In this document: positions 1 through 64,000 of the stretch, in pieces
How the letters are laid out: each line of letters begins with the position of its first letter
Position numbering within the stretch: the stretch's first letter is position 1
DNA from: Mobula hypostoma
Lineage: Eukaryota
Assembly: GCF_963921235.1 (NCBI RefSeq)
Contig: NC_086097.1
Coordinates: 65,846,001-65,910,000, forward strand
Direction: 5' to 3'
Length of the DNA: 64,000 bases
Program-made: the position numbers and the translations under genes
Notes under the pieces: generated by a model
Told to the model about the DNA's origin: nothing
The model's input: the letters and a program-made list of their open reading frames with translations, nothing else
Database searches by the model: none

Positions 1-2
1 TA

Positions 3-1685
3 GTTCCCACACCCCGCACTTCCCGTTTCTACCTCCTACCCAAGATCCACAAACCTGCCTGTCCTGGCCGACCTATTGTCTCAGCTTGCTCCTGCCCCAC
101 CGAACTCGTTTCTGCATACCTCGAAACTGTTTTATCACCCCTTGTTCAATCCCTTCCGACCTATGTTCGTGACACTTCTCACGCTCTTAAACTTTTCGAT
201 GATTTTAAGTTCCCTGGCCCCCACCGCTTTATTTTCACCATGGATGTCCAGTCCTTATATACTTCCATCCCCCATCAGGAAGGTCTCAAAGCTCTACGCT
301 TCTTTTTGGATTCCAGACCTAATCAGTTCCCCTCTACCACCACTCTGCTCCGTCTAGCGGAATTAGTCCTTACTCTTAATAATTTCTCCTTTTGCTCCTC
401 CCATTTCCTCCAAACTAAAGGTGTAGCTATGGGCACCCGTATGGGTCCTAGCTATGACTGCCTTTTTGTTGGGTTTGTGGTACAATCTATGTTCCGTGCC
501 TATTCTGGTATCTGTCCCCCACTTTTCCTTCGCTATATCGACGACTGCATTGGCGCTGCTTCCTGCACGCATGCAGAACTCGTTGACTTTATTAACTTTG
601 CCTCCAACTTTCACCCTCAAGTTTACCTGGTCTATTTCCGACACCTCCCTCCCCTTCTAGATCTTTCTGTCTCTGTCTCTGGAGACAGCTTATCCACTCA
701 TGTCTACTATAAGCCTACTGACTCTCACAGCTATCTGGACTATTCCTCTTCTCACCCTGTCTCTTGCAAAAACGCCATCCCCTTCTCGCAATTCCTCTGT
801 CTCCGCCGCATCTGCTCTCAGGATGAGGCTTTTCATTCTAGGACGAGGGAGATGTCTTCATTTTTTAAAGAAAGGGGCTTCCCTTCCTCCACTATCAACT
901 CTGCTCTTAAACGCATCTCCTCCATTTCACGTACATCTGCTCTCACTCCATCCTCCCACCACCCCACTAGGAATAGGGTTCCCCTGGTCCTCACCTACCA
1001 CCCCACCAGCCTCCGGGCCCAACATATTATTCTCCGTAACTTCCGCCACTTCCAACGGGATCCCACCACTAAGCACATCTTTCCCTCCCCGCCTCTCTCT
1101 GCATTCCGCAGGGATCGCTCCCTACACAACTCCCTTGTCCATTCGTCCACCCCATCCCTCCCCACTGATCTCCCTCCTGGCACTTATCCGTGTAAGCGGA
1201 ACAAGTGCTACACATGCCCTTACACTTCCTCCCTTACCACCATTCAGGGCCCCAAACAGTCCTTCCAGGTGAGGCATCACTTCACCTGTGAGTCGACTGG
1301 GGTGATATACTGCGTCCGGTGCTCCCGATGTGGCCTTTTATATATTGGTGAGACCCGACGCAGACTGGGAGACCGCTTTGCTGAACATCTACGCTCTGTC
1401 CGCCAGAGAAAGCAGGATCTCCCAGTGGCCACACATTTTAATTCCACATCCCATTCCCATTCTGACATGTCTATCCACGGCCTCCTCTACTGTAAAGATG
1501 AAGCCACACTCAGGTTGGAGGAACAACACCTTATATTCCGTCTGGGTAGCCTCCAACCTGATGGCATGAACATTGACTTCTCTAACTTCCGCTGGGCCCC
1601 ACCTCCCCCTCGTACCCCAGCTGTTACTCATTTTTATGCACACATTCTTTCTCTCACTCTCCTTTTTCTCCCTCTGTCCCTCTGA
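3..1685 (+). CDS. PLE RT-endonuclease ORF, partial (open from the window start)
   Basis: ORF 240..1685 extends in frame to position 3. Relative to copy 2 it has a 5-bp deletion (~615) and a 1-bp deletion (~655) that together restore the frame but scramble about 13 aa. Confidence 0.85.
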   Translation, partial: VPTPRTSRFYLLPKIHKPACPGRPIVSACSCPTELVSAYLETVLSPLVQSLPTYVRDTSHALKLFDDFKFPGPHRFIFTMDVQSLYTSIPHQEGLKALRFFLDSRPNQFPSTTTLLRLAELVLTLNNFSFCSSHFLQTKGVAMGTRMGPSYDCLFVGFVVQSMFRAYSGICPPLFLRYIDDCIGAASCTHAELVDFINFASNFHPQVYLVYFRHLPPLLDLSVSVSGDSLSTHVYYKPTDSHSYLDYSSSHPVSCKNAIPFSQFLCLRRICSQDEAFHSRTREMSSFFKERGFPSSTINSALKRISSISRTSALTPSSHHPTRNRVPLVLTYHPTSLRAQHIILRNFRHFQRDPTTKHIFPSPPLSAFRRDRSLHNSLVHSSTPSLPTDLPPGTYPCKRNKCYTCPYTSSLTTIQGPKQSFQVRHHFTCESTGVIYCVRCSRCGLLYIGETRRRLGDRFAEHLRSVRQRKQDLPVATHFNSTSHSHSDMSIHGLLYCKDEATLRLEEQHLIFRLGSLQPDGMNIDFSNFRWAPPPPRTPAVTHFYAHILSLTLLFLPLSL

Positions 1686-1883
1686 ATATACCTCTTGCCC
1701 ATCCTCTGGGTCACCCCCCCCCCGTCTTTCTTCCCGGACCTCCTGTCCCATGATCCTCTCGTATCCCCTTTTGCCTATCACCTGTCCAGCTCTCGGCTCT
1801 ATCCCTCCCCCTCCTGTCTTCTCCTATCATTTTGCATCTCCCCCTCCCCCTCCAGCTTTCAAATCCCTTACTCACTCTTCCTT

Positions 1884-1925
1884 CAGTTAGTCCTGACGAA
1901 GGGTCTCGGCCTGAAACGTCGACTG
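1884..1925 (+). ncRNA. Minimal type I hammerhead ribozyme
   Basis: agtc-CTGACGA-agggtctcggcct-GAAAC-GTC-gact. Intact CUGAnGA/GAAA core, stem I agtc/gact, short stem II, palindromic ACGT stem III. Predicted cleavage after GUC at 1920. Confidence 0.85.
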
Positions 1926-2058
1926 CGCCTCTTCCTATAGATGCTGCTTGGCCTGCTGCGTTCACCAGCAACTTTGATGTATGTTGCTTGAATTTCCAGC
2001 ATCTGCAGAATTCCTGTTGTTTGCGTTTAAATTCACTACTGCGAAGCCTCTTCCGGTG

Positions 2059-5000
2059 ATGCCTACACCGAAGAAGTTTAGATCCTCTCTTCGACGGGAG
2101 TTCAGTGAAACCATCTCTCACTGCTCCCCATCTGTAATTTCTTCGGCTCTTCAACTTTTCGACCACACTTTGACTCAAACTCGCTATCACAGCCATGTAT
2201 CCTTTCTTGGAACGTGCCTCCGTCGCCAACTTACTCCAGTTGGCTTTAGGATTCGTTTCCAAGCCTCTCAATTTGGACCTTCTGAGGATCCCAGGTACTC
2301 ACATTTTATTGACTCTGCCTCTCGCCGCTTCTCCCGTCAAGCTCTGAAGGTGACGCTCTCCGCCATGAGGAGGTACTTGGTGTCCCTATCCCAGACCCTT
2401 CCACACCTTCGGGACACTTTCTTCGCCGTCTGTAATGGTCCTACCCGGTATTTCATCCTCCGTCGGATCCACGCCTGCAATCGCCGTTTTTTTGACTTTG
2501 TCATGTTAGGCAAAGATCGCAAGATCTTACATATACGGACTCCAGAGCCTGCCGGCCCCGACGCTAGCAGGCATGAACTTTCAATTGCGGCCCCTGCCAT
2601 TGATCTCGGCGGCTCCAACACCTCAGGGCATATTCAAAACCCGGACTCCAGCAACGACCATGGACACCTTCACAGCGATTGCACAACCACCAACTGCGAC
2701 TCCAGCCTTGAACTCCAGGCCGGGTCTTTATGTGCTGCTGTTGTGACTCCCGTCTCCCCTTCCCCCAACAACACTCCGCAGCCCCGTCTTCCTCAGATCC
2801 CACCGTCAGCTCCTGGGCCCTCAGAGGCTCCATCTTCCTCTCACCCCAACCCTCCCCTCTCCACTGACACCCCCAGCCTCCCCCCTCCCCCCTCTGATCC
2901 CAGCTCTCATCCGTGCTGGGTCTTTACCATCCCCTCCGACCTTCAACTGTCGGAGGCAGAACGCTCTGTTCTCAGTAAGGGCCTCACGTTTGTCCCCCTT
3001 CGCCCACACCTCAGCGAGTTCTGTGTTCGCCACGATGCGGAACTTTTCTTCCGCCGTCTCCGTCTCCGAGCCTACTTCTTCGGCAAGGACTCTTCCACCC
3101 CCACCGATGACCCCTTCTCCCGTCTTCAACCCTCCTCTTCTTCATGGACACCCCGCTCTGGTCTTCTGCCTGCTCTGGATCTCTTTATTGCCAACTGCCG
3201 ACGGGACATCAACCGTCTCGACTTCACCGCACCTTGTCCCCATTCCAACCTCACTCCTTCGGAACGCTCTGCTCTCCACTCCCTCCGCACTAATCCTAAC
3301 CTTATTATTAAACCCGCTGATAAAGGGGGTGCTGTTGTAGTCTGGCGTACTGACCTCTACCTTGCCGAGGCACAGCGACAACTCGCGGATACCTCCTCTT
3401 ATTTACCCCTCGATCGTGACCCCACCAAGGAGCACCAGGGCATTGTCTCCCACACTATCAACGACTTTATCCGCTCAGGGGATCTCCCATCCACTGCTAC
3501 CAACCTTATAGTTCCCACACCCCGCACTTCCCGTTTCTACCGCCTACCCAAGATCCGCAAACCTGCCTGTCCTGGCCGACCTATTGTCTCAGCTTGCTCC
3601 TGCCCCACCGAACTCGTTTCTGCATACCTCGACACTGTTTTATCACCCCTTGTTCAATCCCTTCCGACCTATGTTCGTGACACTTCTCACGCTCTTAAAC
3701 TTTTCGATGATTTTAAGTTCCCTGGCCCCCACCGCTTTATTTTCACCATGGATGTCCAGTCCTTATATACTTCCATCCCCCATCAGGAAGGTCTCAAAGC
3801 TCTACGCTTCTTTTTGGATTCCAGACCTAATCAGTTCCCCTCTACCACCACTCTGCTCCGTCTAGCGGAATTAGTCCTTACTCTTAATAATTTCTCCTTT
3901 TGCTCCTCCCATTTCCTCCAAACTAAAGGTGTAGCTATGGGCACCCGTATGGGTCCTAGCTATGCCTGCCTTTTTGTTGGGTTTGTGGAACAATCTATGT
4001 TCCGTGCCTATTCTGGTATCTGTCCCCCACTTTTCCTTCGCTATATCGACGACTGCATTGGCGCTGCTTCCTGCACGCATGCAGAACTCGTTGACTTTAT
4101 TAACTTTGCCTCCAACTTTCACCCTGCCCTCAAGTTTACCTGGTCTATTTCCGACACCTCCCTCCCCTTTCTAGATCTTTCTGTCTCTGTCTCTGGAGAC
4201 AGCTTATCCACTGATGTCTACTATAAGCCTACTGACTCTCACAGCTATCTGGACTATTCCTCTTCTCACCCTGTCTCTTGCAAAAACGCCATCCCCTTCT
4301 CGCAATTCCTCCGTCTCCGCCGCATCTGCTCTCAGGATGAGGCTTTTCATTCTAGGACGAGGGATATGTCTTCATTTTTTTAAAGAAAGGGGCTTCCCTT
4401 CCTCCACTATCAACTCTGCTCTTAAACGCATCTCCTCCATTTCACGTACATCTGCTCTCACTCCATCCTCCCACCACCCCACTAGGAATAGGGTTCCCCT
4501 GGTCCTCACCTACCACCCCACCAGCCTCCGGGTCCAACATATTATTCTCCGTAACTTCCGCCACCTCCAACGGGATCCCACCACTAAGCACATCTTTCCC
4601 TCCCCCCCCTCTCTCTGCATTTCGCAGGGATCGCTCCCTACACAACTCCCTTGTCCATTCGTCCCCCCCATCCCTCCCCACTGATCTCCCTCCTGGCACT
4701 TATCCGTGTAAGCGGAACAAGTGCTACACATGCCCTTACACTTCCTCCCTTACCACCATTCAGGGCCCCAAACAGTCCTTCCAGATGAGGCATCACTTCA
4801 CCTGTGAGTCGACTGGGGTGATATACTGCGTCCGGTGCTCCCGATGTGGCCTTTTATATATTGGTGAGACCCGACGCAGACTGGGAGACCGCTTTGCTGA
4901 ACATCTACGCTCTGTCCGCCAGAGAAAGCAGGATCTCCCAGTGGCCACACATTTTAATTCCACATCCCATTCCCATTCTGACATGTCTATCCACGGCCTC

Positions 5001-5201
5001 CTCTACTGTAAAGATGAAGCCACACTCAGGTTGGAGGAACAACACCTTATATTCCGTCTGGGTAGCCTCCAACCTGATGGCATGAACATTGACTTCTCTA
5101 ACTTCCGCTGGGCCCCACCTCCCCCTCGTACCCCAGCTGTTACTCATTTTTATGCACACATTCTTTCTCTCACTCTCCTTTTTCTCCCTCTGTCCCTCTG
5201 A
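2059..5201 (+). pseudogene. Full-length PLE polyprotein (~1050 aa) with two +1 homopolymer frameshifts
   Basis: Probable start ATG at 2059 (MPTPKKF). Frameshifts at T7 (~4375-4381; T6 in copy 1) and C8 (~4602-4609). ORF pieces 1981..4383, 4214..4684 and 4785..5201 tile the protein. Confidence 0.9.
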
Positions 5202-5399
5202 ATATACCTCTTGCCCATCCTCTGGGTCACCCCCCCCCCGTCTTTCTTCCCGGACCTCCTGTCCCATGATCCTCTCGTATCCCCTTTTGCCTATCACCTG
5301 TCCAGCTCTCGGCTCTATCCCTCCCCCTCCTGTCTTCTCCTATCATTTTGCATCTCCCCCTCCCCCTCCAGCTTTCAAATCCCTTACTCACTCTTCCTT

Positions 5400-5441
5400 C
5401 AGTTAGTCCTGACGAAGGGTCTCGGCCTGAAACGTCGACTG
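5400..5441 (+). ncRNA. Minimal hammerhead ribozyme
   Basis: Identical to 1884-1925. Predicted cleavage after 5436. Confidence 0.85.
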
Positions 5442-5502
5442 CGCCTCTTCCTATAGATGCTGCTTGGCCTGCTGCGTTCACCAGCAACTTTGATGTATGT
5501 TG

Positions 5503-6775
5503 TAAGGCTGTAATGTTGGGTCTTTGAAAGGTATTGGTCAGCCCAGATTTGGAAAGTTGTGAGCAGATCTGAGCACCTTATCTAAGTAAAGATGTGCTGG
5601 CATTGGTGAATATCCAATACAGGTATACAATAATGATCCCAGAATGAAAGGGTTAATGAAAGGAGCTTTTGATGGTTGTTGGCATGTTCTTACTGGAGTT
5701 TAGAATGAGGGTTGATCTCATTGATACCTAACAAATATAGAAAGGCCTAGATAGGCCTAAATAGGGAAGGAGAAGATAGTGGCACGACGCTGCGCGCACG
5801 GCCGCTCCAGAATGATATCTGTATTTGTTAAGTAGGGGACCATGTTCAATCCTGATTTGATGGAGACAGACGTGAGAAGCACGGAGGAACATCTAGAGAA
5901 AGTTCTGGAATGCCCGCTTCGCTGCCGCTGCTACTGAGTGATCAAGAATCTCCGGAGGGGAAGGCCCCAAATCCTCAGCTTTGCCTATTGCTTGGTGGCC
6001 GGGGCCGGGGTCGAAGCACTCGGCAGAGATGGTGCTCGGTGCTCAGTGTTGGAGGGCTCGTCGGAGGCTCGAAGTTTTCGGACGGACTCAGGAGTCGGCT
6101 GTGGTTGGATGCTTCCAGGGTGCTGTATCGGCAAGTTTGCGGCGCTGGAGGTTCATGGCAGGGAGTGTTTTTCTTCCTTCTACCGTCTGCGTGAGATGAT
6201 GGGACTTTCAAGAGACTTTGAGACTTTTTTTTAACGTGCCCATGGTCTGTTCTTTATCAAATTACGGTATTGCTTTGCACTGTTGTAACTATCTGTTATA
6301 ATTATGTGGTTTTTGTCAGTTTTTCAGTCTTGGTCTGTCTTGTGTTTCTGTGATATCATACTGGAGGAACATTGTATCATTTCTTAATGCATGCATTACT
6401 AAATGATAATAAAGAGGACTGCTTGTCCTCATAATCTAATCTAATAATCTAATTGAGTGAATGTGGAGAGGATATTTTCAATAGTGGGAGAGTGTAAGAC
6501 CAGAGGGCACAGCCTCAGAGTCGAAGGCTGTCCTTTATAGAAAAGAGATGAGAAAGAATTTCTTTAGCCAGAGGGTGGTGAATGTGTGGAATTAAATACC
6601 TCACATGGCTGTGGAGGCAAATCATTGGGTATATTTAAAGCTGAGTTTGTTCGACTCTAGTAAGGGCATCAAAAGTTATGGAGAGAAGGCAGGAGAATGG
6701 GTTTGAAAGTGATCAAATGCTGAGCAGACTCGATGGACTAAATGGTCTAATGCTGCTCCTGTATCATACGGTCTT
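5503..6775 (+). mobile_element. Degraded CR1 LINE 3' fragment, interrupted at ~5766-6452
   Basis: Similar to the 3' end of the CR1 at 13570-14163 (agggtggtgaat.tgtggaatt, gagcagactcgatgg). Confidence 0.75.
5766..6452 (+). mobile_element. Non-autonomous SINE-like retroposon with a (CTAAT)n tail
   Basis: GC/CpG-rich 5' half, T-rich 3' half, AATAAA, then aatctaatctaataatctaat. Splits the CR1 between ggcctagatag and gagtgaatgtggagagg. No convincing ORF. Confidence 0.55.
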
Positions 6776-7296
6776 ACTGGTTTTATGTTTTCTGTCCTGT
6801 CTAAAAATATAACTTTCTTCTATACAGCTAAGCACCTAAAAGGCTATATTATTGATAAATCTAGAACCAACCGGGCATTTAACTATAATCCTGTTCATGG
6901 TTTCATGACTACTTTGAAAGATTAAATGTAAATCTGAGAACATTTTGCAACATTTCTTTTTTAATAATGCTTATTCAATATACCTGAATTTGCTTTTCAG
7001 CTCTTCTCCTTCCATGTTTTATTCCAGGATGAGTAATCCCTGTTGATTCTTCCTGCATTGCTCGATCACTCTTCCATCCATAGCTACAGGAATCCATTAG
7101 ACGTATCCGTCCCCTATTGAGTTTCACATCATAATAAAAGGGATTCTCAACATCTTTCTATGAAATAGTAAACTAAATGCAGCAGTGTTGATGTGAGAAA
7201 GGTTTTCTGCAGTTTTAAAGCCCTTTTCATATAGTTTGTGCAGAGGTGGAAAACCAGCAAGAACATCATTTTGAAATATATTTTATAAATTTCACC

Positions 7297-8173
7297 ATAC
7301 GTCATCTTCAGAAGTTTTCGGATGACTCTGCCATAGTTGGATGCATCAGCAAGGGAGATGAGGCTGAGTACAGGGCTACGGTCGGAAACTTCGTCACATG
7401 GTGTGAGCAGAATTATCTGCAGCTTAATGTGAAAAAGACGAAGGAGCTGGTAGTAGACCTGAGGAGAGCTAAGGTAACAGTGACCCCTGTTTCCATCTAG
7501 GGAGTCAGGGTGGACATGATGGAGGATTACAAATACCTGGGGATACGAATTGACAATAAACTGGACTGGTCAAAGAACACTGAGGCTATCTACAAGAAGG
7601 GTCAGAGCCGTCTCTATTTCCTGAGGAGACTGAGGTCCTTTAACATCTGCCAGACAATGCTGAGGATGTTCTACGAGTCTGTGGTGGCCAGTGCTATCAT
7701 GTTTGCTGTTGTGTGCTGGGGCAGCAGGCTGAGGGTAGCAGACACCGACAGAATCAACAAACTCATTCGTAAGGCCAGTGATGTTGTGGGGATGGAAATG
7801 GACTCTCTGACGGTGGTGTCTGTAAAGAGGATGCTGTCTAAGTTGCATGCCATCTTGGTCAATGTCTCCCATCCACTACATAATGTACTGGTTGGGCACA
7901 AGAGTACATTCAGCCAGAAACTCATTCCACCGAGATGCAGCACAGAGCGTCATAGGAAGTCATTCCTGCCTGTGGCCATCAAACTTTACATCTCCTCCTT
8001 TGGAGGGTAAGACACCCTGAGCCAATAGGCTGGTCCTGGACTTATTCATAATTTACTGGCGTAATTTACATATTACTATTTAACTATTTATGGTTCTATT
8101 ACTATTTATTATTTATGGTGCAACTGTAACGAAAACCGATTTCCCCCAGGATCAATAAAGTATGACTATGACT
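7297..8173 (+). mobile_element. 5'-truncated Rex1/Babar-like LINE
   Basis: QKFSDDSAIVG, LQLNVKKTKELVVD, YKYLG, RLYFLRRLRSF, FYESVVASAI, then an aataaag(tatgac)n tail. One in-frame stop at 7498-7500. Confidence 0.85.
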
Positions 8174-8425
8174 AATAGTGAGAAAGAAAGCTTCTCAAAA
8201 AAGAATGAACTGATGAGTAATGAAGAGAGCTAAAATTGGCATCAAATTAAAACAAAAGACACAGAATATTGTGAGGTTTAGTATTAGGCCAGAATACTAG
8301 GAAACTTTTGGTATAGTAGGTAAAGGATGCTGAGAAACAGATTATAAAGAAGAGAAATTAGATTAAGAAAATAGATCAACAAACAATGTCAAATTATATC
8401 TGATAGATATACAAAAGAGATAGCT

Positions 8426-10034
8426 CATAAACAAGAGAAAGTCTGCAGATGCTGGAAATCTGAGCAACACACACAAAATGCTGGAGGAACTCAGCAGGCC
8501 AGGCAGCATCTATGGAGCAAAGTACAGTTGATGTCTCGGGCCAAAACCCTTCGCAGGACTGGAGAAAAAAAGCTGAGGAGTAGATTTGAAAAGTGGGGGG
8601 CGGAGAGGGAAAAGCCAGGTGAGAGGTGAAACTTGGAGGGGGAGGGATGGAGCAAAGAGCTTGGAAGTTGATTGGTAAAAGAGCCAGTAGGCCATGGATG
8701 AAAGTAGAAAGGGTGGGGGAGGAGCACCAGAGGGGAGCAATGGACGGGCAAGGAGATAACATGAGAGGGGGACAAGGGGATGGCAAATGGTGAAAGGAGG
8801 AAGTGGAGGCATTACTGGAAGTTTGAGAAATCGATGTTCATGCCATCAGATTGGAGGCTACCCAAACAGAATATAAGGTGTTGTTCCTCCAACCTAAATG
8901 TAGCCTTATCCCAACAGTGCAGTAGGCCATGAATGGACGTATCGGAATGACAATGGGCAGTGCATTAAAATGGGTGGCCACTGGGTGATCCCGTCTGTTC
9001 TGGCGGACAGAGCATAGATGCTTGGTGAAGCGGTCTCCCAATCTACAAATGTTTGTACGTCATGTCGCACCAATATCAAAGGGCATCAAAGGGTATTGGG
9101 TGAAAGCAGGAGAGTGGGGATGACTGGAAGAATTGGATTAGCCCATGATTGAATGGCAGAGCAGACTCGACGGGCCAAATGGCCTACTCCTCCGATATCT
9201 TATGGTCTTATGATATACAAGAGGCCATACTGGGAGCACAAACACAGTATATAACCCCAACAGATTCACAGGTGAAGTGTCACTTCACCTGGGAAGGACT
9301 GTTTGGGGTCCTGAATGGTAGTGAGGGAGGAGGTGTAGGAACAGGTGAAGCACTTGTTCCTCTTGTAAGGATAAGTGCCAGGAGGGAGATAATTGGAGAG
9401 AGACAAATGGACAAAATCTGCTCTCAGGATGAGGCTTTTCATTCTCGAACAGAGGAGGTGTCCTCCTTTTTCAAAGAAAGACGCTTCCCTTCCTCCACCA
9501 TCAACACTGCTCTCAACCACACCTCTTCCATTTCACACACATCTGCTCTTACCCCATCCTACCAGGGATAGGGTTCCTCCTGTCCTCAATTACCACCCCA
9601 CCAGCCTCCGCGTCCAGCACATAATTCTCTGAAACTTCCGCCTCCTCCAACTGGATCCCACCACCAAGCCCATCTTTCCCTCCCCACCACTTTCTGCTTT
9701 CCGCAGGGATTGCTCCCTGAGCGACTCCCTTGTCCTTTCGTCCCTCTCCACCAGCCATCACCTCCCTGTGGTGCTCCTCCCCCATTCTTTCTTCTTTTTT
9801 CCATGGCCTTGTGTCTCTTTCACCAATCAACTTCCTAGCTCTTTGCTTCATCCCTCCCCCTCCAAGTTTCACCTATCACCTGAGGTTTCTCTCTTCCCTT
9901 CCCTCCACCTTTCTAATCTATTCCTCTGCTTTTTTGCTTCAGTCCTGCCAAGGGGTTTCAGCCCAAAACGTTGACTGTACTTTTTTTCAATAGATGCTGC
10001 CTGGCCTGCTGAGTTCCTCCAGCATTTTGTGTGT
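8426..10034. mobile_element. Older PLE insertion with inverted arms (minus arm ~8426-9413, plus arm ~9414-10034)
   Basis: The minus strand encodes the GIY-YIG C-terminus and 3' region. The plus strand starts at ICSQDEAFHSRT. Degenerate hammerheads at ~8525-8560 (-) and ~9940-9977 (+). Candidate TSD atagct at 8420-8425 and 10035-10040. Confidence 0.8.
9075..9213 (+). mobile_element. CR1 3' tail inserted in the PLE arm
   Basis: agggcatcaaaggg...gagcagactcga...cttatggtcttatg matches the CR1 terminus at 14030-14163. Confidence 0.8.
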
Positions 10035-10179
10035 ATAGCTAGTTAATACTGGTTTCTTAGGTGAAAGGAAGGGAAATAATAATCCAAAATAGAGAAATCA
10101 TTTTAAGTTGTAATTTTGTTTTGCCCTCCCATGGCCACCAAATATATCCCATCTTACTGTTTTTAAAGAAGTGGCTGCA

Positions 10180-11107
10180 AGGGTTAGTGCTTTGTTCAGG
10201 GTGTCAGAAGTGGGAATCCTGGAAGATATCTAGCCTCCCTGATGGCCACATCAGCGCCAGGTGCACCGAGTTGCAGTTCTTCAGAGACCGTGTTAGAGAT
10301 CTGGAGCTGCAGCTTGATGACCTACTGCTTATCAGGGAAAGTGAAGAGGTAATAGACAGGAGCTACAGGGAGGTGGTCATCCCTAGGCTACAGGGGTCAG
10401 AAATCTGGGTCACAGTCAAGGGAGGGAAGGGAAATGCCTGGATAGTGGAGAGCACACCTGTGGCTGTCCCCCTCAGCAACAAATATCTTGTTCTGGATGC
10501 AGTTGAGGGGGATGACCTGACAGGGGACGCCCACGGTGACTAGGTCTCTGGCACTGAGCCTGGCGTTGTTTTGCAGGAGAGAAGGAGGGAGAAGAGAAAT
10601 GCGGTAGTCGTGGGGGATTCCCTAGTCAGGAGAACAGACAGGAGATTCTGTGAGCCTGACAGAGATACCCGCATGGTGTGTTGCCTCCCAGGTGCCAGGG
10701 TACGGGGTGTCTCGGATCGGGTCCTGAATATTCTAAAGGGGGAGGGTGAGCGGCCAGTTGTCTTGGTACATGTTGGTACCAATGACATAGATAGGACAAA
10801 GGAGGAGGTCCTGAAGAGAGATTTCCAGGAGTTAGGAAGAAAGCTGAGAAGCAGGACCTCCAGGGTAGTAATCTCAGGATTGCTACCTGTGCCACGTGCT
10901 AGCGAGGGCAAGAATACTCGGATCAGGCAGATGAATGCGTGGCTGAGAGACTGGTGTAGGGGGCAGGGCTTCAGATTCTTGGATAATTGGGATCTCTTCT
11001 GGGGGAAGTATGACCTGTTCAAAAAAGGACAGGTTACACCTGAACCTGAAGGGGACCAATATCCTGGCGGGAAAGTTTAATAGAGCTGTTACGGAGGGTT
11101 TAAACTA
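10180..11107 (+). pseudogene. CR1 ORF1 with SGNH/GDSL esterase domain
   Basis: VVVGDSLVR, CCLPGARV, VLVHVGTND, VVISGLLP. Stop at 10541-10543 and a frameshift near 11021-11027. Confidence 0.85.
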
Positions 11108-11247
11108 ATTTGGCAGGGGGATGGGAACCGGAATGATAGAGCGGAGGAAAGGGAAAACAGAAATAAATCTAAGATAATGAGCAGTAAAGATGTGAAGAAA
11201 GACAGGCAGGAGATGGGGCAAATTTGTAGCCATTGGGATGAGTTGCA

Positions 11248-14076
11248 GTGAAATCAAAGCAAAAAGTATCAAATACTGGTCTTAAGGTGTTGTACTTAAA
11301 TGCATGCAGCACAAGGAATAAGGTGGATGATCTTGTTGTACAGCTACAGATTAGCAGGTATGATATTGTGGCCATCACTGAGACCTGGCTAAAGGATGCA
11401 TGTCTCTGGGAGCTGAACGTCCAAGGTAACATGGTGTATCGGAAGGATAGGAAGGTAGGCAGAAGGGGAGGCGTGGCTTTATTGGTAAGAAATGATATTA
11501 AGTCATTAGAAAGAGGTGATATAAGATCGGAAGGTGCAGAATCTTTATGGGTTGAGCTAAGAAATAGCAGGGGTAAAAGGACCCTGATGGCAGTTATTTA
11601 TAGGCCTCCAAACAGCTGCAGGGATGTGGACTACAAATTACAACTAGAAATAGAAAAGGCTTGTCAGAAGGGCAGTGTTATGATAATTGTGGGGGATTTT
11701 AACATGCGAGTAGATTGGGAAAATCAGGTCAGCACTGGATCTCAAGAGAGAGAATTTGTAGAATGTCTGCGAGATGGCTTTTTAGAACAGCTTGTTGTTG
11801 AGCATACTAGGGGATCGGCTGTACTGGATTGGGTATTGTGTAATGAACCGGAGGTGATTAGAGAGATTGAGGTGAAGGAACCCTTAGGAGACAGTGATCA
11901 TAACATGATTGAGTTCGCTGTGAAATTAGAAACAGAGAAGCTGAAATCTGCTGTGTTGGTATTTCAGTGGAGTAAAGAAAATTACAGTGGCATGAGAGAG
12001 GAACTGACCAAAGTTGACTGGAAAGGGACACTGGTGGGAAAGACAGCAGAGCAGCAGTGGCTGGAGTTTATGCAAGAAATGAGGAATGTGCAAGACAGGT
12101 ATATTCCAAAAACGAAGAAATTTTCGACTGGAAACAGGATGCAACCGTGGTTGACAAGAGAAGTCAAAGCCAAAGTTAAAGCAAAGGAGAGGGCATACAA
12201 GGAAGCAAAAATTAGTGGGAAGACAGAGGATTGGGAAGTTTTTAAAACCTTACAAAAGGAAACCAAGAAGGTCATTAAGAGAGAAAAGATTAACTATGAA
12301 AGGAACCTAGCAAATAATATCAAAGAGGATACTAAAAGCTTTTTCAAGTATATAAAGAGTAAAAGACAGGTGAGAGTAGATATAGGACTGATAGAAAATG
12401 ATGCTGGAGAAATTGTAATGGGAGATAAGGAGATGGCAGAGAAACTGAACGAGTATTTTGCATCATTCTTCACTGAGGAAGACATCAGCAGTATACCGGA
12501 CACTCAAGGGTGGCAGGGAAGAGAAGTGTGCGCAGTCACAATTACGACAGAGAAAGTACTCAGGGAGCTGAATAGGCTAAAGGTAGATAAATCTCCTGGA
12601 CCAGATGGAATGCACCCTCGTGTTCTGAAGGAAGTAGCTGTGGAGATTACGGAGGCATTAGCAATGATCTTTCAACAGTCGATAGATTCTGGCATGGTTC
12701 CGGAAGACTGGAAGATTGAAAATGTCACTCCACTATTTAAGAAGGGAGCAAGGAAGCAAAAAGGAAATTATAGACCTGTTAGCTTGACATCGGTGGTTGG
12801 GAAGTTGTTGGAGTCGATTGTCAAGGATGAGGTTACAGAGTACCTGGAGGCATATGACAAGATAGGCAGAACTCAGCATGGGTTCCTTAAAGGAAAATCT
12901 TGCCTGACAAACCTATTACAATTTTTTGAGGAAATTCCCAGTAGGCTAGACAAGAGAGATGCAGTGGATGTTGTATATTTGGATTTTTAGAAGGCCTTTG
13001 ACAAGGTGCCACACATGAGGCTACTTAACAAGATAAGAGCCCATGGAATTACAGGAAAGTTACATACGTGGATAAAGCGTTGGCTGATTGGCAGGAAACA
13101 GAGAGTGGGAATAAAGGGATCCTATTCTGGTTGGCTGCCAGTTACCAGTGGTGTTCCACAGGGATCAGTGTTGGGGCCGCTTCTTTTTACATTGTACATC
13201 AACGATTTGGATTATGGAATAGATGGCTTTGTGGCTAAGTTTGCTGACGATACGAAGATAGGTGGAGGGGCCGGTAGTGCTGAGGAAACGGAGGGTATGC
13301 AGAGAGACTTGGATAGATTGGAAGAATGGGCAGAGAAGTGGCAAATGAAATACAATGTTGGAAAGTGTATGGTTATGCACTTTGGCAGAAAAAATAAACG
13401 GGCAGACTATTATTTAAATGGGGAAAGAATTCAAAGTTCTGAGATGCAACGGGACTTGGGAGTCCTCATACAGGATACCCTTAAAGTTAACCTCCAGGTT
13501 GAGTCAGTAGTGAAGAAGGCGAATGCAATGTTGGCATTCATTTCTAGAGGAATAGAGTATAGGAGCAGGGATGTGATGTTGAGGCTGTATAAGGCGCTGG
13601 TGAGACCTCACTTGGAGTACTGTGGGCAGTTTTGGTCTCCTTATTTAAGAAAGGATGTACTGAAGTTGGAGAGGGTACAGAGAAGATTCACTAGAAGGAT
13701 TCCGGGAATGAGAGGGTTAACATATGAGGAACGTTTGTCCACTCTTGGACTGTATTCCTTGGAGTTTAGAAGAATGAGGGGAGACCTCATAGAAACATTT
13801 CGAATGTTAAAAGGCATGGACAGAGTGGATGTGGCAAAGTTGTTTCCCATGATGGGGAAGTCTAGTACGAGAGGGCATGACTTAAGGATTGAAGGGTGCC
13901 TATTCAGAACAGAATTGCGAAGAAATTTTTTTAGTCAGAGGGTGGTGAATCTATGGAATTTGTTGCCACGGGCAGCAGTGGAGAAGTCATTGGGTGTATT
14001 TAAGGCAGAGATTGATAGGTATCTGAGTAGCCAGGGCATCAAAGGTTATGGTGAGAAGGCGGGGCAGTGGGACTAA
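11248..14076 (+). pseudogene. CR1 ORF2 (APE endonuclease + RT)
   Basis: [56 protein letters not shown] single in-frame TAG at 12988-12990 lies in LDF*KAFD. Confidence 0.93.
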
Positions 14077-14521
14077 ATAGGAGAATGGATCAGCTCATGA
14101 TAAAATGGCGGAGCAGACTCGATGGGCCGAATGGCCTACTTCTGCTCCTTTGTCTTATGGTCTAAAAGTGGTGGAGACAGTCCTTGGTTGTAATCCAGGA
14201 ATATTCTCTTGATTCTGGAGAAGTCCCAGACTGTTATTGTGTTGGAACTGATCAGCCAAGAATGGAGACAAAAACAAGGAAACTTGGGAAAATGCTGGAA
14301 TCCATTAATAATAGGAGGAAATTCAGAAAATTTATGTCAATATTATTTAATGAATACAGCAGGGCTAAAGGCCCTTTAGCCAAACCAGTCCATGCCAACG
14401 ATGGTGCCCACCCTGTTAGTCCCAACTTCCTGCATTCAGTCCATATTCCTGTACGCCCTGCTTTTCCATGTACCTATCCAAATGCTTTTAAAATGACATC
14501 ATTATGCCTGTCTCAACCCTT

Positions 14522-16211
14522 TGAAGTAGCAGTGGGGGACAAGGAAATGGTGGACGAACTGAATAAGTGTTTTGCATCAGTCTTCACTGTGTAAGACACG
14601 AACAGTATGATGGAAGTTCAAGAGTGTCAGGGGCAGAAGTGAATCCAGTTGCTTTTACTCGTGATAAGGTGCTCAGGAAGCTGAAAGGTCTGAAGACAGT
14701 TAACTCATCTGGACCAGATGGACTGCACCCTAGGATTCTGAAAGAGGTAGCTGAAGAGATTGTGGAGACATTGGTAGTGATCTTTCAAGAATTACAGGAT
14801 TCTGGCATGGTTCTGGAGGACTGGAAGAGTGCAAATACCATTCCATTTTTTAAGGGAGAAGAGGCAAAAGACCAGTAAGCCTGACTTCAGTGGTTGAGAA
14901 GATGCTGAGTCAATTGTTAAGGGTGAGGTTTTGGGGTAGTTAAAGACACATAATAAAATAGGTGAAAGTCATCTTGGTTCCCTTATGGGAAAATCTTGTT
15001 TGACAAATCTGTTGGAATTCTTTGATGAAATAAGAAGCAGGATAGACAAAGGAGAATCAGTGGATGTTGTTTACCTGGATTTCAGCAGGCGTTTGACAAG
15101 TGCCACACACAAGGTTGCTTAGCAAGATAAGAGCCCATTGTATTACACTAAAGATACCAGCATGGAGAGAGCATTGGTGAATTGGCAATAGGCAAGGAGT
15201 GTGAATAAAGGTGGCCTCTTCTGATTGGTTGCCGGTGACTAGACATGTTCCTCAGGAACCAGTGCTGGGACAGCTTCTTTTTATGTTATATGTCAACTAT
15301 TTGGATGACGGAATTGATGGTGGAGGGGCATTTTGTATTGAGGAAGTAGGGAGATGCAGAAGGACTTGGACAGAGTGGGAGAATGGGCAAAGAAGTGGCA
15401 GATGAAATCCAGTGTTGGGAAGTATGTGCTCCTGCCTTTTGGTAGAAGGAATAAAAGTGCAGGCTATTTTCTAAACAGGGAGAAAATCCAAAAATCTGAG
15501 GTGCAAGGGGAATTGGGAGTCCTCATGCAGGTTCTCCCTAAAGGTTAACTTGGAGGTTGAGTTGGTGGTGAGGAAGGCAAATGCAATGTGAGCATTAATT
15601 TTGAGAGAACTAGAATATAAAAACACGGATACAATGCTGAGGCTTTATAAGGCACTGATGAGGCCTCACTTGGAATATTGTGGGCAGTTTTGGGCCCTTA
15701 TCTGAGAAAGGATATGCTGACATTGGAGAGGGCTCAAAGGAGGTTCACGGAAGTTATTCCATGAATGAAAGGTTTTATATGAGGAAGGTCTAATGGGCCT
15801 GGGCCTATACTCACTGGAATATAGAAGAACGAGATGGTGGTTGGGGGGGGTAATCTCATTGAAACCTACCGAATGTTGAAAGGCCGAGAGAGAGTCGATG
15901 TAGAGAGGATGTTTCCAATAGTGTGTGAGTCTAGGATGAGAGGAAGCAACCTCAGAATGGAGTGATGTCCATTTAGAATGGAGATGAGTAAGAATTTCTT
16001 AAGCGAGAGAGTGGTGAATCTGTGGAATTTGTTAATACAGATTACACTGGAGGCTAGTTCATTGGGTGTATTTAAGACAGAGATTGATAGATCCTTGATT
16101 GTCACGGCTTGAAAGGTTACGAAGAGGAGGCAGGAGAACTGGGGTTGAGATGGAAATGGATCAACTATTATCAAGTGACAGAGCAGGCTCAAAGGGCTGA
16201 ATGGTCTAATT
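14522..16211 (+). mobile_element. Degraded CR1 LINE (RT to 3' end)
   Basis: SSGPDGLHPRILKEVAEEI, VPQEPVLGQLLF, EWAKKWQM, with many frameshifts. Confidence 0.85.
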
Positions 16212-17536
16212 TCCTCTGGCAGCTTATTCCATTTCGGCTAGGGGGCCTAAACCGGTAAACTCTATTACCATCCGCCTTATCTATGCCTTATTATTTTGAA
16301 CTCTTCTCTAATGTTGTGCAGAAGACACAAAGGTTGGGGTGTTGTGGATAGTGTAGAAGGTTGTTGTAGATTACAGCAGGATATTGATAAGATGGATCAC
16401 ACACAAAAGGTACAGAACTGAAGAAGAAGAAGGAATCTGATAGAGAAGAGTGAACCATGAGAGAAAGGGAAGGAACTTCTCTCTTTGGAGCAAAGGAGAG
16501 GGAGCGAGGGCTTGATCGAAGTATATAAGATGATAAAAAACATTAATAGAATGGAAAGCTAAAGTCTTTTTTCCAGGACATTAATGGCTGATATGAGGGG
16601 GCATAATTTTAAGGTAATTCCAGGAAAGTATAGGAAAGGTGTAAAGTGTAAGTTTTTTTTTACACAGTGGTAAGTGCTCAGAACATACTGCTACACTGCC
16701 AGGAGTGATGGAGAGGCAGATATATTAGGGACATATAAGAGACTCTTGGATAGACATATGGATGAAAGAAACATAGAGGGTTGTGTGGGAGAGAAGGGTT
16801 AGATTGATCTTGGAGTAGGTTAAAAGGTTGACACATCAGGATCAAAGGGCTGTCATGTTCTATATTGCTCTATGTTTTATGTAATTCTCCTGTGCTCCAA
16901 GGCATAAAAACTTAGCCTAGCCAACCTCTACCTATAACTTAAGCCCTATAGACCTGGCAATGTCCTTGTAAATCTTTTCTGCAGTCTTTCCAGTTTAACC
17001 ACGTACTGTCTTTCCGACAACAAAACTGTGCACAATCCTCCAAATACGGCCTCTCTAATAACTTAAGCAATTGCAACATAATATCCCATCTCTTATGTCC
17101 AGATTGATGAAGACCAGTGTGCTAAACACTTTTTTCACTGCCCTGTCTACCTGTAATGCCACTTTCTGTGAACTATGCACTCCAAAGTTCTTCTGTTCTA
17201 TTACAATTCCTTTTCATTTTTAAAATCTTTTTATTGATATATAATCTTCTACAGCTATAAAATACAAAAGTTCAACAGATTAGTATATATAATTAATAAA
17301 GCTGAAGAAAAAAAACTTGTATATGCTAATGAAAAAAAATTATATAAGAAAAAGAAGGAAAAAGGAGAACCCCAACTAACTAAAAAAAACCTCACTAACT
17401 ATGAAAAAAAACCATTAGGAACCAACCCCCAGAGCAATACGTCTTACAATCATCTATATATATAGAAGGGAAAAAAAAACAACCGCCAAATCACATTTAT
17501 ATAACATAAAATTGGAAGGAAACCATATAAATTAAT

Positions 17537-20500
17537 TCAAATTAAATGATAATATTTGGCAAAAGAGCCCCACCTTCTCATAAAATCAAATCAGGGATCA
17601 AAAGTTCTACTTCTAATTTTTTCCAAACTAAGACATAACATTACTTGGGAAAATCATTGAATTAGTGTAGGAGCAGAAGTATCTTTCCACTTCAATAAAA
17701 TAGCCCTTCTTGCCAACAGTGTAATGAATGCAATTACATGTTGGTTTGAAAATGAAATACCCTGAATATGATGCGGATCTATTCCAAATAGAACAGTCAA
17801 TGTATTAGGTTGTAAATTAATTTTCAAAGCTTTAGAAATTGTAGAAAATAAAGATTTCCAAAAAGATTTCAATGAGGGACATGACCAGAACATATGTGAC
17901 AAAGTAGCTACTTCATTTTTACACCTATCACAATAATTGTCTATATTAGGAAATATTTTGGATAGCCTCTCCTTTGTTAAATAATGACGGTGAACAATTT
18001 TAAATTGAATTAAACAATGATTGGCACATATCGAAGAAGAATTAACCATTTTCAGAACTCGCAACCAATCTTCGTTAACAGAAGTCATATTAAGTTCTCT
18101 CTCCTAATCTTGTTTAATCTTTAGTGAGAGGTTATCTTTTTGTAGTAAAAATAAATTATAAATTCTACCAACGGAACCTCTCACTAAAGGATTCATATTC
18201 AAAATAGTATCCAACAAATCAGATTCTTGCATATATGGAAACGTAGAAACATATTTTTGTAAAAAATGTCTAACCTGAAAATATTGCAAGAAATGTTTGT
18301 GAGAGAGAGAATATTTGCTAATTAACTCTTCAAAAGTCATCAATCGACCATCACTAAATAAATCTGCAAAAGAATAGATCCCCTTATTTCGCCATAAAAG
18401 AGAAATGGGATCAGTAATTGAAGGTTGAAATAGCAAATTTCGAAATACGGGGCTGGACAATTTAAATTGTTTAAAATTAAAAGAGTTGAGAAACTGAAAA
18501 CAAATCCGTAAGGACTGTTTAATAACAGGGTAGAGATTTAAATTGGGAATTTTAGCAAGTCGTAAAGGTAATGGTGCACCTAATAATGAAGTTAAATGAA
18601 ATTGTTTAATAGCTTTTAATTCCAAATCAATCCAAGCTGGTTTTTGGCTCTTATCGAGCCAATATACCCAAAAACATAGTTGTCGAATATTAACAGCCCA
18701 ATAATACAACCTTAAATTAGGTAGCGCAAGTCCACCATTTTTTTTAGATTTTTGTAAATGAAACTTATTAACTCTTGGTTTTTTATTATTCCAAATAAAG
18801 GACAAAATAGTAGAATCAATTTGATCAAAAAAAATTTTAGTTAGAAAAATAGGTATACTTTGAAAAATATATAAAAATCTAGGTAAAATCATAATTTTCA
18901 CGGCATAAATACGACCTATTAAAGAAAGTGTAAGGGGATTCCATCTAGAAAATAATTGCTTCATAGAGTCCAATAAAGGAACTACATTAGCTTTATAAAG
19001 AGCTTTATATTTTTTTGTAAAGTTAATACCCAAATATTTTAAAGAATTCACAAGTCTAAATGGAATATCATTATATATAAAAACAGGAACATTTAAAGGG
19101 AACAATTCACTTTTGTTTAAATTAAGTTTATATCCTAAAAATTTTCCAAAATCATTTAATAATTCCAAAAGATCAGGAATAGATTCTTCAGGATTCGAAA
19201 TATAAACCAAAAGATCATTTGCATAAAGAGAGATCTTATGTATGGTCCCATTTATAGAAATACCATGAAGGTTTTTAGCTTCACGAATTGTTATAGCCAA
19301 AGGCTCCAGTACAAGATAAAATAATAAAGGACTTAATGGACACCCTTGTCAAGTACCTCGTGAAAGTGAAAAAAAGGGAGACCTAAGATTATTAGTAATA
19401 ATGGTAGTGATAGGGTTCTTACAGATCATTTGAATCCACTTATTGAAATTATTACCAAAGCCAACTTTCTCTAATACATTAAACAAATAAGTCTATTCAA
19501 CTCTATTAAATGCCTTTTCTGCATCCAGAGAAATAACACATTGGGGTGTTTTAGATAATGGTGAATATATAATGTTCATCAATCTCCGAACATTAGAAAA
19601 AGAATAACGGCCTCTAATAAAGCCTGTTTGATCCGTAGAGATAATTTTAGATAAAACGTTTTCCAAATGGTTAGCCATTATCTTAGAAAGAATTTTAGAT
19701 TCCACATTTAATAACAAAATAGGTCTACAAGATGATTCAGTAGGATCTTTATCTAGTCATAGTCATAGTCATAGTCATACTTCATTAATCCCGGGGGAAA
19801 TTGGTTTTCGTTACAATTGCTCCATAAATAATAAATAGTAATAGAACCATAAATAGTTAAATAGTAATATATAAATTATGCCAGTAAATTATGAAATAAG
19901 TCCAGGACCAGCCTATTGGCTCAGGATGTCTGACCCTCCAAGGGAGGAGTTGTAAAGTTTGATGGCCACAGGCAGGAATGACTTCCTATGACGCTCAGTG
20001 CTGCATCTCAGTGGAATGAGTCTCTGGCTGAATGTACTCCTGTGCCCACCCAGTACATTATGTAGTGGATGGGAGACATTGACCAAGATGGCATGCAACT
20101 TAGACAGCATCCTCTTTTCAGACACCACCCTGAGAGAGTCCAGTTCCATCCCCACAACATCAATGGCCTTATGAATGAGTTTGTTCATTCTGTTGGTGTC
20201 TACCACCCTCAGTCTGCTGCCCCAGCACACAACAGCAAACGTGATAGCACTGGCCACCACAGACTCGTAGAACATCCTCAGCATTGTCTGGCAGATGTTA
20301 AAGGACCTCAGTCTCCTCAGGAAATAAAGACGGCTCTGACCCTTCTTGTAGACAGCCTCAGTGTTCTTTGACCAGTCCAGTTTATCGTCAATTCGTATCC
20401 CCAGGTATTTGTAATCCTCCACCATGTCCACACTGACCCCCTGGATGGAAACAGGGGTCACCGGTACCTTAGCTCTCCTCAGTCTACCACCAGCTCCTTA

Positions 20501-22125
20501 GTCTTTTTCATATTAAGCTGCAGATAATTCTGGTCACACCATGTGACGAAGTTTCCTACCGTAGCCCTGTACTCAGCCTCATCTCCCTTGCTGACAGAAG
20601 CTTCATAAAAAGAAGGTAAATTACCTTTCTCAAAAGATTCATGAAATATTTCCAAAAGGTATGGAGAAAGTAATTTTTCAAATTTTTTGTAAAATCCTAC
20701 CGAATAACCATTGAGTCCAGGAGCTTTACCTGATTGCATTGACCATATAGCTTTCTGAATTTCATGCTCAACAATTGGAGCATCAAGGGTCTGTTGATCT
20801 TCAGCAGTAATTTGCGGAAATTTAATCTTATGTAAAAAAGCCTTCATTTTGGAGGGATCTGCAGGAAACTGAGATTTATAAAGATCAGAATAAAAATCCT
20901 GAAAAATATTATTAATATCTTCATAATTACTTACTATATCTCCATTATCTTTACGAATCTTTAAAATTTTTCTTTTAGCTCTAGCAGCCCTTAATTGGGA
21001 AGCTAAGAGCCTATCATTTTTATCCCCAAAAATATAAAACTGACTTTTTAATTTAAGCAAATATCCTTCAATAGGATAAGTTAATAGTAAATTATATTGT
21101 GATTGTAATTCCACTCTTCTTTTAAACAAATCAACATTTGGAAAGATTGCATTGATATTATCTAAATCTTTAATTTGTTTAGCCATTTTATCTAATTCCA
21201 TTCTTGTCTGTTTCTTCAACTTAGCTAAATAAGAAATAATCTAACCATGTAAATAAGCTTTTAACGTATCCCAAATTACTAACTTTGAGACGTTTCCTGT
21301 ATTATTAAAGACTTTTATCTGAGTTTCAATAAACTCGACAAAATCTGAACTTTGTAACAAATGTTCTGGAAAACGCCAAGGTGGTCTTGTAGAAACAACA
21401 TCTTTCAAATCCAATATTAAATTTAAGGAAGCATGATCAGAGATAACAATTGCATCATATTCACATTTCTGAACATTAAATAAAAGTCAAGGGTCGGCTA
21501 TAAAATAGTCGATTCTCGAATACTTATTATGAACATGTGAAAAAAAGAATATTCTCTATCGCTAGGATGCATATGTCTCCAGACTTCAATTAAACCATAA
21601 TCAATTAAAAAGGAATTAACAAGTGATGCAGAGCAATTAGGGAGTTGATGTCTAGAGGATGACTTACCTAATAAAGGATTTAAGCAAGTATTAAAATCTC
21701 CACCCATTAATAACATATTCATTTAAATCAGGTAATAGAGCGAAAGTATCTTTAAAAAATAAGGGATCATCAGCATTTGGTCCATATATATTAACCAAAA
21801 CCATTTTCTTTTTGTAAATTGTTCCTTTAACAATCAAAGATCTACCATTAATATCAGATATAGTATCCTCCTGATTAAAGGGAATATTGAAATCAATAAA
21901 AATGGAAACACCCCTAATTTTACTTTGAGAGTTTGCGTGATTCTGTGGGTCCTTCTAAGATTTAAAAGATCAATTTTTATCACATAACCTGACATGTGTC
22001 TCTTGTGCAAAAATTATATCAGGTTGGAATCGATTAATAATTTTAAGTATTTTCTTACGCTTAATAGGATGATTCCAACCACGGACATTCCAACTTAAAA
22101 CATATAACTGTTTAAGTTACATCAT
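17537..22125 (-). pseudogene. L1 ORF2 (APE, RT, C-terminal Cys motif), multiply disrupted
   Basis: SWNVRG, MGGDFN, SGKAPG, QTGFI, SLDAEKAF, SLYANDLL, KYLGI, GGLALPN, CDRC...TLSHMFWSC. Confidence 0.9.
19754..20595 (-). mobile_element. 5'-truncated Rex1/Babar-like LINE inside L1 ORF2
   Basis: Close match to 7349-8173 in inverted orientation, with a (tagtca)n tail at 19754-19779. Confidence 0.88.
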
Positions 22126-22886
22126 GAAACTTTATATCTAAAAAAACAATTAGATGCATGTCAGGATAAGGTAGTCATGAATGGTGGTGATAAGCAACAA
22201 TAATAACAATTTGCATACGCTCCAGAATTCCATAATGGGAATAAAAAATAGAAATAGAAAAAAGTAAAAAACCCACCCAACCTACAAAGCCCAGAAATAA
22301 GTCGATATCTATCGATGCAAGTCCCAAAGAATGCATAAGAAGCAATTCAGAACTCCACCTGCCTAAATAAAAGGTACAGATGAAAAAAGGCCATCTGTCT
22401 CCCTCTCCCAAGTATACCACTCATTACAGTCAACATACAACCCATTACAATTAAATTAGAAAAAACAGTTAACAGAAACGACCTTCAGTTTAGAAAGTAA
22501 CCTTCATAACATTAGATAAGTCAGAAACAAATTATTAAAATATTTGCTCAGAAGAGAAAACAGTCGCCATCTTTAACTTATTACATCTATCTATAAAATG
22601 TGAAAAAAAACCCGAATAGTAAGTTAAAAGTTCTTAACAAAAACATACAAAGCAAATAAAATTAGTTCATAAATGTAGCAAACAGAAAGAAATTCTAAAT
22701 GATTTAAAGTTTCTACAGTCTTCCAACAGATCCCATAAGATATCCTAAAATTAAAACCGTCCAAACCAGTCTATTTCAATGATAAAGGTACATTTTAATA
22801 CCAAGACTTTCTATAGTCCTCAGTTCTTCTGATCTCATCATCTCTTATATCAGGAAACGATTAAACAATTGTAAGTCCTTTAAACA

Positions 22887-23642
22887 TCAGGCTTCAGACT
22901 CACCAGGGAGAGAATTAATGAAACGCAATGCATCGGCTGGATCCTCAAAAATACAAACCCCAGAGTCTTGAGCAAAAAGCCTTAATTTAGCTGGATATTT
23001 AAGAAAAGGATGCATCTGTTTTTTGAAAAGCCATATGCATTACGGCCGCAAATTCAGAACATTTCTGAACAATTTCACGTGGAAAATCTTGAAAGAAACG
23101 AATCTCAGAGCCTTGAAATTTAAACAGTCTTTGTTTTTCTGCCAGTTTAATAATACAGTCTTTGTCTCGAAAATGAACAAAATGCACAATAACATGTTTA
23201 TTTTTGCCTTGTCTCGAAGTTCCAACTCTATGAGCTATTTCAATGTCGGGCAATTGTAGAAAAGCCTCGGGAAATAGAGATTGAAACATATTAGCAGAAT
23301 AGTCCAGTGTGTCGGCTGATTCTGATTTCTATTTCAATCCAACAATTAATGAATATTGTTCCGACGGGAACGAGCTTCCAAATCAACAATTCGTTGTTGA
23401 GCCTTTTCCAGACGAGAGGAAATATCAGCCGCATTGCGAGTTACTTCTTTAAGATCCAAGCTCAAAGAATCAATTTTTTCCTCCAAAAGGAGAAGACTTT
23501 CTTTTAGTTGAGTTAGTTCAGCGACGATAGAGCTAATTTGAGTCTCTAATCTATTAACCCAGGCTGGCTCTTCTGCAGCTTCGTCAGTTTTTTTAGGCTT
23601 ACCTGTATCGGGATTCTTTCTCATGCTTCTCAAGGTAGCCAT
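22887..23642 (-). pseudogene. L1 ORF1 (coiled coil + RRM-like)
   Basis: MATLRS..., coiled coil, DLEARSRRNNI, IEIAHRV, IRFFQDF. Confidence 0.85.
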
Positions 23643-24066
23643 AACTATAATTATCACTTTGCAAGATCCGACTGAATAAAGTTAAAATTTCAAAGTTTAA
23701 GTCGGGAAAGGGAGAAATTAAAGGCAGACAGAAAGACACTATGTCTTACATGTCCACAGGCAGAAGGTGGAGTCCCCGTTACAATTCCTAGTGCTGTATT
23801 ATTCATAGTATAAATCCTAAGCTGGTTTGACTTTCCAAAATATATCACCTCACACTGATGCAGTATATATTGAAATCCATTTGCCACTCCTGCCCCATTC
23901 TCCTAACTGATCAAGAACTCCTTGTAATCTGCGATAATGTTCTTCACTGTGAACAACACCTCCTAACTTCACGTCATCTGCAAGCTTACTAATTAAGGTA
24001 TAAGTAACACTGGACAACAGGGTGACCCGTTGGGTCACCCTTTGAGAGAAGGGTAGTGCAGTCTGA

Positions 24067-24647
24067 TGTGACCAGAATGAACATTAGATTTTCCTGAATG
24101 CTATTGGTATCACTTTGCTTTGGAAATTGAAGTAGAAAACCTCAGTTTATTAAAGAAGAACGACGCATAGCAAAGCAAATATAGCTGCTGCTCATTTAAC
24201 GAAGGACATTTTTGATGGCATCATTTCTGGTTTATCTGCCACACTTGTGCCTCTCGTTGTCATTCTGGAGACATGCAGTCTTTTCATCCCCTGTCTCTTC
24301 ATCTCTTCTGCTGTTTGTTGTTTGTCTCTGATCCTGGAGACATGCATGCCTCTCCTCCCCTGTCTCATCTTCTCTCATCTTGTTTTGTCCTGACTCTTTG
24401 ATCCTAGAGTTGTGTGGCCCTGGCCTCATCCAATGCTTGTTCTCTCCCTCTCCTTGCCGCTTCCCAATGACATTTGGCGTCATCTCCTGACCATAATGTC
24501 CCCCTTCCCTTTTCACACGGCATAATTAGGCTGACCTTTATTTCTACCCTAATGCTGGATAGAAGATACGAAGCACTAACACCAAAGGATGCTGATTATT
24601 CTTGATGATGTGGTTCGCACTCTCCTAAGTGGATGTGATATAGTCAC
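24067..24647. mobile_element. Unclassified insertion, possibly a solo LTR
   Basis: Bounded by tgtgac...gtcac, with internal ~45-bp imperfect repeats (ctggagacatgca...cccctgtctc). Appears to interrupt CR1 ORF1-like sequence. No TSD seen. Confidence 0.3.
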
Positions 24648-24649
24648 CG

Positions 24650-26770
24650 CTGTCCTTTGACTGCAGCAAAGAGTTAGGTGCTAAGTTAGGTGCTAAGACA
24701 GGAATGCCAGCGTTGTGATCTCAGGATTGCTACCCTTACCACATGCCAGTGAGGCCAGAAATAGGAAGATCATATAGTTTAACACATGGCTAAGGAGTTG
24801 GTGTAGGAGTGAGGGCATAAGGATTTTGGATCACTGGGGTCTGTTCCAGGGAAGGTACAGAAGAGACAGTTTGCACCTGAACTGAAGAGGGACTAATATC
24901 CTACTGGAAAGGTTTGCTGGTGCTGCACGGGGGTGGGAGGTGGTTTGAAACCAGAGTTGCGGGGTGGGGGGGCAGAATGCAAGAACAGATAGTGGAGAGT
25001 TTTTGGAGATAGATGTTGTTAAGACCTCAGGCAAAGCCAGGAATCAAAAGGTTGAACATGATGTGACTAATGCCCTGGGTTGCATATATTTCAATGCAAG
25101 AAGTATTGTAGATAAGGCAGATGATCTCAGGGGACAGGAGATTATCAACACATGGAATTCTGATACTGTAGCCATTAGTGAGACTTGGTTGCAGGAGGGT
25201 CAGGACTGGCAGCTCAGTTTTCCAGGGTTCTGCTATTTTAGACATGAGAATGGGAGGAATTAAAGAGGAAGGGGTGGTGTTACTAGTCAGGGAAAATGTC
25301 ATGGCAGTGTTCAGTCAGGACAGACTGAAGAATTAATGTACTGAGGTTTTATGGATGGAACTGAGGGAAAAGAAAGCTATTACCATGTTAAGGCGGCTAA
25401 TTTATAGACCACCCAACCGTCCACGGGATTTAGAGGAACAAATTTGTAGAAAGATCGCAGACTGCTGCAAGAAACATAAGGTTGTTATAGTGGGTAATTT
25501 AAACTTTCCACATATTGACTGGGAGTCCCATATTGTTCCAAAAGGACAAGATGTGATAGAGTTTGTCAGATGTGTTCAGGAAAGTTTCCTTAATCAGAAC
25601 ATAGAAGTTCCAAGGAGAGAGCGTGTGATGCTTGATCTGCTATTAGAGAATGAGACAGGGCAGGTGACAGAAGTTTGTGATGGGGAACACTTTGCATCTA
25701 GTGATCATAATACCGTTAGTTTCAAACTAAATATGGAAAAAAAGATAGGCCAAGTCTGCAGGTTGAGTTTCTAAATTGGAGAAAGGCTAATTTTAATGGT
25801 ATCAGAAAGGATCTGGCCAGTGTAGATTGTGACAGGCTGTTTTCTGGCAAGTGTGTACTTGGTAAGTGGGAGGCCTTCAAAAGTGAAATTTTGGGAATAC
25901 AAAGCTTGCATGTCCCTATCAGATTAAAATGTAAAGATTACGGGTTTAGGGAATCTTGGTTTTTTAGAGATATTGAGGACCTACTTAAGAATAGAAAAAG
26001 GAGGTGCATAGCAACTACAGGCAGGTAGGAACAAATAAGGTACTTGGGGAGTATAGGAAATGCAAGCAAACTCTTGAGAAGGAAATCAGGAGGGCTAAAA
26101 GAAGGCATGAAGTTGACTGAGCAAAGTGAAGGAGAATCCTAAGGGATTCTACAGATATGTTAAGAGCAAAAGGATTGCAAGGGACAAAATTGGTCCACTG
26201 AAAGATCAGAATGGTAATCTATGCGCAGAGCCAAAAGAAATGGAGGAGGTCTTAAGTGGACCCCATGCATCTATATTTGCTCAAGAGATGGACACAGAGT
26301 CTATAGAACTGAGGCAAAGCAGCAGCAAAGTCATGGATCCTATACAGATTAGAGAGGAGTAGGTGTTTGTTGTCTTGTGGAAAATTAGAGTGGATCAATC
26401 CCCAGAACCTGATGAAGTGTTTCCTCAGACCCTGTGGGAGGCAAGTGCAGAAACTGCAGGATCTCTTGCAGAGTTATTTAAATCATACTAGCAACTGGTG
26501 AGGTACTGGAGGATTGTAGGATAGCTAATGTCTGCTGTTTAAGAAAGGCTGTAAAAATAAACCAGGAAATTATATGCCGGTGAGCCTGACATCTGTAGTG
26601 GGAAACATATTGGAAGCTATTATAAGGGATCAGATACATGAGTATTTAGATAGATGTGGACTGCTTAGGATAGTTAGCATGGCTTTGTGCAAGGTGTGTC
26701 ATGTCTGACCAATCTTACAGAATTCTTCGAGAAAGTTAACACGATAGTTGAAGGCAAGACAGTGAATGTT
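24650..26770 (+). mobile_element. Degraded CR1 (end of ORF1, APE, part of RT)
   Basis: YFNARSI, AISETWL, IYRPPN, SSDHN, KENPKGFYRYVKSK. Confidence 0.85.
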
Positions 26771-27941
26771 GTCTGCAGGCTGTTTGACTGTATACAGTTG
26801 GGTACAGAAGGGGTATAGGCTGAATATCAACAAAAAACAGAATTGGAATAAATGGCTTATTTTTGGATTAACTAACAGTAATTGGTGGGGTGCCATAGTA
26901 TTTAGTGCTGGGGCCTCAATAATTTATAGTTACTGTATATTAGAAACATAGAAACAGAGAAAACCTACAGCAAAATACAGGTCCTTCGTCCCGCAGTGCT
27001 GTGACAAACATGTACTTACTTTAGAAATTACCTAGGGTTACCCATAGCCCTCTATTTTTCTAAGCTCCATATCCAAGAATCCCTTAAAAGATCTATTGTA
27101 TCCACCTCCACCACTGTCGCTGGCAGCCCATTCCATGCATTCACCACTCTGCGTAAAAAAACTTACCCCTGACATCTCCTCTGTACCTACTTCCAAACAC
27201 CTTAAAGCTATGACCTTCATGTTAGCCATTTCAGCCCTGGGAAAAAGCTTTTGACTTTCCACACAATCAATGCCTCTCATCATCTTATACACCTCTATCA
27301 GGTCACCTCTCATCCTCCGTCGCTCCAAGTTATGAACTCTGAACCTCAACACTGCCAAGAGTCTTACCATTACATTAATACTATATTCTGCCATCATATT
27401 TGACCTACCAAAATAAACCACCTCACACTTATCTGGGTTGAACTCCATCTGCTACTTCTCAGCCCAGTTTTGCATCCTATCAATGTCCCACTATAGCCTT
27501 TGACAGCCCTCCACACTATCCACAATATCCCCAGTCTTTGTGTCATCACCAGATTTACTAACCCATCCCTCCACTTCCTCATCCAGGTCATTTACAAAAA
27601 TCACAAAGAGAAGGGGTCCCAGTACAGATCCCTGAGGCACACCACTGGCCACCGACTCCATGCAGAATATGACCCGAATACAACCACTCTTTGCCTTCTG
27701 TGGGCAAGCCAATTCTGTATCCACAAAGCAAGGTCCCCTTGGAACCTATGCCTCCCTACTTTCTTGATAAGCCTTGTCAAATGCCTTGCTGAAATCCATA
27801 TACACTACATCTACTGCTCTACCTTCATCAATGTGTTTAGTCACATCCTCAAAAAATTATATCGGGCTCATAAGGCAGGACCTGCCTTTGACAAAGCCAT
27901 GCTGGCTATTCCTAATCATACTATGCCTCTCCAAATGTTCA

Positions 27942-28139
27942 TGTTGTGTATGTGGCCTGTTTACACAACTATGTTATTAATAAAAATCCTGGAGATGGGA
28001 ACTAAGTTTCATGGTTCTTTATTGGTAGAGTCCGAACTTGACACACACGTACAGATCAATACGCGCTTAATAGCACATGCAATGACGTGTTACTAAAACA
28101 TAAAGTAGTCCCTTATTATAATGTAGGCTATATAGTACA
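27942..28139 (-). repeat. 3' LTR of the Gypsy element
   Basis: Direct repeat of 31013-31210, with about 12 differences by eye. Confidence 0.93.
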
Positions 28140-28272
28140 CTCCTCCCCTTTTATTTTAATAGTGTATCAACTGTTTTTTTTTACTGGGGCACTATGCTAA
28201 ACAAATATGTTTACCCTTAACATACAACGCCTACCATTTGTTTACAAATTATAACAAAGTAACTTAATAATA

Positions 28273-30254
28273 TCAAATTATAACAAGCCGCCTTTTTTTT
28301 CCCTTTTTTCTTACTTTTGGTCTAAGACCCATTTGGAAACCAAGTCTCTGGAGAGGTCTTCTCTGTCTCTCCGGGTAATGTCTGTCCCGAAACATCTGCT
28401 TTGGGGAATGAGTCTTCACAGGTACATCAGGTGGGTCATCAGCCCTGATGACACGCTTATCTGTACATGAGGCTGATGTGGTCACATCAGGAGTGTTTGC
28501 TTCTATGTCAGGGCAAGGTGTTGTTGTGTTTTTCACCTGAGCATCCAGGATTTGGTCCAAGTGACGTCTCCATACGTTCTCTCCCACCTCCACTGTATAC
28601 ATCAGTGGCCCGTCTATGGCGGAAATTGTACCCGGCTACCACTTTTCAGTCCGGTCATCACATGCAAGAACTGACTGTCCCACACTGAAGCTCCATGTTG
28701 ACTTGGCATTCAAGTGTTTGAACTGTCTGTTCTCCACAGCACACCGTACATCTGGTTTGAGCAGATCCATGCGGGACCTCAGGTTCCTGTTCAGAACATC
28801 ATCGCTGGAGTCTGATTACTGGTTGCATGTACTGCATTGCAATAGTCAAGGAGGAAGTTGTCTATCTTGTGTTGCCGTGGTCGATTTTCGCTGTCCATTG
28901 CCTTGATTGCTTTCTTGAATGTCTGCACAAGTCTTTCTGCCAAGCTATTTGTGGATGGATGGTAAGGGGCAGATGTAAAGTGCTTGATTCCATTGTTCTT
29001 CGCAAAACTTTGGAATTCTTCAGAGACAAATTGTTGTCCATTGCCTCTGCAGATTTGTTCTGGTATGCTATTCCTGGTGAACATGGCCCTTAGAACTGTA
29101 ATGGTCTTTTCCATTGTGGTTGTCTTCATTTTGATGACCTCTGGCCATTTGGAATGTGCATCGACGGCGATTAAAAAGATAGAGTCCATGAATGGCCCAG
29201 TAAAGTCGATGTGCACTCATGCCATGGTGATGAGGGCCACTCCCATGGATGGAGAGGGGCTTGTGGTGGTGTGTTCTGGATCTTTTGATATCCAGAGCAG
29301 TTCTTGGTCAAGTCCTCAATCTGTTTATTGATTCCTGGCCACCACACATAGGCACGGGCAAGACTTTTCATCTTCACGGTACCCAGGTGCCCCTCGTGTA
29401 GTTCCTCCAGCACTCTGGTGCATAGCTTGGGAGGAATCACAACTCATGAACCACACATTAGAGTTCCCCGACACATTGACAACTGCTCCTTCCTCACTGA
29501 GAAGGCTGGAAACAGTGTGTTGCCACGCGCTGGCCATCCCTTTACCGTGACGTCATATACTTTTGACAACATAGGGTCATTGCATGTTTCCCTTTCAATG
29601 AGGCTGTTTGTCACTGGTAATTGTTCAACTATTATTGTGTGAAAGACCTCTGCTGAGTCCATTTGTGTAGTTATCTCTCATGTCGGCAGTGGTAAACATG
29701 ACAAACCATCTGTGTTGCCGTGTTGCTTGGTCCCCTTGTGTTCAACGTCATACATGTGACCTCCTAAGAAAAGAGACCATCGCAGCAGCCTTTGTGCTGT
29801 CATCACTGGAACTCCTTTTCTTGGGTTGAAGATTGACATGAGAGACTTATGGTCAGTCAACAGGATAAACCTTTGACCATACAGGTAGTGACTGAATTTC
29901 TTAACTCCCCAAACGAGTCTTAGGGCCTCTCTGTCAATCTGTGCGTAGTTGCGTTCAGCTGAAGTTAGCGTTCTTGAGGCAAAGGTCTTTCTGAGCCATC
30001 TGGAAACTTGAGCAATAACACAGCTCCTATCCCATGGGGTGAGGCATCACAAGACAGTCGGATTGGTAAGGAGGGGTCAAAGTGCGCGAGCATCCCTTCC
30101 AAAGTTATGAGACTTTTAGTTTCTTGAAACGCTTTCTCACAGCTCTCAGTCCAGGTGTAGGACTGTGGATAGGTTAGGCAAGAACTTGTGGTAATAGTTC
30201 ACTAGTCCAAGATATGCTCTCAGCTGAGACATATTTTCAGGTGGTGGTGCCTGA
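28273..30254 (-). pseudogene. Gypsy pol remnant (end of RT, RNase H, integrase)
   Basis: TDHKSL, LHEGHLGTVKMKSLAR.YVWWPGI, HIDFTGPF, VDAHSKWPEV, APYHPSTNSLAERLVQTFK. Confidence 0.9.
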
Positions 30255-30720
30255 AGGCTGATTTACACTTGTGCGTCAACTCGACGCTGTAGGTACGGCG
30301 TCGCTGCGAACCCTACGCAGAGCCTACGCGGATCCCTACACCGTAGCCTGACATGCACCTCTCCCAAAATGTAACTACGCGTCACAGCAACACAGACCGC
30401 AACAACTGTGATTGGTCCGCCTGGTAGCATCGCATTTCCTCCTACGCTGCAATAGCTTCCCATTGGGTGACTGAAGGGCAGGGAAGGAACTCTAGCTGCA
30501 ATGCTTTCCATAAAGCTTTACAGACCTCTGAAATTATGGAGGACACATTTCGCTTTTATGAAAAAAGACGCTCGCTTTAAACTTGTTTACCCTGAGAAAG
30601 ACTACCATGACCATGAAGCCTTGCGTGGGCAGGTGTGTGCGCATGTGCGACGTGCGTGAATTGCAGAGTGACGCAGACACATCAACGCACAAGCATAAAT
30701 ACTCACAACACACGTGTAAG
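30255..30720. mobile_element. MITE-like DNA element (possibly PIF/Harbinger), one end truncated
   Basis: CpG-rich insert beginning aggctgatttacacttgtgcgt, with the inverted match acgcacaagcataaat at ~30685-30700. Interrupts pol. Confidence 0.5.
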
Positions 30721-31012
30721 TTACCCAGTTTTCAATGCCACTATCAAATTCTGTAATGGTTCCAATCATCGTTATCTTTGTTATGTTAATTTAGTCCAAT
30801 TTTTCCTTGTTTTCATTTTAGCTAGCTCCTTGCAGTCACTGCACGTTCCACTTGACTCACGTGTCCTTTTTGCTAGCGCAATGAGCACACTCCGTCTAGA
30901 TGCGTGTGTCGTTCCTTTTCATCTCCCTTCTCTTTCTTCTCCTCCAAGTGTCGTTATCAACTAAAGCATGGCATTCCGATAAGATGTCAGTTCATAATTC
31001 TCATCGCCAATT

Positions 31013-31210
31013 TGTTGTGTATGTGGCCTGTTTACACAACTATGTTATTAATAAAAAGGCTGGAGATGGGAACTAAGTTTCATGGTTCTTTACTGGTAGA
31101 GTCCGAACTTGACACTGACATACAGATCAATACGCGCCTAATAGCACATGCAACGACATGTTACTAAAACATAAAGTAGTCCCTTATTATAATGTAGGCT
31201 ACATGGTACA
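31013..31210 (-). repeat. 5' LTR of the Gypsy element
   Basis: Direct repeat of 27942-28139, adjacent to the PBS. Confidence 0.93.
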
Positions 31211-32719
31211 GTTCATAAATCCTGCCTCTCAGAATCTTCTCCACCAACTTAGCAACCAATATCCTGGCAGGGAGGTTTGCTAAGGCTACTGGGGAGAACT
31301 TAAACTAGAATTGCTGGGGGAGTGGGAACCGAACTGAAGAGACAGAGGAAGGGGCAGTTGGCTCACAAACAGAGAAAGCTTGTAGGCAGTGTGAGAGGGA
31401 GGATAAGCAGGTGATAGAGAAGGGATACGCTCAGACTGATGATTGAGACATGGCTATTTTAATGCAAGGAGTATCATGAACAAAGCAGATGAGCTTAGAG
31501 CATGGATCAGTACTTGGAGCTATGATGTCATGGCCATTACAGAGACTTGGATGGTTCTGGGGCAGGAGTGGCTACTTAGAGTGCTCGGCTTTAGATGTTT
31601 TAGAAAGGGCAAGGAGGGGGCCAAAGAGGTGGGGGCGTGGCACTGCTGATCAGAGATAGTGTCATGGCTGCAGAAAAGGAGGAAATCATGGAGGGATTGT
31701 CTACTGAGTCTCTGTGGGTGGAAGTTAGAAACAGGAAGGAGTCAATAACTCTACTGTGTGTTTTTATAGACCACCCAATAGTAACAGGGACATTGAGGAG
31801 CAGATAGGGAGACAAATTCTGGAGCAATGCAATAATAACAGGGTTGTCATGGTAGGAGATTTTTATTTCCCAAATATTGATTGGCATCTCCCGAGAACAA
31901 GAAGTTTAAATGGGGTGGAGTTTGTTGGGTGTGTTCAGGAAGGTTTCTTGACACAATATGTAGATAAGCCTACAAGAGGAGAGGCAGTACTTGATTTGGT
32001 ATTGGGAAATGAACCTGGTCAGGTGTCAGGTATCTCAGTGGGAGGGCATTTGGAGATGGTGATCACAATTCTATCTCCTTTCCCATAGCATTGGAGAGGG
32101 ATAGGAGCAGACAAGTTAGGAAAATATTTCATTGGTGTGAAGGGAAATGTGAAGCTATCAGGCAGGAACTTGGAAGTATAAATTGGGAGCAGATGTTCTC
32201 AGGGAAACGTATAGCAGAAATGTGGCAATATCAGGGGATATTTGCATGGCATTCTGCATAGGTGCGTTCTGATGAGACAGGGAAAAGATGGCAGGGTACA
32301 GGAAATATGATGTATAAAGACTGTTGAAAACCTAGTCAGGAAGAAAAGAAAAGCTTACCAAAGGTGTAAAAAAAAACTAGGCAATGATAGAGATCTAGAA
32401 AATGTTAAGGCTAGCAGGAAGGAGCCAAAGAATGAAATTAGGAGAGCCAGAAGGTGCCATGAGAAAGCCTTGGTGAGCAGGATTAGTGATCAGGATAAAG
32501 GAACCAGATATGAAGCTGATTTTGCTAATGATGCAAAGATTAGTGGGCTAACAAGTTGTAAGGAAGAAACAAAGAGCCTGTGGAGGGATATAGGTAGATT
32601 AATTGAGTGACCTAGAAATTGGCAGATAGATTCCCACGGTGATACAGGATAGAGATGAGCTCTTTGGCCAACTCATCCATGCCAACCAAGATTCTCAAAT
32701 AAGCTAGTGCCATTTATTA

Positions 32720-33495
32720 CACAGAACAGCAAAAATTTTGCTTCCTGAATACTTTTGGATGTATCTTATGTATTTTGGGCTACTGAACATGAAAAATCAC
32801 CATGAAATTTGCCTATCACGCCATTTTTTTGAAATCGCCTATATTTGTTTGTTCAATTCATAATTCAAGTCAATTATTGACTTAATCTTAATCTTAAAGG
32901 AAGGTTGGTCCACAAATCAAACAGGTCATCAATGACAGGCAATTCGAAGAACCTGTACTGGGACTGGAAAAAATTGTATGGAAGGTATTCAGAGATGTTG
33001 TTGAAAATATTCTTGACAGCTGCAGAGCACCAAACTACGTGCAACTGGTTGACAAAATGCTTCAAGCATGAAGTGCAACATGTCACTAAAGATTCATTTT
33101 CTGCATTCCCATTTGGACTTCTTCCCTGCAAATTTTGGCACTGTCAGTGACAAGCATGGTGAAAGGTTTCACCAGGTCATTGAGAAACTGTGTCAGGACT
33201 GCTGGAATCCATCAGTGCTGGCTGATTATTATTGGAAACTTAAGTGAGAAGCCTCAGATACTCAGTGCAAATGAAAATCATCAACAAATCATTTTTAGCT
33301 TAGTTGAACTATTGCAATGCATCAGCACCGTTACGCAATTAAATGCATTGTATTCAATAAAAGTTAATTTCTTGTTTTTCCAAATTCCTAAATGATACAA
33401 GTAGACTGAAATTATATTTGCATTCAGCTTCAAGCGATCTATCATAAACTAATTTCTGAGGAAGCAACACTTTGGAAAAAAATCATCGTCCAGTG
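32720..33495 (+). mobile_element. Chapaev3-type (CMC) DNA transposon, deletion derivative
   Basis: CACAG...CAGTG termini with a TTA TSD (32717-32719, 33496-33498). Transposase C-terminal motif KIHFLHSHLDFFPANFGTVSDKHGERFHQ at ~33088-33175. Confidence 0.7.
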
Positions 33496-33789
33496 TTATC
33501 AAAGTATGTGTCTGTTGCTGTGTACTACCTTGAGATTGATTTTCTTGCAGGCTTTTTGGAAAAAAGGAAATACAACAAAATTTCATGAAAAATTATACAT
33601 AAACAAAGACTGACAATCACCAGTGCGCAAAAGAAGACAAACTGCAAATAGAACTAATACTGACAACAGGAATTGTGAAGAGTTCTTGAAAATGAGGCTG
33701 TCATTCATAGAATCAGTTCAGAGTTATGCTGAATAAAGTTATCTACACCGATTCAGGAGCTTATGTGCTAGTCCCAGGACAGATCCTGT

Positions 33790-34230
33790 CAAACATTGGT
33801 CAGACTGCATTTGGAGTATTTTCAGCAGTTTTGGGCCCCTTATCCAAGAAAGCATGTGCTGGCATTGGAGAGATTCATGAGAATTATCCCAGAAATAAAA
33901 GGGTTAATTTATGAGGTGTGTTTAATGGCTCTAGGCCTGTACTTTCTGGAGTATAGAGGAATGAGAGGGAAACCTCATTCAAAGGCCTAGATAGAGTGGA
34001 TTTGAGAGGATGCCTCTTATAGTGAGGGATACTGGGGCCAGAGAGCACAGTCTTAGAAGAGAAGGTATGTCCCTTTAGAACAGAGAGGAGGAGGATTTTT
34101 TTTTAATCTATGCAATTCAGATGGTTGTGGAGGCCAATTCATTTGGGTATATTTAAAGGTTGATAGGTTCTTGTTTAGTAAGGGCATTAAAGGTTACAGG
34201 GAAAAGGCAGGAGAATGGGTTTGAGGGGGA
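33790..34230 (+). mobile_element. Degraded CR1 3' fragment
   Basis: LVRLHLEYFQQFWAPY, ALGLYFLE. Confidence 0.75.
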
Positions 34231-37200
34231 ATGGCAGGAAGAATGTACAAACTTATTGAGGGAGATGCTGGAATTGAACTCCGAACTTTGACGCCATGAG
34301 CTGTAAAAGTTCATGTGAACTGCAACACTACTGTACCACTTCACTTCTTAACCACTTGCTGTACTTGTATGTTATAGTGCACAGCTAGTGGAACTGATGC
34401 CCTGTAGGGGTTGGATCTTGTTCATGTGGAGTTTGCACATTCTCTATGGATTTATCCCTCATTAAAATCATTTATTTGGATAACAGTTGAGTCCCAATCA
34501 CTGATTCCAATGCTACTTACTATGTATTGCTTACTACCCCAAAAGAGACTTCTGTACACCTATTGTATTTCCCTGTGTCAACCAAAACGTAATCCATGCC
34601 ACTTCATTACCCTAAGTACCTTACATTCTAATCTTTTGCATAGCATTTTATCAAAACATTTTAAAAATCCAAGTGCACTACATTTACTGACTCTCCCTCA
34701 TCTATCTATTCTACCAGTTACATTGTCAAAAAGAAACTCCTGTAGTTCATCAATCACAATTTTCCTTTCATAAATCTCTATTGAGTTTCCTAATCTCATT
34801 AATATTTTCTGTATCCTGGTACCTCATTCTTTATAAATAGCCTTTAGCAATTCCTCATCACTGATGTTAGACTAAACAGTCTGCAATTCTGTGCTTCTTC
34901 CTCTATTTTCAAGAATTGAGTTAGATTTAGGAACTATACTGCAATTTTATACTATGAATTCTAGAAAATAATAACCATTGCATCTACCATTTCCACTGGT
35001 TTCTCCTTTGGTACTCTAGGTTATAACTTCTCAGATTCTGGAGATTTACCAGCTTTCAATGCAGTTAATTTCTCTGGCACCAATTTTTATTAATACTAAT
35101 TTTGTTTAGTTTCTCATCTTCAGTAAATTATTTATTCTGTAACATTTCTGGAAAGCTTCTTGTATCCATTTCTGTGAAGGTATAACTAAAATATTTGTTT
35201 AATTGTTCCCCATTTCCTCTTCTGACTATAAGGAATCTTCTCTTGCCTTTACTCGTCTTTCTTGTCATCTATTTGATTCCCAAGAGCTTGATAGCATTAT
35301 GTTTTTATCTATAATGCTTCAAAAATGTAATGAGCACATAATGCTCAGCTTCCTGTTAAACTCCAATGAGCAGGTGTGCATGAGAAATTCACAGGAACCT
35401 GGATGTTATTGCTGAAGCCATAGTCCCAGTGTCATTACACTGTTGGCAGGCAAATGTTCACTCCGCTCCTAGAACATAATTTGTATTCTATGTTCATCTA
35501 GACGTCAGAGTCCAAAAATGGCTGGCAACTCCAAACGCCAAATTTTGGAGGTGTGATAGCATACCCTCTTCATGACTGGACTTGCTGTTCTGTCCAGGGG
35601 CAAAGTAGTGAAGATTATAAATGCTGAGTATTATGAAGGACAAGTCTGGATGCATTTCATTTCCAATGCTCAGCTATACGCAGGGAAAATTGGTATGCAA
35701 ATGGCAACACTATTCATTGAATAGGATTAACAACTCTGAAATAAGGGCAAATAAAGGGTTAATTTTATTTTACCTTTTTTTAAAATGATTTTAATTATTT
35801 AATTTGTTTGTAGTTTTTAACTATTTAAATATTCTGGCAATTTTAATTGATTCTGATAGGCAGGACTTTCCAAACAAAGCCGTCCATAATTTGGTACAGT
35901 CAATAGTCCCAAAGAGAGCTATGGAAATTTTTGGTGTGACAAAATTGTGGTGAATTGTTGGTCCTTGGTTTCTCTGGTGACAAAATTTGTGGGTACAGCA
36001 GCCACCTTGTTTAATTTGTTTATCATATAATGAGCTGTTAATACAACAGGGATCAAAACTAAATAAGCAGAACCACCAAGCAGCAGTACCAGTACCTAAT
36101 AAATATCACTGGCTCACTTGTTTGCCAAAATAATTAACTAAAAATGTACTTACTGTACCTTGTACAAATAAAGCTCCTGTTGGAGGCAATCTGCAAAGGG
36201 CCAGCACAGGAAGCTTGTGATTTCTGGAACCACAGAACATTGAGCATGTGCTGACATTTGAACATATTCACTGGTTCATTGGTTGAGTTACAATCACGTT
36301 GTTATCAATCCACTGGAGTTTGTTTGATTTCTTTTGGGAGTTTGAAAAGATTAAGAGTTGTCTTCATAGAAATTTACTTGTGCTTTTATGCTTCCCTTGA
36401 GATGACATAAGCTGAGGCAATTGTTCCTTATGGTGTAAACTGCACGCCATCTGTGTTGGAAGGAGTGGGCTTTTTCTTATGCCTCATTTTATAATCTTTC
36501 CAAAGTCATGATCTTGTAAACTAATTTTATATATCAATACTGTGTTTAATGTAAAAACAAGTTGTATTCCTATTTTTGACATACCTTTAGCACATTGATC
36601 GCTTTGACAACCTAGAGTGTAGTTTCTTCCATGCTGTGCTTTTAAGTTCTTTAATTTAAAGAATGCATATTGAGGTTAAGTGTACCTGTTTATAAGAATG
36701 AAGGTGGAAAATCATCAGATTAATCACGTACCTAAGATTAGTTCAGGAGCAGCAAAAGAAAATAGATTTAGGAGAAGTCTATTAATTTATCTTCTTGGGA
36801 AGGTCATTTCCTGTGGTGTACATACTACGAGCTCTCGCAAAATTATGGATGGCTGTTACTCAAAGGTTGGGTCCTTTGCTATGAGTGACACAATTTTTGG
36901 TTTCCTGAAACCAGTTACCAATAAGCAAAGCATAATTCAGATAGTTGGATGAGTGCAGCTTCAAAAGTATTTAAGCAGAACATTATCAAACACAAAGTAA
37001 TCCGCTTGATTTGCACTTGTCCACCATCTTATATGTTCACATCTTCCATAACCCATGCACTACAGTAACAGTGTGTACCATCCACTGAGTATAGTTCAGC
37101 AACTCCCCGAGTTTTATTCATATTTAGAGTACTATACATTCACTGAGTCTGTTTTTAAAAATATCAAGGAGCTGCCTCAGCACAACACTTTGCTCCCTGA

Positions 37201-37664
37201 ATAAATTCAACATTAAATATGAAAGGACAATAGTGAAGGTAATTATAATGAATACATGAGCATATTCCTGCACAAAGGGTTATATTCAAGTCTACAAAGA
37301 AAAATTGGCATCTGGTCAAAGCACTTCTTCAATTAAAATGCAAATAAAGCAGGCGTCTTCTGCTTTGGGATTCTAACTAAGAGCAGACTATGAAATTTCA
37401 CCTTTTTGTTGACATTTATCTGATGTGAAATAGATCAGAGAATAGTTGGAAAGTTATTTTGATTTCTAAATTTGATGTATAAATTTAGTTTAACACAGAG
37501 ATCAAAGCAATGAAAGACAATTTTTGAGCAAGTCATTCTTTTCAGTGCCTGTGAATAGTAAAACCTCAACCAACACTTGTAATGTCATGTCATCTGATTT
37601 TCCAATAATCAATATATAGTGAAATGACACTGAATTAGAAGTCAAAAATTTCAGCTAATAAAAC

Positions 37665-38335
37665 TACACTTAGTGGCCACTTTATTAGGCTTACCTATAC
37701 CGCTCATTAATGCAAATATCTAATAATCATGTAATAGTAACTTATTGCATAAAAGCATGCAGGCATATCAAGAGGTTCAGTTTTTGTTCAGACCAAACAT
37801 CAGAATGGGGATGAAGTCTGAACTCAGTGACTTCGACTGTGGGATGATAGCTGGTTCCAGATGGCGTGGTTTGAGTATCTCAGAATCTGCTGATTGCCTA
37901 GGAATTTCACGCACAACAGCCCCTAGAGTTTACAGAGAATGGTACAAGAAACAAAACATATCCACTGAGCAGCAGTCAATCCCATTCCCGATGCCATGTT
38001 GTGTTTATTATTGAGGGATAGTGTGGCGTACACCAGGACCCCAGCATGCAGGATACTTAACTGAACTTTATTGATAACTCTGCTTGTACAGTATGTGAAC
38101 TCCTCCCATGTAGGAGTGGCTAACTGAGTGGCATAGAAGTAACCCTATTAACCACCACTGTCGGTGAAAACACCTTGTTAATGAGAGGTCAGAGAGAATC
38201 ACCAGACTGGATCCAGCTAACAGGAAGGCAGCAGTAATTCAAATGTTACAACAGTGGTCTGCAGAAGAGCACCCCTAAACATACAACACATTGATATTGA
38301 ACATACACTCAGTGTCCATTTTATTTGGCACAGGA
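37665..38335 (+). mobile_element. Tc1-like non-autonomous transposon relic
   Basis: tacacttagtggccactttattagg terminus and HTH remnant ELSDFDCGMIAGSRWRGLSISESADCLGISRTTAPRVYREW. Confidence 0.7.
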
Positions 38336-39569
38336 ATATCTCTATATATGATTATGTTTTTGCTTACAGAAGTGAAATTGAATATTAAAAAAGTATTATT
38401 TGTTACCTCCTATGCAATTCAAACAGGAGGTTTAATTTTTGATAACTAGCATTTTTATCATTTTGATAAATCATAAATTTTCTCTTTAGACCTAGAACCT
38501 GGAGTACTTACATTGATATCTGATTATAGCTTACCAAGCTAATAGTTTGACTCTGTTTCTTCCTGATGTTGTTGTACCAGCTAAGTATTTCTAGCATTTT
38601 CTACTTTAAGTAAATTTAGCAAATTTCAGCTGTCCTTATAATATTAATACCTATTGTTTGTTCATTACAAATGCTTATTTAATTCCAGTGAGGCATCTGA
38701 TGCCTGTGCTTATTGAAAGCAGGGTTTGTGCCAGCTGTCTGACTTGGTAGGTTGTAAATATCGTGTGCAATAATGGCCAGTAGCAAATGCAGTGTGTGGG
38801 TCAGTGCCTGAATGAATGTGCAATACCTGCATTAGTGGGTGACAATATTCAATATTGCAGCTGCTGACAGTGTTCAACAGATATGGAGGATCAGTACTGG
38901 TATTGGTTTATTATTGTCACATGTATTGAGATACAGTGAAAAGCTTTCGTCTGCATGCCATACTGACAAATGCTGCCATACGTAAATACACTGAGGTAGT
39001 TCAAAAAAAACAGATTGCTGAATATGGTGTTGTAGGGAAATAACTAAAAGCAAGGTGGATTGGGAAATTGAGCATTCATATTTTAGCAGATAAGACGTCC
39101 ATTATAGAGTCTAGTACTAGCATGTTAGAACCCCTCCTTGAGTCTAGCAGTAAAAGATTTTGTATCTTCTGCCAAATAGGAGAGGGGAAAAGGGAGAATG
39201 ACAGGGCTGGGAGGAGGTCAAAGTTTTAGTAGGAATCATTGCGTTCTTCCAAGTTTGTTGCTGAAACTTACTTTGAGTCATTTGACACTTGGTTTGTAAA
39301 AATTGTCCGCATTTTACAAGGAGTGCTACACCAGAGAGTGAAGCAATTTATCGTAACTTTGAGCTTTCTTCAAATCTCCAAGTTATTCGTCAATAACCAA
39401 TTACTCTGAGAGACAGGTGTTTTAGGTAGCATTTTCATAGGAGAACAACATAAAGGAGATGGAGGGTTGAATAAGCTCTGAGAAGAGTAAGGAGAATATG
39501 CGGGAGAAGGACTTTCAGTAGATATTCAGATTGTAACTTTTTTAAAACTATGTCTCAGTAAGGAAAATT

Positions 39570-39730
39570 ACAGAAATAATCTGCACCGTCGTGATGATTT
39601 TATGAATAGAATATACCACATATTGCACCCACAACTCCAACTACAGAGCAGGGTACAGGCCACTTTCCCATTGGCTGTGAATGCCCTGATTACTGTGAAC
39701 TTCTGTGCTGGAGCTGGAGATACTTGCACC
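39570..39730 (+). mobile_element. Ancient Harbinger (HARBI1-like) transposase fragment
   Basis: IYHILHPQLQLQSRVQATFPLAVNALITVNFCAGAGDTC resembles the HTH region of HARBI1-like transposases (recalled motif). Confidence 0.45.
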
Positions 39731-39734
39731 TTAA

Positions 39735-40460
39735 TTGCCAGGACACAAAGTGGAATGAACACAGAGGGCACTCATGAAGCCAAATTTCATTGACTTCATA
39801 TACACTGCGTTGTGCATGACACAGGTCAATACAAAAGGGATTACACCAGTGATTAGTTGCCCTTCACCATGCACAATACTGTGTCTCATGAAGGGCAAAA
39901 CGTGGTGTTGCGCTAGCAGTAATAGCACCTTCCTTCTGTAGGAATCAGGTGATAATTGGTGTTTGATGACATGACAAAGAAAATGTTGGCCATTTGGTGA
40001 CATGAGTAATCCTATATAGCTTGCAATTCTGTGAAACAACTAGCATCAATGAGATCATTGTGTGTATTAAATGTCAAAGTCCTTTCGGCAACATGACAGA
40101 GCAAATCATTGGTTTCAAAATTGCTCCAGAAGGGTTCCAAAAGAGTTGGATCTGTGCAATGGTAGGGTCTCAGCTCTTGCTACTAACTGCATCGCAGGCA
40201 GTGATAGAGGAAGAAAAGAAGGTAACATAGAAAATCTTTCTGGACAAGCTGTCCAAGATGAACTATCAGCTTTCACAAGAGACAACGCCATTTCTCTTGT
40301 AGCAGCAATGCCTTTCTTTGTAAAACAGGTGTTAGCCACTATAACATATGCTTGTCCAGATGGCAAAATAAAAGTTTTCAGAAGTATACAGCACTTTTTA
40401 TTACAGTTCACAGTTCCACCAGCAGTTTCAATAATTCAGACTGGCTTCTTACAAATTTGA
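39735..40460 (+). mobile_element. Very old RTE-like LINE RT relic (tentative)
   Basis: Faint motifs in the expected order across frames (KWNEH..FIDF, KELDLCNGRVSA, QQCL). Confidence 0.3.
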
Positions 40461-42058
40461 ACTTGAGCAATAGTCATGAAGAAATAAAATGTAAATTTGA
40501 AATGGTAACTGTTCTTTTCAGTATACTCATTGACAAGTACAAGATTATCTACTCTTGGCCTAATCTTCCACAATTTGATTATAACTCAATACCTTGGTTA
40601 TTACTCACCCTGTGTTCACTTATTGTATTCAAGCTTTAAACAGCTCTGTTTTAAAACAGTGAGACATAATTGTAAACTTATTGAATGCTAACTTTTGGTA
40701 GTGAGTCAACGCAACACAATTCTTACTGGAGTTCTGCCAACCAATGCTGTTTGCGATTCTAGCTTGAGGGTGTAATCCTTTTAAATATTCTATACAGCCA
40801 TTGTTTTTAAATGTACAAAAACATTTTGTATTGGCTTTAGGGGGTTGTTAAGTCCTTGGGGTGGCTAGAGATTATTTCAAAAACTTCTGCTCAGCAACAA
40901 TTTTTGAAAATACAGTGCAGAACTGTTCTTCATTTCATTCTGAGACCCTCGTTGTAGTGTAGTCTTTGTAATGTGATATGTTAAAGGTCTGGCATGTTAA
41001 CTTGTACCTTTGTAAAAGCAAAATAAAGATTGTTAATGTGAAAAGAGAGATACATGGCTTCAATCCTCTTGAGACTTGGCTTAAATCATGCCTTTACCTT
41101 TCTCCCATCTCTTACAGTGGCAATACTATTATAAGCAAAAAAAGAAATTAGTTTCGATGTTTGATGTTCTGAGATTTATGTGATTGGACTGTACTTTATA
41201 TTGATCTCCCTTGTTTTTTTGGTGTTTTCTTTCTTGTGGCCAATTGGCGGGTGGATGTTCTGTTAATTCTTTGTGTGTGAAGGGAAGGAGTTGGGGGTTT
41301 TGATGCTACTATTGGTGTTCTTTTTATGAGTGAGGAGGGTTATTGTCACTGTTTTTTTCTCTGCTGGGGTTGGGGATTTGCGAGTTGTGTTTCTTCTTTT
41401 TCATGCGGGGTGAGTTGACGTATGGCCTTTCTGTATTTCATGGCTATCTGGAGAAGACAAATATCAGAATTGTATTGTACATGCATACTTTACAATAAAA
41501 TGAACCTTTGAATCTTTGAGTTTGAGATGAAACAAATTATTTCAATTTCAAGATGGTATTTTCTAATAGAAGAGTGAAATTTTGAAAACTTCTGTGCAAG
41601 TGTGGACTTTACATATTAATCTCAGTAAAAGTTCAGACAGTCTCTTGAGCATTCAATGGAATGCTTCATTACAAAAGTCAAAATGGTTCTTATCCGATGA
41701 TTCTTTGGCACTTCCATAGAGAGCCTTATAGTATGCAGATTAGATTATGTGAATGTTTTTGCATTCCATTTCATGTGCATTGTTAATTGTTTTTATAGAT
41801 CTAATCTTGATCAGTTCATTTGCTCACTGAACTTCCATTGTGTAACTTGGTACTAATAGGAGAAATAACTACAAGAACACTCTTGAATATTGATGGTCAG
41901 TTTAAGGTATTCTCAACAATGGAAAATGTGCCAGAAAGGGTGAAGGAACTACTAGTGTGAAGCATTATCTTTGTTTGAAATACTGAAGATACTTATATAA
42001 AAAAAACCTTGCTGCAAACAGAAACACTTCCTGAAATTATTTAAAATGATCATTGCTG

Positions 42059-42468
42059 GATGGCGAGTTTCCTATATAGTAGCAGTGACAGGTGGAGATA
42101 CGTCTCTACCAAAGGAAGTGTAAGGTGCTCCTTTCCTCCGCTAGCCCACAGGTCACCCTTGGGCAAAATGTAGCATCTGCTTAAACCCCACTCACCTCCC
42201 CCCCCCCGATGATGATCACATAGAGCCATGGTAGCAGGTGGTGGATGGTCGTGTAAGCAGCTGGTGCACATCACACGTCCAGGTTGTGCGATCACTGACA
42301 TGAGGCAGACAATCTCTGAAGAAAATTAATAATGATCTGTCTTGTAAAGACTGCCTAGAAGGCGGCACTGGCAAACAACTTCTGTAGAAAATTTGCCAAG
42401 AACAATCATGATCAAAAGACCATGATCACCCACGTCATAGGACATGGTACGTAATAATGATGATGATG
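42059..42468 (+). mobile_element. RTE-derived non-autonomous SINE-like element
   Basis: ggcaaacaacttctgtag...ttgccaagaacaatcatg motif typical of RTE/BovB-derived bipartite SINEs, with a (tga)n tail. Confidence 0.5.
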
Positions 42469-44074
42469 AATGTACAAAATACAACAATATTTTTTTTGCT
42501 TTTACAAAGGTTAGAATGTCAGACCTTTAATGTTGGATATCACTATTACTAAGACTAAACTACAGAGTTTAATTTGAAAATAATTATTTTGATATATTCA
42601 AATTGGTAGGAGAGAGCATTTCAAGGTTAATCTGCTGCAGTTTCTGAAGCATTTCTTGAATGAGGTGGTAATCAACCAAGTAGTTTACTACACTTAGGCT
42701 AATATTCTAAAATCTTATAACTCAGCAACTCTGAAAAGATATGTGAATTAAGCAAGCAGCTTCTATATCATATACAGTAGCTCATTGTCAATGTGTGTGA
42801 AGTAAGTCAGAGCTGGTAATTTTTAGACCTGAATTTATTTCACACTAAGTATTGGTGGCAATATTAAACAATTATTTTCCTTTTTGTTGCAGAATGTTTA
42901 TTATATATATTCACAAAGGAAACCAAAATTTTTGTTCTGGACTACTGCTTTTTAAACAAAACATATTCTTCAAATGTCAGCCGATTAAGTTAATGTACTT
43001 TCTGTGATAGGACTGTTTCCTTAAGAAGTTGCAAAGTATTTCCTTGTGACTGAGACTGATTTCAGTAACGAATCGCATAAAAGATAAATCTAAGCATACG
43101 ATGCTGTAATCAGAATATAGTAATATACGGTAGCTGAAAGTTAAAGGAATTATTTGCCTTGGAACAACGGGGCACAGAAAATTCAGGACTGTAAGATTTC
43201 AACATTCATATCAGCATAGTTTTACTACAGGAATTCTGGCAGTGGCGTAATCACATTCACACATTAGTGAAATGGTTCTGGGATTTCATTTTGATTGGAT
43301 TGTGATGTGACTATGTTGGTCTCCTCTGCTGTCATAATAGGAAGCAAATTTGCCCAGGATGTTGTCTAGATCTACTGGTGCAGAACTCACTGCTTAGTGA
43401 TTCCTGATGCTCCCTTTATATAAAAAAAAGAGTACATTTTAAAAGTAAGGAAGAAAAAATTCCAGCACTTTTCAGTTAAAAAAGGCCAAACCCCAAATCT
43501 TATCTGTACCTAGACAGTGGAACCTATGTCTGCAGATTCGGTAGATGTGATTTCCCTTATCATTTATGCCAATAATCTCAAGTTCAAATTCAAGTTCAAT
43601 TTTAGTTTATTGTTATTCAACCATACACATCTATACTGCCAAATGAACCAACAGTCTTCCAGACTAAGGTGTATATCACAGTACATATAACTCACACACA
43701 TAACACATAAAGTAATATTCCCACAAGTAGATTTACAAATAATAAGGTGCATTTATGACACAAGTCAAAAAGTAAACAGTATAACACTAATGGCACTTCA
43801 TGCGTGATGAGACCTGGGTGGTGCCAGGGAGTTCAATAGTCCTATGGCCTGGGGGAAGAAGCTGATTCCCATCCTAACAGTTCTTGTCCTAATGCTACGG
43901 TACCTCCTGACTGATGGTAGTCTCAATAGGACAAGTAAAACCTACTTAGTCCAACAAGCTAGAGCCTGCTTTGCTCATGTCTTAACCGAGCTTAAAACAA
44001 ACCCACTAAACTGCTGTTCGTGTTTGAACAATTCTGAGGCTTTAATATTATAAATATAAATGTAGACTGATACT

Positions 44075-44515
44075 AAGAAAGTAAAGGAGGAGGTAATGTT
44101 GGGTCTCATAAAGAGCTTTAAGTTGGATAAGTCCCCAGGGCCTGATGAAATATACCCCAGGTTATTAAGAGAGGCAAGAGAAGAGATTGCTGTGTCTTTG
44201 TCTAATATCTTTGTATCCTCTCCACCCATGGGTGAGGTGCTGGAGGACTGGCGAGTAGCTAATTCTATTCCATTGTTCACAAAGCAAACCAGAGGTAATC
44301 CTGCAAACTATAGACCTGCAGGTCTCATGTCAGTGGTAGGGAAGTTACCGGAAAGAATTTCTTAGGGGTAGGATTTATGAACATTTGGAAAACCATGGCA
44401 CAGGGAGAGCCAACGTGGCTTTGTGTGGGGCAAGTCAAGTTTCACTAACTTGATTGAGGTTTTTGGATGAGGTGACAAGGGTTACTGATGAAGGTACAGC
44501 TGTGGATTGTTGTAA
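44075..44515 (+). mobile_element. CR1 RT fragment
   Basis: KLDKSPGPDEIYPRLLREA, EDWRVAN, NYRP. Confidence 0.8.
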
Positions 44516-44519
44516 GGGG

Positions 44520-44816
44520 ATTTTATTTTTGTTTTTCTCACCATTCTTTGTAAACTCCAGAGAATGTTGTGCATGAAAATCCCACGAGATCAGCAGTTTC
44601 TGAGATATTCAAACCACCCCGTCTGGCACCAATAATCATTACTTGGTCAAAGTCACTTAGATACATTTCTTTCCAATTCTGAACAACAACTGAACCTCTT
44701 TCCCTTGCCTGCATGCTTTTATGTATTGAATTGCTACCACATGATTAACTGATTAGATATTTGCAATAACAAACAGGTTATACAGATGTATCTAATAAAG
44801 TGGCCACTGAGTGTAT
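44520..44816 (-). mobile_element. Tc1-like relic, same family as 37665-38335
   Basis: ctaataaagtggccactgagtgta terminus, with antisense GLNISETADL.GF. Confidence 0.65.
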
Positions 44817-45294
44817 ACATGAATAAAGACTGGCAGGCAATCAAGGTGTAAAAAAAAACAAATAGTGCAAATTAAAAAATGAATCAATAATACTGACATG
44901 AGCTGTAGAATCCATGAAAGTAAATTAATGTACCCCAGCAATTCTGAGCACTGCACCTCTCCAAAAAATCACAGTAAGTTGTAAGTATTAATATAATCTG
45001 GATATAATCAAAAAGGTACCGTAGATTTCATTTGTCAGATCTTGTAGTGTCAATCATGTGAGCAATTCTAAGCAACTAGAAAAGAATAAAAACTATTGTC
45101 TAAAATGTAACCCTGAAAGTGTGCATCCTGGGCATTTAGAACCTGATAATTCTCTGAGAAGACTACCAACCTGGCAAATGAAACTGTGTGTTTGAAGGAA
45201 CAGAGAAGGATAACATGTAAGAGTTACTGGAATCTCACAGTTGTACAGCACAGAAACAAACCTACGCAACCATCAAGCACTCATTTTCACTTAT

Positions 45295-47125
45295 CCAACG
45301 CGATTGTTCTAAACACTGGTGCTCCACAAGGCTGCGTCCTCAGCCCCCTACTCTACTCTCTCTACACTCACGAATGTGTGACCAGATTCTGCTCCAACAT
45401 CTAAAAGTTCACAGATGATACCTCTGTAGTGGGCCACATCTCAAGAAATGATGAGTCAGAGTACAGGAAGGAGATAGAGGGCTTAGTGACTTGGTGTCAT
45501 GATAACAACATTTCCCTCAATGTCAATAAAACAAAAGAGCTGGTCATTGACTTTAGAAAGGACACAATGCACATGCAGTATCAACAGTATTGAGGTGTCA
45601 ACATTACCTATAGCCTCTCCTAGTCCAATCAGATTGATACCGAGTCAAGAAAGCTTACCAGTGCTTCTACTTCCTCAGGCATCTAAAGAAATTTGGCATG
45701 TCCTTATAAACTCTTATCAATTTTTGTTGATGCACCATAGAAAGCTTGGTATGGTAACTGCTCTACACTTCACTGCAAGAAACTGCAGAGTTGTGGGCAC
45801 GGATCAGCACATCATGGGAACCAGCTTCTCTAAGGTTCCTCTTGTCCTCACCTATCACCCCATCAGCCTCCATGTCCAGCACATAATTCTTTGGAACTTA
45901 CGCCATCTCCAACAGGATCCCACCACCAAGCACATCTTTCCTCCCTGCCCACACTTTCTGCTTTCCACAGAGATCGTACCCTATGCGACTCACTTGTCCA
46001 TTCATCTCTCCTCACTGATCTCCCTCCTGGCACTTACCCTTACAAGCAGGACAAGTGCTGTACCTGTCTCTACACCACCTCCCTCACTACCATTCAGGGC
46101 CCCAAACAGTCCTTCCAGGTGAAGCAAAACTTCACCTGTGAATCCATTGGAGTCATATACTGTGTTTGGTGCCTCCTGTACATCGGTGATACCTGACATA
46201 GATTGGGAGACTGCTTCGCCAAGCAACTACGCTCTGCTCGCCAGAAGAAGCGGGATCTCCCAGTGGCCACTGTTTAATCCCACATCCCATTCCCATCCTG
46301 ATATATAACTCCATGGCTTCCTCTACAGTCACAACAAGACCACACTCAGTTGGAGGAACAACACCTTATATTCTGTCTGGGTAACCTCCAACCTAATGGC
46401 ATCAACATTGATTTCTCAAACTTTGGGTAATGGCCCCACTTCTGCCCCCTCTTCACCATTCCTCATCTCCTTTTCCCTCTCTCACTTATCTCCTTTCCTG
46501 CCCATCGCCTCCTTCTAGTGCTCCTCCCCACTTTTCTGTCCTCTATTAGACTCCCTCTTCTCCAGCCCTGTATCTCTTTCACCAATCAACTTCCCAGCTC
46601 TTTACATCATCCCTGCCCTCCTGGTTTCACCTATCACCTGTGTTTCTCTCCCCCACCCCCACCTTTTAACTCTATTCCTCACCTATTTTTCTCCAGTCCT
46701 GCAGAAGGGTCTCTGCCCGAAATGTCGATTGTACTCTTTTCCATAGATGCTGCCTGGCCTGCTGAGTTCCTCCAGCATTTTGTATATCTTGCTGTAAGGA
46801 CTTTGTCGATACTGCTCACTGTCTCAGTAAAAGAACCAACATAATCAAAGATACCACCCACCCTGGACTTTCACTCTTCTCCCCTGTCCCACTAGGGAAC
46901 TGAAAGCATGTTCCATCAGGCTCAAGGACAGCTTCTATCCCACTGTTGTCAGACTCTTGAATGGACCTCTTGTATGATAAGATGGACTCTTGGCCTCACA
47001 GTCTACCTTGTTATGATCTTGCACTTTATCATTTTCCTGCACTGCAATTTTTGGTAGCTTTTACACCTTATTCTGCATTGTTACTGTTTTACCATATTCT
47101 ATCAGTGTAATGACTTGATCTGTAT
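45295..47125 (+). mobile_element. Degraded Rex1/Babar-like LINE interrupted by a PLE
   Basis: NTGAPQGCVLSPLLYSLYTHECV, KFTDD, KTKELVIDFRK. Resumes after 46795. Confidence 0.75.
45831..46794 (+). mobile_element. Older 5'-truncated PLE
   Basis: VPLVLTYHP, QGPKQSFQV, LYIGDT, and a degenerate hammerhead at ~46693-46731. Confidence 0.85.
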
Positions 47126-49838
47126 AAATCAGAATCGGGATTAATATCACTGGCATGAAATGTCATGAAATGTGTTGTTTTGCATCAGCATTATATTGCA
47201 ACACATAGTAATAAAAACTATAAATTACAGTAAGAGGTACAGTGTATATATAAAAAATAAGTAGTGCAAAAAAGAGGGAAAATAAAATACTGCTGAAGTG
47301 TTCATGGGTTCATTATCCATTCAGAAATCTGGTGGCAGAACGGAAGAAGCAGTACCTGGAACACTGAGCACATGTTTTTGGGCTCCTGTACCACCTCCTT
47401 GATAGTAACAGTGAGAAGAGGGTGATGGGGATCCTTAATGATGGATGCGGCCTTTTCAAAGGATCATCTTTTAACTAGCCCTCGATGCTGGGGAGGATAG
47501 TGCCCATGATGAAACTAACTGAGTTTGCACTTATTGCAGCTTTTTCCGATCCTATACAGTGGCCCCTGCATACCAGACAGTGATGCATCACCGCATGATG
47601 TGAGTAGCTTTGAGTAACAGAGGGTTGTATGACGTCTGGAGAGGACAGAATAAAGGAGGCCATCCAGCAACATATTGCACGATGTGACTTTGTAGAGTCT
47701 TGGAGTTAGGTAGCAGCAAAATGGACCTTTTGGCCCATCAACATTGACCTGCATTAGTTCTGTATCCTTCCATGCCTTGTCTATTTAAGCATCATCTTAA
47801 ATGTTTCTTAAGTGTTGATTATATTTCATTCTACCACCTCATATGACAATGAGTTTTAGATGTTACCATTCTCATTTTAAGAAAAGTTGCCTTCCAAATC
47901 TCCTTTAAAATTCCTTCCTCTCACTTATTAAAGCAGGCTCAAAAAAAGATTTAAGATATTTATAAGGCAAGTTGTTTAAAAGAAAAGTGATAGGAGCCTG
48001 GATTACACTGCAGTGAAGGTGGTGGAAGCAAATATTAAAGCAGTGTTTAAGAAGCATTTAGACAAGCCTGTGAATAGGTAAAGAATAGAGAGATATAGCC
48101 CACGTACAGGGAGATGGGATTAGTTTCCATTAGCGTCTTGCTTCACAACAGACATCATGGCCCTAAAGGCCTGTTCCTGTGCTGTGCTGTTTAATGTTCC
48201 CATCTTAAACCCATGCCTTCTAATTTTTGATAACTTTATCACAGGAAGAAAATTCTATCTACCCTATCCATTAAGCTTATCATTTCTAAGGCCTATTAAA
48301 TCTCTCCCCATAACTTAAGTCTTCTGTTCTAGGCCATGTCTTGAGCAGTTCCTCCAGCATTTTACGTTTTGCTCTTGGATCTAATGTCTTTTTTTGTGTC
48401 TCTAGTCCTTCCTTCCTATAATGTGGTAACCAGAATGGTACATAGTACTTCACTGACCTTTTTTTGCTGTCTGAGTGGAGGTGCTCCTGTTTCCTTTCAC
48501 AACCCATAGTACTGAGTATTCTCACAATCAGTGTTAAACAAGTTAATACACACATGCAACATTCTATAGCTTTGCCATGAAGACCAGTGAACTCGTAGCG
48601 CAATGATAGCTTAATAGTGATAAATGATAAACATAATACTTCCTTCAAGGTGCATCAGCATCTGCAGAATTTCTTCTGTTTACATCTACTAAATGTTTAC
48701 CAATATCAAGAAAGCTTAAGACTCACAGATATTGTTGTTTCAAGGACAAGTAAAGAGTGGATGGAGATGAATGTCTTTCTACCGTGTGCACTGTGAGTTG
48801 AAATCTAAATTACCCCGTGCAGGAAGTGTTCGTTCAAAAACCAAAAGCGCCTCCACTCTATGCTGTCTAACTAATAGTTTGTAAATCAGTATTTTGTAAT
48901 TTTTTAGCTGTCATATTTTGTGCCCTGTACTAATAAAGCAACAATGCCATATATCTGTTTACTCTTGTCAGCCCATATTTGACTTTCCAAAGTGCATAAC
49001 TTTTCATTTGTCAAGTTTAATTTCATCTCCACCCAACTTTCCACCTGATCTATTTCCCATTGTGAACTTCAGCCAACCTTCCCCACTGCCTATTATGCCA
49101 CCAAATGTGTCATTGGCAAACTTACTAGTCATAGCTCCTATGCTTGCATCCACTTCATTAATATATATCATAAGTAAGTATGGGCCCAGCACACAACTAT
49201 GTTGTACACCACTAGTCACAGATTTCTAATCAAAAAGCATCCTTCCACCCTACCCTTCACATCTAATCATGAAGCGACTTTCAGGTTCAAATTCCCCATC
49301 TTACTTTAGGTCTTGTGTGCCGTAACCTTCTGAGCCAGCCTACCATTTGGGACTTAGCATATGCCTTACTAAAGTCCATTGAGACCATGCCTACAGTGCT
49401 ATCTTCAACAACCAACAAAAAGACCAGCAGTATTTGAGCTGAAGCAGAAGTATTGTTTTGCAATTGAAACTCAAACAGGTTTTTTTAATATTGATACAAA
49501 GGAAAGTTTATATTGTCGAGCTAATGACATTTAAATGATTAATTTTGATTAATTTACTCAAGATTTCCAAGTTTGTTTTTGGTAATTCAAAAATGCAGCA
49601 TATTTTATAAGAAAGTAAGTCTTCAGTAAAATCGAGTGTATTTTTTTTAAATTACGTGGTAGAAGCTGAATGAATTGATTTATCCATCAAACATTTATGT
49701 ATTCAACACAGGATATTAAAATTGGTTACTATAAGATATTGGGAACTATATACCTCTGTTGATCATTTTAATGTAATTAATAGGTTCCAGAAATGCTTCA
49801 CCATCTATAAGCTAATATGTTGCTTTATTTGTTTGTAG

Positions 49839-49946
49839 TGTAGATGGTTGGAGGAGGAGCTACATCTTTTGAAAGAGCAGAACCAGTCATTGGCTAATAA
49901 CACAAGACAGCTGAGTACTGAAAACAATCAAGAATGTGCCTTGAAG
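49839..49946 (+). CDS. MIPOL1: Internal coding exon of MIPOL1 (mirror-image polydactyly 1, coiled-coil protein)
   Basis: Acceptor ttgtttgtag and donor aag|gtaaat, 108 bp, phase 0-0. CRWLEEELHLLKEQNQSLANNTRQLSTENNQECALK aligns without gaps to the human MIPOL1 segment as I recall it (CKRLEQELHHVKEQNQTSANNMRHLTAENNQERALK). Confidence 0.85.
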
Positions 49947-51041
49947 GTAAATCTTTTGCACACTCTGAGTGAAGTTTGGGTTAACCCACAGGTGTCATCC
50001 TGTCCTTTTGATATCTATTGTTTACATTTCAGCACTAGTACATTTGTCAACAGCCTCTTCTTTAAACAAGGAGTGCAGTACGTTTTTTGGGGGTTTTCAT
50101 GTCCCCTAAAAATTTTTTATAGAATGTTAAATTGGAAAATAGATTAAACTTCACAGTGTCAACATCTGATCAATCTTTTGATATCTTTTCTAGGTATATA
50201 TTTTGTGATTATTTTGAATTAAACATTGTATTCAAATACCAGAACGTTCAAATTTAACTTCATTGTTTAACAGATGCTAATTTTATAATTAGCATCCATT
50301 TTCTAAAATTTATGCTTTTTTGTGTAGTGACTTGGCATTGATGCACTGATACATATGGTCATAAGGTGAACTGAAGAATTAAAAATTCTGGAGCTCTAAA
50401 AACAACCTCTTCCTGGTTTTATCTGGAGTATAAAACCAGATACTTGAAGTATAGCTACTATTTGAAGCAAAAGCTACTATTCACTCACTGGAAACAATAC
50501 ATGTTTTTGCACAAAAATAATTTAACGATTTATAGATCGGACTGACCTCTACCTTGTTGAGAGCAGGAGGCAGTCTCAGACAAAGGAGATGCTATTGTAG
50601 TGTGGTGCACTGACCTCTACTTTGCTGAGACCAGGCAGCACTCTCAGACACCTCCTCATACCTATCCCCTGAAGAAGAGCCCCACTCCAAACCATCAGAA
50701 AACTGTCTCCGACACCATCACCGACTGCATCAACTCTGGGGAGCTCCCATCCACTGCCAGCAAACTCATAGCTTCCTTATCCTGCACTGCTTACTTCTAC
50801 CCCTTGCTCAAGATCCACAAACCTGACTGTCCGGGTAGGCCTATCGTCTCTGCCTGCTTCTGACCCACTGAACTTGTGTTCTCATAGCTCAACTCCCATT
50901 CTATCCCCCTTGGTTCAGCCCCTTCCCACCTACCTCCACAAAACTTCTCATGCTCTTGATCTCCTCACTTCAAATTTTAGCAACATACATCAAAGTTGCT
51001 GGTGAACACAGCAGGCCAAGCAGCATCTATAGGAAGAGGCG

Positions 51042-51083
51042 CAGTCGACGTTTCAGGCCGAGACCCTTCGTCAGGACTAACTG
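51042..51083 (-). ncRNA. Minimal hammerhead ribozyme
   Basis: Reverse complement is identical to 1884-1925. Confidence 0.85.
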
Positions 51084-52091
51084 AAGGAAGAGTGAGTAAG
51101 GGATTTGAAAGCTGGAGGGGGAGGGGGAGATGCAAAATGATAGGAGAAGACAGGAGGGGGAGGGATAGAGCCGAGAGCTGGACAGGTGATAGGCAAAAGG
51201 GGATACGAGAGGATCATGGGACAGGAGGCCTAGGGAGAAAGACGGGGGGGGGGGTGACCCAGAGGATGGGCAAGAGGTATATTCAGAGGGACAGAGGGAG
51301 AAAAAGGAGAGTGAGAGAAAGAATGTGTGCATAAAAATGAGTAACAGCTGGGGTACGAGGGGGAGGTGGGGCCTAGCGGAAGTTAGAGAAGTCAATGTTC
51401 ATGCCATCAGGTTGGAGGCTACCCAGACGGAATATAAGGTGTTGTTCCTCCAACCTGAGTGTGGCTTCATCTTTACAGTAGAGGAGGCCGTGGATAGACA
51501 TGTCAGAATGGGAATGGGATGTGGAATTAAAATGTGTGGCCACTGGGAGATCCTGCTTTCTCTGGCGGACAGAGCGTAGATGTTCAGCAAAGCGGTCTCC
51601 CTCTGTCCGCCAGAGAAAGCAGGATCTCCCAGTGGCCACACATTTTAATTCCACATCCCATTCCCATTCTGACATGTCTATCCACGGCCTCCTCTACTGT
51701 AAAGATGAAGCCACACTCAGGTTGGAGGAACAACACCTTATATTCCGTCTGGGTAGCCTCCAACCTGATGGCATGAACATTGACTTTTCTAACTTCCGCT
51801 AGGCCCCACCTCCCCCTCGTACCCCAGCTGTTACTCCTTTTTATGCACACATTCTTTCTCTCACTCTCCTTTTTCTCCCTCTGTCCCTCTGAATATACCT
51901 CTTGCCCATCCTCTGGGACACCCCCCCCCCCGTCTTTCTCCCTAGGCCTCCTGTCCCATGATCCTCTCGTATCCCCTTTTGCCTATCACCTGTCCAGCTC
52001 TCGGCTCTATCCCTCCCCCTCCTGTCTTCTCCTATCATTTTGCATCTCCCCCTCCCCCTCCAGCTTTCAAATCCCTTACTCACTCTTCCTT

Positions 52092-52133
52092 CAGTTAGTC
52101 CTGACGAAGGGTCTTGGCCTGAAACGTCGACTG
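52092..52133 (+). ncRNA. Minimal hammerhead ribozyme
   Basis: Same as 1884-1925 with one C>T in the stem II loop; core intact. Confidence 0.85.
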
Positions 52134-52554
52134 CGCCTCTTCCTATAGATGCTGCTTGGCCTGCTGCGTTCACCAGCAACTTTGATGTATGTTGCTTGAA
52201 TTTCCAGCATCTGCAGAATTCCTGTTGTTCACTTCAAATTTTATTTTTATTCTTATTATATTCTTATTTTCACCATGGATGTCCAGTCCCTATATACTTC
52301 TATCCTCCATCAAGAAGGCCTTAAAACTCTCCACTTCTTTCTCAATAAAATAACCAACCAATTCCTCTCTATCACCACCCTCCTCAGTCTGACAGACTGA
52401 TCCTCTCCTCAGCAACATTTCCTTCGGCTCTTCTTACTTTCTCCAGGGTCCTAGATATGCCAGCCTCTTCGTTTGCTATGTACAACAGTCCATGTTCCAA
52501 GCTTTCCTCAGAAATACCCCCCAACTTTGCCTTCAACTTCCACCCTGCCCTTAA

Positions 52555-53092
52555 TTGTACTACGGAGAGCATTCTGTCTGGCTGCATCACCGTCTGGTAT
52601 GGGGGGGTGGGGGGGACCATTGCACAAGATCGAAATAAGTTGCAGAAACTTGTTAAATAAGTTAACTCTATCATGGGTACCACCCTGTGTAGTATACAAG
52701 ACACCTTCAAGGAGTGGTGCCTTAAGAAGCTGGTGTCCACCATCTGCTTCACCCAGGATATGCCTTCTTCGCAACGTTACTGTCGGGAAGGAGGTACAGA
52801 AGCTTGAAGGCACACACTCAGCGATTTAGGAACAGCTATTTCCCCTCTGCCATCCAATTTCTAAATAGACATTGAACCCATGAACACTACTTTACTACTT
52901 TTTTATTTCTGTTATTTTGCAGTTCTTATTTTAACTTAACTATTTAATAGACATATATCTGTATGTAATGTAACTTAATGTAACTCAATTTTTTCTCTAT
53001 ATTTATTTATCATGTATTTCATTGTACTGCTGCTGTAAAATTAACAAATTTCACAACTTTTGCCAGTGATATTAAATCTGATTCTGATTCTG
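52555..53092 (+). mobile_element. Rex1/Babar-like LINE 3' fragment inside the old PLE
   Basis: CTTESILSGCITVWYG, with an (attctg)n tail. PLE sequence resumes on both sides. Confidence 0.75.
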
Positions 53093-54310
53093 AATTTCAC
53101 TTGGTCCATTTGTGACATCTCCCTCTTCTTTCTTGATTTCTCTGTCTCCATTTCTGGAGAAAAACTGTTGACCGACATCTTTTATAAACATACTGATTCT
53201 CATGGTTATCTTGGCTATACCTTCTCCCACCCTATCTCCTGTAAAAATGCTAATCCCTTTTCTCAGTTTCTTCGCCTCCACGGCATCTGTTCCCAGGACG
53301 CGGCTTTCCATTCCAGGACATCAGAAGGGTTTTCCTCCCTCCACTATTGATGCTGCCTTCACCCACATCTCCTGCATTTCCCGAACATCTGCACTCGCTC
53401 ATCTTCCCGCTGCCTTAACAGCGACAGAGTTCCTCTTGTCCTTACCCCATCAGTGTCCGCATCCAACACATCATCTTTCGCCACGTCCAAAAGGATCCTA
53501 CCACTAAACATATCTTTACCTCCTCCTTCTCTCTCTGCTTTCCACAGTGATTGCTCCCACCGTGATTCCCTTGTCCATTCATCCCTCCCCATTAATCTCC
53601 ATTCTGGCACTTATCCCTGCAAGTGGCCAAAGTGCTACACATGCCCATTCACCTCCTCCCTCACTTCCATTCAGGGCCCCAAACAATCCTTCCAGGTGAG
53701 GCAACACTTTACCCGCAAGGCTGCTGGGGTGGTCTATTGTGTCCAGTGGTCTCAATGCAGCCTCCTGTACGTTGGTGAGACCCATCGTAAATTGGGGGAA
53801 CATTTCATTGAGCACCAAAAACAGAACTTCCCAGTGGCCAAACATTTTAATTCCGATTCCCATTCTCATTCCTAAATGTTGGTCCATGGCCTCCTCTCTT
53901 GTCCTAAGAGGAGGCCACCCTCAGGGTGGAGGAGCAACACCTTTTATTCCATTTGGGTTGCCTCCAATCTGATGGCATGAATATTAATTTCTTCTTCCGG
54001 TAAAAAAATAATTCCATCTCCTTCCCCTTTTCTTCTATTCCTCAGTCTGGCCCCTCTTACCTCTTCTCACCTGCCTATCATCTTCCCCAGGCCCCCTCTA
54101 CCTTTCCATTCTCCTCTGGTCCTCTCTCATCTCTTATCAGATTCCTTTCTCTCCATCCCTTTATCTTTTCAACCCACCTATAGCTTCACCTATCATCTTA
54201 TAGCTATCCTCCTTCCCCTCCCCCCACCTTTTTATTCTGGCTTCTTCCCCCTTCCTTTTCAGTCCTGAAACAGGGTGTCCCCTGAAACGTCAACTGTTTA
54301 TTGATTTCTG

Positions 54311-54655
54311 TAAGATATAGGCACAGAATTAGGCCATTTAGCCCATCAAGTCTGCTCCACTATTTCATTATGCTGATCTATTTTTCCTCCCAATCTCCTG
54401 CCTTCTCCCTGTATCCTTTCATGCCCTGACCAATCAAGAATCTATCAACTTCTGCCTTAAATGTACATAAAGTCGTAGCCTGTGGAAATGAATTCTGTAG
54501 ATTCACCATTTTCTAACTGAAGAAATTTGCCCTCATCTCCATTCTAAAAGGACACTAGGACACTATTCTGAGGCTGTGTCCCCTGGCCCTAGACTCTCCC
54601 ACCCTAGGAAATATCTGCTCCACATCCACTCTATCAGGCTTTTTGACATTTGATT
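54311..54655 (-). mobile_element. CR1 3' fragment inside the old PLE 3' region
   Basis: DRVDVEQIFPRVGESRARGHSLRI on the minus strand. Confidence 0.75.
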
Positions 54656-57582
54656 TATTTCCATAGATGCTGACTGACCTGCTGAGTTCCTCCAGCATTT
54701 TGTGTGAGTTGCTTTGGATCTCGAGTATCTGCACACTCTCTTCTATGTACAAGTATTTATTTAGCACTTTTAACACAACAAAACATTCTTTACAGGAAAT
54801 TTGAATCAGAACTGTATATGGCAATACTAGGCACTTGAACAAGACTGTCAGAGAAAGGTTGAAAGATCAATCTCAAAAAAACAAATAGTAAAAAAGATTT
54901 AGGAGCACTTGTTGGTAATAGGAAGGAAAGAGATTTGAGAGAAAGTGATGCAAGTCCATGGAAATTTGAAAATAATTATGGCTACTTAATCTGGAAGGTC
55001 AATGAGTACAGGAATGAGGGATGAATGCAATTAGGTGTAGGTTAGAAAATAGCAGTAGTTTTAGATGGTAGAGTTTAAGGAGCATGAGTGGCCAGCATGA
55101 TTACTTTGTAATTTTAATTACAGCAAGGGCACAGAAATGAGCTTCAAGACCAAATGATCTTTTGCTTTTGTGGAGATGGACTTTCACGATGTTGGACTCT
55201 AAATGTGTGGCCAGAACTTATTTCAAGGTCTAATATGACGCAGTGATTCTGAACATCACTTGTGAATAAAAGAATGGAGCTGATGGCTATGGCAAATATT
55301 TGTGGCCAGGACCAGAGCAAAAAACTTTGGTATTTCCAATATTTATGAGGGGAAAATATATGCTTATTCTGAATTTTACTCCAAAGCTAGTGGTTTCTTC
55401 AAGAGAGGTAATGATGAAATGAAGCTGAATATTATCGGTATTCATAAGGACACTGGTGTATTTTCAGATGATGTCAGTGAAGAGTTGCATGAAAATGAGA
55501 AATAAGAAGAGGTTAAAGATATTTTTCCAAGACTGCCAGGGTACTGATCAGTTTTGTTACCCCAAAAATAGGCATTTATTATGTGACTCTATAGTAAAAC
55601 CATAACACACTTGGATTTTCAGGTTTAGCAGAGGCATAAAGAAAATTCATAGAAGCACAGAAAGCTAACTTGTATTCACCAGACTCCAAGTATTCCAAGC
55701 AAGCTAATTCCGATATAAGCATCACACTTGTAACAGATTTCAAGTTGAATATAAGTTGCTAATGTTTTCGTATCCTATGGCTCACCGTGGCTTCTCACAG
55801 ATTCCTGCATTAAAAAAATGCAGAGCTATGAGTGAGTTATTCTGGTGTTTATTGTAATACACGATTGATTGTAATACTGTCAAAAGGGTTTTATCTGTTT
55901 ATTTTTTCTCTACCCTGCATAAGTGTATTCTCAAGTGCTCCTGGATTCTCTTTTGAATTGCTAGTAGATTTTGAGGTCAATCTGGTTAAGCAAAATAAAA
56001 TTACTTCTTAAAGCTACTGCCTCAAACCTATTATAATAAACATTGTACTTGCATTCTCACCTCTACAGCTGTCAGTTCAATTTATGATTGGTTGATGTTT
56101 GTGATGGCACATTTAATTGGAATCAGTGACCCTTATACTATAATTCTCCTGAGTCCCTTCTTCCAAATTAATGCTGCCGCTCTGTCGAAAAACTGATATT
56201 TGTTTGCTGCATACTGGTCTTTTTAGTACTGTCCTGGGTCCAGATTTATGCTATAAATTTTATTCAGTGGTGTGCACGATAGTTCCATTTTTGCAATTGC
56301 ATTTTCATAGGAACATGCATTTTTTGTTTTAAAAAAGGATGCAAAGGAAAACTGAAAAAGCTGAGTACAGTACTTTTTGAATAACTTTATTCATTATATG
56401 TACATCAAAACATCAAAGCTTTCAGTGAAATGCATCGTTTGCACAATGAAGATTGTGTTGCACAGCTCACAAGTGTTGCCGTGCTTCTGGTACCAACATA
56501 GCATGCCCACAACTCACCAGATCTAACTGCATAGTCTTTGGACTATGGGAGGAAACCAGAGGAAATGGAAGAAACCTATCTTGCACTACGCTACTGCCAC
56601 AAAACAATAAAATTTAATGATGCAGGTCAGTGATAATAAACCTGATTCTGATTCAGTAGCTTGAGTCTGCATTCTGAGAAGTTCTTGGTTAGGCATCTCA
56701 GTCCAGACTAGATGAGAGAAAGCAAACTGTGAGAGCCAGTGTCAGAGCAGGGAGAGAAATGAGAATCAGGATCATTCTGTGCAGAAACTCAGCTCTGTTT
56801 CACATCTTTTCCAGTTATGTAATAATACTACTTTCAGAACAACACTGCAATTCCTAGTGTGATCTGATTAAGGCTCTATACATCTTTCACAAACAGTAAC
56901 AACTTTGTTTTTCTGATCTATTCACAGAGAGATAAAGCACACAAATGGGCCTTTCACCTCAACAAGTCCACATCATGTCAACCAGTCATTTTACAATAAT
57001 CCTATGCTTAATAACATTTTTATTGCCTCTCTGTTCTATTCAACTTTCCCCAGGTTCTTTTACTCACCAAGATACTATGGGAAATTTACAGTGGCTAATT
57101 AATCTACCAACTGACACATTTGGAACATGACAGGAAATCAGAACATCCAAGGTCAGAATAGAACTCAAATCTCCAAGACAGCAGCTAAACGGGGTTATTG
57201 AAGCATTGGAAAAGTAGAAGCAGTTTGGATCAGGTGAACCCCTTGAGTATGAGGAATGCAGGAAATCAGTAGGGTAAAAAGACGACATGAGATATTTTAG
57301 CCAGATAAAATAAAGGAGATTCTTAAAGAGATTCTATAAGTATTCTAAGAACAATAGTGTAACCTGAGGGAAAGTAGTTCCTACTTAAGGATTGGTGTGA
57401 TCATCTATGTGTGAAACCATAGGAAATGGGTGAGGTCTTAAATGAATCCTTCTTATCTGTATTTACCATGGAAAAGGTCATGGATGCTTGGTAATTCAGG
57501 GGTAAGGACAGTGCTGACTTAAAACATATTACTGAACAGAAGGTGTTGGGAGTCTTGATATCTATAACTATAAAGATAGATA

Positions 57583-57817
57583 TGTTGTGTATTTAATGTT
57601 TTAGTAATATTGCAAATATATTGTTTGATTAAGTTTTTGTGTTCATTTAATTAATTCATTATGGGTTAAATGTAAAAATATATGATTTGCATACGTCATG
57701 ATGTTACCAGATACTTATGCACCACACTTAAAGTAAAAATGAAGTACACAACTTATCTCCTGACTCGCTTGTTTTCCTTTCAATTAGTTTAATGTTTTGG
57801 AGTTACAAAATGTAACA
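57583..57817 (+). repeat. 5' LTR
   Basis: Diverged direct repeat of 60200-60425. Confidence 0.88.
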
Positions 57818-58078
57818 ATGGTTATAAGGCATTTTTAAAATAAACCCGAAAAACTACCTACTGTTGTAGCATGGTGAGGCATTTGGGTAAAAAAAAGAGC
57901 GTATGGAGACATTCAAATAAAAAAAAGCATGGCGAGCCATTGGAATTTTAAAATGCAGTGCAGAACGTGTTCTTTGTAAGGGAAGACACAATTGAGTAAA
58001 AAGAAAGCTAGAAAATGGAAGAATTCATGGGTTCGTCAACAGTGAGCATTGGGTGATAATAATAAAAAAAGAGTAGAA

Positions 58079-59310
58079 ATGGCTGGCTACATCAAAAAGA
58101 TAGACATATTCAATTGCTCATTGGATTACTGGGCTCATGTTTACTGAAGTAAATGAACGGTATTTTGAAGGAAATGAAATAACCATTGAGAAACAATTAC
58201 CAATTTTACTGAGTGCATTGGGTTTAAAGACATGCAGTTTGCTTAGAAATTTGACTGCTCCAACCAAACCACCCAAAATTAGTTTTGCTGATATCATGAA
58301 AGTAATGCAGGAACATTTAGAATCAAAATCATTATTGATTGCAGAACGCTTTTGGTTTTATAAGTGGAATCAAAAGGAAGGGAGGCCATTTCAGTATACT
58401 TGGTTGAATCGAAGAAGCTTTCTGAGCATATTCAGTTCAGTGATGGACTTAATAATGCACTGACAGATCGTTTAGTTTGTAGAATCTTACAACAAAGCAT
58501 TCAAAAATGCTTCCTTGCCAAAGCACAACTTATGCTTAAAAGAGCAGTTGAAATAGCTGTATCAATGGAAATAGCAAACAGAGATGCAATTGAATGGCAG
58601 CCAGGACTGACAGTAAGCATGAACAAACTTGCAGCGTCTAGATGGAGGCCTGCCTGGCCGAACAAATTGTGTTACCGTTGTGGCAAGGGCTCACATATAC
58701 CAGGCCAACGCAGATTTAAAGGCAAAACTTGCAGAAATGCAACAAAGTAGGGCACGTACAAAGAGGATGTTGGGCAGACAAAAATAAATGGACTGCACTG
58801 GGAAGAGAAAAAGTCAAGATGCAGTTTCAAAATGAGTGCTAGTCAGCATGCTGTTGATAAAAGATCAGATAATGATGAAAGTAATACAGGACTGGCTAGC
58901 CTTGAGGTTTACAGTATAAACACTAACAATAGAGAAACAAAATGACTTACACCAGAAGTGAACAGTAAATTAATTGAAATGGAATTGGACGCTGGCTCGG
59001 CTGCTTCAGTCATTACCCAAAATGAACTTAAATGGCATTTCAAAGATACTGAACCGAAGCCTGTAGGTATCTTACTAAGAATTTATACTGGAGAAAAGAT
59101 AGCTCCTGTGGGAATGACATTTGTAACAAAGAAATACAACAACCAACAAGCCACTTTGGGGTTGTATGTGGTAAAAACAGGAGGGCCAGCATTGTGTGGA
59201 CATGAGTGGCTGAGACAACTACAACTTGATTGGAGATCCATCCACCATTTGCATGCCACATCTCCTGCAATGGAGTTAATTGAGAAAGGTACTGGATGAT
59301 GCCACAACTG
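58079..59310 (+). pseudogene. Gypsy gag (two zinc knuckles) and aspartic protease remnant
   Basis: LLRNLTAPTKP, LIAERF, LTDRLVC, CYRCGKGSH, MELDAGSAAS, GGPALCGHEWL. Confidence 0.88.
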
Positions 59311-59357
59311 TTTCCATGGTGTACACCATGAACCATTACCTAACAGAGGGCAAACAG

Positions 59358-59895
59358 CTGTTTGTACCAGCCTCTGTGCCTCTGGTTGGAAAGTTTGAAA
59401 GCATATTGGACCAAGGAAGGACCATGCTGCTCAGAGGAAGCATGAAAGTGATGAAAGCAGTGGTCTGACTACAACTTGTTTTTGTAGGTAATATAACTGC
59501 GTTGCTTGCGAAATGTGGCTTGCTTATAAGCTGGAAGACAGTTCAAGGAGCTTCAGCAAAGTGGCAAGCATTTGGCTTTTATGAGTATAAATAACTGGAT
59601 TCTACTTTGCGTGCATTACAGTTATTGCATGAACTTCAAATGGGAGAGAAAAAGGTCCTTGTAAAAGTACATGCAAAGACCAAAGCCTAGCTGGGTGAAT
59701 GGAAGACCAAAAAGAAAGGAATCAATGAAGATACAAAAACAAGATTTATCAGATGACGTTGTAGATGAGAAAACCAAGAGGAAAGACAGGTCATTAAGGA
59801 AGCAATTGAAGGATTAATAAAAGAATACAGTGAACTAAATGCACCTTTCCAGGATCAAGATGCACAAACCAGAAGAAGAAAAAAGGAGAAGAAAG
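59358..59895 (+). pseudogene. RBM25: Intronless RBM25 fragment (RRM region) inside the LTR element
   Basis: Translates, with stops and frameshifts, to VGK..KHIGPRKDH...TTTVFVGNI..LLAKCGLLISWKTVQGASAKWQAFGFYEYK*LDSTLRALQLLHELQMGEKKVLVKVHAKTKA*LGEWKTKKK...QVIKEAIEGLIKEYSELNAP...RRRKKEKK. This is collinear with vertebrate RBM25 as recalled. Confidence 0.88.
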
Positions 59896-60199
59896 GTGTC
59901 CAGAGCTGTCAAAACCACTTCTTACAGTCTTAGAGTCAACTCCTACAACCGCCACGGAGGAGGCCCCACAACCTGAGATTGTTTTCAGTTACAAGTCTCA
60001 CCTATCAAGTAGTGACGTCCCTTGTCAGGAAAGACATTATCCCACAAGAGTAAGAAATCCTCCACAGCGATTAAATATTTAGGCCGGAATAGAAAAACTT
60101 AACATTTACTATGCTTTTGATGTCCATATATAGTGCTGTAATAAATAGTTGAGATGCATTCTCTATTGGGCTAAAAGTTTATAGCTAAGCAGGGAGGAG

Positions 60200-60425
60200 T
60201 GTTGTGTATTTAATATTTCAGTAGTATTTGAGTGATATTGTAAATATATTGTTTGATTAAGCATTCTTGTTCATTTAAATAATTCATCTTGGATTATATG
60301 TAAAAATACTTGAATTGCATTCGTCATCATACTACCCCATAATACGCCTTGCTTACAGTAAGAACAAAGTACTTGACTAATCTTCCTTTCAATTAGCTTT
60401 TGTTTTGGAGACACAAAACGTAACA
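60200..60425 (+). repeat. 3' LTR
   Basis: Follows the PPT, ends taaca, then the TSD. Confidence 0.88.
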
Positions 60426-62111
60426 AGATAAATCCCCATGGCTTGACTAATTGTCTCCTGGGACCCTATGGGAACCAAAGGAAGAAATTACAAGGGCCCT
60501 GACAAAAACTTCTGTATTTTCCTTAGCCACAAGTGAGAAACCAGAAAACTGGAGAGCAGCTAATGCGTACAAGTACAGAGTTCCCTGAGAGGAGTATTTA
60601 TTTAAGAGGGGCTGCGAGGTCATATCAGGAAACTACAGGCTTTTGAGCCTTACATCAGTGATAGTTTCCATGGCTTTGTATGTGGAAAATCATGTCTCAC
60701 AGATTGAATTGAGTTTTCTTTTAGAGCTGACCAAGAGGATTAACAAGGGCCATCCAGTTGTGTACCTGGGATCCAGCAAGGCCTTTGACAAGGTTGGCTG
60801 GTCTATCAAATGCAACCACATGGGATTCAGGGTGACCTAGCCAACTGGATACATAAATGGTTTGGTACAAGTCAGGGTGGTAGTCAGGGTTTGTCTCTCA
60901 GATTGGAGACCTGTGGCTAATGGTGTACTAGATCTCCTTTAAAGTTTCTTTGCGGCTCACACCAACATTTGTGGTGTGGTAAATAGTGTAGAACAGTGAC
61001 TTAAGTTACAGCAGGTTCAAGATCAACCTTGAATGTTGGCACAGGAATAGCAGTAGGAATGTAAATTGGACTAGTGTAATGTGATGCATTTTGGGAGGTT
61101 AAATCAGAACAGTTGATACACAGTGAATGACAGAGTCCTGAGAAGCGCTGTAGAAGAGACCTATCTCTGGGTACAAGTACATTGTTCCTTGAGAGTGTTC
61201 AGTGACATAGTTAGACAAGATGGTGAAGAATGCTGATGGCATGCTTGTCTCTACAGACAGAGTATTGAATATAAGAGTTAGGATGTTGTGATACAGCTGT
61301 ACAAGATGGTGATGAGATCTCACCTGGAATACTGTGTGCAGTTCTGGTCGCCAGACCATTGGAAGGATGTAATTAAGCTAAAGAGGGTGCAGAAAAGTTT
61401 CACAAGTATGTTGCAGGGACTAGAGAGTTCAAGTTATATAGAGAGACTGGATAGGCTGGGAATGTTTTTGCTGAGGAGTGATCTTATAGAGTTTTAGAAA
61501 ATCATGTGGGAATAGATAAGGTAGATGGTCATAGTCTTTTCCCCAGGTAATGGGCAATAGTTAAACTGAGAAGAGAAAGATTTGAAAGGAATCTCAGGGA
61601 GCGTGTTTTTTCAGATCTCTGCCAAATTCATCTGCTGCAAGATCATAAATGGCAAAGTTTGTCAGCAAGAGGCCAGTTTAGAGCAGAGTAATAGTTTAGT
61701 TGGACCTAATTATATCTAAACGAAGTAAATTAAGAAATGATTATGTCAATGTACAGTCAAGAGTCCCAAAGAAGGGAACTGATGAGAAAGGGGTAGCCAG
61801 CAGTTTTCAATGAAATTTTTAAGATGTGAACATGATCTTGTCCAGTTTATTAATATCACTTTATAAACCCATATAAATGAAAGCATTCAATTACAACATC
61901 ACCTATCTTTGTGTATTTGGCAAATTTGAATCTGTAGGTTGCTATCCCACCATCCAAGTTAGTATGAATAGTGAATAGTCGTAGCCCCAAAACACATCCT
62001 TTCAGGTTGTTGCTGATTACATCTTGCAAAATCCATATAGACTGTAACTGATTTGCTGAAAATTTTCAAGGTACTCAGTCACTCTATCCTGAATCATCCA
62101 TCCAAATATTT

Positions 62112-62480
62112 CAGAATCAAAAGAATCAGGTTTATTATCACTGGCATGTGACATGAAATTTGTTAACTTAGCAGCAGCAGTTCAATGCAATACATAATCT
62201 AGCAGAGAGAGAGAAAAAAATAATAAATTAACAAGTAAATCAATTACATATATTGAATAGATATTTTAAAATGAGCAAAAACAGAAATACTGTATATTAA
62301 AAAAAGTGAGGTAGTGTCCAAAGATTCAATGTCCATTTAGGAATTGGATGGCAGAGGGGAAGAAGCTGCTCCTGAATCACTGAGTGTGTGCCTTCAGGCT
62401 TCTGTTGCTCCTACCTGATGGAGAAAAGGGCTTGCCCTGGGTGCTGGACGCTGCCTTTGTGAGACACTGCTCCCTGAAGG
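62112..62480 (-). mobile_element. Rex1/Babar-like LINE 3' fragment
   Basis: Antisense match to the 3' region of 52750-53090, with a cagaat-type tail. Confidence 0.6.
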
Positions 62481-63009
62481 TGGCCACTTACTCGACAGTT
62501 GGCCTTAGTATAGCAGACCTTTAATTCCCAGACTGAGGAAGTAGTTAAAATAATTATAGCTATGCTCAGTCAACTTACTTTTAAACCCTGGGATTAATGC
62601 TTCCTGGTCCTGAGGATTCATCATTTTTAAGTATCATCATTTTGTTTGTTAATCTTGCACATCATTCGTCCCATTACAATTTTTTTGTGGACGTCTATGA
62701 TTCTTTTCTCATCCTCTTCTGTAAATATTAATGTAAAGTTGTCAACAAATTTTCATAGTTTATTTTATAATATTCTTATCCTTTCTACTAAGATGGAATG
62801 TAAAATAGGTTAGGTTGCAATCAAGAGATTGTTTCTCACACCATGGGTTCTGTGACTGTAGAAATTCAGATTCATTGTGCATGGTGAAAGCAGAGACCAT
62901 TTCAAACCATGTTTGGTGAAAGAAATTAGAAAGCTTGCATTTAAATAACCCTTTTTCAGACCTATGCACATTGCTAAGCACTCAAAAACCTATTGTTTAT
63001 TTTCATATA

Positions 63010-63400
63010 ATCATTGTTCTAATATCACAATATGAATGGTTAGGCCTTGGATAGTGGGACATTATGCTTGCACAAGACATTGGTGAGACTGCACTTGGAG
63101 TATTCTGTGTGCAGTTTTGGTCACCCTGCTATATGAAAGAAGTTATTAAATTGGAAAAATTTCAAAGAAGACTTATGAGGATGCTTCCAGGACATGAGGC
63201 TTGAGTTATAGGAAGAGGTTGGGCTGGTAGGAGCTTGAGGGGGTGACTCAACAATGGTACAGTATATAAAATCATTAAAAGCTTAGATAGGGTCAACAAA
63301 TACAGTCTTTTTTTATTCCTAAGGAAGGTAAGAGGTTAAGAGGTGAAAGATTTACAAGAGACCAGGAAGCAACTTTTTCATTCAGAGAGTGGTTTATATC
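63010..63400 (+). mobile_element. Degraded CR1 3' fragment
   Basis: ttggtgagactgcacttggagta (LVRLHLEY) and downstream CR1 motifs. Confidence 0.7.
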
Positions 63401-64000
63401 TAGAACATAGAAACATAGAAAACCTACAGCACAATACAGGCCCTTCGGCCCACAAAGCTGTGCCAAGCATGTCCTTACCTTAGAACTACCTAGGCTTACC
63501 CATAGCCCTCTATTTTTCTAAGCTCCATGTGCCTATCCAGGAGTCTCTTAAAAGACCCTATTGCTTCCGCCTCCACCAGCGCCCGGCAGCCCATTCCACG
63601 CACTCACCACTCTCTGCAAAAAAAAACTTACCCCTGACATCTCCTCTGTACCTACTTCCAAGCACCTCAAAACTATGCCCTCTCATGCTAGCCATTTCAG
63701 CCCTGGGAAAAAGCCTCTGACTATCCACATGATCAATGCCTCTCGTCATCTTGTACACCTCTGTCAGGTCACCTCTCATCCTCCCATCACTCCAAGGAGA
63801 AAAGGCCGAGTTCACTCAACCTATTCTTATAAGGCATGCTCCCTAATCCAGGCAACATCCTTGTGAATCTACTCTGCACCCTTTATATAGTTTCCACATC
63901 CTTTCTGTAGTGAGGTAACTAGAACTGAGCACAGTATTCCAAGTGGGGTCTGACCAGGGTCCTACATAGCTGAAAAATTAACTCTTGGCTCTTAAACTCA
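63401..64000 (-). mobile_element. CR1 3' end continuing beyond the window
   Basis: tagaacatagaaacatagaaa tail and RMRGDLTEVYKM. Same family as 26944-27330. Confidence 0.85.

Follow-up and report, generated by a model that had tools for sequence, protein, structure and literature searches.

The window, a 64-kb stretch of DNA, holds a decaying partial-tandem insertion of a young Penelope-like retrotransposon (PLE) of Neptune type in a ray-like cartilaginous fish host. The arrangement is a known one, and no new kind of element is involved; the locus represents a young vertebrate family that bears on how PLE tandem arrays form and on the role of their hammerheads. The explanation that we think probable, taken as a whole, combines an internal start of cDNA synthesis downstream of the hammerhead cut, an uncut RNA of more than unit length, and a latent hammerhead. 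It builds on the observed architecture, ORF damage, and two positions of the 3' ends.

Identity and coding regions of the tandem units

The upstream copy, unit 1 (1..2058, forward strand), has its 5' part outside the window and contains the RT core, thumb, Cys linker, GIY-YIG endonuclease (EN), 3'UTR, hammerhead, and tail. Domain searches of this unit gave RVT_1 at E 1.4e-4 and GIY-YIG at E 4.7e-4, both below the Pfam cut-offs. The linker CKRNKCYTC (1191..1217, +) has the CX2-5CxxC form of the Neptune/Nematis type, which occurs in Neptune and Nematis and is absent from Poseidon according to PMC8557442. The GIY-YIG core GVIYCVRCSRCGLLYIG, which together with two His positions of the CCHH motif spans 1299..1442 (+), was matched by eye to printed alignment rows; the motif is present with two Cys between GIY and YIG (GVIYCVRCSRCGLLYIG plus EHL and HFN, also by eye). 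Across the DKG block of the RT, about 50 of 96 positions agreed with the printed row of Neptune1_Ap, about 34 with anole Neptune and about 29 with PoseidonFr, counts that were made by eye, may be off by a few and have no tree behind them. The weak Pfam domains, the linker motif, and the rows compared by eye bear out the labels PLE and Neptune-type given in the original prediction; the Neptune clade itself is paraphyletic in PMC8557442. Partial tandem pseudo-LTRs, inverted copies, and an optional tail, all traits of EN+ PLEs, are present at the locus.

The closest named proteins came from Mobula and Hypanus (75-90%), followed by sharks, and a coral protein reached 52%. The RT-EN read from window positions 3-1604 is about 52% identical to this coral protein (P0027) and by eye lies nearer Neptune1_Ap than anole Neptune, a likeness that may reflect either deep paralogy or horizontal transfer. 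Two ray gene models, P0001 and P0004, named as a kinase-domain and a chitinase-domain isoform, consist almost wholly of PLE RT-EN, so these names are probably misannotations.

The RT-linker-EN coding region of unit 2 (2059..5111, +) is open to 4380 (774 aa), where an extra T in a T run at ~4375 causes a +1 shift and a stop at 4381; an extra C in a C run at ~4602 causes a second +1 shift. The claim that the hammerhead cores bracket exactly one full ORF thus stands for the full-length span and fails for the frame, which is shifted twice. Related proteins continue in one frame across both sites, and some contigs from the mapped sequencing runs are free of the extra bases; since both shifts lie in homopolymers, an assembly error is possible. 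Unit 1 has a compensated -5/-1 shift and substitutions at conserved residues, and the order RT followed by a C-terminal GIY-YIG is open in unit 1 and frameshifted in unit 2. Given the ORF damage and the substitutions at conserved residues that are private to each unit, neither has the look of an active master. An in-frame ATG at 1981, upstream of 2059, reads G in most of the mapped contig depth; it was rejected as the family start, for which ATG 2059 is the likelier candidate.

Differences between the units

Positions 1-1984 repeat 3509-5500 at 98.9% identity, which defines a head-to-tail array; the window begins inside unit 1. Of the 1986 bases that the units share, the first 1269 contain all 18 difference events and the last 717 (1270..1986 = 4786-5502, +) none. 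The probability of any gap at least that long was 0.006, or 0.03 when four homopolymer-linked events were left out. The uneven placement does not fit one event followed by even ageing. The identical stretch can be accounted for equally well by later homogenisation of the 3' part, through gene conversion or assembly polishing, and by double copying, in which about 1.2 rounds of copying on one RNA would have given a very young insertion attached to an older copy. A circle or re-priming would leave the trace of double copying. For comparison, about 590 sites of a separate inverted insertion (50980-52228) show 5 differences between its two halves.

Both tandem units read TGG at 1594 and 5110, where the other two young copies have a TAG stop, and the frame of the tandem units continues past TGG to 1685; the change sits within the identical 717 bp.

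Hammerhead motifs

Scanning the 64-kb window with the pattern CTGANGA-N8-24-GAAACGTH gave four matches (+1893, +5409, -51074, and +52101) where 0.04 were expected, and none of 100 shuffles gave four. The first two motifs (CTGACGA...GAAACGTC, at + 1893-1920 and + 5409-5436) are identical in sequence and lie 3516 bp apart, exactly as the original prediction had it for their cores. Hammerhead 1 is a minimal type-I motif (1888..1925, +). Its helix I is formed by 1888-1892/1921-1925, the core at 1893-1899 is followed by an extra A1900, and helix II (1901-1904/1909-1912) is followed by GAAA. The only remnant of helix III is the palindrome ACGT at 1916-1919, the reduction that had been described. Cleavage is predicted after C1920, 138 nt upstream of ATG 2059, which confirms the distance proposed earlier. 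Hammerhead 2 (5404..5441, +) has the same sequence, with its predicted cut after 5436.

The motif matches the descriptor CUGANGA...GAAA plus NUH with a palindromic 15.1-16.1, and together with the pattern scan this upholds the label of minimal hammerhead. The extra base after A9 is present, and helices I and II are able to form in the isolated motif. The motifs had also been called intact. This is correct for the core, all bases of which are kept, and needs qualifying for the helices. Pair 10.1-11.1 is G-U in the four young copies and one old copy and G-C in three old copies, and helix I ends in U-G in the young family versus C-G in old copies. The conserved G10.1-C11.1, an emergent trait outside the descriptor, is absent from the young motifs, whose helix II has 4 bp, two of them G-U. 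Over the eight copies, 95.8% of the cells in helices I and II were paired with no two-sided change, and covariation from so few copies is uninformative.

The original prediction had proposed a covariance-model search; no Rfam hammerhead family matched the whole window or 1840-2060 at E values up to 10, plausibly because helix III is absent. Pattern scans for additional copies in metagenome, viral, and genome contig collections returned none.

Predicted folding and cleavage

Helices I and II formed with predicted probabilities of 0.98 and 0.97 in the isolated motif and of about 0.001 in context. There, a strand at 1874..1886 (+) is predicted to pair with 1893-1904 (pair probabilities 0.82-0.93), so that the hammerhead core would be locked by an upstream hairpin. 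This anti-core strand follows a pyrimidine tract and ends in CAG, resembling a splice acceptor, and its deletion restored helices I and II in short contexts in the folding prediction. The probability that the core is unpaired in context was 0.017; in a comparison made once and post hoc, 1 of 200 flank shuffles gave a value as low, and 51 of 200 left helix I no stronger than it is here.

A double hammerhead is geometrically feasible, as swapped helices I and a 4-bp ACGU helix nest properly. Its energy was -12.9 kcal/mol, while two copies folded separately came to -25.8 and the best co-fold to -34.3, in an uncalibrated model that ignores Mg2+, tertiary contacts, and protein. Whole-strand folding was no better than in shuffles (z 0.26 and -0.55).

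One earlier study reportedly found that PLE hammerheads cleave as dimers. Published minimal hammerheads cleave slowly even as dimers, and one from Schistosoma showed low cleavage as a dimer and none as a monomer (PMC4209133). Among nine Xenopus dimers, one was cut and eight were not (bioRxiv 10.64898/2026.07.22.740005).

3' ends of the copies

The window contains eight hammerhead-bearing copies, seven of them terminal. The distance downstream from the cut to the end of the copy is about 66 nt in four of the seven (5502, 50980, and the old copies o2 and o3) and about 100 nt in the other three (52228, o1, and the ragged o4); none ends at the cut itself. At the tail-less 3' end of the array the element accordingly continues for 66 nt after the second cut (5437..5502, +), and an optional tail of about 35 nt (1987..2021, +) lies between the two preferred ends. 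As all 3' ends are downstream of the cut, a linear cut-to-cut RNA, which would lack those 66-100 nt, would not have been the template. The unit-length linear RNA of the original prediction thus fails as the source of these insertions, while an uncut multimer or a circle could supply the observed ends.

The read data were contigs of 4 of the 23 listed sequencing runs, in which starts, ends, strand, and expression cannot be read. In three of the four mapped runs, 5-15 contigs at a time depart from the element at 2022-2027, and the flanks that they enter are unlike one another (agreement 0.44-0.56). Among 22 of the 2012 loose-end rows, none was at 1921 or 5437. Depth increases across the cut site, but we do not take this as evidence of cleavage, since the increase also appears in a run marked as probably DNA and can arise from subfamily divergence upstream.

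The young insertion at 50980..52228, separate from the array, consists of two 5'-truncated copies placed head-to-head, with hammerheads at - 51074 and + 52101. It has a tail at its right end only and an AT-rich 15-bp target-site duplication (50965-50979, 52229-52243). About 27 nt separate its two arms, which repeat each other almost perfectly in inverted orientation over about 590 bp, a layout that has been explained by self-priming (PMC3846280). It is placed within an older PLE copy (50579-50957, resuming at 52264) and may lie in a host intron. An exon-like stretch between AG and GT at 49842-49948 reads WLEEELHLLKEQNQSLANNTRQLSTENNQECALK and resembles a coiled coil. Elsewhere in the window there are long ORFs of other non-LTR retrotransposons (11431-14076, 7516-8010, 19913-20425, and 18104-21201), which we take to be CR1-, Rex-, and L1-like.

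Old copies and age

The old copies o1 (8429..8560, -; tail present), o2 (9941..10040, +; no tail), o3 (46695..46793, +; no tail), and o4 (54261..54741, +; ragged tail) have damaged cores, each being without at least one core base (- 8560, + 9941, + 46695, + 54261). An insertion of about 345 bp (54310-54655) splits o4 directly after its hammerhead. Copy-by-copy comparison agreed with the statement that the four young copies keep the core and the four old ones have lost it. Young copies of different insertions diverge by 1.2-1.7% and old copies by about 15-16% from each other (alignment end artefacts excluded), and the young subfamily is 68-74% identical to the old copies in the hammerhead region. 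In a rough model of neutral drift, the probability that all four young cores are intact was 0.55-0.74 and that all four old ones are lost 0.26-0.53, so the contrast is expected from age alone, and it was rejected as evidence of selection.

Copies o1-o3 all read CTGC at the core, with C at core position 6. A triple independent origin has a probability of about 1e-4, and the copies may instead descend from a parent that spread with its core already damaged; the shared change is seen in three copies only, and in one of them a deletion is an alternative reading.

Mechanism of array formation

According to the explanation that we think probable, an active relative would have been transcribed as an RNA of more than unit length, and its RT-EN protein would have nicked AT-rich DNA. 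Synthesis of cDNA would have started at internal sites that lie about 66 or about 100 nt past the hammerhead cut, and would have copied through the uncut ribozyme. The minimal hammerhead would be latent, with its core locked by the upstream strand, cutting slowly and only as a dimer or with protein help, and the head-to-tail array would not need it. The insertion of the array fits an internal start because all seven terminal copies end downstream of the cut, and the tail at one end and the AT-rich 15-bp duplication of the inverted insertion match the layout in Fig. 2 of PMC8557442. For the one PLE tested in vitro, cleavage needed protein, ribozyme mutants still inserted, and RNA-seq showed no reads ending at the cut; two internal RT start sites define the tail of this anole element (PMC11167929). 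The DNA suggests that copies were made from uncut or rejoined RNA. Against the internal start on uncut RNA, a religated circle would yield the same 3' ends, and the identical last 717 bp would be expected from copying one RNA twice.

This circle was a possibility in the original prediction and is part of the model of PMC4209133; taken together, a read-through RNA would form a double hammerhead, be cut twice, and be ligated into a 3516-nt circle, with arrays arising when RT proceeds from the tail for more than one round. We regard it as unlikely. The circle does fit the 3' ends, the fold geometry allows the swapped helices I and the 4-bp ACGU helix, and the identity of the last 717 bp, with differences elsewhere, would be expected if 1.2 rounds of copying on one RNA had given a product joined to another copy. 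Animals do have retrozyme circles (PMC7229834), and the Schistosoma motif cleaves at a low level as a dimer but not as a monomer (PMC4209133). However, the core is predicted to be locked, the modelled dimer fold lies 13 kcal/mol above the separate folds, and the motifs are 3.5 kb apart versus about 0.3 kb in retrozymes (PMC7229834). A single rolling-circle event with even ageing would have spread the 18 differences evenly, and gene conversion or assembly polishing accounts for the identical stretch just as well. Cleavage was unnecessary in PMC11167929, and Naiads make tandems without canonical hammerheads (PMC8557442). The mechanism is already in print and still unproven: the Discussion of PMC4209133 derives head-to-tail arrays from cleavage, ligation to circles, and more-than-unit copying, and PMC6765202 repeats this model. 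Its extension to the present locus, in which a 3.5-kb circle made by the hammerheads served twice as the template for the 717 bp and the anti-core hairpin gates cleavage through splicing or the RT protein, is improbable in our judgement; if true, it would mean that the circular intermediate of an autonomous PLE has left its mark in the genome and that a PLE ribozyme has a defined switch.

It is similarly improbable that the motif of this subfamily no longer cuts and hitchhikes near the RT-binding or start region, or serves as a protein-binding structure. Both helices are weaker than in older copies, a core change is common to three old copies, eight of nine Xenopus dimers did not cleave (bioRxiv 10.64898/2026.07.22.740005), and PMC8557442 raises the idea that hammerheads merely parasitize PLEs. 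Yet the young subfamily retains every core base and both helices despite its 68-74% identity to the old copies, and the anole PLE ribozyme cleaves with protein (PMC11167929). A ribozyme gated by splicing appears more doubtful still. Here CAG 1884-1886 would be a 3' splice site and the intron would hold the anti-core strand, so unspliced RNA, the transposition template, would stay locked and spliced RNA could cut. The intron of Drosophila virilis Penelope ends at helix I (PMC4209133, PMC2377424), a pyrimidine tract ending in CAG stands at the same place in five of five distinct upstream sequences examined, and with an RNA that begins at 1887, helices I/II form with a probability of 0.26-0.98, according to how far the RNA reaches at its 3' side, instead of about 0.001. 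Yet pyrimidines make up 79% of the entire 3'UTR, so that the tract does not stand out. The nine GT sites in 1600-1860 reach at most 4 of 9, and the nearest good donor (8 of 9), at 1269, lies within the EN coding region. No GT-AG joint ending at this CAG was present among 15 of 154 joints, nor such a junction in 13 of 120 related proteins (gene models), and a literature search brought up no title about a splicing-gated PLE hammerhead.

Comparison with known systems

Literature searches for Penelope hammerheads in elasmobranchs and for shark or ray Neptune hammerheads brought up no paper or title, and published supplements may list the family; one chondrichthyan genome was sampled in bioRxiv 10.64898/2026.07.22.740005. 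The closest motifs are the minimal hammerheads of metazoan PLE pseudo-LTRs (Cervera and De la Pena 2014, PMC4209133), which were also reported in fish Neptune elements. They have the same type-I layout with helix III reduced to a palindrome, the same extra base between 9 and 10.1, and a 5-bp helix I, and likewise flank an RT-EN ORF in pairs with about 3 kb between them or form close opposite-strand pairs. The Mobula motifs differ in their 4-bp helix II with two G-U pairs, in G10.1-U11.1 instead of the conserved G-C, in the predicted upstream lock, of which we found no mention in that paper, and in their cartilaginous fish host.

Neptune EN+ PLEs such as Neptune1_Ap (PMC8557442) share the RT, the CX2-5CxxC linker, and the C-terminal GIY-YIG with CCHH, as well as the partial tandem, the inverted truncated copy, and the 30-40 bp tail at one end; here, by contrast, both units are damaged. 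The function of PLE hammerheads is called unclear in the same paper.

Non-LTR retrozymes, which are proposed to derive from PLE pseudo-LTRs, also consist of tandem units bounded by type-I hammerheads (PMC7229834; bioRxiv 10.64898/2026.07.22.740005). They are non-coding, about 0.05-1 kb long, and mostly carry canonical hammerheads, and their circles have been demonstrated, whereas the unit described here is 3516 bp long and coding, with a minimal motif, and falls outside the short non-coding class.

The Poseidon element PAc of Anolis carolinensis (PMC11167929) has the same tandem units, a hammerhead at the pLTR/ORF junction, the same two preferred 3' ends downstream of the cut, and an AT-rich target. 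It belongs to another clade. The PAc cut lies 26 nt inside the ORF and its RT starts lie within the ORF, whereas in the Mobula element the predicted cut and RT starts are both upstream of ATG 2059.

Follow-up and report, generated by a model that had tools for sequence, protein, structure and literature searches.

The palindrome described here lies in an intron of MIPOL1, at 50965–52243 of the window (the whole 64,000-nt stretch of Mobula hypostoma DNA that was analysed), and consists of two 5'-truncated copies of a Penelope-like element (PLE) that meet head to head within one TSD. The features of the locus and the copy used for reference are as follows (window coordinates and strand).

1–5502, plus strand: family reference, an almost complete partial tandem that is 98% identical
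49839–49946, plus strand: MIPOL1 coding exon, ∼1.0 kb upstream of the palindrome, which lies in the following intron
50620–50964, plus strand: older decayed PLE RT fragment, left part (the target), from translation and colinear alignment
50965–50979, plus strand: left TSD copy, 15 bp maximal and 13 bp minimal, present once in the reconstructed pre-insertion site
50979–51574, minus strand: left arm, a 5'-truncated PLE copy ending at the tail-less 3' terminus of the family
51042–51079, minus strand: predicted minimal hammerhead of the left arm, in antisense orientation relative to MIPOL1 transcription (motif read)
51575–51600, minus strand: spacer of 26 nt, an additional 5' extension of the left arm
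51601–52196, plus strand: right arm, a 5'-truncated PLE copy whose 5' end lies at a small imperfect palindrome within a truncation cluster (element −590 to −620)
52096–52133, plus strand: predicted minimal hammerhead motif of the right arm, with a predicted cut after 52128 (motif read)
52197–52229, plus strand: PLE tail of 33 nt, on the right arm only
52229–52243, plus strand: right TSD copy
52244–52530, plus strand: older decayed PLE RT fragment, right part, with an AT-rich patch at its start, from colinear alignment

The MIPOL1 exon is 88% identical to ray proteins and its splice sites could be read; the next matched exon lies ∼83 kb downstream, which confirms the intronic position proposed in the initial annotation. 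The two arms (596 bp each) align without gaps and with five mismatches. The spacer is element sequence that runs on from the left arm on the minus strand, keeps the endonuclease frame (GDRFAEHLRSVRQ) and meets the right arm with 1 nt of microhomology. The tail matches the continuation of the family into the next tandem unit and, in tandem copies, shares its frame with the beginning of that unit's long open frame. Each arm comprises the end of the GIY-YIG ORF (the last ∼75 endonuclease codons only), the 3' UTR/pLTR and the hammerhead core; the locus lacks an RT and is probably inert. The direct repeat TCACTTCAAATTTTA is found at both ends, and its size is given as 13–15 bp because one base per junction can be assigned to either element or target. 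Together with one copy of this repeat, the flanks align colinearly, with small gaps only, to the RT portion of the reference copy, which identifies the target as an older PLE fragment and the repeat as a true TSD. Adjoining the TSD, ∼22 nt of AT-rich sequence (52244–52265) stand in place of GC-rich RT-coding sequence. The initial annotation had described two 596-bp arms with about five mismatches, a 26-nt spacer made of element sequence, a further 33-nt tail on the right arm alone and one 13–15-bp TSD round the whole, and our measurements agree on each of these points. Its reading of the structure as a single insertion event is supported by the lone TSD and by a centre that contains neither a TSD nor host DNA.

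The reference copy lies in an upstream MIPOL1 intron and contains an 801-aa open frame and a frameshift near 4356–4380. It gives RVT_1 and GIY-YIG matches with E values of 4e-5 to 5e-4, each below the Pfam curated cut-off, and is itself part of a head-to-head structure, its partner being an inverted, tailed arm of 1 kb that lies immediately upstream of the window (L021:1837–2855). The family displays the features by which EN+ PLEs are recognized: one ORF with an RT and, at the C terminus, a GIY-YIG endonuclease (in the parent element), a partial-tandem pLTR with an adjacent inverted 5'-truncated copy (at L021 and at 46 of 87 sampled loci), a 30–40-bp tail at one end and, as judged from the core motif, a putative hammerhead in the pLTR. 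In the reference translation, a CX4CxxC zinc-finger linker (CKRNKCYTC) is followed by a GIY-YIG domain with two cysteines between GIY and YIG, matching the CX2–5CxxC linker between RT and EN and the CCHH motif of Neptune and Nematis; such a linker is given as a mark of these two clades in the available text of PMC8557442. The family thus appears to be a Neptune-type PLE, the choice between Neptune and Nematis resting on motifs and host group. The PLE identity proposed earlier for the palindrome is upheld by the RT and GIY-YIG similarity and by the linker in this 98%-identical copy. Older PLE relatives with 70–85% identity to the arms are also present in the window (53000–54300, 8431–9012 and 46232–46793). 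Further fragments (20482–21240, 23002–23681 and 28276–29216, minus strand) we take to be like L1-type ORF2, ORF1 and an LTR-element integrase.

A ribozyme had been annotated at each end of the palindrome, and a candidate hammerhead core (CUGACGA, stem II, GAAAC-GUC) is indeed located 63–100 nt inside each arm end. No Rfam match was obtained in the window at the gathering score, and at E ≤ 10 no hammerhead was matched, only generic hairpin families far below their cut-off. The monomer does not fold into a hammerhead shape in silico (z of 0.5–0.6), as expected for dimer-type motifs, and the core is conserved in the commonest of the 157 regex matches among the family loci examined. The motifs resemble the minimal PLE hammerheads of PMC4209133, as far as its available text describes them, in having a core without a stable helix III and in forming opposite-strand pairs, but the pairs noted there are 100–700 bp apart and those of the palindrome ∼1 kb. 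In a MIPOL1 transcript the right motif alone would be in the sense orientation, and because it would lie in a duplex with its complement, no cleavage is expected. Many family copies among loci L040–L126 are only 100–150 bp long and start at about −90 to −110, where the hammerhead has its upstream edge, and a smaller group starts near the predicted cut site at −66.

The wider family was probed with a 27-nt 3'-end motif, which has 15,899 exact matches in this genome. The first 100 matches in order of position correspond to 87 loci (L040–L126), all of which were examined; loci picked by a focal-junction query (L001–L039) or by allele patterns (L127–L166) were left out of the frequency estimates. 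The head-to-head layout occurs at 46 of the 87 loci, which contain 51 such junctions, 44 of them with both ends classifiable. The 3' ends fall into two groups, near element positions 0 and +36, and one tailed end is combined with one tail-less end in 42 of the 44 pairs (22 expected, p = 6e-11), L042 being a tail/tail pair. Among the loci chosen by allele pattern, the same combination is found in all 24 further classifiable pairs (26/26 when the focal locus and L094 are included, with 10 of 36 pairs unclassifiable). An exact TSD of 10–17 bp flanks 52 of 56 tail/no-tail pairs (mode 14–15, mostly 13–15 bp), or 39 of 40 in the unbiased sample. The TSDs are 67% AT, and their ends match the element continuation at ∼4 of 8 bases, compared with 2.3 in a rough null.

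Second-arm length varies from ∼13 nt, a scrap of tail at L092, to more than 1 kb, and some second arms, including that of L079, end before any 3' terminus. At L092 and L058 the inverted second arm is a scrap of ∼13–46 nt round the tail, and some apparently single copies are therefore hidden head-to-head events. The 5' ends between −400 and −1000 number 75, of which 17 sit at −566 to −639; truncation points seem to be clustered at about −410, −600 and −950, although the first of these may be an effect of selection by allele pattern. The arm that extends further 5' is the tail-less one in 27 pairs and the tailed one in 13 in the first sample (8 versus 1 for differences above 100 nt). The corresponding counts in the second sample are 10 versus 14 (5 versus 8), and a generally longer tail-less arm was rejected as unreplicated. 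The longer arm may be of either kind, which speaks for two independent cDNAs. Extrapolation from the first 17 Mb of one contig gives, for copies bearing the exact motif, ∼7,300 head-to-head loci and roughly 100–1,350 long, nearly perfect palindromes. Independent ∼600-bp twins of the focal structure, with three to five mismatches between arms, are present at L140, L152 and L156. The rarity implied by the initial annotation does not hold, since about half of the sampled loci have the same layout and near-identical twins exist. The palindrome is real and was rightly described, and it is an ordinary product of its retroelement family; as one of an estimated several thousand alike, it carries little weight by itself, and the family-wide pattern matters more.

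The arms of the focal palindrome differ at a site that separates two sub-families, with A in the left arm (51338) and C in the right arm (51837). Copies carrying the two alleles number 1701 and 564 in the genome, and a third allele, which serves as a proxy for new mutation, is found in three (3/2268). In the other sub-family, C is seen in 77 of 6657 copies as well, which places the background rate of change at this site between 3/2268 and 77/6657; given these copies and the position of the single base next to a T-run, recurrent change or gene conversion is possible at the focal locus. A split between two real sub-families nevertheless favours two templates over fold-back, and we consider two templates likely here, as a rough estimate from one base that gene conversion may also have altered. 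No private variant common to both focal arms was found, and none of the other four mismatches marks a sub-family. At seven other loci (L047, L048, L054, L137, L145, L149 and L158) the two arms of an insertion differ in multi-site haplotype, a result that one copied cDNA cannot yield; the discordant multi-site pairs at L137, L145, L149 and L158 all have distant 5' ends. Across the family, the diagnostic site is concordant in 24 of 26 pairs, where 11 mixed pairs would be expected, and the focal locus is one of the two mixed pairs; discordant sites between arms number 81 against 238 expected. The 5' ends are less than 50 nt apart in 4 of 13 long pairs (0.5 expected) and, in a second set, in 12 of 30 (2.9 expected), the latter count leaving out the focal locus, L021, L138, L139, L160 and L165 as reference-truncated or complex. 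Haplotype concordance and coupled 5' ends are both predicted by fold-back and so count against two independent cDNAs; they would also fit RTs travelling together on one RNA, and the evidence here is mixed.

Taken with the tail rule, these observations lead us to regard the palindrome, one PLE insertion of two 5'-truncated copies, head to head in a single 13–15-bp TSD, as probably generated by reverse transcription primed from both nicked target strands. The GIY-YIG endonuclease would nick the two strands ∼14 bp apart in AT-rich DNA. One target 3' end would then prime at the distal RT start site, yielding the tailed arm; the other end would give rise to the tail-less arm by priming at the proximal site ∼33 nt upstream. 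Both cDNAs would halt ∼590–620 nt in, at the recurrent truncation cluster, after which their 3' ends could be joined through 0–5 nt of microhomology and the second strands filled in. The two focal cDNAs probably derive from template units that differed slightly, whether two RNAs or a pair of units within one tandem transcript. The tail rule requires that both target ends were used for priming, whichever way the centre was joined, and the 42 of 44 pairs with one tailed and one tail-less end strengthen the two-strand idea of the initial annotation. It argued soundly that the 33-nt tail could not be templated if the left arm had simply folded back; the later trimming of the left end that it entertained is unneeded, the tail-less and tailed ends being the two normal 3' termini of the family. 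At the junctions of L140, L152 and L156, short templated insertions have been copied from sequence a few bases away, which we read as end joining.

For the family as a whole, we lean slightly towards PLE integration as an obligately asymmetric two-strand reaction, in which one enzyme dimer would prime the two strands at the distal and proximal starts, the two RTs would often halt together and two RNA templates could be used. If so, head-to-head palindromes would be the normal product and a route to chimeric copies. The thousands of young copies in this genome would allow a statistical test of this model against the published explanation by self-priming.

The closest rival is a hybrid with fold-back, in which the long cDNA of the left (tail-less) arm folded back from its 3' end, was copied into the right arm and annealed to a short cDNA from the other target end that supplied the tail. 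In its favour, the focal 5' ends are 27 nt apart, near-diagonal junctions are enriched in the family, the arms are concordant at all 25 informative non-CpG sites and weak self-pairing of the spacer is possible; self-priming is also how junction palindromes are explained in the available text of PMC3846280. Against it, the C/A difference lies 356 nt from the 3' end and involves two common haplotypes, so that the tail-side cDNA would have to reach ∼390 nt or a later mutation or conversion be invoked. The junction microhomology is 1 nt only, the arms of L048 are discordant despite a perfectly diagonal junction, and priming at both target ends would be required anyway. We therefore judge this origin unlikely. 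That two insertions occurred separately at one spot, or that copies later recombined or underwent gene conversion with one another, might be suggested by the haplotype difference between the arms and by the great abundance of the family, but is very improbable in view of the single TSD round the whole, the centre without TSD or host DNA and the recurrence of the layout at about half of the loci under a strict tail rule. An assembly or fold-back-read artefact is less credible still. No contig of the public sequencing runs spans any of the junctions, where mapping is swamped by repeats, or reveals an empty allele, and the one X2 and one X5 contig that reach the right junction diverge in or just past the TSD and are probably paralogues; yet contigs of run X2 match the left flank without differences, the arms differ at five sites, the flanks are not mirrored and are colinear as an empty site, and the TSD and one-sided tail obey the family rule. 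It is just as hard to credit that a ready-made palindromic non-autonomous element moves as a unit: several ∼1.2-kb look-alikes exist, but these vary in their junctions and in which arm is tailed, and the six loci with a junction at the focal position have six different spacers, the focal junction occurring once, which also led us to reject a MITE- or retrozyme-like unit with many copies of the same centre.

In LINE-1 twin priming, both target ends prime on the element RNA and an inverted segment is joined by microhomology within one TSD; the inverted part is upstream sequence, and the outcome is a minority one. The both-strand-primed PLE insertion proposed here shares with it the priming at both ends and the inverted segment inside one TSD. 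It differs in that the PLE primers would be placed at fixed sites 33 nt apart, which leads to a double copy of one sequence, at about half of the loci.

The head-to-head PLE layout itself has been published (Arkhipova, 2013; Craig, 2021, in the parts available). An inverted pLTR, an optional 31-bp tail and a flanking TSD are called the 'typical Penelope structure' in the available text of PMC3846280, and that of PMC8557442 notes that the tail is often at one end only. The focal structure resembles the canonical EN+ PLE of these sources (Pen2a_Av in PMC3846280; PMC8557442, Fig. 2) in the inverted 5'-truncated copy placed head to head at the 5' end, in the 30–40-bp tail at one end that overlaps the ORF start and in the single TSD round the whole. 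It differs in that both arms are cut to ∼600 bp and the whole insert is palindromic and without RT, and its TSD of 13–15 bp compares with 8–10 bp in the rotifer PLE examples available. As described in the main text of PMC11167929 (Frangieh, 2024), a purified PLE protein nicks and extends both target strands in vitro, and RT begins at two sites that flank the tail downstream of the hammerhead, with no strand difference in the use of these start sites. That element, the Anolis Poseidon PAc, is similar to the focal family in its two RT start sites, in nicking and extension of both strands and in its AT-rich targets. It is a Poseidon element, whereas the focal family is Neptune-type; the main text describes neither head-to-head products nor a rule of one tail per insertion, and states that RNA start site and target share no homology, in contrast to the TSD-end matches of the focal family. 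Among the papers listed for Penelope in the literature covered, mostly open access, none appears to quantify the one-tail rule or two-template arms. These two patterns and the coupled truncation points bear on the formation of inverted PLE structures, which is unsettled in the available text of the cited papers.

In intron RNA the palindrome is predicted in silico to form 600 base pairs. An intronic transcript would accordingly fold into the dsRNA hairpin that the initial annotation correctly predicted. By extrapolation, such a hairpin would be common to hundreds to thousands of other loci, and the intronic palindromes of this family would yield large amounts of long dsRNA in this genome.
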